From Patellaria atrata CBS 101060 (Eukaryota): a stretch of DNA of 64,000 nucleotides. Positions 1-64,000 of this stretch are shown one piece after another. Under the pieces are notes generated by a model. That model did no database searches. It was given only the letters and a program-made list of their open reading frames with translations, and was not told the DNA's origin. The translations under genes were made by a program, and so were the position numbers. The first letter of the stretch is position 1, and each line of letters opens with the position of its first letter. The stretch covers positions 1,091,550 to 1,155,549 of the forward strand of contig MU006094.1 in the NCBI GenBank assembly GCA_010093705.1, given 5' to 3'.

Positions 1-1298
1 TTGACTTTGTGCGTCCAAAAAATCCCACGAGGTCCGGGATCGAGTGCCTTTATTTCACATCAGCCCTGCGGACATAAGCTGCGGCCAAGGATAAAGAAAT
101 CACACGAACGGGGACTTCGATATTGCTATATTGTAACTCTACGACACCACCGAGTAACAGGTAGCTTTAAAGTTATCTCAGCACTTTAAAAATTGCCAGC
201 TTCTTCTGCGCCGTCGATCGATCTTGATAGATATTCCCGCAAAGTGCGAATCTCACCGTCACACAGATCTCTTCAATAGTGTACAGATAGCTCCCCGAGC
301 CCCGTCCTTTACGTTCTTTTTTTATTTTTTCCTAATTCACCTTTTTCAGTTTCATTATCAAGGAGGGCCGGTGCCACCTTGCGCTCTTTTGGTGCGATTA
401 TCGAATCGTGGTGCAGTTACTTTGCCGAGATCGGGGAAGTGCTATTTCTCACTAAAAGGCTTCCTACGCTTTAGAAAAAAAAGCAAAAGCAAAGGTCCAA
501 AAACAGTATTGGAGCAAGGCCGTGACGCCTCACGGTCTATCATTGTTGCTGTTGTGCACTTGTGTGCCTCTCTAACCGAGGAATTTAACCGTCACACTGG
601 ACTCGTGAGAGTCTCGTGGGGCCCGTGGGAAAGTCTCCCTTTCTTCACCCCGGTTGGATCTGCAGCGCATCATTGCCCCGTCCACCCTTACCCTGTAACG
701 CCTCATTCCTCGAACGGTTGGATAGCCGGCGCTGTATAGATTGACAGGACCAGGCATCTTTGGCGGATCTCCGTCCCTGCTCCCTTGCCCGACCACGCCG
801 ACTACTCAAGATAGACAAGACTCCTAGCAAAGAGTAAAACCGTTCAAGGGCCGCTCAAGGGCGCATATGACCAACTTCTCCCTTTACAGTAACATCTGCA
901 CTGCCGTTGAGGGGACAAGTGTGGGCACGGCTCCTCCCAGATAATAACGGTTCGCTTCCTCCAAACGTCGACCCATCACCGCCGCCCAGGCCATCGTTGT
1001 CTGATCCGTGCTACTGGTGACGGCGACGTCTAACTCCCTGATCTTTACCTTTCACAGATCGTATACCTACAGTACTTGTACAAGAACACTCCTGCGGGCC
1101 CAAGCCTCTTTTCTCGCTTCTTAATAGCCTCCTCTTGTTTGGCCTCAAGTCCTGTTCGTTAACCTCAGCTATCATTCCTTCAACTGCTTTCGCTAGCCGT
1201 TGTTGTAACTTGAACTTTTCTATCTCTGCCTTCTTGTTGCAGAGTGGGCTTGTTGCTCGAGTATTGCTTTTGGTTAACGTTGCTGTTCTCTATGAGAT

Positions 1299-2434
1299 AT
1301 GCATTTGTCGAGTATGGTACAGAACGGGAGGGATGAACGTCGTGAGGCGCACGATCCCATTCACCAACGACAACTTCATTATTATTCTCAAACTCAAAAC
1401 AAACCGCTTCATTCGCAACACGACATCGTTTCTGCACTTGCTTCGAATCAGTTTGCATCCCAACAGCAGTTGGAATATTCATACCACCAGCGCACCCCTC
1501 AGTCCCCTCCTTCGCCACCCGTAGAAGAGGTTAACAAGCCCTCACTACCTTCGATTTCGAGTCTGCTCGGAATAGCGGATGGTGACCGAGCGAACGGTGA
1601 GAGTGGTATGTAGACGAGAGTATATTCTCGAGAAACTTTTATTAACATCTGTTAGGGCAAAATCAACAACAACACTCTGCAGTGTCACAAAACGTGGTAG
1701 CGGCTGGACAGACACAGGAAACTCGACCTGATCAAACTCCTCAATCTTTTGGCCACACGATCGTGAGCAACCCCAGAATGACTTTACCGCCAACTCCTCC
1801 TATGCAGCCGGATTCCGTCGTTGACGGCAATCAGTCTCCTTCCGCCACCTCGCAGTCGTCAATATCTGCGGCTCCTTATTATCTCGGTTCCTCTCTCAAC
1901 AACATGGAACCACACCAGCAGCGCCAAAATGTACCGACCGTATCAGATACCAAGCGACACCATTCAATGACCATTCATTCGGGTGTTTCTCCTTATAGTA
2001 CCTCGCCGTACGCCACTTCCCCTTATGGATCTTCACCGGGTGCCGCCTCAACAGCTGGCTCATTCTATTCTCCTGACAGCCAAGTATATACTTCATCAGC
2101 CTTGTATCAGCAACGGCCCCTTCCATCAAACTTTCCACCCCCAGTTCCAATCAACCCAGAGACGTCGAACAATCCTTGGCAACATCACCATTATATTAGC
2201 GCGTCTAGTCAAGCTGCATTTCCGCAATCCCAGGATCGTTACATCTGCCAAACGTGTAATAAAGCGTTTTCCAGACCGAGCAGCCTAAGAATACATAGCC
2301 ATAGCCATACAGGCGAAAAACCATTCAAATGCCCACACGCTGGATGTGGGAAGGCCTTTAGCGTTCGAAGTAATATGAAGAGACACGAACGAGGATGCCA
2401 TGCTACGGGATCAACTCCGGCACCAAACCCATAA
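1299..2434 (+). CDS. mtfA: C2H2 zinc-finger transcription factor, MtfA-like; exons 1299-1605, 1656-2434
   Basis: Two C-terminal fingers DRYICQTCNKAFSRPSSLRIHSHSHTGEKPFKCPHAGCGKAFSVRSNMKRHERGCH, plus WQHHHY, LPPTPP and SLPSISSLL motifs as in Aspergillus MtfA. Intron GTATGT..TTAAC..TAG (1606-1655) joins the two ORFs in frame. Confidence 0.85.
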
Positions 2435-5400
2435 AGTAGTAATTATACCATATGTCTAAGAAGGCAGAACACTTGAGGAAGATCGAGGAGATTCTATCCC
2501 TCCGCTAGGCATTGAAAGGGACTATTACATAGCATCCGTAGCATGATGCTTCTGTCTATTCCGAGTTTTGAGACGCTCTATACCACTGCACTTGTCCGGC
2601 GCTAGGCTTTTTTTTTCTATACTTGCGCATCTCACGGGAGTTTGGGGACCTTGGGATGGCGTCATTTACTCAAAATGAATGATCTCTTCATACGAGATTC
2701 TGAATCATGGCTGTATACCTTTTCCTGTTATGTGCTCTTTCCACTAAGATTAAAGATTGGTGTAATCACTTTGGGGATTGCTAAGATATCACTTTCATTA
2801 CTGTACATTAGTAACACTAGCATGAAAAGCTGTAGCTTGCAGTTCTGCATCTGAAATCAAATCGATTATTGCACATATGAGACTCTATTTCTCAATTTTC
2901 CAATAGTGTTACCATGCGCCTGGTGACGAGTTTGGTAAGTGTATCTCACTGTTCCTAGATATGTATCTTGGTTCTTCTCTGCTAACTTGATGAAATAGTA
3001 ACCGCTCCCTGTAACAAGTAGACCTATTAGACGCAGACGGCGATTGTATCGGCTTCTGAATCGGGTCTTAAGTCTCAAGCAGCCGTAACAGATGCTAAAA
3101 AGGATGAGTGCTCCTGCATTTTATAGCCCTGAAGGCCCTTTATGGAGTCGTATCCAAATGTTGCTCAAGTCGTCGCACCGCACACCCGGTATCACTTTAC
3201 AGAAACTGGATTTGGCATGTAGCACACCGTTCTGGCATTATTCCTGGCAGTGGCACTACCCATTTCACCACAGCAGCCTCGTCCAACAATATCCTAGAAT
3301 GATAAACGATCATGATCTACAGCGTCTAGGGCTTCTTTGGAGAGAACGATGTCGCCTTACCCCAGTATAACTCTGCTAGAGCAAGCTACAGTATTGCTTA
3401 AGGGATCCTCGTTAACATGGCGGCAGACTCAATAGAACGGGGATTCCTTTACTCCACCAACGAGATGGCTGCGAATCACGCCTTTTTTGACGAATACAGC
3501 ACGCGATACGGGAAGTCGCTCGAGGTCCACCAACCGCTAGGACCGAAGTCCAGCGACCAGCTCGGTAACATGCATAAGGCCGTCTCTATTAAAGACGCCT
3601 GACAGAATGTCGTTTGCTCACTAACGAACTATTGAAACTACTGGTCCTAGTCTCCGAGAGCATTTGTTTAAACGTTGACCCATATGGAGATCTCCTCCTA
3701 GCGAATCCTCTATAAAAGTTAAGACGCATAGGAGGAAAGCGAAGCGAGGAGACCTGCAGGCACAAATAGCATCGGACGTCGGGAAATGGTCGTTAACTCA
3801 CTATCGGAGCTCAGATTACTGTATTGACAAGGCGTCAAAGGGGTGGTGTTTTCTTGCATTTTCAATTGGCAACGAAGGCCGTCAGTGACGGTCAGTGAAG
3901 GGGAAACATATAGCGGAAAGCGGCGATAAAATCAAATCCGGTTAGAGGTTCCTATTTCAGTGCTGACTTTTCAAGATAGTATCCAATGAATGATGTGTTA
4001 TTTTTCTTGGAGTTCCCTTGGTGTTTGTTTGATTGTTTTCCCCAGGCAAGTGGTGCCCCGGAGTGCATCCCATGTTCGGCTTGTCCCGCGAATGCATTGC
4101 TCCAGGTTTCCCACTACCTGTCCACCTACTGCCCACCTCCCAGTTCTTCCACCGTCCACCGCTGAGACCGCTCCCCACGCCAATTCGGATTCTCTGACCG
4201 CATCTGCCGGAGGACTGTATGAATCCCGAACGAAAGACGCTGTCCTCTTACTTTCCTCCAGTTTTGAATCATGACATGTTGCAGCAGGTTGTCGAGGAAC
4301 AAACGTTGCACCGTAGCGATGTCCCGTCTTTTGCGGCTTCGCCAAACCTGCTGAGCGACTAGTAAAACTGTGCATCTGCAAGGCACTTACGCCAGCAATG
4401 CGGTGGTTATGCGCCGGGCAATTGAGGCCAGCAACAGGGCACGAGGGATATGACGGGACTTGAGGAAGATCTTGAACCAGAATTGAGGTAAAGTTCTGTT
4501 CATCTTATCCTTCGCGAAGACGGCTAGAACTATATCAACGTGGCCCAACTACGATATACGCAAGAAAGTTTTCGTTGTGGCTTGTGAGCACCCGAGACAT
4601 CTAGCAAAACCATGGACATCAAAGCAAACCCTATCATCGTACCCCGGGATAGATATTCGCAGAGTCAGAACTTCCTACGGAAAATGATTTTTTGCTTCGC
4701 TTGCCGTCTTGCATCACACCGCGGCTTGTCAAAGGGTGTTCCTGGGTGTTGCATTGTGTTACTAAAATAGGACTGGAATAGGTACGGTAGTAGCGATAGT
4801 GCATGGAATATATTGCAGACCACCAATTACGATACGAACTCTGTGGCAACTGCATTACATGTTAAAAGAAAACATCTCTGCCGAATGTGGAGGAACCCGT
4901 TATGGACGACGTCGAATATCGTATTTCAATCACAGGACTGGATCATTGCTCCTGCCTCCCTTCCCTTCCAGATGCAATTACACGACGGGTCATGGATCCT
5001 CTCAATATGGCCACGCATAGGAAACAAAGAATCAACCGCACGGGTGATCTACCCGATGCCGCATTTCTTCGATCTGTATCTACTTTTTACAGTACAGTAC
5101 AGCTATCGGTTGGGCACTCAGGCGTGTCAGGATGGCAACAAGCATCGAGCAACATAATAGCCCAAAGCTGTCTCTTACAAGTTACAACGGACAAAACGCT
5201 CGTCCCTCGAACAACGACCGCAAAAAGCTTGGGTTATCCCGTGACCCAAAAACAACACGGAAATAAGGTGACCAGTAGCATATCGATATTGTTTCCTATT
5301 GTAGGTATTCTGTTCTCCTATTTCCGCCAAAGATTTCTTGGAAGCAATGCATTATACATGCAGATCCGAATTTTCGTCTCCTGGAGGATTCTGATCCAAT

Positions 5401-8400
5401 ATTCATGCCCTCATTATTCAGAATTGAGAACCGCAGCTTGTGTTACCAATGTACGATATCGGCTCGTTGATTTCCGATTTTATGCCGTCATTTTAGTAGG
5501 GAACTTGATAGAGAATAGGCAATTAATAGAACTACAGTATTGACTTTCGTAGTTTGAATTATTAGAACACTAAGCATTGAGCAATCACCATCCAATGTCT
5601 CCCCCATAGTCTCGCTGCTCTGTCTCGTGTTGTTGACTTCTGTTCAGGAACTTCGGGAGCAGTTCGCGACGCCGAGTCAGTGATTCCGTCTCAAGAAGCG
5701 ATAGAAACTCCACACTTCCATACCTGCGGCTCCAACCACGACATACCTAACCAGCCACCGTCAGCAACTTCGCATCATCGTACTGCGCAATAATAGCCAC
5801 AGTGAGCGAGTCGTCGTCCCGAAGACGATTCTCTAGATCTACCATACGCAATCCTTTCGCCTACAAGGCGCGCCAGCGGAGAGACCTCAAGCAAGATTTG
5901 TATGAAAACCGCCAATTCATGACCTCTTACGTCCATCAGTTGACTTGACGGGCTGGGAAGATCCCTCAAAGTAGTATTCTCTGAGTTGGACGCCTGACTG
6001 GCATGCAGCGCGATTCTGCAAGAGGATACGCTTTATGGCTGTCTATAATCGCGACATCTACCCCTTCGAAGCGGCCTTGGAATTAATTCCAAAAGTACGT
6101 CTTACAGCGTCCGACACTTCGAAACCCTTTCGACGGCTAGTATCCAGAATGGGACACTCAACAAATCCTGAGAACAGATCATAGCTTCTGCAGCAGGGCC
6201 GTAAACGACCCGTCGGTATCTCGAATACCCAGTTCTAACAATCAGTCTTTTGGATGTTCGTCCTCGTCTCAGAAACTACTCTATCCACCTTCCTCTGTTC
6301 ACACTGTTGCCGCAGTCGAGGTGCAGATCTTACCCTACCACCTATCAAAATCGCAGCTAAGTATGACGGGTGCACTCGACGAACCGCGTGGCAACGTCCG
6401 GGAGTAAGATTTTGCCCATTCTTTCATTCCCGGAGGCGGAAAACGTCGCCGTCGGACGGTGGGCACTGTTCTGCAAGGTCATTTGAGTGGGTGCTTGAGC
6501 TACACTGAGGTTACTTTGTCCACGTCACTCATTGGAATGGGAGTGGAAAGGGGAGACTTGAGAAATCAGACGTGAACCAAGCTGTTCGTTATACGCAATT
6601 TTGAGAAACGGAAAGGTAATCTCGAGGTTCTAGTAAAAAGATGTAATGAGATCAGTCTGTTCATGAGGTAACTATTATTAGGTGTTGTCCCCCCGTGGAG
6701 GAACCTGTAGAATCCGTTACTCCTCGCCTGGAGTGTTTGAGTGAGCACAGAGGTATTCGCAATCGATTCTCTAATGTGGCTCAGCGGCCGTGCTGGTAGA
6801 GACACCTCAGTGTGGCCACGTTGAACGAAAAGCCCCCTCTAGGTCCTCCAGCTCCGGCACATACGCACACATACACACACACAGTAAGGACCAAAGCAAA
6901 TCGCCCCATTCCTTGATAATACGAGCTGCTCCAGTACATTCTCTACTCAACATAGCCACCCCCCCTCCCTCCCCCCTTTTTTTTTTGCTCTACCATACAC
7001 CTGATATACACCAGTATGGGTTTAAAGAGCAGCACACCACGCATTCCCGTCCATACTCCACAACTTACTCCCTAACAGCCCCAGAGTCCATTCAAACTAC
7101 CCGCCTCATTGCTGCTCCGCGGGAAGCTTAAACAGGAGGCTTACAAGCTACTCTTACGTTGGGTCATGAGCTACTTAGTATTGCTCCCTCAGGATGCCAT
7201 ATATATTGCACATATGTCTTAAGTAGTCAGCAGCGGATGTACTATGCCCGATGATTATGACTATTACTCATGTACGACCGGGTGCTATGTGGCCATCGAT
7301 TGAGAGATGATCGAGACGTTATGTCCGTTTCTATAAAGGTAGGTCGAGACGAGGACCATGTTGTCAATTTAACCCGCGTACCTTTTCATCATAGGGGAGG
7401 TATGTATGTGAATTAGGGGTGTGTGCGTACCACTGGCCCCCGAAAGGTTGGATCTGGTCCTGCCCTTTGTGAGTGTGCCTTGGTTGGATAGAGTTCGGTT
7501 AAGGTAGAGGTGGACTTGCTCTATCTTCCGTTTTCGTAGAGAATGCTTGTGATATTTAGGCACGCATCTTGTCCTTGAGTATCCTGTAACGCGTGATTGC
7601 GGATGATGGACATAGTGTCCCTCCGCTCGCAATATGGTGTTTTCTTTACTTGAAGACCGCGAGGAGTTCTTTTGTTATAACTACATGTAACGTACAATTT
7701 ATTCACTCTCTTTATCTTTGAATGATAGCAATTTGGTCATCGTGTAACCAGTATATGTAGAGTTAAATGACGCATTACTTTCCAACTCCTTCCAATATCA
7801 ACATCGAACTGCAAGTATAAACGACCATTCACTTTATCCAATTTGAAACCCGTAAATGAAAGAGGGACCGGTGTCAGTTCTTCAATCCCAGGGTTAGCTC
7901 AGTAGATATGTCCAAGTATGAGGTGAGAAAGAACTGTAGCCGTGACGAAGAAAGTAGGTGTGCTTTATTACTGGACTCTTAGTGTTCTGAATATGACATG
8001 CTGGAAGCAATATCTTTATTTTTGCGGCTACGGAATCAACTCTTGTGGTTTGAGGATAGACATTTCCATAAGGGTGAAACTCGAATAAAAGACATCTGAA
8101 TCATTCCCAACGCGTCATATCCTCACCACTCAAGCATACAACGAGGTGTTCCAAACACTTACCACACACACACCCACCACAATCCGTCCCCATCCCCTTC
8201 ACTAAAACCACCCCCAAAGCTTCCTTAACTCAGCCCTCTCCACCGAACTCCTCCATTATAGCGATACGGCCGAGTCCGTGTGGGCAACAAAGTAACTTGA
8301 TTATGTACCGTCTTTCCTGTAATATTTCCACTAGTCACTTCAAGGCCCAGTGTTCTAGCCACACTGACGATGAATTGCGCTAGGATAGTAGAGAAATCTG

Positions 8401-8783
8401 GTTGCTGGGTTTAGTTTTTCTGTCTGGAAGTTTTGATTTGTGGCTTTTTTTCTTTTGGTTTGGGGTGGGGGGTGTGCTGTGTTTGATATGATGTTTTTTG
8501 GGGGGCGGGTAGAAGGGGGTGAGAGTGGAAGAAGAAGTGTGGAAGGTTGTTTTTGTGGACTGTGTAGACGAGAGGAGACGTGTTCTTTGCTTGAACGTAG
8601 ATATCATGTTTTGATAAAGACTCCATTGTATGAACTTAACTACTTGATTCTCTGCCCTCACACAGTCTCACTCAACCTCGGATTCTCATATACTCATTAG
8701 CACATCACAAATAACTTAGCGCACATCATTCTCCTCTGTTTACGTCCAATACTCCCCGTAAACGCTCAGCAACTCGTCAAAAC

Positions 8784-9524
8784 CTACAACTCGTAACCCA
8801 ACAAACTCCAACCCTTCTTTTCCCCCGGCAACCTCGCCTCCTCAATCTCCTCTAGCGTGACGTTCCTCCACACCTCCCCTGGAATCCAACCAATGTAAGC
8901 CACATTCCCGAACCCGCCAATCCAATACACCTCATCCACGACCAGTCTAACCCACTTGCTCTCATGAATCCTGTTCCCCGGCAACCACCACACAGCATCC
9001 TTATGATTCTTCACAAAGCATTTACTCAGCTCCTTCGCCTCGATAAGGGACGGGTCGATATTCTCAAGATGCCCGATGAGTGACAGCCGTGGCATGGCGG
9101 CCGCGCTGTAAGTCTTGTACGGCGCGTGCCAGCGCAGAGACAACGTGATGTTGGACCCCGCGGCGACGTTTTTGAAACTGGTTGCGATGGTTATGGCGAG
9201 GAGGGTGGGATTGCCGGTTGAGGGCTCGCAGTCCGCTATGTAGTCCATCAAACCGACTGGGGTACCGGCAACGGAGGGGGGGCGGTTCTCTAGGGTGAAT
9301 GCATCGTGGGAGGAGGAGGAGGGGAAGATGGTAGAGAGTGTCCCGATGCTTTCGAGATGGAGGATTCGCCGGCCTAGGACGGCGGAGTCATGGACAGTGG
9401 GGAAGGTGGTGGTGGAGAGCTCGGCGGGGTTGGGGCCGTGGGAATTGGGGTTGGAGAAGAGGTACTGGGGAGAGAGAGAGAAAGCAGCCGAGAGGGGGAG
9501 GATAGGGAGGATAGTGAGGCGCAT
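8784..9524 (-). CDS. Secreted pyridoxamine 5'-phosphate oxidase-like / CREG-family FMN-binding split-barrel protein
   Basis: Intronless 246-aa ORF with an N-terminal signal-like segment, GTLSTIFP, GLMDYIADC, PRLSLIG and YWIGGFGNVAYIGWIP motifs. Confidence 0.8.
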   Translation of the reverse strand: MRLTILPILPLSAAFSLSPQYLFSNPNSHGPNPAELSTTTFPTVHDSAVLGRRILHLESIGTLSTIFPSSSSHDAFTLENRPPSVAGTPVGLMDYIADCEPSTGNPTLLAITIATSFKNVAAGSNITLSLRWHAPYKTYSAAAMPRLSLIGHLENIDPSLIEAKELSKCFVKNHKDAVWWLPGNRIHESKWVRLVVDEVYWIGGFGNVAYIGWIPGEVWRNVTLEEIEEARLPGEKKGWSLLGYEL

Positions 9525-10218
9525 GATAGTATAGGGTATGGTATAAATATCGTAGAGATGGATATAGAAAGAGAAAAGTCGCGCTCAATGAGCTTATGCT
9601 CAGATATGTACAGAGGAGAAGTGCTGTCAAGGTTGATAGAAGGTTAGAGACCTGCTTGAGAAGTATCTCATGACCAGTTCCGAAGCTCGGCTATTGCTTG
9701 TCAAAAAGAATCATTGCTCGTACGATCGAAGAACAGCTAAGAACGCCAAATAGACAAACAACCTGCTTGGAATTTGCACTATTACAGCGTTAATAACGCT
9801 ATAGGGAGTCGATATACGGTGTTGGCAAGACTTGACGTTGCGTGCTCTGATTCAATGATCCGCTTGATCTTATCTTGTCTGATCTTCCATCTCCATTGTC
9901 CTTTCCCACGTGATCCACAACCTTGGGCGACAGAGCTTGGCATTCTTCGGCAACATCCAAATCCCACTCCAAATTTGACTCACAGCGTTTTACGACGATC
10001 TATCCATCGACAACACCGCAAGGTCTAACCAGAACATCTTCATTCGAACCAGTATGTAATCCTACATTCAGAGATTGGTCTTTTAGTCGAAATTATCATC
10101 TTCGAGATTCGCATCCGCCGAGTAGTGCACCTAGAGAACGCTATAGCTAACAATATTCGCCACTTGCAGACTCCTTTCGAATCGACGACTGTCCTCAAGT
10201 TCGATCGCATAATTCAAT

Positions 10219-10589
10219 ATGGGAAAAGTTCACGGAAGTTTGGCGCGTGCCGGAAAGGTCAAGTCTCAGACCCCAAAGGGTGAGTAGAGACCGCACCAAA
10301 TAATTCGGAAGGCATGGAAGCTGCTGTATTGAAGCTGCCTGTAGAAAGCATTCCCAATATTCATCACCGGCGATGTATTCTAGGACGAGAGGCTAATGAT
10401 TCCGATAGTTGAGCCACAGGAGAAGAAGAAGACTCCCAAGGGTCGTGCTAAGAAGAGAATCACATACACCCGCCGCTTCGTCAACGTTACGTTGACCGGA
10501 GGCAAGAGAAAGGTGTGCAATACTCATATATTGAATTGGTACAGTGAATTAACCAATGGCTATAGATGAACCCCAACCCAACCTCATAG
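10219..10589 (+). CDS. RPS30: 40S ribosomal protein S30 (eS30); exons 10219-10279, 10409-10512, 10566-10589
   Basis: Splices to [62 protein letters not shown] with canonical GT-AG introns. Absent from the ORF track. Confidence 0.97.
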
Positions 10590-11428
10590 GTGTTGCAACT
10601 GTCATCTGGGGAGGACGGGATATGCCTGGGTGGATATGATGCTTACTTTATGGTGATACGGGAGGGGAATTACGGTCATGGATCAGAGCAACCGAAGTCG
10701 GGGCAAGATGGCTGTGTATATGTTGCCGGATCGATGGCTTTGCGCTTTGAGAGGAAGGGCATATTTCGGCGTATGATATACGTTCGGGTCTTTCGTGGAG
10801 CTTCAATCCTAACTGGCTTCTTCACTTCTTCGCAATTCTTTTTCCCATGTGAAAATGTGTCATGTGCGCATCTGCAAGTTTTATATTTGTGTAAGGGCTG
10901 GAAACTCTATCGGCATTGATATTGAGTTCAAGGGCTATAGGAGCGAGAATATGACTTTCATATATCGCTAGGCATGTTGATACTTGATTCATTGTTCGTA
11001 TCTGAGTTTTCCTTTCTTCTAGTAGCGTACACTTTGAAGTACTCCTGAGTGAAAAGCACTCGTGTTGGACTTGGAGGAATACAGAAATTGACAATGCCAT
11101 TTTCTCGTCTATTTCAAGGGTTGTAGTAATGCATACTCCCATTTCTACCATTCAAAACGACTGAATATTACTGAGTTTGTACGGAGTATACTAAACGATA
11201 CCTTTGTAATATTCGGGTTGAGGTTGCACTACGATATTTATCTACTTAGGGCTGGATTCCAAATAAGGTTAGTTTAGCATACCATGGATTCTGATAATCT
11301 AGCACGCACCACCTTGAACGTCACTTGCCAAGCTTGCACCTTAGCTCAACTACGACTTCACCTCTGTTTCCCAAAGATCATATTATCAGATGTAAAGTTC
11401 CTCACGAATCCCGATTCTCCCATTAGAT

Positions 11429-12028
11429 ATGTCCTTTATCAAGAAACTCTTCGCCGAAGTAATGCTTTCCTCCCCTTGCCCCATTTTCTACTGACGTTAT
11501 TTAGGCCGGCGCTCGCGACGTCGTAACTCTGTTCCATAAACAGTCCTCGCCCGCCTCCATTCGCGTCCATACAATCCTTAAACAAGCCGCTGCTACTGCT
11601 GCGGCACATTCTACAGAAGATCAAGCGAGCAGTCATGAAAGTCAGAGCAAAGCGGAGCGAGTGGAGTTTGATCTGGATGTAGTGGAGCAACCACCAACAA
11701 GTGATCAATTGAAGAGTATACTAGAGTATCTAGGCTCAGGTTCGGCAGGAAAGGTAGTGAAAGGGGCGAGTGACGAAGGAGATGCGCTCAAAAAGTTGAA
11801 ACAGAATGGGGATGCTTTTCAAAGGCCTGTGGTAAGGTTGATGGTTGGTATTTAGAGGGACGTACGCTGACGGGATTTAGGTTGTGAATTGGAACAAGGG
11901 GAAAGCAGGTATGTTGTCTTCTGTATTTGAATTGATTGTATGCTCATGGGAATGATATAGTTATGGGTGAGAACGAGTCTGAGATTCTAAGGTTACTTAA
12001 GGAGATACCCGAGGAGACCAAATCGTAG
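11429..12028 (+). CDS. Fmp46/DUF1687-like thioredoxin-fold protein; exons 11429-11458, 11505-11831, 11881-11908, 11961-12028
   Basis: Spliced product contains DVVTLFHKQSSPASIRV, FDLDVVEQPPTSDQLKSIL and FQRPVVVNWNKGKAV, typical of the family. Three canonical introns preserve frame. Confidence 0.8.
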
Positions 12029-13128
12029 ATCTCATGCGGTCTGAGGGATTGTATAATAGCATTGGGGTCTCAGATTCTTGCACTGAGGTGAAAGGAAAGC
12101 GATGTGGTAGAAAGGCGCCACAACTCTACATTGTACAAACTAACTACTGCTTTCACTATTATCCACTAACGTCAAGCTTAAACGTCGCAATCAAATTATG
12201 GTCTGGCCTTTTCTACGTTCACTGATCTTTGACCGCCCTGGATCTAAATATGTCTCTGGTTCATACGTGTCTCACTATTTCTGTTGAATTGTGTTTGTTC
12301 GACCGTATCACGGTCTATGGCGATCAAACTTAAAATAAATGCGTGTAGGTTCCCGCTCAGCAAAAAATTAAGAATTTGATACAGTCATTTATCTTATAGA
12401 GTTCACTTATTTGTCACTACTTCGATAGTCCTATACACTCCAATCGTGTGTATGCTCTAGTCGTTCTATACCGTCTGCACGATGCACAGCGCTTTCGTTT
12501 GTAAAGGCGCTCCTACTATATAGTGTAATACTTCTTCACATTCATATTGTTCTTTGCAGTATATTCATTGTTGCTGAAGCCCCTTTTCCTCCTTCCGCTC
12601 CTCTGTACAATCCGACCAACAAAGTGCGGCTGTACAACCCGTCGAATCTATCCACGGGGTTTGGGGGGTGTATCACCCACCTATAATATATGTGGAGAGA
12701 AAATTTTAACATGTGATCATGCTGGCGAGTTTTTGTGCTTAGGTGTTGAACTTTTCCTTTCACGTGTGTCTTGAATAGACTAATGTGATAATTGTGAATT
12801 CTTCACTTTACGATGTTTTGGGGGGTTTGAGTCATGTGTTCCGTTCACGTTCTTTGGGAAGGTGCGATGTTAGGTTCGTGACTTCCAAAATATATGGACC
12901 CTGCGTCTTAATTTTCTCGAGCTCTTAGACCAAACACACAGAATCAACCTCAGATTTGTTGTGTTTCTCACCCTTACTCTTTATGTTTACCACCACCAGA
13001 ACGTAATCGCCATCAACCTCTGTCTTGTCCACCTCTGAGGTCACAACATCGATACGCTCTATAAGCTTCTTCGTTTTCCTTTCGCTTTACATCTTCCAAA
13101 ATCAAATTTATCGCTGCCTGCGCTCACC

Positions 13129-16100
13129 ATGTTCTCTACTCGGTGGGACCGTTACGGCAAGGGCGCGTCGGCGGCTCCATCGCAGCCTGTCATCGTTCGA
13201 AGTAACCCTAAGAGTGCCGAACAAAAATGGGTTGAGAATCTTCAGAAGACCTTCCCCAAGGAATGTCAGGCTATCCTCCCTGGTTTCAACGTCGTGGATT
13301 ACTTCGACAAGGACGATCTCCACGTCCACGGCTACGAATTCTTGTCGCGCGTCCTACATACTATGTCTGGCCAAAACCATTGGCGTGCTGTCAGCTATGC
13401 TGTAGACTGGAGCAATGCAAATCAATCGACGCTTCCTACGCTGTGCAATTCTGTTAACCCACATTACATTTTCCCGGAGTCCGACTTTGAAAAGTATGGA
13501 GATAGATTCATGGTCTATATTTTAGGACTCATTAGACAGGCTCTCTACACTACATCTGAAGAGCAAGCCAAGGAGAGAGCTCAACAAGCTGAGAAAGACG
13601 AGCAGTCGAAGGTGGAACAGCAGGCTAGCAGATCTCGGTTCCAGCAAGGGGTTCAATATGATACGAATCCTCCATCTGCTAATATGCAGGTTGTGGCGTC
13701 CCAGGCCCCACCACTATCACGGCGCGGCTCTGAGCTGATGGTACCAAAAGCCCGGGACTCTGACCCAAGACGCGTGGTTTCTGACCAGACTCCACAGCTT
13801 TCAAAAGCTGATCCAGTTCCCCTCCATGCGTTGGAACAAGACATTACCGTCCCTGGCCCTACGGCACCGCCAGAAATCCACCCAAGGGCTGGTAATATTG
13901 AACGCGAAACTGTACGACAGCCCTCTCTATCAAATCTAAACCCAAATCTGGGACCTCAATCTCAGCAGATATTATCGCCAGCACCATTCCAGGTACACCA
14001 ACCTCAACCTCCGCCAGTTCTTCAGGCTCCGTTCGATCCTAATACGGGTCATCTGTCAAGCCAGCATCAACACATACCCCAAGGTATACACCGAGCTAAA
14101 CGTCCTCCTCCGATAGCAGCTCTACCAGGTACATTTCCTGGTATGGCCCCACCAGGTGCATCTTCTGAAATGCCCCCACCAGGTATGAGAACTCCACGCT
14201 CTGAAGAGGCTTGGCGCAACGGCTATGGTCGCGGGAACATGTTCTTGACCCGTAGTAGACCCATGATGGCCATGATGCCGATGAACCCAGCATACTTCCA
14301 ACCTCAGCCACAGATGGGACCTCCAGAATCTATGGTTTCAATGGAGAACTTGATGTTGCCCCACGGTGGAGCGCTAGTTCCTGCTGGTTATTTTCCTCCT
14401 GTCGAACCTTATAGCAACTTTCAAGAAAACATGCAGACACAAGTTGGAACTGGCAGAGGAAGCTTCAGGGGCAGGAATAACCGAAATCGTGTAGGTAGAG
14501 CCGGGTATTCAGGTGGTGGACACGTTCAGAGACGCGGTTCGCTCAATTCCATGCAGCCTCCACCAGGTTTCTTTGGAGCCAACCCGGCACTCCAAACTCC
14601 CTTCGCTGTACGCAGGAATGAACATAGGTCCAGCGATGATACTCACTCTCCTCATCATGCGAGGCCACAATCGTTACGTCTAGTGGAGCCTTTTCCTGCC
14701 TTTGATAACGGCCCCGAAACTGCTACAACACCTCGTGTTCCGCACCATGAGCTTACCAAGGACGACACATGCGATGCCGGCTTTATTGGAGCAAATCGCG
14801 AAGATGTTACGGAGATTTTCGTGGGTAATTTGCGTAGGATGGATCCGAAAGAGCTTGAAATCAAGATTCGGCAGCTGTTCGAGACTGTAGTTCCGGTTGT
14901 TGAAGTAAGGATGGCGGATCATAACCCGAACGGAACGTCCTTCGCATTTGTTCAGTAAGTGACCATGATATAATTACGATGCTTATTGTAGAGTGAAACC
15001 CATTTCTGACTATCTAATTAGCCTACATAGTGTCGCCGATGCGCGAAAGGCACTTGAATTGAACAGGACTCGCGTCGATTTTGCGAATGAACATTGGGGT
15101 CTGCGTGTTTCTGTGCCTATCAAATACCATGAAAATGACGGGCTGCCGAGAACAAGGGAGCAATATGCGAATAGTAACCCCCGCGACAGCGCACAGAAGA
15201 TACCGGAGGATAGGCGGTTCTCATCTGGATCTATCCATCAAGGGGGCATTGGTCTCCGTCGATATTCCTCGAGTCGCATGTCTATTTCGAAAGCTTCTGT
15301 TGAGACCAACGTTCAGTACTCACCTCAGGACGCACGTAGCGGATTCAGTTTTGGTAGGCAAGCCCCTACGTCCGAAAGCACGGGCAGTCCACAGAAGAAA
15401 ATGAAAGGGAAGTCGCCCCAAAAGACCACTACGGAGCGTAAGTCGACTAGTAGCGACAATATGAGTTCAGGTGAAGCACAAGGAAGTGCCAATACGATGA
15501 CACGCTCCCTTCCAAGGCGCCAGGAGCAACGTTCCGACTCCAGCAATATTCCAACTATTGAGGAGGTCACTGCAGAGTCAGAAGTAGGAACAGGATCGAA
15601 GACCGTAGCCGCTGAGCCACCCGTCAAGTCTGGAAAATCGGGAAAGGCTTCTTCTATGAAACCACTTGATCTCACCCTCTCAAAATCTTCTAAACTCAAG
15701 ACCCAAGAAGCAGAATTTGTTTCAAAAGACCCGCACACGGACGAAGTCAAAGAAGGTGAACTACCAGAAACAATTTCACGCGCGACGCAAACAGGCGATT
15801 CTTTGCAACAATCACCCGTCGAAGTCGAAGCTGTGGCGATTTCTACTGATGCCCTTGTGGCATCTTCCCCCGAACATTCTCCTGCCAGACCAGTTGTTGT
15901 GCTTCCTACTCTAGTTCCTGCTAAGACAACTTCTGAAGCTCTGGTCGAGAGTGTCGTCGAAACTCCTACTGGAACTCTTATTCCACCTTCTGAACTGAAT
16001 ACCACGGTTGCTATTCAGTTGGTTGACAAATCTTCTACCAAAGGTGCGAAGGAAACTCAAACTAGCCTCAAAGAGGACGAGAGTCCAACTGCTCATGGTG

Positions 16101-18005
16101 CAAGCGACGAACTAGCTAAAGACGAGGTTCAGGCTCCACTAGGTCCCAAGCACGATCAACAAAACGTGGCGGCTGAGGACACTAAAAGCACAGCAGAACC
16201 CCATCCTAAACCTTTTGTCAAAGATACTGCCTCAATCCATCCATTCGCTCGTCAAAAGGCAGCGAAGAAGCAACAATCGAAGCAACAGCCGAAGAAGAAG
16301 AAGGGTCAGGAGAAGGCCGCTGCTAAGGCGAAACAGATAGAAGCCGCTCAGAAAGCCAACACTGAAGCAGAAGGTCAAGACGTCGGAGATACTGCAGTTG
16401 CTGAAGCGAAAGACAAGTCACCACTTGGTAAATCAACCAACCAAATTGCTGGTACGCATCAAAGTGATTCCGGAGTAACTGTCACTGCAAAAGGTCTAGT
16501 ACCAGAAAGTCAGACCCAGACCTCTCATAATCTTGAAGCATTCGTGGAAGAGAAGGGCGATGACAAGATAAAGGAGGCGCCTGGATGGAAGAGGCGTCTT
16601 ACGGACGCTGTAGCAAAGGTACCAGCGTATTTCGCCAAATCTCAAGCAACAGCTGAGCAGGCAAGCGAATCTGAGAAACAGGTCGAACCAAGGTAAGAGT
16701 CTACGCACTACCTAATCAAAATTGGATAACTGACTGATTTGCACTTCTACAAGCTTAAGTGGTGACACCTCTAGCAAACCTCAACTTGCAATTAATACTG
16801 AGCAAAACCGTAAATCTGATGACAATATAACAGTCGGAGTAGCAGCAACTCAAGTAATAAAGGATCCGGCAGCGTCCACACCCTCACAGATTGTTTCTTC
16901 GACTGATATTACCGTCCCCGCTATTTCTCCACCTCCTAAGGCGAAATCGAACAAGAAGAAGAAGAAGCCTAAGAACAAGAACAAGGGTAACGCTTCCCCG
17001 ACGAATGGTGCTCGCTCAACATCATATTCAATGACGTCAGGCCAGATCGTGCCTGAATCTCCGTATGCAATGGCCACCTCATCTACGGAGCAACATATGT
17101 ATGCTCCGTCAAGCTCACGGGACTTGTATGCCTTCGCCGAACAAATTGAAATTGTCGATGCGCTTATCCAAAAGAATAGGGAACATCCAAGACGCCAATC
17201 CACGCCCACCATGTCTTATCTGAGCGGTAGGCTCGATGAGGTTGTCAACGTGGCTCCTGCCAACGATTCACCGCGTAGAGCAAGAGGAACTCCCGAACCT
17301 TTCATGAAACCAGAGAACGAGTCACAGAAACATCTTGAAGAGTTATTCGGTGCCGTCCCAGGTAAGCAGAGTACTGCATCCGATGAAGCATCTGCATCCA
17401 TCCAAGAACCTACACCCGTGCAAGAATCTGCATCCGTCCAAGAAACTGCATCCATCCAAGAAACTGCATCCGTCCAAGAAACTGCATCCGTCCAAGAAAC
17501 TGCATCCGTCCAAGAGTCTCCATCTCAGGAATCGGAAACCAGTGAAGACGAATTTGAAAGTGCCCTTGAAAACAATCCTGAACAAGTTCTGGGAACGGTT
17601 GCTGGGATAACACCTGGCGATCAACACGATCAAACCTCCGCTGAAGAAGTCATCGAGAGGCCTGATTCACCCGGGACAAACTCTAGTCACACTTTGATGG
17701 GCGACAACGCGGACTATATGAAAATCGAAGAAAGTGTGCTCCAAAGTTCCACACACTCTGTTCATTCTTCACGCCCGAAAGTCCCTGTTGGGGCTATCGC
17801 AGAATACTATGCTAAGAAACGTGCCGGCTATGACAAATCTAAACAGAAGCTTTTGGACAGTGGACGCTTAGACCCGACCAAACTTCCAAAAGACCAACTG
17901 ACGCATGATAAGGTTTTGCCACCTCGCACCACGACCGAACTCTTTATTGAAAGGATGAAAGAGCTGGTTGAAAAGGAAAGGCAGCACCGGGATGACGGCG
18001 AATGA
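13129..18005 (+). CDS. Large (~1580 aa) low-complexity protein with one RRM-like domain; exons 13129-14954, 15022-16692, 16754-18005
   Basis: Three long ORFs join in frame via GTAAGT/GTAAGA..AG introns. RNP2-like EIFVGNL and RNP1-like SFAFV, then SVADARKALELN; RGG-like segment upstream. Confidence 0.75.
17386..17515 (+). repeat. Coding 18-bp minisatellite (QETASV-type units, about 6-7 copies)
   Basis: Repeated CCAAGAAACTGCATCCGT, translating as QESASV-QETASI-QETASV-QETASV-QETASV-QE. Confidence 0.9.
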
Positions 18006-18811
18006 TAAGAAATGTAAGAGCGAGGACAAGTTGGAATCGGCCGAGATATTGGATGACCATGTGTCTCTATGTCTAGTTGAACAGGTTGAATTCAATGGAT
18101 GTTAAGATGTACGATATCTAGAGAGTGATGATCTTCTGGACTGGTCAAGATATGAGGTCTGATAACTCTGTCGATGATTGAATGGGGTCTTATGAAGTCG
18201 GGTGGATAGAAAAAACAAAAAGCCAAAAATAATAATAATAATAATCGGGCTTGGATCACGGACGAATAGTATAGGTTCAAGCAATATACGCTCTGATTCT
18301 CCCCGAATACTCATAATCGTAATGCTGTTCCCATTGCACAGCTGAGTTGTTTGACATGATGAACGTAGTGAAGAAGCTCTTGGGATGCTACTACCTATCC
18401 CATCCTCTCACAATAATATGGTAAAATATATCGTACTACACAGACACCTCCATTGTCTTTATATCGCCCACCATTGTATAAAGAATTACTGCAGAATATT
18501 CTATCGTGACGTTTGAAGCTCCAAAAATTCAACCCCACAACGATCGAATTTTAGCGAGCGCACAAGCACGAGCTCCAACCAACCTCAAGCTTTCTATGGT
18601 GGGAGACGGGCATCGTTCAACATCACCTCGATCTCTACATCAAAGCTTCTCATCCTCCCATAATCAATACTAGGTACGTTATGGTCCTGGAGTCATATAC
18701 GTCGTTGGGATTACCCCGCGGTTGCTGGTGGTGGTGGTGGTGGATGTGGATGACCTGAATTGACATCTAACATAGACCCGGGCTTCTTTGGCATAGAACA
18801 AGAACGCAATC

Positions 18812-19738
18812 ATGGATCAAGCAAAGCTGGCGAAGTTGCAGCAAAGCGTGCGCATTGGTATGTCGAACCTTCCTCTCTGCGGTGGTGGTTGTTTACTCTG
18901 GGAGACCGATACATGGAGTGAATCGAGCTAATATCATTCACAGGGTAAGCATTTTCGGTTTTGTCTTCACACTATGGTTCTTGAGATACTCCACTATAGC
19001 AGTACCATGGAATCGAGCGTGTTCACTAATTCAGTTAAAAATCCCATCTCGTTAATCGCCCATGGAGAATCCTTCCCCTGCTCACTCTTCCACAATTTTC
19101 GGATTTTGTCTTTATATACGTTATCGATATGGACGGCAAGGCTGACGAGATGAATAGCGGCAAAGGTACACCCAGGCGGAAGGTCAAGAAGGTACACAAG
19201 AGCGCGGGCACGGACGACAAGAAGCTCCAGACTGCGCTCAAGAAGCTGAACGTGCAGCCAATCCAGGCGATCGAGGAGGTCAACATGTTCAAGGCGGATG
19301 GGAACGTCATTCATTTCTCTGCGCCAAAGGGTATGTATACTCTCAATTCTCAACTATCCCTCCCTTGACATTCCCTTACCTTGTCCCCACTATCTCTACA
19401 CGAATACCACAATTTCCGCCGACACCCCATCAACCCTCACCCTCCCCAACTTCCAACATCACACTAAAATTTCAAATCGCACAGTCCACGCAGCCGTCCC
19501 CTCGAACACCTTCGCCATCTACGGCAATGGCGAAGACAAAGAGCTCACGGAGCTCGTGCCCGGCATCCTCAACCAACTCGGCCCGGACTCGCTCGCCTCG
19601 CTCCGCAAGCTCGCCGAGAGCTACCAGAGCTTGCAGAAGGAGAAGGGCGAGGATAAGAAGGACGATGATGAGGATGATGACGATATCCCAGATCTCGTTG
19701 AGGGCGAGAATTTTGAGAAGACAGGGGAGGTCGAGTAG
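18812..19738 (+). CDS. EGD1: Nascent polypeptide-associated complex beta subunit (BTF3/Egd1); exons 18812-18857, 18944 (1 nt), 19158-19330, 19485-19738; probable 5'UTR intron 18674-18775
   Basis: [30 protein letters not shown]...[27 protein letters not shown]...[27 protein letters not shown]...[11 protein letters not shown] is the NAC-beta signature. Confidence 0.95.
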
Positions 19739-22700
19739 GGGTTTGTTAGGGATGGGAATAGAGATAGTGAGGGAATGGGGGGAGATTATGGATGTGGGCG
19801 GGGAAGTAGAGGGATGGGGATGGTTTGAGTTTATAGACAGCTCTTACGAGGAGACAGAGGTGAGGGTGGCGTGAAGATCCTTTCGTAGGCTAGGCAGGCG
19901 TAGCGATATATGAGAAAAGTGTAATGCGTCCCTCTTTCTTCTTCGTTGCGAATATGTCACAATGAACCGGATTCTCTCGCTCACTCCATAGGAGTTCGGC
20001 TTCCCTGTAGTTTCAACCGTGCGGAACAGCATCTCTATCTTAGCGTTCGGACTTTTTGACTGTCTCTAACCCGAGAGGACGGCCATTTTTGTCGGCTGGC
20101 TATAGACTCTCTTCGCTACCAGAAGCGTTTGTCGGTATCAATGAATCGAATCCCTTAAAGGGAACGAACGAACGAACAAACAAACTCCAAGCTACGACCA
20201 TAACAAACGTGTTCGGAATCATGGTAACTGACCTCCGCCCTCAACTTCCCCATCAGAAAAAAGCCCCACCGGGGGAAAATAAAATGGATAAGATATACTT
20301 CCTTTTCAAACATATACAGTCTATACGTACGTGTACAGCACTATGAACGTACTATATAAGTACAGTACAGCTACCGAATGCATGCATGATTCCTATATCA
20401 GCTCCAGCCGATCGTTACCGTCAACTCTCTGGTAAATTTTGCTGACTCGAGGGGTATTGGCGCCGTTCCCCAGACCAAGATGCGTGTTCTGTTACTACGA
20501 GCTACGCGTGTTGGGGTGGAGTGTACGTGAGCATAAGTGGAGGTTGGGGTGTATGTTCGTGGGCTCGTCGGAAGTTTTAATGGGGCTTGCGTGGGCGATT
20601 TGGTGCTGTGTGGGGTTTGAGTGAGGTTTGCGTTTGGGATGATGGGGCGGAGAGGGTGAGGTTGTGGGGTTAATTGTGTTTGGGGAGAGGGTTGGATTTG
20701 GGATCTGGTGACGTCGATGGGGGACTGAGGGACATTGGGGTTAGGAGGCGGAGTAGAGTCGATGTTCGGGCTGGAGGTTTCAATGTTGATGTTGATGTTG
20801 ATAGATAACTGGATTCGCTTTGAAAATATCTATATTGACTATACGTCATAAAGGATGTATGCGATATATGTTGAGTTCTTCTGTGCACGATCTGGAGACG
20901 TGAAGTCCTTGTGTGCATCGTTCATCTGATAAACTATCTAGCCACCCTCGACCTTGAGATCAAGGTTCTAGAAAAGTCCCCGCTGTCAGCATCTGCAATG
21001 GGGTATGTATGGTAGCACAACAACCGGGTATGGCGTCGGGAAGGAATGGTAGGGGCCGGGACGCGAGTGGGCGGGCTGGTGGAATCCTTCTGGGATACAG
21101 TGTATACGTTGCTCTGGTTTCTCAGTATAGAAACTACAGACGTGGGAAGTGAATAAAGCTTGGGACTTGGAAAGCAAGATGGCCGAGCATTAGGGCTGTG
21201 CCCCGGGATTGAAGATGGGGTAAAGTTTATCTGTGCAGGGTGGAGAGAAAGAAATCTATACTTGGAATAACAAGATGGATGGCTAGAACGGTAAGGTTTT
21301 ATAATTCATGGAACTAGAGAAGGAGAGTAAGGAAGAGGTTGATAATGTTTGTCTTAACTGTCATCTTATGCCTCGTGGTCGTGGAGATCTCTACGGTTCA
21401 TGATATCAGCGATGCAGCGATGCCTCTTCGACTTGACGTTTTTGTGATTGATCTTCTGTTTCGCATAAACGTTCGAAGGATTTGCTAGGGTTGTATGGAG
21501 CAGATGTTTTAAACGAAACGAAACACTTATTGGATTGGTTAGGTTGGGGAAGACAATATACAAAATATGCGGGCAGCTATTTTTGATCGACGGAAACTGG
21601 AATATGTGCTGGCTGTGGGCGGTTTTGGGTAGGCTGAGAAGGTGGTGGGTGGTGATGGTGGAGTGTTAATATAGAGGAGAACCGATAGAGCGGGCGGGGG
21701 ATTGATGTTGCAGCAGAAACTGTCAGCACACATCATAGTAGTTGATTGGACTTGTGGGACTATACAAGCGGGTGAAATGATTGTGAATTGAAGAAATGGG
21801 TCTGAAAGAGCAATTGTAAGCAGCGGAAAGATGACTTGAGCTAAGAGTTATTCTTAGCTTGGACGGAGCCGCAATATCTAGCTGTGCCGTAGAAGGTTCC
21901 TCGATCAATGGAAGAAATAGAACTTGCAGAGTACATTGATCGATACTTTCCAAAATTACTGTGAGGCTTTGTACCTGCAGACATGAGTGCTGAACCTAAA
22001 GCCACCAACATGTAGCAAGTATGCTGTACACTTCGCTTGACAGTATGCATAGGACAAGGTAATGCTGAGGATGAGGAAGTTACGATTTCGCACATGAACA
22101 GTATAGAGCAATTGTTGCCGCTATTAAATAATGTAAGCAGTCTCGATTCGGCTCTGTATGGCTTCCTTCGACATTGAGATTCTGAGAAGCATGAATTGAT
22201 AGCGTTGAGAAAATGGTTCGCTTATTCCCTTTTCTGCTTGACTCCTTTTGCATCGCCGAAGTAAAAAGGAGTTCTTTTGAGTAGCCGCTGGCCGTTGACA
22301 GTGATATGTATTGACTATCAGGAGAGGAAATGGTGATAGATACTAGCGGCACCTCCTCCTATTGTAACCGCCCGGCTTCTGTAGGGCTGAAGGATTGGGA
22401 CGCACGAGAACGTCTTTCTCCTGTAGATTCAGCGCTTCGAGTGGCCGAAAAGGCCAAACATTTTGCAATATTCAGCCAATGAGAGAGAGGAGATTTCTGT
22501 CGTGGGGTAGAAATACATGTATGAAAGCGACGGTGGTCTAGGAATCGGCCACAGGCGCTTCATGACGATGCTATTGAATTAGATAGATGATATTTTGTTA
22601 GAGAACTCGCCGATGCAGAGTGATAAAAAGACGGTGTTCTCTCCAGTGTCTATGCAAAACGTTCTTGAAGTGTGATAGAAGCTTGTGATACAGTCTTGGT

Positions 22701-24219
22701 ACTGGCATCTAATCAATCTTTGACAGGCACGACAGGTTGAGAGAGTTGAGGTTGGAGTGGTCCCGCAGATCGACTGGAAGCGAATCGAGCCAGTGACGGG
22801 ATGAAAGCCGTCATGAAAAGCTTGGCCTTGATGTTAGTTCCGCCTAGGGCAAACTAGGCCGGCGGTAAATCAACCTCTCAGGCTCTCAACACCCACAGAC
22901 CATCCCCAAACTCCCACCACCTCCATAGCCCTTGATGCAACTGCAGGCACTTCGCCGCTTTCATTCGTTGCGCATCTCTTCGATCCCGGATGAATACGAA
23001 CCCTAATCCCTCTGTCGACCTCCCGGATCTGGGAAGACTGGTGGAGAATTATCCATCCCCTTAGGTCCATTTTGCTTTGGTGAGGCCTGATGTTGATCCT
23101 CTGAAGGATTCGGTGAGAATGAATTCTCCCGGGTAAGACATAACTCAAAGATCTGAGCTGATTTATGATGGTATAGATTACGCATTGAGCTCTTGATGAA
23201 GAGTAATTCCATGAAGGGGAAAAGCAAATCGACGCATGAAAAGTGAATATTGAAAAGATTGTTAAGATGCGAACGATATGCTTTTGTGGCGTCCAGTACG
23301 CAAGGGCGTCGAAGGAGTCGAAGCACGTATATCCCCCAGTGGGCCCCCGCTCAGCACGGCTGTACGGGTGCTAAAGTCTTAGAAAAATGCGTAAGCTCGG
23401 TCCGGCCCTCTTTCCTGGCGGCTGTATGCCTCTCGATAAGATATTCAGTATCTTTTTCGCCTTTGGGGGTGATCGCCACAAATCATTTTTGGCCAATGTT
23501 ACAGGTCAACGTACCGCCAATCGCTGCTAAGGAAAGTCTTTTGCTCTCAAAAGTCCCTAGAAGGACAAGGAGCATGGCATCGGAGCTTGTGGATATGTAG
23601 CTCTGCCTTTGCTTTGCACAACTTTTGCCCTGCCATGAGTCTCGTGTCCCCGGCTCATCACACCTTGGCCCAATAGAATTCATGTGCAAGCGGTTGCGTG
23701 CAACCTACCGTTGGCGTGCGATACTGACTGGCCTGGACCCCTGCATGCAGATTCTCCGCTTCCGCAAGGGACATATGTAACCATTGTCCGCTCCATCCTG
23801 TTATCGCGACTTTGCTTCCTGCGAACCTTTTCCCCACAGCTGTCTGAGTGAACGACCTCTTTACATCTTGTCTCTCTTTTCTCGTTCAATTGTTGTACTA
23901 CTGTGGCTTCATATAATCCCCTCTTGAGGAAGCAGGAATTCCCAAGGACTCCCATAGGAAGAACCACCACCATATAGAAGACCTGTAAACAACTACCATC
24001 TCCACTATACCCAGCGGATCCACTTGTGTTTCACACCGCAAGTCTCATCTAAAATCGGAATTTTGCGCCTGATAGATCATAAGTTGTGCCTTGAAAAATC
24101 AAGATCCTACTCACACTGTTATGTTATAACCGGTTTGGCGACCTCCCGCCTTCAATAGGACCTGGCGAAAGTACCATTCAGTTCATCAAAAGCGTTGACG
24201 AATATTGACCACATCCAAA

Positions 24220-26726
24220 ATGCCTGCACTCCCAGAGTTACTCGCCGAACGGGCAGGCATTGCACTTGAGAGTTTGGAATCAGCAGTTTCAATAGCAGAA
24301 AGAGAAGTTACCGGAGCATTGGTGACTCTAATCAAAAGAGTCAACATTCCATTCAACGACACCAGTCCTGCTGGACTAATCGAGGCGAATACGAGAGATC
24401 CTTTCAGAAAGAGTGGGAAATATGCATTGGGTTGGGTGTACTTTTGTATCATCCTTTTGGTTATTGCGTCTTTGCTGCGTTTCTACCATCTTTTCACGGA
24501 TAAGATCCGCACAGCTCTTTATCAAGAAGAGGTAGCCAAATCCTCAACCACCTCATCCCCTGACACTGATTACGAGTTGTCAGTCCTTGATACTGACAAG
24601 TCAACCAATAAGTTCTTCCCAAGGACAGGACAATTACCTGCTCCTCCTAAAGCACAGTCTTCAGTCTCATCGCTTGGGCCTTTAAACAACCTCATAGCGC
24701 TGTTCAGATTCGTATTCTATCACCCGATCCCAATCATTCGATTGAAGAAAGGATGGAGGCCGATTGTCCTCCCCTCCTTAGGAGTTACAATCATCGTTGT
24801 GGCGGCCTTGATTTTCGTCACCCTGTATACTTTCCTCCCTCAACCTCTATACTGGCAAAGTATGGAATTCGGTTCGCCTCCACTTGCGGTCCGTTCCGGC
24901 ATGCTTGCAGTATCTATGGTACCTTGGATCGTTGGATTGAGCATGAAAGCGAATCTCATCTCCTTCATGACCGGAATCGGACATGAAAGACTCAACGTAC
25001 TACACCGATGGGGTGGCTACTTGTGTCTGTTCTTAAGTCTTATCCATACGATCCCTTATTACATCACCCCAGCTTCTGATGAGGAAGGCCTCCGAATCTT
25101 CAAATCTTACTTTCCGAATAGCAACATTTACATATACGGTTCCGGTACGTAAGCCTCTTTCAAACGATACAATGTTCTAACTTGAATGCAGGTATCGCTG
25201 CACTTGTTCCCCTGCTCTTCCTTTGCGTGCATTCCCTGCCGCAATTTCGGAGACGAATGTACGAGTTGTTCGTTGCTCTACATGTACCAGTTGCAATGGT
25301 ATTCCTCGGAATGCTATTTTGGCACTGCCGGAATTATCTTACATCTTACCACTATCTCTTCTCAACTCTGGCCATCTGGGTGTTGTCTTACATTATGAGA
25401 CTTTTCTACCTGAACTGGTCCAATCCGTGGCGGATGTCCTGGCTTATCGGTGATGAAGCGTCCGTCACGCTCATGCCAGAGAACGCCATCAAGGTGACGA
25501 TACCGACACAAGTACGATGGAGACCCGGTCAATACGTCTACCTTCGGATGCCGGGAATCTCAGTATTCGAAAATCATCCCTTCACTATTGCCTCCCTTTG
25601 TAGCGAAGACTTCCCATCCGAGTATGGTGAAGGTTACAGGGATATGGTTCTGGTATTCCGTCCTTTCGGTGGTTTTACCAGGAAGGTTCTTGAAAGCGCT
25701 TATGAACATGGTCCTTGGCATACCTACCGTGCTTTTATCGACGGTCCATATGGTGGTATGCAAAGACGCATTGAAGCCTTTGATCATGTTGTCCTTATTG
25801 CTGGCGGTAGCGGTATCACTGCAATCGTTAGTCAATTGCTTGATCTGATCAAGCGGATGCGTGACGGAAAAGCAGTCACAAAGAGTATTCAGGTACTATG
25901 GGCTTTAAAGCGACCTGAAACCATGGAGTGGTTTAAGGAAGAGCTCAGAATCTGTCGGGAATATGCACCACCGGACTCCGTTCAATGTCAGTTCTATATT
26001 ACCGCTGCTAAACGTCAGGCAAACACTGGTCACCTGGTGAGCGCACAAACACCGACTCGACCAGTCAGCATGTTCTTCCACGATAAGGTCAACGATGCAT
26101 TCCAGGATATTGCCGATAAGAGATTTTCTGGATTGTCAACTAAGAGACATTCTGCCCTTATCAGAGATGAGGCACGAGGTGACCCAGAACGAGAGAAAGA
26201 GTTGCGCCGAGAGAATGAGGATGCAATCACTGCTCTTCCCCAAGCTCATGTTGTGACTCGTAGTGCATCCCGAGGACATCTTGCACCACCTCACATTGTT
26301 CAACCTACACCAATCAGATCGCTAGCAGAGAAGCGACGATCCAGAAATCTAAGTCTCGACATCAATGCCGCCGTAGATGCAGGATCTGCTGCGCTTGATT
26401 CTCAAGCACAAAATAACTCCAAATCATTCGATTTTGGTTTCCCTTCAACTCCAACCGAATTCCAAAAGAACTTGATGAGGTTCGCTTTCTTACCCGCTGC
26501 TGTCAAAAAGAAGGACGGTTGGAGTACAGAATACGGACGTCCCGATATTCCTTTCACCCTCAAGCAATTCAGCAAGGACTTCGGGCGCCGAACGTGCGTG
26601 TTCGTTTGCGGTCCTCCAAGCATGAGAATAGACGTTAGCAACACAGTCGCAGAACTACAACGTGACGTATGGAGTGATCCCGAGAAAGACGAAATCTTCC
26701 TCCACGCGGAGAATTACGCCATATAA
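24220..26726 (+). CDS. Ferric/cupric reductase (FRE family flavocytochrome); exons 24220-25144, 25192-26726
   Basis: Transmembrane segments with haem histidines (LHRW..LIH, LH..WH), FAD motif HPFTIAS, and NADPH motifs DGPYG, LIAGGSGIT and VFVCGP. Confidence 0.92.
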
Positions 26727-27434
26727 GGCAATCTAATCCCTTTCCTTACCTGTCATCAACAAACCATATCATGAGAGCCCACGGTGTCTTCATGATTCGA
26801 CGAGTCTTGTTTATATATACCCTCATGGTTCTCGTCTCTCACATCTCTTTGTATCTTTTTGTACCTGCATCATATTTATACCCTTTGATATTAGGCCGAG
26901 AGCCGTTGATCATTAGCGATGGCGTCTGGTCTTTTTGTATGTATGTATTTACCCTTTCCACCGGGGTTTACTTAGGTGCGGGTTGCTGAGAACCAGATCT
27001 CTTCCATTCTGCATGTATACCATCAAAATCAAAATCAAAGTTAAATGTATTCAAGTGTCCCACCGTGATCATTCAAGTGAGGTGATATCTGAGCAAAGGT
27101 TTCGTGAAATGACGTTTTTGGGACGGCAGATGTGTTTTGCGGAGAGCTGCACATGAAGTTCTCGCGAAATTTTTGAACATCAAGCTCCAACAACCAAAGC
27201 ACAAAACCAATATGTTCTCCCAACGCCAACAACCATCTACAAACTCCGATCGCACCGTAATCGATTGAAAATGATGCAACTGTTCAATTGATGCCCTAAA
27301 CACCTCGTTCCGCTCCCAGAAGCCCCCCACTTCAATCTCCTCGCATCACCATTGAAGTAACAAACCGCAAGCACCTCGCCCTCACCTCACTCAACTCACC
27401 ACACAATCCGTAAACCTTACAGGCACCACCAAAC

Positions 27435-28457
27435 ATGGCCACGACATCCAAATCCCAAACGCAACCCACGCTCACCTTCCCCCGCCCCATCTTCGCCGCC
27501 CTCCAGCCCCACGCCTTCCTCCACGCGCACCTCTCCAAACCGGCACCCGCGCGCCCCTCCGGCCGCAGCCCGCAGGACTTCCGCCCTCCCGTGGTGAATA
27601 CGGGAGGCCTGACGCACTGCCATGGCAGCGCCGTCGTGCGGTGTGGGGATAGTGCCGTTGTAGTGGGGGTGAGGGGTGAGGTTTTAATGGCGGGGGATGT
27701 TGCTGGGGGTGTTAGGGAGGTCGGGTTGAAGGGGTACGACGGCAGGATAGATAGTAAAGATGGGGATGGGGATGGTGATGAAGTAAAAGAAATAGAAGAC
27801 CTGCGCCTCCTCGTCCCGAACATCGAACTCGCAACCGGCAGCACGCCCACCAACCTCCCCGGCAACCCCCCCAGCGCCCTCGCGCAGAATCTAGCAGCCC
27901 GATTATTGCGACTCCTCCTCACGACGCGCCTAATCCGTCTCACCGACTTGCGCATCCTCTACCCCCGCCCCCCTGACGAGGAAGGAGGAGAACACACGAT
28001 GGAGGTCGTCGCGTATTGGACCCTCTACATCGACGTCCTCGTCATCTCCCTCGACGGCAACGCTTTCGACGCAGCTTGGCTCGCCCTCCTCGCAGCTCTT
28101 AAATATACGGCGCTCCCGCGTGCGTACTGGGAGCCGGACTTCAAAACGGTTCTCTGCGATGATGATAGGAATGCGGATAGGAAACTTAGGCTTAGGGGTT
28201 TTCCGGTCCCGGCGTCTTTTGCGGTGTTTGAGGGCCGAGAGGGAGAAGGCGTGTGGGTCCTTGCGGATCCGGATGCGGGCGAGGAAGGCCTTTGTAGGGA
28301 GCTTGTTACAGTTGTTGTGGATTTGGATGACGGAAGGACAGTGGTGAGGAGGGTCGAGAAGAGGGGGGGTGGGATTGTTGGGAGAGGGGAGATGAGGGAG
28401 TTGGTTAGTTTGGCGGAGGGGAGGTGGAGGGGCTTTAGGGAGGTGGTTGGGGGGTAG
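27435..28457 (+). CDS. RRP43: Exosome RNase PH-like subunit, Rrp43-type
   Basis: RPSGRSPQDFRP...GSAVVRCGDSAVVVGV...LLVPNIEL...WTLYIDVLVISLDGNAFDA RNase PH pattern, with the N-terminal FAALQPHAFL segment typical of Rrp43. Confidence 0.8.
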   Translation: MATTSKSQTQPTLTFPRPIFAALQPHAFLHAHLSKPAPARPSGRSPQDFRPPVVNTGGLTHCHGSAVVRCGDSAVVVGVRGEVLMAGDVAGGVREVGLKGYDGRIDSKDGDGDGDEVKEIEDLRLLVPNIELATGSTPTNLPGNPPSALAQNLAARLLRLLLTTRLIRLTDLRILYPRPPDEEGGEHTMEVVAYWTLYIDVLVISLDGNAFDAAWLALLAALKYTALPRAYWEPDFKTVLCDDDRNADRKLRLRGFPVPASFAVFEGREGEGVWVLADPDAGEEGLCRELVTVVVDLDDGRTVVRRVEKRGGGIVGRGEMRELVSLAEGRWRGFREVVGG

Positions 28458-29830
28458 GGGATCTTCTGAGTTGGGTTCCATGGTGTGCTCTGAGACGTGA
28501 ATGTGTTCCTCTATATGGGGCATAATTCGGACCTGGACGGAGATACGACGGCTTGGAAATGTGGAATCGGAATTAGGATTTCGTGGTCCGCCATTCACTT
28601 TCAGCTGCTCTCCGTCATGCCAGCAGCTTATTGTAGATTACACCTTCTCAAACCTCTTTGATTCCCGAGGTACATGAGGAAGGGAGCGTATGATGTAGCT
28701 ACAAACAGCAGTCGAGCCGTCTATACCTCCTCCCTTCTCCAATCTCCGTCACAAACTTTTAGTATTCGATCCTATAGGATTGCTATACTGTACGACACAT
28801 TTAGACCTCCCCCAGCTCAGTGTCGAGTCCGTTCCAATTTACTGCAAAAGCACGACCCTTATACCCGTTCTACACACCTATCCAACCCTATAACCCGCAT
28901 ACTTGTCAACAAGCTACCCCACTCATCTACCCTACCCTCCCCATCTACTTATCTACCCTCTAGCCCTATCCCCCCTTGAACCCCTTTACCCCCTTCCCAG
29001 TCTCGTACCTACCCGACAACCCCAACATACTCCATCGCCTATAGATACAAACGTACTAACCCCATGATATAACCCATATCTCCCCTTAACTACTTGAGTT
29101 ACCCTTACACGGAATATAGTAGAGGTCAGTTGTTAGACATCGGTTCTCAGACCGCCCTGATCACTTTAAGAGTGTCATAGAATTTGGATATTTCACCACT
29201 AGATTACGTTCAGAAGGATGTTTGGAAGATGGTTTGGGTATAGTGTGTGTATGAAGACTGAATTTACTAGTATCTATAGCGGTATATGTTTATGCGTATG
29301 GTGGATGTAATGAGAATACCTAACTCGGAGTGGAGGATGGGTTTGAAAGGGAGTGTGATTGGAGTGGGCGGTGACTGGAGTAGATCAGCGAGTAGAAGGA
29401 AGCTGGGGGTCGGTTCGGGGGCTGGAGGGTGGATTTTGTGTTAGAGCTGTGTGAGTGGGTTGGCCTTCACTAGGGTTGTTATGCGGATTATCTATGGTGG
29501 GAAGAGAAATTTGGGCTAAAGTGTGGGGATGGTGATGGACGGGGAGATTGTGCGTAATGGGTACTGTGTATAGGATAATTATAGCATACTGGATTCTGGA
29601 AGTTGTAGGACTATTGATTTTCGCAGACAGTGAAAGGAGAGTTTGTATTGAGAAAGTGAGTGTATCTGAATTTATGAAAAGTGGGATATAGATTTTACAG
29701 CCTGATTAGACTATTTTCATGACTGGGACTTCCAGTATGTATAGTGAAACCCAGAGCTGTATAATAAAACCTAAAACACCGGTTCCGAGCAGATTCATAA
29801 ATTTATGATAGAATAACATCACCACCATGC

Positions 29831-30543
29831 CTACTTGGCCCACGGTCCCCATCCCATCATTGACAATAAAATAAGCCAAACTATTACTACGACCACGACC
29901 CTCGTAGCTGCCGCAACTATACTAACGCCATAGCCTCCCATACCCGCACTCTGCAGAATAGCAAAGATCCCGCGCGCCGTCGTTGAGGGTATCTGAACGA
30001 AGCTGGCGACCGAAACTGCAAAAGCCACGGTCAGTACCGATACGGTCAGTGTATTAGGACAAACTTACAGGCACGGATACCCCAGAATGTAAAGCCCAGT
30101 ATTCTGAGAAGAGGAACGTATATTAATTGTGGGGCACGTAGGAGAATCATGAACGTGGCAGGTAGGATTATCAGGCAGCCTGTTAGGAAGAGATGTTCGT
30201 GAATCCATCCTTTAATCGGCTCGGCAACCTCGTGCCAACGGATTGCACTGATGGTGTCGATAGTCTCAGTGATTTTAGCGGCGTGTGTACTGTTAATTAG
30301 TTTGCTGTATGCTTCCTTTAAGGGCTCCTCGATGTTTTCTGTAGACGCTGCGGCGAGCTTCTCCCTATTTTCAGATATGAAAGACTTGAAATTCTCTTGT
30401 AAATGCTCGGGGACCTTGGCTTCGTTGATGAATTTGGCATACGCCGCTTTCAAGGGCCCGTGGATGTTTTCTGATGACACTGCAGCGAGTTTCTCGCCAT
30501 TTTCAACAATAAAGGATTTGATATTCTCCATTGCAGGCGCCAT
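29831..30543 (-). CDS. IFI6/IFI27 (ISG12)-like membrane protein, paralog A; exons 30543-30069, 30015-29831
   Basis: Splices to ..LGFTFWGIRAFSVASFVQIPSTTARGIFAILQSAGMGGYG.., matching the ISG12 motif (GF..G..A.S.A....G..A.LQSAG), flanked by hydrophobic helices. Confidence 0.7.
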
Positions 30544-30968
30544 TGACCTATGATTTTGAAGGGATGTTTCTGGTCTTTTGATTGATGTTCCTGAGATTTA
30601 CATAATTTCTGATTGTTGAGAAGGTCCAAGTCGACGTTAGCAGGTGTTTGCCAGCTCATGCTGTGCGACCTTGCCAAGACAAAAGCACAAGGTAAGAGAT
30701 TGATATAGGGAAGAAAACAGAGAATTGGATGAATGAAAGGAAATACTCATAGAGGAAAAGTCGTCATCACACATGGAGGCATTAGAAAAGCTGTTCAGGA
30801 CTAGGTTATAATTTGTTATAGAGACCACTTATTGAGTTCCGTTCGTGACACCACTACTATAGTTCTGAAGGATACTGATATCTCGCAGATATCAACTCAT
30901 GAAGCATTTTATCGAAGGGAATAGTTGTAATGATCAACCCTCCCCAAATTCCTAGCAAGGACAGCTTA

Positions 30969-31419
30969 TCAGCGTCCAAACCATGCAACAATGACACCCA
31001 CAGCTCCAGCTGCGACTGTTCCAACCGTGTTTACACTAGCCGCACCATAACCGCCCATCGCCGCACTTTGGAGAATCGCAAAGAGTCCGCGTGCTGGGGT
31101 TGAAGCTGTTTGAGCGACGCTTGCTATCGAAGCTGCATAGTGATTGTTAATACTTTATCAAACGCTGGTAATATAGAAAGCAAGTCTTACCAGCTCGTAT
31201 ACCCATTGCACCAAAGCCAAAGAGGGAAAGTAAAGGTCCAATGAATAAGCCTGGAATGAAGAATAAGATCCCATTCACGATATGGAATATTGTTTTGAAA
31301 GGATTGTCTCTGGCATAGGATAGAATTTGTCCAACGAAATCGCCAAATTCCTGGTGTAAGACATGGATTATAATATTGGAGGCATTTGCAAAGTTTAATG
31401 GAACAGCAGGCGTTGCCAT
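30969..31419 (-). CDS. IFI6/IFI27 (ISG12)-like membrane protein, paralog B; exons 31419-31191, 31132-30969
   Basis: Splices to ..FGFGAMGIRAASIASVAQTASTPARGLFAILQSAAMGGYG..AWFGR*. Intron lies at the same codon position as in paralog A. Confidence 0.7.
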
Positions 31420-31836
31420 GGTCTGCCAGATAATGAAAGACAATAGATGGTGGTTGACAAAATTGTGGGGAGAGATTTTGTCGATAGATGTAGAAGACAG
31501 TGCGTAGGATGAGAAAGAAAGTATTTATTCTAGAAATATTTTGCGAAAAATATACATGTGAGACTTACTGTCACTATCCGTCATGGGACCACATGATACG
31601 CATAACAACATGCAAGAGTCGCCTGGATGACTTGACACCCTTCTATGAATAGAAGGATTACCCGACTTAGGTGAAGGTACAGCTGGCTTCTCGATGATAG
31701 GGCAAGCTGAATTAAACACGGCGATACTAGGAGCTGTTCTAGAAAAGAGGAATGTGAAGAAATGTAGAAGTGTTAGGAAGGTAGATGTAATTGTCACGGG
31801 TTAGACCCGATAGGTATAGGTACCTTAACTTAGACA

Positions 31837-33258
31837 CAGGGGGTGCAGGAATTCGTTGCGCACGGATCTCAACACCAAAACACACCTTCAATTCCTGGTA
31901 AACAATCAACTTCAAACAGCCAAAATGGCACCACCACATACACCTACCAAGCTAAAAAAGGTAGTACGCGATACGCCGCGTCGCATACGTTTCTTTGATA
32001 CCTATGATGCCCATAAGAACGAGCTATCATTGCGTAAAATCTGTCGAAAACGTGGTGTTCGCCTACCAGAATCAACAGCGCGTTTCTGGCTCAAACAACG
32101 TGAGCAACAAGGCTCGCAAGCACTGCGTAGAACACGGAGCCAGAGTTCAAAACTGGGCCGTCCAAATACGTACGATTAGAACGAGCTGAAGCCTTTATTC
32201 AATCCTTCATATCCTCTACATGACGCGTCCTATAATGCTGTTGTGTGCGAAGCACACCTAGGAATCAAACTACGTACGTTGAAGGGCAATACGAAGCGTT
32301 ATTTTGGTGGCCAACGCTATAAGAAACGGCGTACCAAAACCATTTCTAAACGGAACCGCGATAAGCGTGTTTTGTACGGCCAAACACACCAAAATAAGAC
32401 AATTACTGGCCTTTGGCAGTACGTCTACTTCACTGATGAAGCACATTTCAAATCCAAAGACCTAGGGAATAAGAGGGAGTATGAATTCAGCATTCCAGGC
32501 CACACACCTGTTGGTTTAGAGCATACCGACGAAAACACGCTTAATGTTACGCTGCATGTGGCCGCGGGAATCACGTACAACCATAGAGGTGTTATTACAT
32601 TCTACAACGATCCAAAGAGCCCAGAAATCAATCAAAAGGTTGTTCCAAGGCCCCCTAAGCGTACCAAGTATGATAACGATCAAACATATAATAAACGGCT
32701 TGCTGATTGGCACGCGGAACACACACATCCAATAGATCCTCAAGCAGATATTCCACCTAAGGGGAACGCAATGACGCAGCGATTTTATGCCAAAGAGGTC
32801 CTACCATTGCATCTTGAATATCTGCGTTGGCTTGAGGCCAAATACCAGCGTAAATTCTACTTCCAAGAAGATAACGATCCCTCGCATGGTACTAGGTCAA
32901 CAAACAACGCGTGCTATAAGGCAAAACTAGCTTCAGGTGTCCAATTGCTGGATCATCCTGCGCAATCACCTTATTTAAATCCTATAGAGGGTATTTGGAA
33001 TATAATAAAACAGCGATTGCGTGGTAGTAAGTAGAAAACAGTAGATGAATTCAAGCAAGCAATTCTGGCAGAATGGCGTAAAGTAACAATTACACAATTC
33101 GCCACCACATCAGGGAGATGCCTAGGCGCTGTAAGGATGTAATAGATGCAAACGGGGATCGAATCAAGTCAGAATTGTGGTAATAAACGTGTTTTTGGTG
33201 ATATTTGATTGTGTTGAATTTTGACGTTGAGCGTGCGCAACGAATTCCTGCACCCCCG
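31837..33258 (+). mobile_element. Tc1/mariner-superfamily DNA transposon (~1.42 kb), non-functional copy
   Basis: Perfect 26-bp inverted repeat GGGGGTGCAGGAATTCGTTGCGCACG (31839-31864 / 33232-33257). TA follows the right end; the left flank reads CA, so that boundary is uncertain by 1-2 nt. Confidence 0.9.
31925..33183 (+). pseudogene. Tc1-like DDE transposase pseudogene
   Basis: HTH-like N-terminus, YFTDEAHF, FQEDND, SPYLNPIEGIW. In-frame TAGs at 32177 and 33032, and a frameshift near 33097. Confidence 0.9.
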
Positions 33259-33719
33259 TAAGATGATCTAGCGGCTTAGTCATACTGTACTTTAGTAGAA
33301 CAGCATATGCTGTCTGAACACTTTCTTTTCTTAAGTTTAAGCTTCATGTACATGTAGCAATATACCTTTCAGCTTCCATCTGAGGTTGTGCCTTGACAGT
33401 AATGATCGGTGATGTTAGTAATATGCACTACGACGGATATAAGATGAAAAGGAGGATATACTGGCCATAAGGTATCCAGAGTTCTTTTGGATACCTACGT
33501 AAGTGATACCGTGCTGTTTAAATTATAGATACTGTTGTAGCACTTTGATAGAGTCTGTCATGACCATATTGTTGACATCGTCCGTAGGGTACTGTGACTT
33601 TCGATGTTTCTTGATGTAGCTTTACAACTAGATTACTGTTGAAGCTGAATATTATATCTTTTTGAAGCCCTGAATAAACGTTATCTCGTGTACCATTCAG
33701 ATTCTCTGTTATTATAGAA

Positions 33720-34904
33720 ATGACCCCTCGCTCATCGACTAGAGTATCAAAACAGAGCGCTCGCGCTATTGAAGCTGAAGTGTCTTCGTCATTAACGAGA
33801 AAGCGTGCTACGTCAGGCTCAAATAGTACTTCAAATGCGCCTACAAAGAAGAATAAGAAGTCAGCCTCTAAAGGGTCCAAAAAGGAAAGCTTAAAAGCGT
33901 CAAAAAATACTGAAAATCCGGAGGCTACCAACCAGGCCGCTGCCGAGGCGTTGCTCGACTTTCCTACCCAGCAATCTGTCGTAGAGGAAGACCAACTCTC
34001 ATTCTCAAGTGGACGAGATGAAGTTGATGATGATGCTGTACTTTTGACTCAACAGTCTGAGTCTCAGCCTAAGCCTGAGCCTGAGCCCCAGCAGCAATCT
34101 GGCCGTAGTAAAACACCGCGGAAGTCAGCGACTCAGCAACAGTTAGCTAGCACCGCAGAGAAGCTGGCTGCCGAAGAGGAAGCTGGCAAATTTGTTCAAG
34201 TTATAACGGACCGCTGAATTTGCGAAAACTCCCATTGCAAGAATAAAGGCCATGTCTGTTGGCAAAATAAGCGATCTATAACTGCTGCTGACATTGTCGT
34301 CAACCACTATCCGTGTAGTGCAGAGATACTAAGGCGCTGGAATAGTGAGATAAAGAAGGGTTTTGCATCAGTCGAGGTGCCGTCGCAGAAAATCATAGTT
34401 CAGATGGTTACTTGGAAAGAAGCCCTTGGTCGGAAACGTCAACAAACTGAGGCTTCAGCAACGCCTACAGTAGCTTCCCAGGCGTCTGTTGATTCGGGGG
34501 CTTCTAGTCAGATCAAACAGGTGTTGTTAGTATCTCAAATCCGACGGATGGCACCACCTGAAGTACCACCTCCAGTACCTCTCTTCCCTCCCCAAAAGAC
34601 CCAATTGTCCCACGCCCCTCCTCCCAATTCGAGCCCTCTAAGTGCAGACACAGATCCAGTTGAGTTGCTCGCAGAGTTCTTTGAGTGTTTGAAGCTACAA
34701 CCTGGTTTTAATACACAGCAACAGGTGAATATATTAGAAGAGACGAAGGTTAAGATGGTGGAAGAGCAGTGGAGCTTAGATTCGTTAAAACCGAGGAAGC
34801 CAGATGAGGGAATCTCCCAAATAACTTGGGAGGAATATGGTTTCAAAATAGGGTTACTTGTGCGAATAAGAGCGAAGATATCTGACTTTAAGCGCTTAAG
34901 ATAA
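33720..34904 (+). pseudogene. Second (cargo/accessory) ORF of the transposon, ~394 codons with one in-frame TGA; Cx4Cx6Cx15H motif
   Basis: ORFs 33720-34217 and 34377-34904 share a frame. Read-through gives DR*ICENSHCKNKGHVCW...NHYPC..LRRWNSEIKKG...VPS, where the TGA is probably a mutated TGG. Confidence 0.75.
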
Positions 34905-34920
34905 TAGATAGATATTCTCT

Positions 34921-36212
34921 TTACTCTTCTACTTCATCTACAATATATCCATCCTTTCTAAAATGCTCTCGAGCGTGGTTATGGCTATCAACTTGCTCAA
35001 CTCCAAAGCGAAGAAACATCTCAAAGTCCGTGAATTCTCTTATTAGGCTACGATTCCCCCTAATCCAAGCCTTTAAGTCATGAAAAGTCGCCTCAATTGG
35101 GTTAAAATCTGGCGAATAAGGCGGTAGATACTCAATTAAAACACCATAACGGGCGCAAAGCTCTCGTAGTGCTGCGGATCGGTGGATAGAGACGTTATCG
35201 AGTATCAAAATCGATCGTGGGCCTGGGTATGCTGAGCAAAATGGAAGCACTCCGTCAGCTACGAACTCGAGGAATAACTCGCTTGTAAAGCTACCTTGGA
35301 AGATCTTATACCCTAAATATCCGTTAGCTGTTAAAGCTGGTAAGATAGACATCTCTCCGATCGCTTAATAGGGCGAGTATTTTCGCATTCTACTCCGATA
35401 GGTGACCAGCCGTATTTTCTATCTCCAGTACGCTCATTAGCCGCTGACTCATCAAGAAACACCAACTGCTCAGTAGTCCAGGTATTCGATCTTCCAACCC
35501 AAGCTCTACGGAGTGGCTGACTTCTCTCGGAGGCTCGATTTCTTACTGCTTTTCGAGACTAACGAGCCCTCTGTAGCGCTCGATAGACACTAGATGTTGA
35601 GATAAACACGTCAAACTCGTCGAAAAGGAATACTTGCATCTCATCAAGGAACGCTGCAGGCTGATCATCTAGATACTCTTAAAGTCTCTACTAAACTCTT
35701 AAAGTCTCTACTAAACTCTTAAAGTCTCTACTAAACTCTTAAAGTCTCTACTAAACTCTTAAAGTCTCTNNNNNNNNNNNNNNNNNNNNNNNNNNNNNNN
35801 NNNNNNNNNNNNNNNNNNNNNNNNNNNNNNNNNNNNNNNNNNNNNNNNNNNNNNNNNNNNNNNNNNNNNTAAAGTCTCTACTAAACTCTTAAAGTCTCTA
35901 CTAAACTCTTAAAGTCTCTACTAAACTCTTAAAGTCTCTACTAAACTCTTAAAGTCTCTACTAATAAGTCGACTGTAGGGAACAAGATCTGAGTCTACGT
36001 ACTCGCTCTTGATGCTCTGTAAGGGACCTTGGACGGCCATTTTTCACAGATGCCGGAGCATACGGCGCTCCAAAAATATCAAAATTTAACTTCAATTTGT
36101 AGATAGTCGTTTTGGATATATTGAGCGCTAGAGCAATAGCCGGAACGGGCTGGTTGTCATCAAATCGCGCCCTGATACGCTGAATTACGCTCTCCGGAAG
36201 CCTCCGACCCAT
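34921..36212 (-). pseudogene. DD34E transposase pseudogene with a probable intron after the HTH exon
   Basis: HTH exon 36212-36003 (..LNISKTTIYK..GRPRSLT), then VFLDESAANERTGDRKYGWSPIG, LILDNVSIH and YLPPYSPDFNPIE. Internal stops and a 1-nt deletion near 35351. Confidence 0.9.
35675..35964. repeat. 20-bp tandem repeat (AAAGTCTCTACTAAACTCTT)n spanning a 100-N assembly gap (35770-35869)
   Basis: Identical units on both sides of the N run, about 4.5 copies each side. Confidence 0.95.
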
Positions 36213-37687
36213 CTTTACTGCGACCGAAGCATCAACAACAACCAGCTATAAGTTAAAAAAGAGAACAACACCATAGAAAGCTGGGCTAGGCAGTCAAAGC
36301 GATATAATATTCAAGTTTAACAGTAATCTGGTTGTAAAGCCACATCAAGAAACATAAAAATGCGATGATTCTGGCGGGGGTGTTGTGTGCGATGATGTGG
36401 TGTAGCCAAGAGTTCACGATGTTTCGAAAGTCACAGTATCATCAGCCTCTGGCTTTTTCAAGATTGTATTCAACAAACTCTGTTCCAGTCTTCATATCCT
36501 TCGGCAACTTCGTTGTTCTTCGTGATTTCGATCAAACGCAATTGGAGCTACCTTTGACCTAAGCATATCGCTCACCTTTGCTGTCTTTGCCGTTGGTATT
36601 CTTCGTTCTTCGTGCTATTTCCTCAATATTTACTGACGGGGATTCAAACTGGATATGTAGAAGATGGTAAGGTTACGATCTCTTTGTACGTTTCCATCTC
36701 TCCACAGCAGAGTCTGGGACGCCTTTAGATTTAGGCGTACGGAGCCAAAAATTTTATAGTCGGCGGAGTTGGAGCAGGTTCGAAGAGAGCGCAACCTGCA
36801 AAACAAATAAAAGGACATAATATCTTGTAAATATTCACGATGACCTCCCTGAAAATTAGAGAAACTGGAAGAGTTGACGGTTGGTGTGAGTATGAACTTG
36901 TTCTACTAGTTCTAACATTATTTGCATCTCAGCATGTTCGAACCTATCTCATTCAACATGATATCCCTCTTTATAGAAGAGGGATTCCGCTTGTGAGTTT
37001 GTGGAGAATTTGAAAAGGGTTTTCCAGGTGTGAGGGTGTTCCATGATGCTTTTATTGCAGGCGCTTAGTTTATCACTCACTAGTTCCTTCGGGTGCGGTT
37101 CCGAAACGTTTGAACTGAATGCGAGCTAAATTCTTCAGGTGGCTGAAGCCAGAGTCTGGGGATCGGAACGCACCCTCAAGCTGAGTCTTTTCCCAACTGA
37201 AAAAGACGTAACCAAGAAGACTCTAGAGGATGGGTTTTGAAGGCGCCTGACGCGAAGAATCGGACTTTTTGAGCGCAATACAGTATTCTCTCCAATTTCT
37301 GGTCCGGGGAAGAGATGTGATAAGTAATTGTTCCTTCGCATAACGGAGTCACATTTTCTTAGCCTACCAGAACGAGATTGTATTAGCGTGATATTTTCCC
37401 AACGCCCTTGAACTTCGCCCCCAAAGATCCGGGGTGCTAAAGTTGGAGGCTTGAAGGTAAAATGGCGAAAGCCATCACCCCGATGATGGCTCTTCTGCTG
37501 TCTTCTGGACCGCTAGAGTTTAATATCCGTTCCTCCTTCCACTCACTCCCCTTGAACACCACCTGCTCTCCGACTGTCAATCGTCATACTCGTTCTCTAC
37601 GCGTTCGCGATTGCTTAGTCTTAGCTATATCCTCCTCTTCAAGACCGTAATTCGCGTCAACTGCGATTCCCTTGGTACGAGATTGAC

Positions 37688-38621
37688 ATGAAACTTTCAA
37701 TTCGCAATGGTTTGCACGGCCTACAGACGAATTGGTCTGAATGGTGGAAGCCTCTCCGCGTATCAGACTTCGTACCAGAATGTGGTGTATGTCGATGAAC
37801 CATTTGAGACCTACCAACTTTCGCTCACAATCTATCAGCGACGATGTATCGGACCGGGTAATGAACTGGCGAGCATAGTCACGGCATGCAAGTTCGACAG
37901 TTACATCAGGGAGCTCAAGTTATGTATTCATGCCTCGTGTTACTCGGAACGCCTACTGTTCAATTCTCTCCATTACATTGATCAGGTCTGCGAAAGTTAG
38001 TGTGGAGGAACATTCCTTATCTTTTGGCAGAACTTCCTAACCCGCCCAACAGATAAAGGCGACATAATAGACCTAGCAAATGAATGGCACCAGATTGCGG
38101 GAGCAATCGAGCAGGAGCTTCGTGTGGAGCGTCGCCAGGCCTCAGTTTCGAATGACATATACACACCTTCTGCCGACACCAACACGGCGAATACCTACAC
38201 TCGCAGCAGTAGCATCACTTCTACCACATCAACGATCCCCGCCTCTGTGTTCGCTACCCCAACATTGACTAGCTCAGGTGTCACTTCGGAAACTTCTTCT
38301 CCCGGCGGCGGTGGAGGTCTTAGCAGTGGTGCCAAAGTCGGGATAGGTCTAGGTGTGCCGCTAGGTGTTATCATAATTGCCGCGTGCGCGTGGGCTGGAT
38401 GGTATTTCGGGAATAAGAATAGGAAGAGGAAATCGAGTCAAATATCGCATCCCCCGCCCGGTATGGAACAGAAGTACAAGTATCAACAACCACTGCCGCA
38501 ACAGGGACCGCATGAGCTTCCGGACTCGCAATTTAGAGGCTCAGAATTGGTGACAGGTGTCAATTTTCCAGAGCTCCCATCACCACCAAGGCCAACGCAA
38601 TCGCATTGGAGAGCGCCGTAA
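37688..38621 (+). CDS. Single-pass membrane protein with CFEM-like Cys domain, Ser/Thr stalk and Mid2-like TM; exons 37688-37786, 37839-37995, 38053-38621
   Basis: Splices to VPECGRRCI..ACKFDSYIRELKLCIHASC..VCE, then an S/T-rich stalk, GLSSGAKVGIGLGVPLGVIIIA, basic NRKRK and HELP/PELP tail. Start codon and signal peptide are uncertain. Confidence 0.55.
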
Positions 38622-41022
38622 AAGTCTCCTGGGAAGGACCTCTGACAAAAGGGCGAGAATGGCGTACAGTGCAGACCATCCCAAAGAGAATAAAGGACAG
38701 AAAAACAACTCGAAGGATGTGAGCGGGGTGCTATGGCTGTCCAAATAGATTGATGTGAGCAGTCCCGCCTCAATAGGGCTGTATACGGAATCCATCCGTA
38801 TATTCTTAACGACTGGAGTGGGCAGAAGCACATATACAACCATTCGGTCGATTCTGCTCGTGAATTCGAGATAATAAACGGGATAGTTTTATCTTCAAAA
38901 GTTTCGAGCAGAGACCGAGCAGATATTGAATTCTGGTAATTTGACCCCTTAATGAATTGCGGAGGATCGGTCAAGCATGGTTGGATATACTGTAAGCATT
39001 TACTAACATCGATCCTATTTACGGTAGGGGTGTGGGAATAAACACTTGATATCAGTTAGCTATAATCAAGCATTGACAATGTGGATACAGGTACTTAGCA
39101 AAGGCGGAAAGCCACTCATGTTGCATATTTTACCAGTACGCGAGCAAATATGGCTATTATACAGAGAATAGACGGGGGAAATAAATGTGAGAAACCAATG
39201 ACGTTGCTAGTGCGATGCGTAATTTCCATAAATGGAAGTGGTTTCATTTACGTCCGAACCTTAATCAAACGCCATCTTTCCCCCAACATAGAACCATCTT
39301 GACGTCCTGACAACTTCCTCAGGAACCCCTAGTCACAGCCTGCGGATACTGTATTATCCTTTTCGACTCTTTGAAGATGAAAACAAGGAGGTTGTGCAAT
39401 GTTAGGAATGTGTTCTGCTTTCTAAACCTGACTAACAAGTAATTGGCAGTGTGACGACGTGTGTGCAAGCTCAATATCTCGGTTGATAGATCGATCACGG
39501 TGATATGGATTCGACATGGGCCTCTTATGATGTGCCGTATATGAAGAGGTCAAGATGAATATCCACGGAATGTCCTCCGGTGTTCGCTATCGCTATGCCC
39601 AGCGGAAACCCCACCCAAGGAGTTCGAGCTTTAAGCGTCGCTAAACACGTTTTCGGAAGAGCTTGGAGATTGAAAACCAACGCCTCGGAAGTTTAAGAGA
39701 TCCACCGTAGGGCTAATTTGATGCAGTTGTACTGATATACTCATCGGCACAATGCCGGTAATACGAGTATTAATAACTTATCCGGGAACCGCTCCTATGG
39801 AAACCCCTTCCTATACAGCCCCAACCAACGACGATGTCAACGAATGACACCCGTGAAACCGTTCGGCATATTTCCGTTGGCTGTGCTTATGCTGGAATCT
39901 ACGTATCGATCTTTCCTGACGTAGAATGGCGTCGTGGGGGAGGTCTGCCCTAAAACTGGGCAAGGGAGAACGGCTGACACTATTGTAAATATCTAAGTCA
40001 ACAGCCTTTTCTGCACTCATGATGCTATTTCTTAACTGTCCATCACACTGTCCGTGAATATCCCGAATATCTACTAGGTGTTAGACGTCTATATTCGAAG
40101 CCTACTCAACGGCCATTCTCTATACCTCAAAGACAACATACGCGTCCCTTTGTTCCACGGAATAGCGTCATCAGTAACTACTGGGGGCCGACTCTCTATG
40201 TGCATACACGTCTTTCAAGTTGACAGAGTCGTTTATAGATTATATTAGGGCTTTTTCTCTTTCTACCGGATGTGATTAGAGAAACCCTTACGCAGTCTCT
40301 ATGACCGGAGAATCGAATACCGACATTACTATGCTACTGCCAAACTAATTGCATCTATACTCAAAGTTAGTAGCTGTGGCGATTACTTCCTTAATCAAGA
40401 GAGACGGAGCCTTATCTAGACAAATTCTTCAGCATAGTGTTTAATTGATGTTTTTCAGATATCAGGCTCACGCGTCATCTTTCTTATTCAGACCAACCTA
40501 TGGAATACAGGATTGTCGATATCGCACGACCCATCTGGACTGTAAGACTTTCCATTGTGTGTGAGAACCTCGTACCTTCTACTTCATGTTCTCCTCCCAT
40601 TCTCCTCTTCAATTACGATTCATCCGTAAAGTAACGTATTTCCGCTAGTGGGGGAAGGAGAGACTCTTCCTGAGGTCTTGTCATTGCGCGCCGTCTAAAC
40701 AGTTACTATCGATATCGGGTTTCCCAGGTCTTAGTGAGGCACTTTCTGATCATACTCACTGTCAGGTGAGACATTCATGATTTTTGTCACTACACAATGT
40801 TTACATTACTTCCATCTCCACGTAACCCAATAAAAGAACTAATTAAGACAGTCATGAGATTCCTATGTGCACATGAAGGACTTAGTGACTCTCTGCCAAG
40901 GAACCTTGCGAGGTCTACTTAAATCGTCCATGCGTGCGTCCAACTTCCTAATCTTTCTCTAACCTCCACCAACCTCGTTGATAGTAAAATCAGTACAATA
41001 CCAAGTTCCTATCATATATACC

Positions 41023-42459
41023 ATGGCTCTAGGGAAACTGGGACGTTGGGGTATCATCCCCAGCGCGATTCTTATACTCTTTATTCTCGTCCTTCAGTCA
41101 TCCAAATATCTTGTTCGTCTGCAAGATCACACCGTCGACGATTCGGTTTCTAGAGAATTGGACGCTATCATTAGGGACCCTGACCCTGCGAATCTGCACA
41201 AGGAAGCTTTCCGTGGCGTCGGCCTTCTGCGGGTCCCTTATAAGGGAGTGCCATCTTCCCTCAATACCGAAGTTAACTCATGGACCTCCTCTATCAACAA
41301 CTTGACGACAACGAAAACGGTTCTGCATACTAGAGATCCACTTCCACTTCCCAAACCGGCTAGCGATGAATTGTGGGCCAAGTTCCAGCGTAAAGGTTGT
41401 TCCGTTATCCGTTTTATGGACATGAGTCTCGAAGAAGCTCAAGCGAATGCTCAGTCGGGAACTGCTCAGAGCCCCTGGACTAACACAGATGCCTTAGACA
41501 ATTGGGGATGGGAGGGTCGCCCTTACTTCCCCGCACCATTGAAGTTCGGTGCTGGTGATTCAAATTCATACCTGCATATCCAATCTGCAATTGAGTCCTT
41601 AGACCTGGATGCTACGGAAGCGAAAGATGCACAGGCTTCCAAGAACTGGTTGAGGAGGTTAGTTCATAACAAGGTCAAGACTGTGGATCGAGTTGAGTAT
41701 CCGGTACGTAATTCATTGATCTACGTTCGAAGTCTCAATAGTGTAACGCCTGAACTTTCTCAAACCGCCACTCCCAATGCATTCTCAAATCCCTGAATGC
41801 GCTACGCTAAAACTCTCACTCGCCCCCAATACTGAAGCTAATTTGTCTTATAGGCTACCACTGGCTATTTCATCAACATCTATAACACCGCCCAGGGCGC
41901 TATCTATGCTCTGTCTAACTACTCTCCCGCTTTTATGAAGGGTATGGATCCAGACCTCGCCGAAGCGCCCATTATCAAGCTTAAACAATGGTCCGATGTT
42001 ACTTTCCTGACCTACTCCCTTATGGCCAAGGCACAAAACAATCCAGTTAACAAACTCCGCCATATTTTCCGCCATAACATTGCCACCCTCGAGACCCGCG
42101 AGACAATCCGTCGTGCCTTGGAGCAGGAGTATCAAGTCAGCCAACCTAGTGCTTGGCCGGGTCAGAAGTTCAACGGGGAACACGTAGAGGCCTTCAATGC
42201 CATGATGGGTACGCCGCATGGGTCTGCCGCTGCATTCGTCGCTGCACAGCACAAGCAACAGCTTGGTCTCAAGAGAGTCAATGAGGTTACGATCTTCAGG
42301 GATAGTAGCGAGAACAGGGGCTGGCATCTTGTCTTTACTTTTGAGGACTTTGGTAAGTATTTCCTCTACACATTCTTTCCTCTTCCTATCAACATGTCTC
42401 CTTTCATCCTTTTTTGCGTTCTTAACTAGAATCTTACTGACTCTCTTCAAGGTACATAA
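41023..42459 (+). CDS. Uncharacterised fungal secreted/anchored protein; exons 41023-41703, 41854-42352, 42452-42459
   Basis: N-terminal hydrophobic helix; C-terminal LKQWSDV..IFRHNI..T..AMMGTPHG..QHKQQLG pattern that I recall from ascomycete hypothetical proteins. Introns keep frame. Confidence 0.7.
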
Positions 42460-43393
42460 ACATATTCATGTCTCTTCGGTCTTCTAGGGAGAGTTGAATT
42501 GAAGAACATTCTCTCATGTTCTATCTCATCAGATATCCTTTACTTAGAGTCCCTCGGCCTGGTGTTGTATTATTTGTATCCAAATCGGTAGCACTACGGG
42601 TGGAGTTGTGGAGTTTCGAGTGGTCTCAGCATTGTGCGATGATAGTAGGGTTTGTTATTCTGTTAATGGGGTCCGGGTTGCGATAACTATCTTGTCCATA
42701 TGCGCCCCTGAATAGTAAAATCATAAAACAATAACGATATGATGATGCTGATATTCTAAGTGTTTCCGGTGATGTCATACAAAGGATCTCCTAACAAAGT
42801 TTTATCAAGGAAAAAACAGATCAATGTTCTCATAGTGTTGTTGAACCACAACCCATCGCCTCATTTTCGAAGAATTTTGGCGAGATATTGTCGTGGACCG
42901 CTCTCCTCTATCGCCGCGACCTTCGATAATTGATGCAGTTTAGTCAAGAATCCAGAACACATTTATGAAGAGGGATATACTAGTTTAGAAATATTTGCGC
43001 CGACCAGATCCTCGGGATTCCAAATTCAAAAATACACGGATTGGAAACATCAGACCAATAGGCTGGCATAGTGAGTTACTAAGAGCAAGATGTGGATTTC
43101 TGAAGTATGTTTATGTTCAAAGCAAGTAATAACTTATTAGAAACTATTCCGTTTCGCAGCATAAACGATCATCGCAACGAAGAAAAGCGGGCTCCGAATA
43201 ATAATACCCATTAAGGAGTGTCTAAGCTAAGTCATATCTAAAGTCACAATATCGTACGCGCCTACCAAAATGCAAGAATCCCAAACACCTCTATGATGCA
43301 AACCAACCGCCTCCATGCCAAACAATGTCCTAAGTCAAAAAGAATGTCAAACCGCGCTATGCTGCCAAAGTATCTACCCATCCGTCAACAACC

Positions 43394-44206
43394 TTAGTTG
43401 CGATAAGAACCCTCGCCAACGGGGAAGCACTGCACGTTGTCCAACGTGTTAGGGATAGCCTGCGTATGATCGCCGTCCAAGTCGACAAAACCAACGTTAC
43501 CATCATACTTGAACACGTTCTCGTTGATGTCCTGGAAGTAGCAGTCCGCAACTCCCGCGTTGAGGGCACCGGACGAAGCGACAGCCAACCCGTTGACGAG
43601 GATGGGGGAGACATTGGCGCCGCGGAGGACGGCGGGGAGGACGCGCTTGTCGCCGTCGATGGGAATGTCGGCGACGTCGTTCAGGCCGAGAATATCGTTG
43701 GAGAGGTTGATGGAGACAATATCCGAGTCTTGACGCTTGGTGCGAGTGTAGGATGTGCTCCAGCACTCGGCGTATGCGGCGGCGCCGCTGAGGTCGACGG
43801 GGATGCATTGGCCGGCGACGTTGTCGAGGTCGGCGGATTGGCCGTTAGAGAGGAGGCCGACGAGGATGCCGGCGCTATTGGTGATGGCGCAGGTGACGCC
43901 GTCGATGCCGCCCGTGTTGAAGGACGCGAAGCAACCTTGGAAGTTGTTGTTCTGGGTCAGCTCGAAGCCGGTGTTGGCCCAGCCGTCGTTGATCAGGACT
44001 GGGCCGCCGTTGACGGTGAGGGGGGTGTTGTTGACGTTGTCATTAGGGGCGTTGGCGCCGGTGAGGTCGTTGGAGAGGTTGATGGCAACTGGAGCACCGT
44101 CGACGGGGGCCTGACGGCGGAAAGCGGCGCGCCTGGAGGGAGCGGCGGAGACGGTGGAGCCCATGAGGAGGGCGGAGACGGTTGCGAGAGCCAGGGTGGA
44201 ATGCAT
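43394..44206 (-). CDS. Secreted protein with two homologous domains separated by Kex2-like sites
   Basis: Signal peptide MHSTLALATVSALLMGSTVSA; RR|Q and KR|Q each precede a domain with INLSND..G.N ... C ... DLD....IP..L...C. Intronless and GC-rich. Confidence 0.8.
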   Translation of the reverse strand: MHSTLALATVSALLMGSTVSAAPSRRAAFRRQAPVDGAPVAINLSNDLTGANAPNDNVNNTPLTVNGGPVLINDGWANTGFELTQNNNFQGCFASFNTGGIDGVTCAITNSAGILVGLLSNGQSADLDNVAGQCIPVDLSGAAAYAECWSTSYTRTKRQDSDIVSINLSNDILGLNDVADIPIDGDKRVLPAVLRGANVSPILVNGLAVASSGALNAGVADCYFQDINENVFKYDGNVGFVDLDGDHTQAIPNTLDNVQCFPVGEGSYRN

Positions 44207-46402
44207 TTTGGATAGATTTTCTAGTATTTTCTGATATAAATCAAGGAAATAACAAAGGAAATACAAAGGAAAAAAAGGAAAAAAAGAAGAAATTGATAGC
44301 TTGTTGGTTTGTTGTGTTGTTGTTTGGTGATGATGGAAAAAGATACTTTAGTACGATGAGAGAGTGGACTTTATACCTTTTCGTCGACCATAACGTCGCA
44401 TACAGTTTCTGATCACCACGGTACTCAGCCATGAGGGAGTAATATCGTGTCTTAGGCGAGTAGCACCTTACTCAGGTCGTCTGTTGTGCTAGCTGAGAAT
44501 CGGAGTAATCATCCCGACTCATTGATTCCATTGTCCTCGAGTGAGACGAGTTGCTGATTGGTCCCGTTGCATCTCGAAGCAGTCAGCATAGGCCTAAGTG
44601 CTCAACTTTGTCAGCAAAAAAGTGAATATGCAGTTAGAGTCGTAGTGAGGTCTTTGATCTTGGTGGAGGCCTTGCTCGGAGTTCGGGTGGCTCAGTAGGA
44701 ACTTTACAAGTGTGGAGGTGGCGGAGTGGAAATCAACTCCATATGGCCAACCTAAGGACTCTTGGCAGTTAGAAATCAACCTAATTATAGAATATGCTTA
44801 TAAGCTAACTTTAAGCTTAATCACAGCTCTGGAATCCTTAATCTTACGACTGCAACGTTTGTAGTACTGTAGTTGGACCCCAAAGCCACTCGACTGTCTC
44901 TGCGTAGTAGCTGAAGCTTCAACTCTGGTCGGATTACTGCGGATCAATCCGAACTGAGGGAGGACTATATGACCATTCTTGGTACTGTCTCAGCCTGGGA
45001 GCTTTCTTACTCAAAATTCTCTGCTCTGGATGTTAAGGCTAGCCAGTGCTACGGAATGCTGCAAATGCTGTTCATCAATGCTGCCGGTTTCTCTTTAAGA
45101 TCTCTTTGGAGAAAGATTATATGCGAGACTGCGGGTGTACTCAGTAAGGGTTACTTAAGGTATGGAATGTGTTATTCGGATATCGGCGGTAATGACCTTC
45201 TTTCATGCTAGATTGACACGAGATGAAAGAATAGCTCCACCACTTTGAATTCTCTAGAACAAACTTCCAAGGATCTCGTGTTCCCGAACCATGAAAACCG
45301 ATACCAACGTATCTGTTCTGAAAGGATATGTTCGACAAATGAGCCGCCGCTATGAAAACGGCGCCCAGATGTATGGCTTACTGTGCCTCCACTTCATCGT
45401 GACCTATAGATAGTCTGGAACTTATTTTTACTTTGTGGTTGCACGTTTTCAACGTGCTAATGGGGCACATACTTTATCTTTTTGATCACCGGATATATCT
45501 CCTTATGCAATATGCTGATTGGCCCCCTGTAACGGAGTCAACCCGTATCAATTTTTGAGTAAGAATCCTTTACTCTCAGCAGGCAGCCAGAGCGTGCTTC
45601 GAAGATAAAGCTTGCAGTGCACCCGGGGTGACCTAGGAATCCCCATTATCCTCGACGTGTTAGGTTCACAACACCAATCACACTGCAGTTACTCGGAGTT
45701 GAGACTTTGTCCGGGGGGAACGTTTTGAAACTTGACGACAGCTGGCGTCGGTTTCATGAATGGATCTGGGTTCTACCCAAAGCAACATACCTATTCTGAC
45801 GAAAGATAATTCGTTGGAGAGCCAAGTCATTTCTACGATAACGGAAACGAAATTGAGAGCACCCATCGTTTCTTCGTCCGAGTAGTCCGTAAGCCCTTCC
45901 CACACGTTTAGCTGCCATTCGTGTCTAATGCCGTCGCTAGCCTCTTCAAATGTTCTGAACCATTAACCCGAGGAAGATGCAGTCATCAGTGCCGCGAATT
46001 CCTGACATTCTCTTCACGTCTCTGATTGAGAGGATGTCCTCGTGTAATGAAGAATAACCTTTGCATACCTACCGCTTTCCCTTATAGAAACCGAAATGAC
46101 CTAGATATCGAGTTATTCCATTGCTTCCGCTGTCATGGAGAGACTTCCGGCAAAGTAGAAATAGACAAAGTAAACTGAAGAAGAGAAAAGAACGTTTCCA
46201 AAAGCAAAAGTTTGGTTTTCGGTGCAGACTGTTACATTAGACTCATGCTCAACGCACCATTACTGCAAGTGCGAACCCGCATGTCGTCATCTCTCATTTA
46301 TCATCAGTTGCTGCTCTACTTACATGTCTATGCATAGGTTCACCAATATTTCAACCGGACTTGATTGCTAACATACGCATAGGCGATAAATATGGCGTAG
46401 GA

Positions 46403-48523
46403 TTAAGCATCCAAGTTGAGGTTTTCTAATAGCGCCTCAATCTTTCCCAGCAGAATCCGGTAATTCATTGCGTCTTCAGCGAACTCATCGTCAACAATGT
46501 CGCCGTCGATGGTACGGATGACGCCTTGAAAGTCGTCTGTAATTTGTAGACCGTTTGTTCTGGATGTTTGCCCGTTAGTAGTCGGTAAGCTAGACAAGAC
46601 ATCAACGCCTCCGTCATCCGTAATCTTCAGGTTGGATATATCTACAGGTTCATCGGAAGAGGAGGTAGCAAAGTTAGGATTGGCAGGGTTGAATTCCTCA
46701 TCCATCATCTCGTCAAGACCAGCATCTTCAAAGCGGAGCCGAAAGCGTTCAGAGAGGTAATAGCGAATACTACTCACAGTTAGAACCGTAGTCAGCTAAA
46801 CAAATATCTGATAAAATATTTGGACCTACTCGTCAATCAGCTCAACTGTGTCAGTCTCTTGTCGATGCTTGATGCGATTCGCACTCTCCCTGACTAGTTT
46901 CGCAAACTCTTCTTCATCAATATATCGTTCTAGTCGGTATGCGAGATATCTGGCACCAAATTCTTCTAATCGGTGCACTCTGGTATCCCATCCTGCTCGT
47001 ACCACGTCATAAATATCGATAATCTCCTCTATTCCGGTCTCTCCTCTCGGATTCTCTGCTTCTACAACTGATGCACTACCATTACCTAAGGTAGAGATGA
47101 TCACGGCAGCCTTCTGTTTCAGTTTCTCAATAAAAAGTAGATCCGCGGCGAAGAGAACGTCAATAGCTATATCTAGAGGAAATTCTGCTTTCTCCGTGTA
47201 TAGAAAATTTAGAATAACCTCTAGAACCTCTGGTGAACAATCAACAGGAATGATCTGTAAGTGGTCCGTTTCTTGAGCTTCTCTAAATCCAGACGAGAAC
47301 ATGGTAAGAAAGAACTCGGAACGCAACAGCATTGCGCGATGTACCGGGAACAAAACCGATTTCCTCGGTTTCCTTAACCTTGAGGGGGTTTGCAACTTAG
47401 CCATAGGTCCGATTGGAATACCATTGAGTGGCCCAAGAGTGTTCCTGACTACTGGCTGCGTAGCCAGGGTCTTTTTCTCATCTTCCTCTACTATATCTTC
47501 ATCGGCCCGCAAGAGGACGTCGGAAAATATTGCATTCTTTCTATCCCAACGCACACTGTTCACTTTATCCGAGTCTATATCAACCTTATGTTTTAAAATG
47601 TTGGTTCTATACCAATTTTCAAGCTGACCTCTACCGCGGTTTACCTCCTCTGTACGCCGCTGACGGCTGAGTCTACGATCACCACCTTCTAGAATATTTT
47701 CGAACAATCTTTCAGTCTCCAATTGCCTACTCAATCGATCTATTCCAGTGAGTATTTCTTGTTCTTCCTCACCATCACCAAGATCCACTGACACTTCGCC
47801 TAGGTATAGATGTCGAATCGCCACCCGAAACGACTCAGCCGGTAATGTATTTGGTAATCTCCAAGTATTTATTCCTGGTGCTGCCGCTAGTTTCTTTGCG
47901 AAATACGGTGACCTCGCTGAAAGTATGAATTTATGTAAATTGAAGGATTCATGGGCGGTGACGATGGATATGTCGGATGTCTTAGGATGTTCTAGAGACA
48001 ATAAGGATGTAATATGAGCTGCAAGAGGTTGTAGAGGGTCGGTGGACTTCGAATAGTCGTACGAGAGTAGGAGGTTACGGATACGATCGTTCAAAGCATT
48101 GTAAAGACAACGTTCTCCTTGGAAGGTATCACGTTCACAAAGCGCACCAGCCTCTAAAAGGAGCTGTACTACTTCATAATGCCCACAAAGACTAGCCTTG
48201 CATGTAGAACAGTCAGCGCATCCTTTCGTATCGCCAATGCGAGGACCGTTGTGTCGTATCGTCTGGTGTCACTGAGCACGGTTTAACGAAAGAGGACCTA
48301 CCAAGATAAGCGGCGTGTAATCAAATTTGTCCCTAGCATTAATATTCACACCTTCAGTAATCTTCTCCTGGCAGGTTTTGAGATCTCCCTTTCTACAAGC
48401 GTGACAAAATTCCGCGAAACTGGGACTGAGATCTAAGGGGTTATCATCCTTGAGTTTACCAGCAGCAATGTCTTGCTTTTCAGCATGTAAGGCCTCTTCG
48501 ATGTCGTATTTTTTGAAAACCAT
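46403..48523 (-). CDS. Ankyrin-repeat + tandem BTB/POZ protein (ABTB1/Btb3-like Cul3 adaptor); exons 48523-48302, 48196-46830, 46769-46403
   Basis: ACRKGDL..INARDKFDYTPLILASLCGH ankyrin repeats; two BTB cores FNLHKFILSARSPYF and FPVHRAMLLRSEFF..FLYTE. Confidence 0.9.
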
Positions 48524-48857
48524 TATGATAGGAACAGTGAATAAAAGGAATTGAAAGGTAGAGTGGAAAGAAGTAAACGGAGTGGCAATTATTCAATATT
48601 TGATGTAGGAGTTATCGGAAATAAATATCTTATCTAATCGTGATGTGGCTTTGAGGGTCTAAACCAAGGATGGTGTAGCGTTGGTTGGCTGTGTTGCCCT
48701 GGACAACGTCTGCAAATCAACACAACTTTAACCGCTGGTACTGTACCTTGCTTACTTGAACCTACAACATTACACCTACGTACACTTTTCTCGCAACCTT
48801 TACTATGCGCAAATAATAGTAATTGACTAACACAGATACTTCTCTACATATACAAAG

Positions 48858-51242
48858 ATGACAGACGAAGATAAGTACGAAGTTCTGGAAAAGATTGGTG
48901 GGTGTTCCTCTCATCCCATTCAGAGTAACAATTACTAATTGGGTGTAGGACATGGTTCCTTTGGTATCATACGCAAAGTACGAAGAAAGTCGGATGGCTA
49001 CGTAAGATCCAGTCCCAAACAATTGCTTCCCCATCCTAACATCATGTTCAGATATTATGCCGCAAAGAGATTAGTTATGTCCGAATGTCGCAAAAGGAAC
49101 GTGAACAATTGCACGCCGAATTATCTATTCTCAAAGAGCTCCGCCACCCAAACATTGTTGCATACTACGAGCGCGAACACTTAAAAGCATCACAAGATTT
49201 GCATCTCTATATGGAATACTGCGGGAATGGTGATCTTGGTCAACTGATCAAGAATCTCAAAGTTAAAAATCAATATGCAGAGGAAGCTTTCGTCTGGAAT
49301 GTGTTTTCCCAGCTGGTGACCGCACTGTACAGATGTCATTATGGCGAGAATGCTCCAGAGCCTGGTGCTAGGATTATGGGGTTGGGCAACAATGCGAAGC
49401 CTTCCAAGAAAAATGTCAATTACATGATCCTTCATAGGGATCTTAAACCTGAGAATGGTCAGTATTCACCAGACGCCCGAAGACTGACCCTTGATTCTAA
49501 TGCTCCTTTTAGTGTTTCTAGGCGAGGACAATTCAGTCAAACTTGGTGACTTTGGTCTTTCCAAGATTCTAGCATCCCACGATTTCGCTTCAACATACGT
49601 TGGTACACCATTTTATATGTCCCCAGAAATTTGTCAAGCAGAACGATACACTCTCCAATCAGATATATGGTCGCTTGGATGCATCATTTATGAACTTTGC
49701 GTGAAGGAACCGCCCTTCAATGCACGGACCCACCTAGAGCTAGTTCAGAAGATTCGAGCTGGCAGGGTGGATCGCAAACTTCCATCCTGCTACTCACAGG
49801 AGCTTCAGAAGGTCGTCGATAGTTGCCTTAAAGTCGATTCACGCTCTCGTCCAGACACTGCGCAACTGCTCAACCTACCAATCGTCAAGCTCATGCGGAA
49901 AGAGGAAGAAGTTGTTCGTCTTGGCCAGAAGTTGAAGAAGGACCAGGAAGTTGCAGAGACCATGATACGAGAGGCGAATGAAAAAGTAGGGAGGTTTGAG
50001 ACAGAGAAAGAGATGATCCGTGAACAGGTCACTAAGGAGATAGATGCAATGCTTCGACGTGAGTGGGAGGTCAAAGCACGATTGGAAATCGACCGTCAAG
50101 TCTCAGCGGAGGTCGAACGCCTTCGAAAGATGTTTGATACAGAGCTGAGCAAACGTTTGGCGGAAGAGACCGAGAAGATCAAAGCATCAATGGCTACCGA
50201 GCCCGAACAGCCAGAAAGGTCATCAACCCCCACCCATGACTATCTACATCCTGGAGCATCTACGAGCACATCTGGAGAACCATCAGATTGCCCGTCCACT
50301 ACAGATCTTAGCGAACTATCTTTAGATTCCCCCGTGATACGACAAGCAAAGCCTCCTAAGAGGAGTACACGTACACCGTTTGCTCGTGCGCAGACTATGT
50401 TTGCCGCACAAGTTGCCCCTTCGCCGATGGACGTACATATGTCCTCACCTTCGCCTGTTTCAAAGTCTATCGCAGGACTATCGCTCTCACCGAGACGTCA
50501 TGAGGGTGAACGAGGTGAAACTTCGTCAGATCTGTTTCAACAGCCACCACCTCGCTTGGCGGCTAGAAACATATTCGCAGCTGCAAATGCACCAGAAAGA
50601 AAATGGGAACCAACGAATGCTTCCGATGTAGATGGCCTGGATGCCGATGTTGAGGACGACGATGATGATATTTTACCTGCCCTACCAAGTCCCACACGCA
50701 TAAAGATGGAAAATGACCCCTTTAAGGTGCTTGCTACTACTAGGCCAGGATTCTCAAGACAAAAGACACTTCCTCAGCGCCTTGGGAGTACCCCTCACCT
50801 TTTCGCTCCATCCAGCCAGCAAGTCGCAGCACCTAGGATGAAACAACAGAGCGTGGTCCCTGTGGTAAGTCCCGGAAGGCGGAAAAATAAGACGTTGGGT
50901 CCAGTTGAGGCGACAAGCCCAACTCGCAAAGAGCTACTGAAACCCAGACAGGGAAATGCTTTCAAGAGCAAAGTTGGCATGTTAGATAAAGATCCAATGC
51001 TCCGGGCTGCTATGCGAAACAACCAAGTCCAAGGCCGGACGTTAATTGAGTTGGCGCAAGCACGTACAGCATCTTCAATTTCTCAGGACCATGTTGATAG
51101 TGACACAGAGAAAAAGAGCTTCGGCAGTGTCGGAAAGGAGATCGGGTTCGCAGCGAACGTTGCGACATGGGATCCAGAGACAGATGAGATGCCGAGTCCC
51201 TTCTTAAAGAGGACGAGAGATATGAGGACAATCGTGAGATGA
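48858..51242 (+). CDS. nimA: G2-specific NIMA protein kinase; exons 48858-48897, 48949-49001, 49052-49457, 49513-51242
   Basis: DKYEVLEKIGHGSFGIIRKV..LCRKEISY..MSQKEREQLHAE..HRDLKPEN..DFGLSK..SHDFASTYVGTPFYMSPE, coiled coil, C-terminal GRTLIELAQAR and WDPETDEMPSPF. Confidence 0.96.
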
Positions 51243-51660
51243 TTACTACAGTAATACTTGGCTATATGTGTTATGGATTGGATGTTTTGGCACGACCGCC
51301 TTCCCTATGTTGCGGGTTTGTACGGCACGTTAGGCGTTTTGGTGTTGGAAAAAGGGCTTTGGAGGCCGTACTGGTATATGGAGCGCCCTTCCATGACTAT
51401 AAATGTATATATGGTACGAAAATTAAGAATTCATCAATTAGTTGTATTTTGGTTCGCCGTACTGTACTCTGCTCAGCCCTATTACGGTGGAACTTCAATA
51501 TTCCCGTACGCGCACGGGCCAATGTATTTTCTAGCACAAGCAAACAAACGGAACCTGTACGGTCAACATCAACAACCCATACGCTACCTTGAGTACACAA
51601 CCCCCATTACCTTTCACCCACCAAATTCCTTTAGTGTTAAATACTTTTATACCCTTCATA

Positions 51661-53247
51661 ATGAATCACTCCTTTAGAGGGGGCATGCAGGTTCATGCAG
51701 TACCTGAGAATGAACGCGCATATGATTCAACAGGAAAACAGCTACCATGGGCTATTGAATACGCTGAGTATGGTTTTCACTTATATTGTTAACTTGCTAC
51801 TGTCTCCTCAGCAATCTTCTACTTTAGCCCCACTCTGTGCGACTGCTGTTTGCTCCTCCGTTTTCTTTCACAGCAGTCTGTTCTTTCCTCCCTTCACCAA
51901 CTTCTTCTGTCACCATCGTCCTCAAAAATTACCAAAAATATGAACGGAAACACAAAGTTCGAAATTACAATCAGAGACTCGGATTTTCTAGCTATGGCTG
52001 ACATGCCTGGCTTTACTAGTGATCCAAATCCTCGTCGAGTCCCCCGCGAGACCGGTTCCTTCGGTAGACCTACGAGGAAACCGCGATCGATGTCACGAAG
52101 CAAGACGGGTACGCCAGCAAGAGGAAGTAAAGAAGATCTAGCAAAACTCGAGCACCAGAGGGTCATAGATGACATAATCACGGCTTCAAAAGCTGACCTT
52201 GCGAAGGAAAATGCGCGGAAACAGACGACAGCAATTGCACCAGCTCCGCTTGGTGAAAGTACGAATGCCGTAAACGCATTACTCCCTACACAGACAGCAC
52301 CTGTGGGAGAACCTGTTGAAGTTATACTATATGGATTCGGATCAGAAGCACAATGGGCCGCTATCGCATTCTACGAGCGTGTTTCTGGAGGGGTTATTCT
52401 CGAAGACTACGATCGCGAACCTCCGTCAGCACGATACGACATGTCATTGAGTCTAGGCCGACAAGCTGCACAACGATCTCTCTCCCAGGCTGCACTGCGT
52501 AAAAAGAATGCATACATGGGAGGTGACCACTGGATTAAAGTAACCTTCGACAGCGCCCTAGCAGCAGATCAAGCATGCTACTGCTCACCACATCGCATCG
52601 AACATTACCTTGTCACTGCCGAACGCTATCGTGGTAAAGGACCAGAACGAGATACAGTTGTCTTTGCCTCAATGGGTCAAGCGAATGGAGCAAGCTTGAC
52701 TGGATCACCGTCCCGGGTCTCATCTACCACACTTCAAGCTGGTACCTCACCCACATCATCCGCAACGGCTTCCTCGGCGACCGCCACGGTCACAGCAACC
52801 TCTTCAGCAACATACGCTGCGGCGACTCACCCTCAACAACGCCGACCATTCGGTCATTCCACCCTTCCCGACGACCACCCGCTCAATCAACTTTCTACTC
52901 CTGGCGCTCCCGCACTCTCCACCACCGGCAAGAAAGCTCGCCCAGATATGCATTCAGCATCGTTAGTTCAACCCCCACCACTCAAGGTTCGAGGTGCAAA
53001 GCGCGCCGTTCTCCTTCCCGCCGACCAAGCCCTTCTTCCCGTTGCACCTCGCTGGCAACAGACAATTAAGAATATCCCCCTTGTTGGATTGTTGTTTGGT
53101 GGTGGAAGTGAGTTCATTGAAGCTCAGGTACCAAGGACCGCCGATGGAGGATTGGACTGGGCAAAAGCGGGTTGGTATTGGACCTTCTGGGGATACGCCG
53201 ATCGTCTGCTCGGGACGGATTTCTGTGGATTGAAGGAAGATGAATAA
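51661..53247 (+). CDS. Nup53/Nup35-type RRM nucleoporin-like protein; exons 51661 (or 51685)-51767, 52020-53247
   Basis: EVILYGF..WAAIAFYE..G.ILEDY..GGDHWIKVTFDS matches the Nup53-type RRM; C-terminal amphipathic/aromatic segment. Intron GTATGG..GCTGAC..TAG is in frame. Confidence 0.65.
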
Positions 53248-56200
53248 GGTAATAAATCTATGGGAGTTAGAAACGATAGTAATTTTTCAGGAACACGACT
53301 GCCCTTAACCTAAGGACCATTAGATGACAGGTTGGGTATTCCGTTCGATCCTAATCACAACGATCTCGTGTTAAGGTACTTTCTCACTTGGCTTAGAAGC
53401 TTTCATTGGGAACAGATGTAAGGGAAGGTTCGGCGGATATATTGTCCACGTGACTAGAGCTCTTCCGGTTCTTTTTCACTGAACCCTTCAGGGTGTTCCA
53501 CAACTGTATCGATCTTTGTTAAAATGGACCTGCAGGACATGAGCATTGGGATGGCGTTGGTATACCCAGGATATCATGTCCAAGTAATTAAATACTTCTC
53601 TTTCCATCAAAATAAAAGATGTTTCTTCATACATGGTCTGTGCTCCTGTTCCTCGGTATAACATAACTATTCTCCTCCCATTCTCTTTTCAAACTTCAAC
53701 AAGAGGTACAGTAGCATTCGGGCAAGTGTGAACTGCATGTAAATTTCTCATTGATGCTTGGTCTGCTGTTGCCGGTCGGGATATGATGATTAATCAATTC
53801 TCTTCCTTTCTGGCCCGGAATTGGAAGGGAAGAAGTGATGCGGGTAGGACTAAGTGGTGATACTGATTTGCACTAGCACCAAAGGGAAGTTAGAGAATGT
53901 TGGTGAAGAAGTAAGTAGTGGTGAGAATCACCAAGCAAAAGAGATGTTCTATATCACCGTACTCACTCACTTCCTCGCTATCTTTCATATCACCATCTGC
54001 CCAGGAGATGTTCAACAAAATGGCTTTTGAACAGGGAAGCAGGGGATCCACCACAATACGTGGATGATGCCTCTCGTTCACACCTTGATCTAAGGGATAT
54101 CAGTCCCAGGAACGCTCTCCCCGATAATCGGCCCCGGAGCCTCAAGGAGAAGCTAAAACAGTAGGGACAATGCCTACTCATCCCCACAATGAATTAGCAG
54201 CCTTCGAATGTGCTTTGAGAGGTGAAGAGCTTGCACTGGTTTAAAAGAAGAGAAGAGGAAAGGAAGAAACAAAGGTTCATTTATATTCGATCGACCCACA
54301 CTATTCATGACCGATCCAGGAGCATGCTGATGTCCGTATGATGTCTCATGTCAAGAAGACGTTACGTACGCAGACTTACCATATCATATGGACGCTTGCA
54401 GTGTGAGAAGGAAAGTGATACTAGCAAAGAGCGGGGAGGCACAGAGGATTAGGGGTATATAAACTCCCTTCTCTAGGAATAGACGAAGTAGATCAGACAA
54501 TCTTTTACTCTCTTTGAAAGATATGTACCTTAATCATGAGGTATTCATCATTCATTGTGTCTGTCCGGGCCCGTCCGGTAGTTGTTCTACGTTTGACTGC
54601 TAGGCATCCGGCATTTGCCCTGCGTCTTCCACTTCATTGGATCGTTACTGGGTCTCTTAAGTTTACGAGGAGTTCTGGGTTGGAGGAATGGTGATGAGTG
54701 GCAATGTCAGTGGTATTCACTGGTCAGTATCCGGCCCTGAAATTTGCTGCGATTTTAATGGCAAGAGGGAATGATAACGAACCACAGTCCACACCGGTGA
54801 TGGATAACACCATTACAGTTCGCGATATTCCCTCGGGTACTAGTCCGAAGTCCAACTGAGCTCTTCCGAGCAGAATAACTTGCACATACACAGGGAATTG
54901 TTCTCCCCGCAAGAAACAACCACAGGCACACAATGGTCGATATACTCCGTCATGTACTTTCTCCTTCCCTCGGACAGCTGGCCGTTAAGATATCAAGGAG
55001 AGACAGAAATGAGCGAGGCTTTAAGCTAGAGAAGCTTACCCCCTACCATATATCTGACGGAAAAGGTGAGTAGTCGATCATACGTCGTATCATACAGATG
55101 CCAGCTCATCTCGTAGGCCTCATGGAATTATTCCACCAAACATTTCTAGCAGTACTTTACTTTAAATCATCATCTTGCTCTCGATATCTTCGCTTTTTGC
55201 TTTTTGCTTCATACCTCGGAAACCGAGACTCAATATAGATGGACCCATAATGGACATTTTCCGAGGAAACACAAGCACCGCAATCGACGGTACTCACTTC
55301 TTCCGACCTGGCATTTTCCTTTATGAAGTCGACTATGCTAAATGTTGTGGGAGCTGCTCACGCAACTCAAGATTCTTTCTCCCAGCTCTTTCATGGGCCC
55401 AAGGGGGCTATGGAGAATAATGACGAGACTGACGAATTATCTACTTGATCTTCGGCCTTGGGCAGTTATCATGCTGCTATTGTTATGAATAGCAACATTC
55501 TTGGATACCAGTGTTAGACGTGAAGGGTGCTGAATAATCGAGATAATCGCTTGATTTCTATCTATCTACTGAAGGAACGTCAATATATACCGAAGAGCTA
55601 CAGAGAACACGTATCCAAATCTCAATATAGCTAATAGTCGTTGAGATATCTGTTGAGATAGTGGAGTCGTTTGAGGACGAAACAAATATCGAAAACAGGT
55701 AACTTTTGAAGATAGACTTTTGGTGCTCCATACTACTCCGTGGCTGACAGCTGACAGATAGCTGACAGATCCACCAAAGGGCCCATACTTCAACATCATC
55801 ATCTATTAAAGACAAGTACCATCATCATCAACTAAAACCGGCATCTTCAAAGACAAAAGAACAAACACAATGACGCCCTTTACTCGATTACGGTAAAAGT
55901 CGAGGGCATACCTCTGTTCCGTTGGCCACAGGACCGCAATACCCCATCTCTCGAAGCAGAACACCGCAATACCCGTTTATTTCTCTATCGTAGCCCCAAC
56001 CGAAATGATTCGCCTTTTCTTGTCAACTCTGCGGTTTACCCCAAATCATCGAGGGTCCCGCTAATTCCGCTCGTATTCAGTTGATAGATAGTTCCATGTG
56101 GATTGAACTGATTTAAAATCAGTCGGAGGCAGTGTAGAAGAAGTTTTAAATACCCCAAAAACCAAATCAAACTCATCACGTCATCCAGAGCGCCGGCAAT

Positions 56201-56877
56201 GCTCCTCAAATTCTACTGATAGACAGCTCCAAGCAGATTGAACTGATTTTAATTCAGTCGAAGGTAGTGTAGAAGAGGTTTAAATAGACAAATACTGTTA
56301 ACCGGCATGATCTTCTGGCCATCTGCTACGTCACGACATAAGACAAAGGAGCGTCAGTCACGTTCGTCTGAGGTATCACAGTGGAGTATTGCGGACCAAA
56401 CTAACTAAAATCCCCCGGTGGTAGCATATAACCCCCTCTCCCTCACTCTGCCATCTTTCCAAGGACATCTTCACTCAACTCTCTCGGCGGGAAAGAGCGG
56501 GAATAGGAATACCCGAGAGGGTACCCGACCAGATAACCGCTTCAGTGTGCTTGAATTTGAGGTGGTAGCAGCGCAAGCAAGCGCCATTGGTGTCCGTCAT
56601 CCAAAAATTCAATCGACATTGGGCGGCGTGGGAAGCGGGGTTCGTGGAAACAAACCCGTAGAGTGAGAGAGTGAGGGAGTTGGAAAGGGGGATGGTTGGA
56701 TGGGGGTGGTGATGATGACGACAATGATGAGAAGCACGAGTTTTGGAAAGAAACGTGTATCATCGTCCCCAGTGAACCCTAGAAACATAAGGGGAGGAGC
56801 CATTTACGTTGTGGAAGGAGAGAAGGAGGGAATAAACTGGTTTTTGTACACCTTGTCTTCACGACTGAAACGTGTAA

Positions 56878-56902
56878 GTGTGTGTGTGTGTGTGTGTGTG
56901 TG
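56878..56902. repeat. (GT)n microsatellite
   Basis: About 12 consecutive GT units. Confidence 0.95.
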
Positions 56903-57433
56903 ATGCTCTCCCCGACAATGGACAATTTGTCCACAATCGTAGTGGAATGACATATTCCAAAGGGAAAATAGAACGTTATTGATGAGCGTTGTTTTGAGAG
57001 AAGGGAGGGAGTCTAAGGAGGTTTGAATACTCGCAGAAGGTTCACTCGCTAGCATTAGCTTTGAGCTCACGTGGGTTTGTACAGTATGGCGCATGTGTTG
57101 CATGCTGAACACCCAAAGGCCTTTAACAAACTCCTATTCACATGGTCGAATCAGAATATTAAGTTCCCGGTAGCTGATCATGGAAACCGCAAAGATAGAG
57201 AATAGGTGCTGCATTGGTTCTAGCAATCAATTTAGTAGACTGAGACTCTAGCTAGAGTGAATTACTCCCCTCTACCACGCTGGACATCGCCCAAGGGAAG
57301 AAAAGATTCATTAGCTGCGGTCTCGGAAAGCCCACGTCATCCCAACGCCGACCCGCAATGAGATTACAAGAGAGATGCAGAAATGATCGTATGGTGAGAT
57401 GAATTTCGTGATGTGTGTGAAGTTTACCAATTC

Positions 57434-58632
57434 TCAACGGGCGAGGTTGGGTGGGGGCTCGGTTCGTGGACCTTGAGCGGTAACATAGGCCTTGGTCATA
57501 CCGCCGTCAACGGCGAAGTCCATCCCGTTGCAGAAGCTTGCTTCATCTGATGCTAGGAAGAGGACGCCCTGAGCACACTCAATAGCTTCGCCGAAGCGTC
57601 CCGATGGGAAGTGGATTTCGCGGCGGTGACGCTTGGCTGCATCGTCTCCAAGCCAGTTTTGAAGAAGAGGGGTGCTAAAAGTTGTCAAAGGAATTTTACT
57701 CCAATATATAAGGGAGATATACTTACTTCAATGGCGCAGGACAGAGAGCATTGAATCTGAAACCCTCCTTTGCGTGAACGATTGCAAGTTCTCGGGTCAT
57801 AGCAAGGACTGCACCCTTGCTTGCGGTGTACGCCAGCTGAGGCGTTGCGCTACCAACCAAAGCGACAACACTAGCAGTATTGATTATGCTGCCATTGTTC
57901 TTGCCATGCTTGCGAAGACTCATCACTGCATGCTTGCTACCATACCATACACCCTTGACGTTGATATTGTGAGTCAAGTCCCAGATTTTCTCAGAGGTAT
58001 CAATTGCATCAGCATCATCTGCGTGCATGATACCGGCATTATTGAACATGACATCAACACCACCCCAAGCATCAACATAATCAACAGCTGCTTTGACATC
58101 AGCCTCTTTTGAGACATCAACTTTAAGCGTCTCCAGCTTCAGGTGATGTGGTGCTAACTCTTTAGCTTTTGCCAATCCCTTCTCAAGTGCAGCTTCGGAG
58201 ATGTCGGTCATGAGCACATTTGCACCTTCGCGGGCGAATAGAACGGTAGTTTCCAGGCCGATACCTCTGAGTCATCGTCAACAAATGAGTTCAGAAACGC
58301 GATGAGAAACGGCAACGAAAGATGCAGAGTCAAATGAAAGTGGAGTACAGTATTTGCTTAAAAGAATAGCATAACGCATGCTGTAGCTGGAAGTATGTTT
58401 TGTTGAAAAGTAGCAGATAAGGTAGAAGTTCCGAAAAGGGTATCTGAAATAAGATAATGCATATGAAATCTCTATGGGTGAGACGCACCACTTGCCCAAT
58501 GTCTTTCCGGAAAAAGCCATGAAATAATGGAGATTATAGTAATTGAAATAATAAGACATATACCCACCCAGCGGCTCCTGTAATGATAGCATTCTTTTCC
58601 GCTAAGCGTCCTCTGCGCATATCGCTGCCCAT
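57434..58632 (-). CDS. Classical short-chain dehydrogenase/reductase; exons 58632-58568, 58266-57727, 57674-57434
   Basis: ITGAAGGIG, FNNAG, IINTAS, catalytic YTASK, NALCP and VDGG motifs. Confidence 0.93.
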
Positions 58633-59620
58633 GTTGAATGATACCGCAAGCTCGATTGACGGAAGTTTTTGTTTCCTCTAGCGGAATATTGTGATCAGCA
58701 ATTGACGTGAATGAGCCTTCGTTTTGTTAAGTGTTACGATATCCAATATCAGAAGGGTGAGTCGTCGATGGTTGCCGTATTGGGCATCAAGCATAAAGAA
58801 AGGCCCAACGGAGTCGGTAGGGAAATATTGACTTACAGGATATTGTCTTTGACCGAAGAAGGAGATTGGAAGACTAGATTGATATGTTTCAAGAAAGACT
58901 CCGAGACTTATTAGAACGTTGAATGTTGATGTACAAAGAAAAGTTGATAAAGTAGTGTGTGAGTCTCGGGGTTGTAAGGAATGTCTACTCCGAAAACGGC
59001 CGGTTCCTATTAGATAAGAGCTAAGTGGGTTTCGAGAAGCCGGCAGCCAACCAATTCAGTTATAAGTCATAAGAATTCGAGATTAAGGTCATGTATGATG
59101 AATCAGCCAGTTCTAGATGATGTTTTGACATTGTGACTCCTGTTGACTGGGTAATACTTTGCATCTTGTGATGTTGCCACTCTGTTCAAAGGATGCGCAT
59201 GCATTCACCGGCGGCTAAGGTAGAACTACGAGTAGACGGACGGAACAGATCATCTTCCGTAGAACTACGCTAAGCCTAACCGCCTATTGTCGGGATTTGT
59301 TACGGAATACGGTTTGAGTGGAGTCTGAGAGATGGATAGAGAGCGGAAAGATTGTCTTTGTCGGAAAGCCTTCCACCAGACTCCGTAGTTCTACCTATGT
59401 ACCGTGCCGTACCGTACAAGTAGTTAGGTTATGATTAACCATGTCGATGAGAAAAGGACATGCGTCCCATAAGCCTACCTTAGGGAATGCAAAAAGAGGT
59501 ACAGAACAGTCCTGTACAGTCCTGTACAGTCCTGTAAGATTGGCTCAGGGGGATAAGAAGAGTTAAGAGATGGAATGGGTTCGTTCGAAGAAGACGATAA
59601 GTAACAATAATAGGAGAAAT

Positions 59621-59700
59621 AAGGTAAGGAAAGGTAAGGAAAGGTAAGGAAAGGTAAGGTAAGGTAAGGTAAGGTAAGGTAAGGTAAGGTAAGGTAAGGT
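59621..59700. repeat. (AAGGT/AAGGA)n pentanucleotide microsatellite in the SDR/GS-like intergenic region
   Basis: 16 consecutive 5-bp units. Confidence 0.95.
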
Positions 59701-60089
59701 AGGCGAAGATTAAAGCATGCGAAAGGACGGAGTAAGGTAAGGTTATACTTGTATGAAGCTCTAAAGGTATGAACGCCGAGTGATCCGCGATAGGTTAGTG
59801 GGGTATAAGCTTCCCCCAGCAAGCACCAGCCACAGCATCATCCCGTAGCCCTGGGTCATACCTTCCTTATCTCATCTCTGTACCTACCTCCCGTACTATT
59901 GTACCTACCGAATCTCCCACCTCAACAGTATCCAAGACAACTTAGAACTCGTTATTTGTATAGTACTCATAATAGTTCCAGATACCTAGAACCCCAAAAC
60001 ACTCCACCTCCAGATATCTTAAACCGTCCCCAGTCCATTACCCCTACACTCCGTACAGACTCCCCTTCTCTCTCATCCCCGCTCCAGCT

Positions 60090-61800
60090 ATGACGGAGCT
60101 AAATCCCCGTGAAATCACCGTTGCGAACCTTCCGGAGCTCCTCAAGGATGACACAGGAGTAAAAGTCGCTGGTGTAGATGTCGATGGAATCCTGCGCGGC
60201 AAGTTAATGGCTAAAAAGAAGTTCCTTCAGATCGCGCAGGAAGGTTTTGGTTTCTGTTCGGTAATCTTCGGCTGGGACATGCATGATCGAACATATATTA
60301 AAGAGCTCAAGATCAGTAACAAAGAGAACGGATATAGGGACGTTATAGCTATTCCAGATCTCACTAGTTTCAGGAGGATACCGTGGGAGAAAAACGTCCC
60401 CTTATTTCTTGTTAGCTTCTACGACCCAGATACGATGAATTCGTTGAGTACATGTCCGCGATCTCTACTGAAAAGAATAACGGACAAACTGGCCGCGAGT
60501 GGATATGGGGCCATGGCTGGAGGTGAGCTATGGAGCTATGAAGCTATGGAGCTCTGAACAGCTTCTCCCACCTCTCTAATGTGGAGGCTAACAATGTCCC
60601 TTGCAGCGGAATATGAATTCTACACCTTCAGAGCACCGTCCAAGCCCGGAACGAACGAACGAAATTCTGCAGCTACTGCCACCTTCCTACGCCAGAATCC
60701 TGTGAACGAGCTTCCATCATTGACAGAAGGCATGTTTGGCTATAGCCTATTGGATCCAGTACATAACCAGGACTTCTACTATGGTGTATTTGACACCTGT
60801 TCACAATTCAGATGTGGCATTGAAGGCTGGCATACGGAGAGTGGTCCCGGTGTGTTTGAAGCCGTAAGTCTATAGTCAAAGGCACAATTACAACGTCACA
60901 GCTAAGTTTCTACCCCAGGCCCTAGAATACGGAGAGATCATGGAAATGGCGGATAAAGCCTGCTTATTCAAGTAAGTAATCTTTACCTGGGCATTGCCCC
61001 TCACACACCGACTAACATCCCCACAGACTCGTCACCAAGTCCATAGCGAGCAAATATGGCATAACACCCTGTTTCATGGCCAAGCCGCGTGAAGGACTCC
61101 CCGGTAACTCCGGCCATATGCACGTCTCTCTCGTCTCCAAAGACGGCAAAAACCTCTTTGCACGTGACTCGCCCGATCCAGACGCAAGATGGTCAGACAT
61201 AGCTGGGCTCTCGGATCTAGGACGACACTTTTTAGCCGGCCTTTTAGACGGTTTACCAGACGTCATGCCAATCGTTGCACCAACTGTCAATTCGTATAAA
61301 CGGCTCGTTGAGAACTTTTGGGCGCCAGTTACCGTATCCTGGGGTCTCGAGCATCGCGCAGCATCGATACGAGTAATCGCTCCTCCAACCGCATCTCCTA
61401 AGGCTACGAGATTCGAAGTCAGGGTTCCCGGCGCAGATACCAACGCTCACTTCGTTCTCTCCGCTATCCTAGCACTCGGATGGCGAGGCGTTGAGAAGAA
61501 GCTGGAGATAAGCGTACCCCCGCTCGGTAAGGGTGAGGATGTGGGAGGTGCATCTGATAAGGGTGTTAGACTTGCGAAGAGCTTGAAGGAAGCGACGGCA
61601 AGGTTTATGGCTGAAGGGAGTGTTGCGAGAGAGGTGTTTGGAGATGAGTTCGTGGAACATTTTGGTGGAACGAGAGAGCATGAGGTTAGACTTTGGGATG
61701 AGGCGGTTACGGATTGGTATGTTGATGTCTATTGCTTCTATATTTCTGTTCAACTAATGTAATCTCCAGGGAGGTCCGACGATACATCGAGATGGTATGA
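60090..61800 (+). CDS. Prokaryote-type (GSI-like) glutamine synthetase-family gamma-glutamyl ligase; exons 60090-60522, 60607-60863, 60919-60971, 61027-61716, 61770-61800
   Basis: DVDGILRGK, EYEFY, HTESGPGVFE, FMAKP..GNSGHMHVS, NSYKRL, WGLEHRAASIR and RFEVRVPGAD motifs; ends VTDWEVRRYIEMV. Not the eukaryotic GSII. Confidence 0.92.
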
Positions 61801-62583
61801 TCAGACACCGGGCATTATTCGGAGCTCTTCGTCGCTTCTGGGATACTTGCAGCTCGGTTAGATTTTGTTGTTGAGCATAGATATCCCCTTCAGCGTGGTA
61901 CTTTTGTTAGATTGTACGAGTACGCTCACTCTTCTGCCAAGTTTGACCTAACGGTAGGGCTAAGTGAGACGTCATCCGCAGTCGAAGTCGCCAGTATACA
62001 AGTAAGGAGCTGTTATTTTGACACCCCTTTCTTTATAAAAAGTCCCTAAAAACTTCAAAAACAAAAAACTTCCAAAAACTTCCAAAAACTTCCAAAAACT
62101 TCAAAAAAAAAAAGTATCAAAAAGCAACAAAGTTCACACCCCGCTCCTATCCCATTGGACGAGCGGCCTGGTACTTCTGCTTGAGGGCATTATCCCCCCC
62201 TCTCAGGTTCGACCTCTGAACCAGTTGGTTTTGGCCTGATCGGTGTGGTGGGGGTTTTCCCATCACTAGGACCACGGGTCTCTGGGATATGGAAAGAAGT
62301 CACGGTTTGTTTGTTGATAAGCTGTAGGGAGGGTAGGGAGGGTGTCGAAAGAAAAGCTCCCTAAGCCCAGGTATAAGCTAAGTATCCGTACAGCACGCGT
62401 ACAGTACCTGTACGGGATATCATTATGGAAAGAGCCAACTCTAAGCTGGTAACATCAATCGCCAAGTTTCATCGGACTTTCAATGATGCATTTCATGCAA
62501 TTGACGCAATCAGTTCTGCCCCGCACCACCCCACTACAAAGTCCGTCGTCAACACCCAAGGCTCTTCTCACCACCTCACCTCC

Positions 62584-63651
62584 ATGCAGCGCTATATCCT
62601 CAACCTACGACTTCTAACACCTTCAATTTCCACACGCCTCTACCATCCATCCAAAGCCCATCGTCCACAGTTTCAATCGCCCCCCAAACCCAGATTCCAC
62701 ACCACAATCACCACAATGTCCCAATCTAAAGCCTGTACGCCTCTCAACCCCCCCACCTCCCCTCCCATCCTCTCCTCCCATCCCCTCCAGAACTAACCCA
62801 CACAGGCTGCACCGTTCCCCCCGCCACCGCAACAAACTACACCCCCAAAGGCACCTACACGACCCTCCCCCCCTCCTCCCACTCCCTGAAAACCTACGTC
62901 ACCGGCCCCGAAGACGCCCCCACGGCCCTCCTCATAATTTACGACATCTTCGGCTTCTACCCTCAAACGCTCCAAGGCGCCGACATCCTCGCGTCCGCCG
63001 ACCCCTCCCACCCCCGCCGCGTCTTCATGCCCGACTGGTTCGAGGGCGCGCCCTGTCCGCTGGAATGGTATCCCCCCGACACGGCCGACAAGAAAGAGAA
63101 AGTGGGGAAATGGTTCAAGGAGAAAGCCGGGTTTGAGACCCATCTCCCGCGCATCGCGGAGGTGGTGAAAGAGCTCAAGCGGAGTACCGGGATCAAGGAT
63201 TGGGGGCTCGTGGGGTACTGCTGGGGCGGGAAGGTCGCGGGGCTGTTGAGTGGGGCGGAGAGCGAGTTCAAGGCGACCGCGGTGTGTCATCCCGCTTTCG
63301 TGGACCCGGCGGATGGGGAGAAGATCGCGCGCCCGTTTTTGATGGTCCCGAGTGGGGATGAGGACGAGGGGGATGTGGGGAAGTGGGAGGAGAAGGTCAA
63401 GGGCGTGAAGAAGGTGGTATGGTTTAAGGGGCAGGTCCATGGATTTATGGCTGCGAGGTCGGTTGGGTTTCTACTTCCTTCTTACACCTTTCCTTTTTCG
63501 TTAATTGTTATTCCCTGTTTTTGATGCTTGGGTGATGAGGGATAAATGCTGACGTTTGTGTTGCAGAGGCGATCTTGAGGACGAGAATGTCCGGAAAGCG
63601 TATGAGGAGGGTTACGGGCTCGTGCTTGATCACTTCAAGGAGCACTTGTAA
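62584..63651 (+). CDS. Dienelactone hydrolase-family alpha/beta hydrolase; exons 62584 (or 62716)-62734, 62806-63457, 63567-63651
   Basis: MSQSKACCTVPP..YTPKG..YDIFG..MPDWF..GYCWGG (Cys nucleophile)..HP..QVHGFMAARGD. Confidence 0.9.
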
Positions 63652-64000
63652 GTATGGCTCGCGAGGGACTGCAGCAGCGGAAGACTGGACGATGCGATTG
63701 AACCGTCTGACTCCCATCAGGAGCGAATCAACCAAAGCAAAGATATGAGATGATTGATAAATAGATACACGATAAAAGTGGGAATACAACCTAGCTCGCC
63801 AAAATGAAACGGAAAATTTATCTGTTCCACATCGCCCTTCCAATATTAATTACCTCTATATAACCTCCCGTCCCCTACTTAAGTTACAACCCGATAAGCC
63901 GTCTCAAACCACCCCACCTCCTCCCCAAAGACTCCCCATATCCCACCTCGACAACCCCCCTACACATCTCCCACGCCCTCCCCGCGCTCCCAATCGGATA

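Follow-up and report, generated by a model that had tools for sequence, protein, structure and literature searches.

The EGD1 gene and its putative one-base exon

The window analysed here, a stretch of 64,000 nucleotides from Patellaria atrata CBS 101060, carries a gene which the preliminary description had identified as EGD1 (NAC-beta), and this identity is borne out by a match of the exon 3 region to Pfam NAC (PF01849, E 1.1e-15). Exon 3 is 91–100% identical to the best 120 relatives, many of which are named NAC-beta, and a close relative of the window protein matches human BTF3 at E 1e-47. The two features of a NAC-beta/BTF3/EGD1 protein, i.e., the NAC domain and the basic N-terminal anchor, are both present. 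In human NAC-beta, the basic stretch just downstream of the RIGGKGT position is the ribosome anchor (PMC13186951, in part; citations so marked draw on passages of the source). The gene model reads as follows.

18812..18857, plus strand: EGD1 exon 1, coding part, with ATG at 18812; 15 codons and the first G of Gly16; the same peptide and phase-1 end occur in 77 related loci
18858..18943, plus strand: intron 1, phase 1, 86 nt; donor GTATGT at 18858, branch motif GCTAAT at 18927-18932, acceptor CAG at 18941-18943
18944..18944, plus strand: exon 2, one G, which forms the second position of the Gly16 codon; G in 77/77 related genomic loci
18945..19157, plus strand: intron 2, phase 2, 213 nt; donor GTAAGC at 18945, branch motif GCTGAC at 19141-19146, acceptor TAG at 19155-19157
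19158..19330, plus strand: exon 3, starting with C19158; last base of Gly16, basic ribosome anchor and first part of the NAC domain; skip-frame TGA at 19247-19249
19331..19484, plus strand: intron 3, phase 1, 154 nt; served as the control intron
19485..19738, plus strand: exon 4, coding part to the stop codon, from the joined-frame translation

The donors, branch site, acceptors and single G given in the preliminary description all hold at these coordinates. A scripted join of 18812-18857, 18944, 19158-19330 and 19485-19738 yields a protein of 157 aa in which the Gly16 codon takes one base from each of three exons. Inclusion of G18944 restores the conserved glycine motif, RIGGKGT, as had been claimed, with the same spacing as in human BTF3. 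Without G18944, the direct junction of exon 1 to exon 3 does frameshift to an early TGA (19247-19249), leaving 45 aa, and retention of intron 1 or of intron 2 leaves 39 aa or 16 aa, respectively. Among the joins tried in the window, only the three-intron model that includes G18944 restores the RIGGKGT anchor; the in-frame single-intron joins all remove or substitute conserved residues, and all but two of them rely on GC donors, poor GT donors or poor acceptors. G18944 is thus needed for both the frame and the motif, and it lies between a complete upstream intron and a complete downstream intron.

Intron 2 of the window also contains a second branch-like motif, ACTAAT (19025-19034), with a CAG only 5 nt past the branch A, which is probably too close for use as an acceptor. 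Use of this CAG would give an immediate stop, and the ACTAAT motif was not seen as a conserved feature in the related loci. Elsewhere in the window, the upstream neighbour of EGD1 (13039-18005, plus strand) is a large gene with three long frames and a short tandem six-residue repeat, QETASV-like, near 17400-17520. A ferric-reductase-like membrane protein was recognised by eye at 24199-26726 (plus strand), and an assembly gap of 100 N lies at 35770-35869, far from EGD1.

Conservation of the layout and the spliced junction in relatives

Taken in the window alone, the motif around G18944 is only modestly unlikely, occurring in 0.03 (strict) to 0.145 (loose) of shuffles of the intervening sequence, so that the proof rests on the comparison of orthologous loci. 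A metagenome scan yielded at least 286 relatives, of which the best 80 were kept; as these are the closest of the candidates, lineages that lost the exon could be missed. Two of the 80 (L068 and L077) are intron-free and read RIGG, a third (L080) ends 128 nt upstream, and the remaining 77 show the region. In 77/77 of these (best 80 of at least 286), exon 1 ends in phase 1, exon 3 begins in phase 2, and exactly one YAG-G-GT(A/GAG) lies between them (73 by script, 4 by eye). The alignment of orthologous loci that had been suggested as a check thus finds AG-G-GT in 77/77, or in 78/78 with the window included. No genomic locus without the exon was seen among these 77.

Similar intervening sequences were collapsed to 53 distinct versions, including the window, whose intron interiors are unalignable (median pairwise score 0.39; the window's best, 0.41). 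A branch motif together with YAG-G-GT(A/G) is found in 53/53 versions vs. 0.41 expected from dinucleotide shuffles, and the same strict motif is found in 0/47 of the control intron 3 sequences, so that the conservation of the one-base exon among orthologues exceeds chance. The G of the strict motif is never replaced by another letter among the 53 versions, and for intron 1 and intron 2 each the branch motif lies no more than 40 nt from the intron end in 51/53. The frame that includes the exon continues for 137-162 codons beyond the junction in 45 of the 47 versions in which all exons were found. The exceptions are L063, which gave 77 codons, and L027, which failed owing to an extra intron that splits exon 1 upstream of the junction; the one-base exon is still kept in L027. 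The donor position of intron 3 is likewise occupied in 78/78 loci, window included, and this equal conservation means that the persistence of the one-base exon needs no special property. A special "locked pair" explanation is therefore dispensable, as the whole four-exon layout is kept.

Several smaller variations were observed among the versions. Intron 1 measures 475-487 nt in the lineage of L022, L037 and L052, against 96 as the median. Intron 2 is longest in the window (213 nt) and in L026 (252 nt); close to the donor (window ~18979-18993), an identical 14-base word occurs in both, possibly by chance, and the two introns are unalignable over the rest. The first base of exon 3 is A in 21/53 versions, which creates a second AG two bases past acceptor 2. 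Use of this second AG after skipping would give an in-frame protein one glycine short, a reading that is found in several public models; this route is impossible in the window, where exon 3 begins with C.

In a protein tree built from 47 predicted products together with 24 database rows (70 rows drawn; L027 and versions without a located exon 4 excluded), the window product and Dothideomycetes form a clade that has support. Clades with support also unite other loci with Pezizomycetes, Lecanoromycetes, Leotiomycetes and Chaetothyriales; one further locus lies near an Orbiliomycete, where the support is not strong. Loci with the exon thereby group with five classes of Pezizomycotina, given class labels that were checked for six species of the tree and that we take to be correct for the remainder. 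No Sordariomycetes, yeast or basidiomycete loci were recognised among the best 80 of at least 286. Judged from these genomic sequences, the one-base exon layout is common to many distantly related moulds and lichen fungi. The prokaryote and viral collections returned one intron-free BTF3 contig (L081) and two weak, irrelevant matches. L081 is a 1012-nt intron-free BTF3 coding contig in a Microbacterium assembly; its BTF3 is, we presume, animal-like, and most likely the contig is eukaryotic cDNA that has contaminated the record of a bacterial genome.

The junction itself was followed in contig ORFs. The matches listed in a first protein search included 70 ORFs called on raw contigs, 48 without exon 1 and 22 with it. 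In 48/48 of the former, GKGT is preceded by Ser or Arg, the only residues of an AGN codon, which indicates that the phase-2 acceptor is read through. In 22/22 of the latter, the junction reads R(I/V)GG. Two further searches added 14 and 16 ORFs with R(I/V)GG (the 33 contig rows of the second search comprised these 14, another 14 without the region, and 5 others, namely four raw read-throughs and P0187), giving 52/52 intron-free contig ORFs with exon 1. All 52 also lack intron 3, and this lack of introns, rather than a label, points to an origin in transcripts, such that the G would be present in the mature mRNA of the relatives. Exon-including predicted products equal database proteins letter for letter in 5/67 loci (L002 = P0149, L022 = P0186, L029/L031/L032 = P0331), and P0186 is itself a contig ORF. 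The protein identical to the L002 product is one of Cenococcum geophilum. Assemblies drop rare, unstable isoforms from such contig ORFs, and low-level skipping of the exon may occur.

Splicing of the one-base exon and competing readings

We conclude that G18944 is very probably a genuine exon of EGD1, one base long and included constitutively, which goes back at least to the ancestor of the sampled Pezizomycotina classes. The original proposal of a single-nucleotide exon is supported by the 157 aa vs. 45 aa frames in the window and by YAG-G-GT in every locus that shows the region; splicing and constitutive inclusion in P. atrata itself would follow from the layout, its conservation and the junction seen in the relatives.

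An assembly error, in which one base was lost and a single intron only seems to be out of phase, is extremely improbable. Contigs of two sequencing runs with depths of ~311 and ~435 show no indel across the stretch; an indel had been named as capable of overturning the exon. The runs probably consist of DNA, and the window itself may derive from them, so that they are not independent of it. However, the same phase-1/phase-2 mismatch recurs in all 77 independently assembled loci and in all 48 raw read-through ORFs. It is also very unlikely that only one intron exists, running from a GT four bases into donor 1 to acceptor 2 and adding one residue (RIG-x-G). In the window, where the donor would be at 18862, the frame survives such a join, a second GT of this kind exists in 44/53 versions, and 34 database proteins read RIG-x-G. 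However, only 2 of the 44 sites look canonical, the inserted residue varies among nine amino acids, the reading is seen in 0/52 intron-free ORFs, and the invariant branch point and YAG-G-GT would be left unexplained. The RIG-x-G proteins fit a gene predictor picking the GT four bases into donor 1.

The claim that gene predictors miss the exon is well founded. The correct junction is present in 7/48 named models (two unnamed rows excluded), in 20/89 cluster members (13 of the 89 without the region) and in 5/81 further NCBI-type models. These counts overstate the error rate, as wrong models cluster apart and the query behind the 5/81 sample was itself a broken model, and the cluster members (20/89) are the fairest sample. 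Several public models fuse NAC-beta with an upstream neighbour carrying Pfam PF20238, probably another consequence of the missed exon.

Two further candidates from the splicing literature were rejected. A stwintron is ruled out, since GT, branch motif and AG are intact in both EGD1 introns and the frame requires the G. A recursive zero-length exon site is ruled out as well, since AG-G-GT occurs in 78/78 loci and a zero length equals the skip product.

With G18944 read as an exon, its inclusion would require only two short introns of the ordinary U2 type, each having a donor, a branch motif and an acceptor of its own and each recognised singly by intron definition; a stepwise intron-definition model has been proposed for Arabidopsis APC11 (PMC4674806). 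Once either intron is removed, the other would have a normal exon beside it. The G would be unable to change or be lost alone, presumably owing to its place in the middle of an invariant glycine codon that adjoins the ribosome-binding anchor.

The likely order of removal is suggested by one contig ORF, P0187. P0177, a raw ORF that covers the final part of intron 1, is terminated by the stop that the unspliced donor 2 creates. The first 45 residues of P0187 equal P0177, and P0187 then continues through the G into exons 3 and 4. P0187 looks like an RNA from which introns 2 and 3 have been spliced out with intron 1 still attached; alternatively, it may have arisen by intron retention or by a quirk of assembly, being a single record from a sister strain of L022, in the long-intron-1 lineage. 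Intron 2 would then probably often be removed first and intron 1 second, the order reported for plant microexons (PMC8831610, in part; PMC4674806).

The donors differ at single positions. Donor 2 has A at +3 in 51/53 versions vs. 29/53 for donor 1, and in 46/47 vs. 37/47 for donor 3, comparisons in which the relatedness of the lineages makes Fisher P values overstate the case. The summed U1 match does not differ between donor 1 and donor 2 (P 0.69). The +3A bias would fit selection against skipping. At +6, donor 2 has C in 28/53 versions (GTAAGC in 22), which may come from inheritance or selection, and donor 1 has T in 44/53.

The preliminary description further proposed that skipping would provide an NMD-type switch. 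Skipping would certainly destroy the NAC-beta protein, leaving 45 aa, but nothing shows regulated skipping. That the real exon acts as a regulated switch, with skipping or the holding back of intron 1 lowering NAC-beta via NMD or nuclear retention, is improbable. The skip stop of the window lies 81 nt before the last junction; among 46 lineages (L027 dropped for its extra intron), it precedes the last intron in 40, by more than 50 nt in 35. P0187, as a contig ORF that retains intron 1, is in line with such a switch, as is the frequent detention of the upstream intron of plant microexons (PMC8831610, in part). However, the last exon contains the skip stop in 6/46 lineages, the G is present in 52/52 intron-free ORFs, and any early frameshift in a conserved gene gives an early stop. 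Neither a conserved intronic regulatory sequence nor weak flanking splice sites were found: the interiors of both introns lack 6-8-mers enriched above the level of shuffles, and the splice sites are equal to or better than the gene's other sites. An Rfam search of 20 of the 80 loci gave no RNA family at gathering score, and one of window positions 17500-21000 gave no relevant match (one chance match, E 0.2). A low-power protein search for skip products (query exon 1 plus intron-1 read-through) returned one match, a raw genomic ORF.

Relation to known one-base exons and meaning of the finding

One-base exons are known from other genes but rare, and the EGD1 exon adds to this known class; it is not a new kind of system. 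Published cases include Arabidopsis APC11 (PMC4674806), plant VPS55 (PMC8831610, in part) and Fusarium CYP621A (PMC12940212), together with 13 one-base exons in 13 genes of Coprinopsis cinerea (PMC12230235, in part) and single-base exons in Candida snoRNA host transcripts (PMC5033589, in part). Among the literature searched, in which few subscription papers were covered, no paper on an EGD1/NAC-beta microexon was found.

The closest likeness is to CYP621A, described in 2026 by Nelson and Syed as the first case in a fungal gene (PMC12940212), the 13 Coprinopsis exons having been counted in 2025 (PMC12230235, in part). Like EGD1, CYP621A is a fungal nuclear gene with a single G in AG-G-GT, which occupies the second position of a conserved glycine codon and bridges a phase-1/phase-2 mismatch, and its public models are almost all wrong. 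However, CYP621A is confined to Fusarium and rarely expressed, whereas the EGD1 exon belongs to a housekeeping gene, and the loci that carry it group with five classes. The CYP621A exon has read-level support, whereas that of EGD1 is supported by assembled ORFs of relatives.

APC11 (Guo and Liu 2015, PMC4674806) and VPS55 (Yu et al. 2022, PMC8831610, in part) also have a constitutive one-base coding exon which is deeply conserved and absent from annotations. Stepwise removal by intron definition was proposed for them, and the VPS55 donors are likewise shifted to +3A (PMC8831610, in part). These are other genes in another kingdom, the APC11 base is A, and mutagenesis has proven the APC11 exon. 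In some lineages APC11 is intronless, whereas among the best 80 of at least 286 EGD1 candidates no genomic locus that lacks the exon was seen. The Coprinopsis and Candida cases show that fungal spliceosomes process one-base exons (PMC12230235 and PMC5033589, both in part). The Candida cases are non-coding snoRNA hosts (PMC5033589, in part), whereas no RNA family was found in the EGD1 introns; EGD1 or NAC terms are absent from five text supplements of the Coprinopsis study (PMC12230235, in part). Stwintrons (Fekete et al. 2017, PMC5587772, in part) resemble the EGD1 region as a complex fungal intervening sequence that takes two consecutive splicing reactions. However, in a stwintron one intron interrupts the splice signal of the other and no base survives (PMC5587772, in part), whereas in EGD1 both introns are complete and one base is kept.

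In filamentous ascomycetes, most of the public NAC-beta models that were examined contain an error immediately ahead of the ribosome anchor, which a single rule can correct. The EGD1 exon spans several fungal classes and lies in a gene whose human product is reported to be ribosome-equimolar (PMC13186951, in part); with so abundant a product, EGD1 splicing intermediates should be easily caught in existing RNA-seq. It is conceivable, though unlikely, that removing intron 2 first makes the removal of intron 1 a slow, controllable step that tunes the NAC-beta supply to ribosome numbers and has been kept since early ascomycete evolution. If this were true, EGD1 would be a subphylum-wide and abundant natural substrate for learning how the spliceosome avoids skipping an undefinably small exon.

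Follow-up and report, generated by a model that had tools for sequence, protein, structure and literature searches.

A divergent gene pair of a glutamine synthetase-like ligase and an SDR in Patellaria atrata, and a predicted fungal gamma-glutamylation route for amino alcohols

Gene models and intergenic region of the divergent pair

The analysed window, a 64-kb stretch of Patellaria atrata DNA, contains a gene for a predicted GSI-like gamma-glutamyl ligase (P0001, 487 amino acids) at 60090..61800 on the forward strand, and a gene for a classical SDR (P0121, 277 amino acids) at 57434..58620 on the reverse strand. The two genes are located head to head with 1,469 nt (58621–60089) between their start codons, and both were found where the original prediction had placed a GSI-type ligase and an SDR facing each other across a 1.46-kb promoter. 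The ligase gene is split by four introns into exons at 60090–60522, 60607–60863, 60919–60971, 61027–61716 and 61770–61800, and the SDR gene by two introns into exons at 58620–58568, 58266–57727 and 57674–57434, the last exon of each including the stop codon. The GT..AG splice models of both genes matched the P. atrata database proteins letter for letter. An alternative in-frame ATG for the SDR is present at 58632, use of which would shorten the intergenic gap by 12 nt. In Pfam searches, the large exon of the ligase was assigned to Gln-synt_C (PF00120, 2.7e-58) and the SDR exons to adh_short_C2 (3.8e-39 and 2.3e-09), with adh_short also matched. Two sequencing runs covering the locus, from one sample of one study, represented genomic contigs continuous through the introns and the intergenic region, and have no bearing on expression.

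Within the 64-kb window, no ALDH, C26/GATase or PuuD-like gene was detected, and queries with PuuD and GATase returned no gamma-glutamyl hydrolase from either the window or the fungal loci carrying the pair. A dienelactone-hydrolase-family gene (62730–63470) follows downstream of the ligase, and was observed near the ligase in eight loci including the window. It was considered as the missing hydrolase, but since the bacterial clusters described below have no counterpart, it was not counted as a part of the system.

The intergenic region (58621..60089), which is the common divergent promoter region of the two genes, includes five HGATAR sites (58945, 59012, 59595, 59788 and 59867) and a (TAAGG)16 microsatellite (59620–59701). 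In 31 orthologous divergent intergenic regions, the HGATAR density was 5.30 per kb against 2.03 per kb in the flanks, a control that includes coding DNA, and 217 sites were observed against 122.7 ± 11.4 in shuffled sequences. The intergenic region of the window was not itself enriched in GATA (8 against 6.9 expected). Besides GATAAG, the enriched intergenic k-mers TTCAACAT, AAGAATGC and GCTGGGTAA were rejected as promoter motifs, as they derive from the sequence around the SDR start codon, from its first exon and from its splice donor. On the basis of the site counts, nitrogen status probably acts on the common promoter through GATA factors.

Active site, class and relatives of the ligase

Residues of the ligase were mapped by alignment to E. 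coli GlnA, the numbering of which is followed here. The complete set of metal, ATP and glutamate residues was retained in P0001, with E129, E131, Y179, E212, E220, G265, H269, H271, R321, R339, R344, E357 and R359 kept. Lys takes the place of both ammonium residues, D50 and S53, Trp that of the flap residue E327, and Pro that of N264, and the sequence FCSVIFGWD occupies the position of FDGSS. The alignment thereby agrees with the original prediction, in which the metal, ATP and glutamate motifs were seen as kept and FCSVIFGWD as standing in for FDGSS. The same signature, loss of D50, S53 and E327 with Trp in the flap, is described for the 4HPP gamma-glutamyl ligase and FluG in the available part of a published study (PMC6478659). 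PF00120 is the only domain in the 487 amino acids of the ligase, and the FluG-type N-terminal amidohydrolase is absent.

Database sources label the ligase as 'glutamine synthetase', and its best NCBIfam score (227.8 bits) was obtained with the type I GlnA model TIGR00653, as would be expected of a second true glutamine synthetase serving in ammonium assimilation. This score is, however, far under the model cut-off of 429.15, the residues D50, S53, E327 and N264 are all substituted, and the phylogenetic tree separates the ligase from E. coli GlnA as well as from the GlnA-like paralogs; a role as true glutamine synthetase is accordingly considered highly improbable. The model for PuuA, gamma-glutamylputrescine synthetase (NF045547), was likewise failed, with 164.2 bits against a cut-off of 650. 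By domain content and residue pattern, the ligase fits the GS-like gamma-glutamyl-amine ligases and not true GS, with its activity being a prediction from sequence. The MoGLN1-3 proteins of Magnaporthe were dropped as relatives, as they had been chosen with a yeast Gln1 query and, in the accessible part of the report, could not be tied to P0001 (PMC8229676).

In a quick IQ-TREE phylogeny (LG+G4, with SH-aLRT as the only support measure), the fungal ligases formed a clade which grouped with ligases of Burkholderiales in a separate group (support 96). The P. atrata ligase belongs to this old fungal clade, the nearest bacterial kin of which, from Burkholderiales, show 40–49% identity. The SDR-linked actinobacterial ligases formed a clade of their own (support 99), comprising nine of the ten ACT rows, two operon-linked PAR rows and two unnamed representatives. 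The fungal ligase was positioned outside this GlnA4-type clade, in a sister clade, and was 28–33% identical to the SDR-linked actinobacterial ligases. E. coli PuuA (25% identity, 142 bits) was outside the clade of fungal and Burkholderiales ligases. The best solved structural relatives were 11zs and then 5dm3, the latter presumably the Chromohalobacter salexigens enzyme.

A ligase 36–49% identical to the fungal one was present in 42 of 301 Burkholderiales genomes. At the 20 loci fetched (L196–L215), ALDH was found in 17 and a C26 peptidase in 11, and annotated examples further carry genes for an Fe-alcohol dehydrogenase and for an amino-acid/ethanolamine-type permease, joined at locus L196 by those for a neighbouring SDR and a choline/ethanolamine kinase. 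The alcohol dehydrogenase of these clusters is mostly Fe-ADH and not an SDR like that of the fungal pair; the SDR adjoining some of the ligases was only 31–34% identical to the fungal SDR, a close relative of which was present in one of the 301 genomes.

The SDR, its bacterial operons and conservation of the pair

The SDR P0121 carries TGAAGGIG, NNAG, NTAS and YTASK, which represent the classical SDR set (TGxxxGxG, NNAG, S...YxxxK), together with the string IINTASVVALVGSATPQLAYTASKGAVLAMTREL ... VDGGMTKAYVT quoted in the original prediction. An Asp residue, read from the sequence, follows strand beta-2 (VLMTD), and in the established SDR classification this is typical of NAD+-using oxidative SDRs. 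The best NCBIfam family was NF004713 (PRK06057) with 265.5 bits, 53 above the next family and below the equivalog cut-off of 404. With the same model, four SDRs of canonical GS-C26-ALDH-SDR operons scored 443–457 bits, and six other bacterial SDRs, five of them ligase-linked, 285–330 bits. Identity of the fungal SDR to the closest bacterial and operon SDRs was 45–58%. In the SDR tree, with a small outgroup of 12 SDRs, the fungal clade (support 100) was nested within a clade (support 99) with L001, L002, L003 and L117, three of these four being ligase-linked. In Protein Atlas, the clusters nearest to the SDR were bacterial SDRs, most commonly of Actinomycetota, which was taken as a lead only.

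Gene neighbourhoods followed the same pattern. At 21 genome loci with the SDR, three of the four closest (51–54% identity) had a GS-like ligase immediately upstream of the SDR and an ALDH immediately downstream of it, and the 17 more distant loci were all without a ligase. A close SDR was found in 108 of 401 Actinomycetota genomes, almost always as one copy. When 80 of the 111 places were fetched, a GS-like ligase was found at 68, ALDH at 66 and C26/GATase at 38; where at least 7 kb was available on both sides (n=48), the respective counts were 48, 43 and 28. The association of this SDR with bacterial ligase operons, as stated in the original prediction, is substantiated by the top family NF004713, the nesting within a ligase-linked clade and the ligase at 68 of 80 actinobacterial loci. 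In the phylogenies proposed along with it, the SDR groups with the ligase-operon SDRs as anticipated, whereas the ligase does not join the actinobacterial GlnA4-type clade and belongs to its sister clade. With the ligase outside that clade and only 28–33% identical to its members, the ligase and the SDR therefore trace to different types of bacterial system. Being nested within bacterial ligase-operon SDRs, the fungal SDR may, judged from the tree, have been acquired by horizontal transfer.

Pairing in fungi was counted in those non-redundant metagenomic loci, 34 in number, in which the sequence extends 2.5 kb or more upstream of the ligase. An SDR ortholog was located upstream of the ligase in 29 of them, in divergent orientation in 25 and in tandem in four; in five loci, the SDR was not beside the ligase. 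A further tandem pair was found in a shorter metagenomic locus outside the 34. Pairing also held in five of the six named species present in both the ligase and the SDR match lists: in Agyrium rufum and Vezdaea aestivalis the two locus tags are adjacent, and Aulographum hederae has the genes on separate contigs. Among the named matches, orthologs of ligase and SDR also come from Aspergillus and Penicillium species. Conservation of the pair, which the original prediction had set out as a check, was thus confirmed in both collections. According to the best named match, the pair loci cover relatives of Dothideomycetes, Leotiomycetes, Lecanoromycetes and Sordariomycetes, and both proteins are about 80% identical across ascomycete classes. 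In five fungal loci, one orthologous ALDH (copies 65–95% identical) adjoins the pair in two arrangements. With only 25–32% identity to PuuC and to the ALDHs of the bacterial operons, and with generic best matches in NCBIfam and PDB, it was rejected as an ortholog of the operon ALDH.

Divergent pairs are frequent in compact fungal genomes, and the pair is missing in five of the 34 loci and in one named species. The adjacency could thus be a frozen accident, in which unrelated housekeeping genes of separate pathways are kept together by a bidirectional promoter, chance or chromatin constraint. Yet the genes persist as neighbours despite a change of orientation (tandem in four of the 34 loci and in a fifth, shorter one) and over relatives of the four classes named by best match, the two families are independently linked at 68 of 80 bacterial loci and at all 48 of those with full flanks, and five loci have a pathway-type ALDH beside the pair, in two arrangements. 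This explanation is already disfavoured, and we regard it as improbable.

Proposed pathway and comparison with known systems

The reading preferred here, and considered fairly probable, is that the pair encodes the enzymes for successive steps in a predicted route by which an amino alcohol is gamma-glutamylated and oxidised, ethanolamine being the leading candidate. In the first step, as suggested by the ligase active site and its relatives, the ligase would use ATP to form gamma-glutamyl phosphate and transfer the glutamyl group to an amine and not to ammonia, so that the resulting gamma-glutamyl amide masks the amino group. Next, as the gene linkage in fungi and bacteria suggests, the NAD-type SDR would oxidise the free hydroxyl of the amide to an aldehyde. 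An aldehyde dehydrogenase, the gene for which adjoins the pair in some fungi only, would then produce the acid, which would be gamma-glutamylglycine if the amine is ethanolamine. Finally, a gamma-glutamyl hydrolase or general breakdown of gamma-glutamyl peptides would release glutamate and the product; the locus holds no candidate for this step. Because ALDH and gamma-glutamyl hydrolase are absent from the window, the 'deprotect' part is a predicted one. The original prediction of a fungal protect-oxidise-deprotect amine pathway gains support from the SDR grouping, the conserved pairing and the lost ammonium residues, and each of its refuting conditions that was examined came out in favour of it. 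As the pair is conserved across ascomycetes and matches bacterial operons, an as yet undescribed fungal counterpart of the bacterial ethanolamine-type amine breakdown pathway probably exists. A published fungal example of such a ligase-SDR gamma-glutamylation pathway was not found in our literature search.

The same two-enzyme logic could serve a different hydroxylated amine (an aminopropanol, serinol, or an amine of sphingoid or secondary-metabolite type) or another purpose, i.e. production or remodelling of a gamma-glutamylated signal or developmental metabolite, as has been suggested for FluG and for the GSI-like proteins of plants. The available text of one study ascribes a gamma-glutamyl ligase with the Trp-for-Glu signature, in an unidentified pathway, to FluG's C-terminal region (PMC6478659), and in the part available of another, theanine is the one exception among the unidentified products of GSI-like proteins (PMC9909507). 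In Beauveria bassiana, 'FluG-like' genes with the GS domain only influence tolerance of stress as well as virulence, and knockouts of such fungal genes have pleiotropic stress and virulence phenotypes with no nitrogen-source defect reported in the accessible part of the publication, which would count against a catabolic reading if the gene concerned is an ortholog of the ligase (PMC9426541). Moreover, identity of about 80% across ascomycete classes is more than a dispensable catabolic route would lead one to expect, and the hydrolase is absent from the locus. Against a signalling purpose, the bacterial kin of both proteins are located with permeases, ALDH and C26 hydrolases in a catabolic layout, the Asp after strand beta-2 of the SDR points to oxidation of the NAD+ type, and the enrichment of GATA sites suits nitrogen-regulated catabolic genes. 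Another amine or purpose is on the whole rather unlikely.

With regard to the origin of the amino-alcohol route, we tentatively propose as a possible scenario that Pezizomycotina rebuilt a bacterial-style amine-detoxifying module from components of different ancestry, in which an ancient fungal GSI-like ligase and an SDR nested in bacterial operon SDRs became fixed as neighbours, with the ALDH joining at some Dothideomycete-like loci. The ligase is kingdom-wide, occurring also in chytrids, Glomeromycota and yeasts.

GSI-like proteins occur widely among fungi and plants, with products that are mostly unknown; to our knowledge, FluG is without a substrate after decades of study. Theanine is, according to the available part of the report, the first GSI-like protein product to be identified (PMC9909507). 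Given the conserved pairing of ligase and SDR, the substrate of one fungal ligase found across the kingdom is narrowed down to hydroxylated amines; the pair also exemplifies how genes of primary metabolism can be clustered in operon-like fashion in a eukaryote. With the predicted route, gamma-glutamylation would become a part of the nitrogen and phospholipid-headgroup metabolism of fungi, and the labels 'glutamine synthetase' and '3-oxoacyl-ACP reductase / glucose 1-dehydrogenase', common in the two families, would be corrected. Should the scenario of mixed ancestry hold, amino alcohols, e.g. ethanolamine from phospholipid turnover, would be the first substrate class to be defined for the large family of eukaryotic GSI-like and FluG-like proteins, and eukaryotic ethanolamine catabolism would exist separately from the known bacterial lyase system.

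Among known systems, FluG resembles the ligase in its GSI-like catalytic domain and in the Trp replacing the flap Glu, but differs from the 487-amino-acid protein by its N-terminal amidohydrolase domain. The FluG-like (FLR/FlrA) class is defined by the GS catalytic domain only, which is also the layout of the ligase (PMC9426541). In the available parts of the two publications on these proteins, no mention of an SDR partner or an amine substrate was found (PMC9426541, PMC6478659).

The protect-oxidise-deprotect logic and the ligase superfamily are common to the fungal pair and the E. coli Puu pathway. The latter consists of PuuA ligase, PuuB oxidase, PuuC ALDH and PuuD hydrolase. PuuA is likewise without D50 and S53, with Tyr at the flap position. 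Unlike the fungal pair, the Puu pathway oxidises the amino group by an FAD oxidase and not a hydroxyl by an SDR.

The proteobacterial amino-alcohol gamma-glutamylation systems, to which the Chromohalobacter salexigens ethanolamine route belongs, include the closest bacterial ligases, those of the Burkholderiales clusters, which group with the fungal clade. These clusters hold an alcohol dehydrogenase, ALDH, C26 hydrolase and permease; in contrast to the fungal pair, the alcohol dehydrogenase is mostly Fe-ADH, and the neighbouring SDR is 31–34% identical to the fungal one.

In Streptomyces coelicolor, the glnA4-type ethanolamine cluster SCO1610-SCO1615 includes the SDR SCO1611, ALDH SCO1612, GlnA4 (SCO1613) and an amidotransferase/hydrolase (SCO1615), and the available part of the source (PMC6529630) states the SDR, ALDH and hydrolase content as given in the original prediction. 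The oxidation and hydrolysis steps after GlnA4 are themselves predictions (PMC6529630). The actinobacterial loci were equated with this published cluster by gene content alone. Unlike the glnA4-type cluster, the fungal locus has two intron-bearing genes on a common promoter and no operon, it is without hydrolase, regulator and permease, and its ligase is outside the glnA4-type clade (28–33% identity). Like that cluster, it links a GS-like ligase devoid of the ammonium residues to an NF004713-type SDR, which nests among the operon SDRs with 45–58% identity, and in some fungi an ALDH is linked as well.

The divergent gene pair and its intergenic region

Stop-to-stop ORFs and Pfam scans revealed two genes at 57434–61800 of the window, one for an SDR (minus strand) and one for a Gln-synt_C protein (plus strand). 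Queries with the largest exon of the ligase gene and with the SDR exon returned P0001 (487 aa, 100% identity) and P0121 (277 aa), respectively, both listed under Patellaria atrata CBS 101060. The two proteins were reproduced exactly by a splice search with GT..AG introns, which confirms the pair of SDR and GS-like ligase genes noticed in the original prediction. Exons of the ligase gene are 60090–60522, 60607–60863, 60919–60971, 61027–61716 and 61770–61800 (plus strand), those of the SDR gene are 58620–58568, 58266–57727 and 57674–57434 (minus strand), and the start codons lie 1,469 nt apart. The first ligase intron (60523–60606) contains a short tandem repeat, GAGCTATG, in 3.6 copies at 60525–60558.

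Directly downstream of the ligase gene, a gene of the dienelactone hydrolase family was identified by Pfam scan (62730–63470, plus strand); this family occurred near the ligase in eight loci, i.e. the window and L041, L058, L097, L102, L103, L111 and L115. No aldehyde dehydrogenase (ALDH) or C26/GATase gene was found within the 64-kb window. Elsewhere on the plus strand, an ORF at 32180–33034 matched the DDE_3 superfamily endonuclease (4.4e-08) and is probably a transposase remnant, and two neighbouring ORFs at 24199–26726, with ferric-reductase transmembrane, FAD-binding and NAD-binding domains, presumably represent a single intron-split ferric reductase/NOX-type gene.

GATAAG-type words led the k-mer ranking across 31 divergent intergenic regions, where 217 HGATAR sites were observed versus 122.7 ± 11.4 in mononucleotide shuffles. 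The density of HGATAR was 5.30/kb in these regions versus 2.03/kb in the flanks and 1.7–4.3/kb for eleven cores of the same composition. The window's own intergenic region was not enriched in HGATAR (8 sites versus 6.9 expected), and three of the window's own sites were located in the first SDR intron. Judged from these motif counts, control of the pair by GATA nitrogen regulators would fit. A pentanucleotide microsatellite, (TAAGG)16, lies inside the shared promoter at 59620–59701, and the assemblies of two public runs were broken around it (59615–59710).

Conserved pairing and altered ligase pocket

P0001 and P0121 were each about 77–85% identical across ascomycete classes. Six named species were common to both match lists, and in five of them the ligase and the SDR lay on contigs of equal length, the exception being Aulographum hederae; in Agyrium rufum and Vezdaea aestivalis the ligase and SDR locus tags were adjacent. 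A metagenome scan with P0001 retained 80 loci (71 non-redundant). In 34 of these the sequence on the upstream side of the ligase spanned 2.5 kb or more; the SDR ortholog was present there in 29 (25 divergent, 4 tandem) and absent in 5. Judged by their best named matches, these loci are similar to Dothideomycetes, Leotiomycetes, Lecanoromycetes and Sordariomycetes. The pairing is thus conserved in fungi, contrary to the refuting condition of the original prediction that it would not be. In the fungal metagenome loci L084, L085, L100, L101 and L102/L103 both genes share one strand, the SDR preceding the ligase with gaps of 273–3,377 nt, and the pair has therefore been inverted yet kept together. 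One orthologous ALDH (copies 65–95% identical) was linked to the pair in five loci similar to Alternaria, Paraphoma and Cenococcum; two of them have it downstream of the ligase and three on the far side of the SDR. No PuuD-like or GATase match was obtained in any fungal locus searched.

Alignment of P0001 to E. coli GlnA and PuuA (sequences from NC_000913.3) showed that all residues binding the two metals, ATP and glutamate are kept, and the ammonium-handling residues are missing, with the positions of GlnA D50 and S53 falling within the FCSVIFGWDMHD region, Trp at flap Glu327 and Pro at N264. Thus, the altered ammonium pocket beside intact metal, ATP and glutamate motifs was borne out. According to PMC6478659, the gamma-glutamyl ligase 4HPP and FluG have likewise lost the Asp and carry Trp in place of the Glu. 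With the GlnA, type III GS and PuuA models, the scores of P0001 fell far short of the curated thresholds.

P0121 carries TGAAGGIG, NNAG, the catalytic set of Ser and YxxxK, and an Asp after strand beta-2. In SDRs, an Asp at this position typically indicates NAD preference, and P0121 would accordingly prefer NAD. Its top NCBIfam model was NF004713, at 265.5 bits, 53 bits over the next model and below the 404-bit cut-off. Orthologs of the SDR also appear under Quercus suber and Carpinus fangiana; they are 80–81% identical to the fungal protein and probably stem from fungi contaminating these plant assemblies.

Kinship to bacterial ligase operons

When one genome per prokaryotic species was scanned with the SDR, 21 loci were obtained, the four closest (51–54% identity) being from Chloroflexota, Verrucomicrobiales, Acidimicrobiaceae and Actinomycetota MAGs. 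Of these four, three had a GS-like ligase directly upstream and an ALDH directly downstream on the same strand, and the fourth had ALDH, HAD, GATase and aminotransferases without a ligase; a ligase was absent from all of the 17 loci with more distant SDRs. In L002, a Verrucomicrobiales MAG locus, an SDR 51–53% identical to the fungal SDR closes a cluster (392–10762) that encodes a phosphodiesterase, two ALDHs, aminotransferases of classes V and III, a HAD hydrolase and a class I GATase. No GS-like ligase is present within 10 kb, and the cluster has the look of one for aminophosphonate or amine catabolism employing the same SDR.

Among 401 sampled Actinomycetota genomes, 108 (including the unpublished G092 and G124) matched the SDR at E ≤ 1e-55, nearly always once, with 45–56% identity. 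From 111 places, 80 were analysed (ranks 1–83 minus G004, G092 and G124, the 28 weakest being left out), and these contained a GS-like ligase in 68, ALDH in 66 and PuuD-like C26/GATase in 38; where both flanks reached 7 kb or more, the respective counts were 48/48, 43/48 and 28/48. In the commonest layout (30 loci), ligase and ALDH precede the SDR on one strand, frequently with C26/GATase in between, and four SDRs from this layout scored 443–457 bits with NF004713, over the cut-off. A quick ML tree placed the fungal SDRs (100*) within a 99* clade that also holds bacterial SDRs, three of four ligase-linked; three SDRs adjoining Burkholderiales ligases and 12 others were outside, in a small outgroup sample. 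The SDR-ligase operon link named in the original prediction is upheld by these loci and the tree.

For the ligase, 9,584 relatives of P0001 were found by HMMER among 1.84 billion representatives; names, known for some, extend the fungal clade to Glomeromycota, Kickxellomycotina, chytrids and Saccharomycotina yeasts. In three genomes with GS-SDR-ALDH operons, the operon ligase matched P0001 best (189–197 bits versus 108–144 for paralogs), apart from one tying G003 paralog (190 bits). This second GS-like paralog, in the Acidimicrobiaceae locus L031 (G003:C31; 190 versus 189 bits for the operon-linked ligase), lay apart from both main clades in the tree, beside three unnamed representatives.

The closest named bacterial ligases were from Burkholderiales (Collimonas, Glaciimonas) and Verrucomicrobiota. 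A ligase 36–49% identical to P0001 was present in 42 of 301 Burkholderiales genomes, and the 20 loci fetched had ALDH in 17 and C26 peptidase in 11; annotated examples also had Fe-alcohol dehydrogenase, permease or ABC transporter. The Burkholderiales locus L196 (964–14000) is the fullest amino-alcohol gamma-glutamylation cluster among the loci of this analysis, with FAD oxidoreductases among its annotated genes and with eight genes on one strand: FAD oxidoreductase, permease, SDR, adjoining GS-like ligase (46–49% identical to the fungal ligase), Fe-ADH, C26 peptidase, ALDH and choline/ethanolamine kinase.

In a quick 95-row ligase tree (LG+G4, SH-aLRT only), a 96* clade united the fungal ligases. 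It joined 16 of the 20 ligases from Burkholderiales clusters (unstarred support of 93), within a further 96* clade. A separate 99* clade was made up of the SDR-linked actinobacterial and Chloroflexota ligases, and PuuA and GlnA were outside both. A close SDR (55% identity) occurred in one of the 301 Burkholderiales genomes, beginning 6 nt past a ligase gene. The two proteins thus trace back to gamma-glutamylation clusters of different bacterial branches.

A candidate amine pathway

Gene pair, residues, operon kinship and conservation together support the proposed amine pathway as a candidate. An amino alcohol, probably ethanolamine, would be acted on first by the ligase and next by the SDR, a succession that we consider moderately likely. 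The same chemistry could instead serve another amine or a signalling role, which we regard as rather unlikely. In the literature searched, with most subscription journals outside the search, neither a fungal gamma-glutamyl amine pathway nor enzymology of a P0001-type ligase was found, and reports on glutamylethanolamide were all bacterial. In gene content, the actinobacterial SDR operons found here match the glnA4-type ethanolamine cluster of S. coelicolor (SCO1610–SCO1615) of PMC6529630, a paper in which the post-ligase steps are predictions as well. The candidate ligase-SDR pathway would be a new eukaryotic variant of a kind of pathway known in bacteria.
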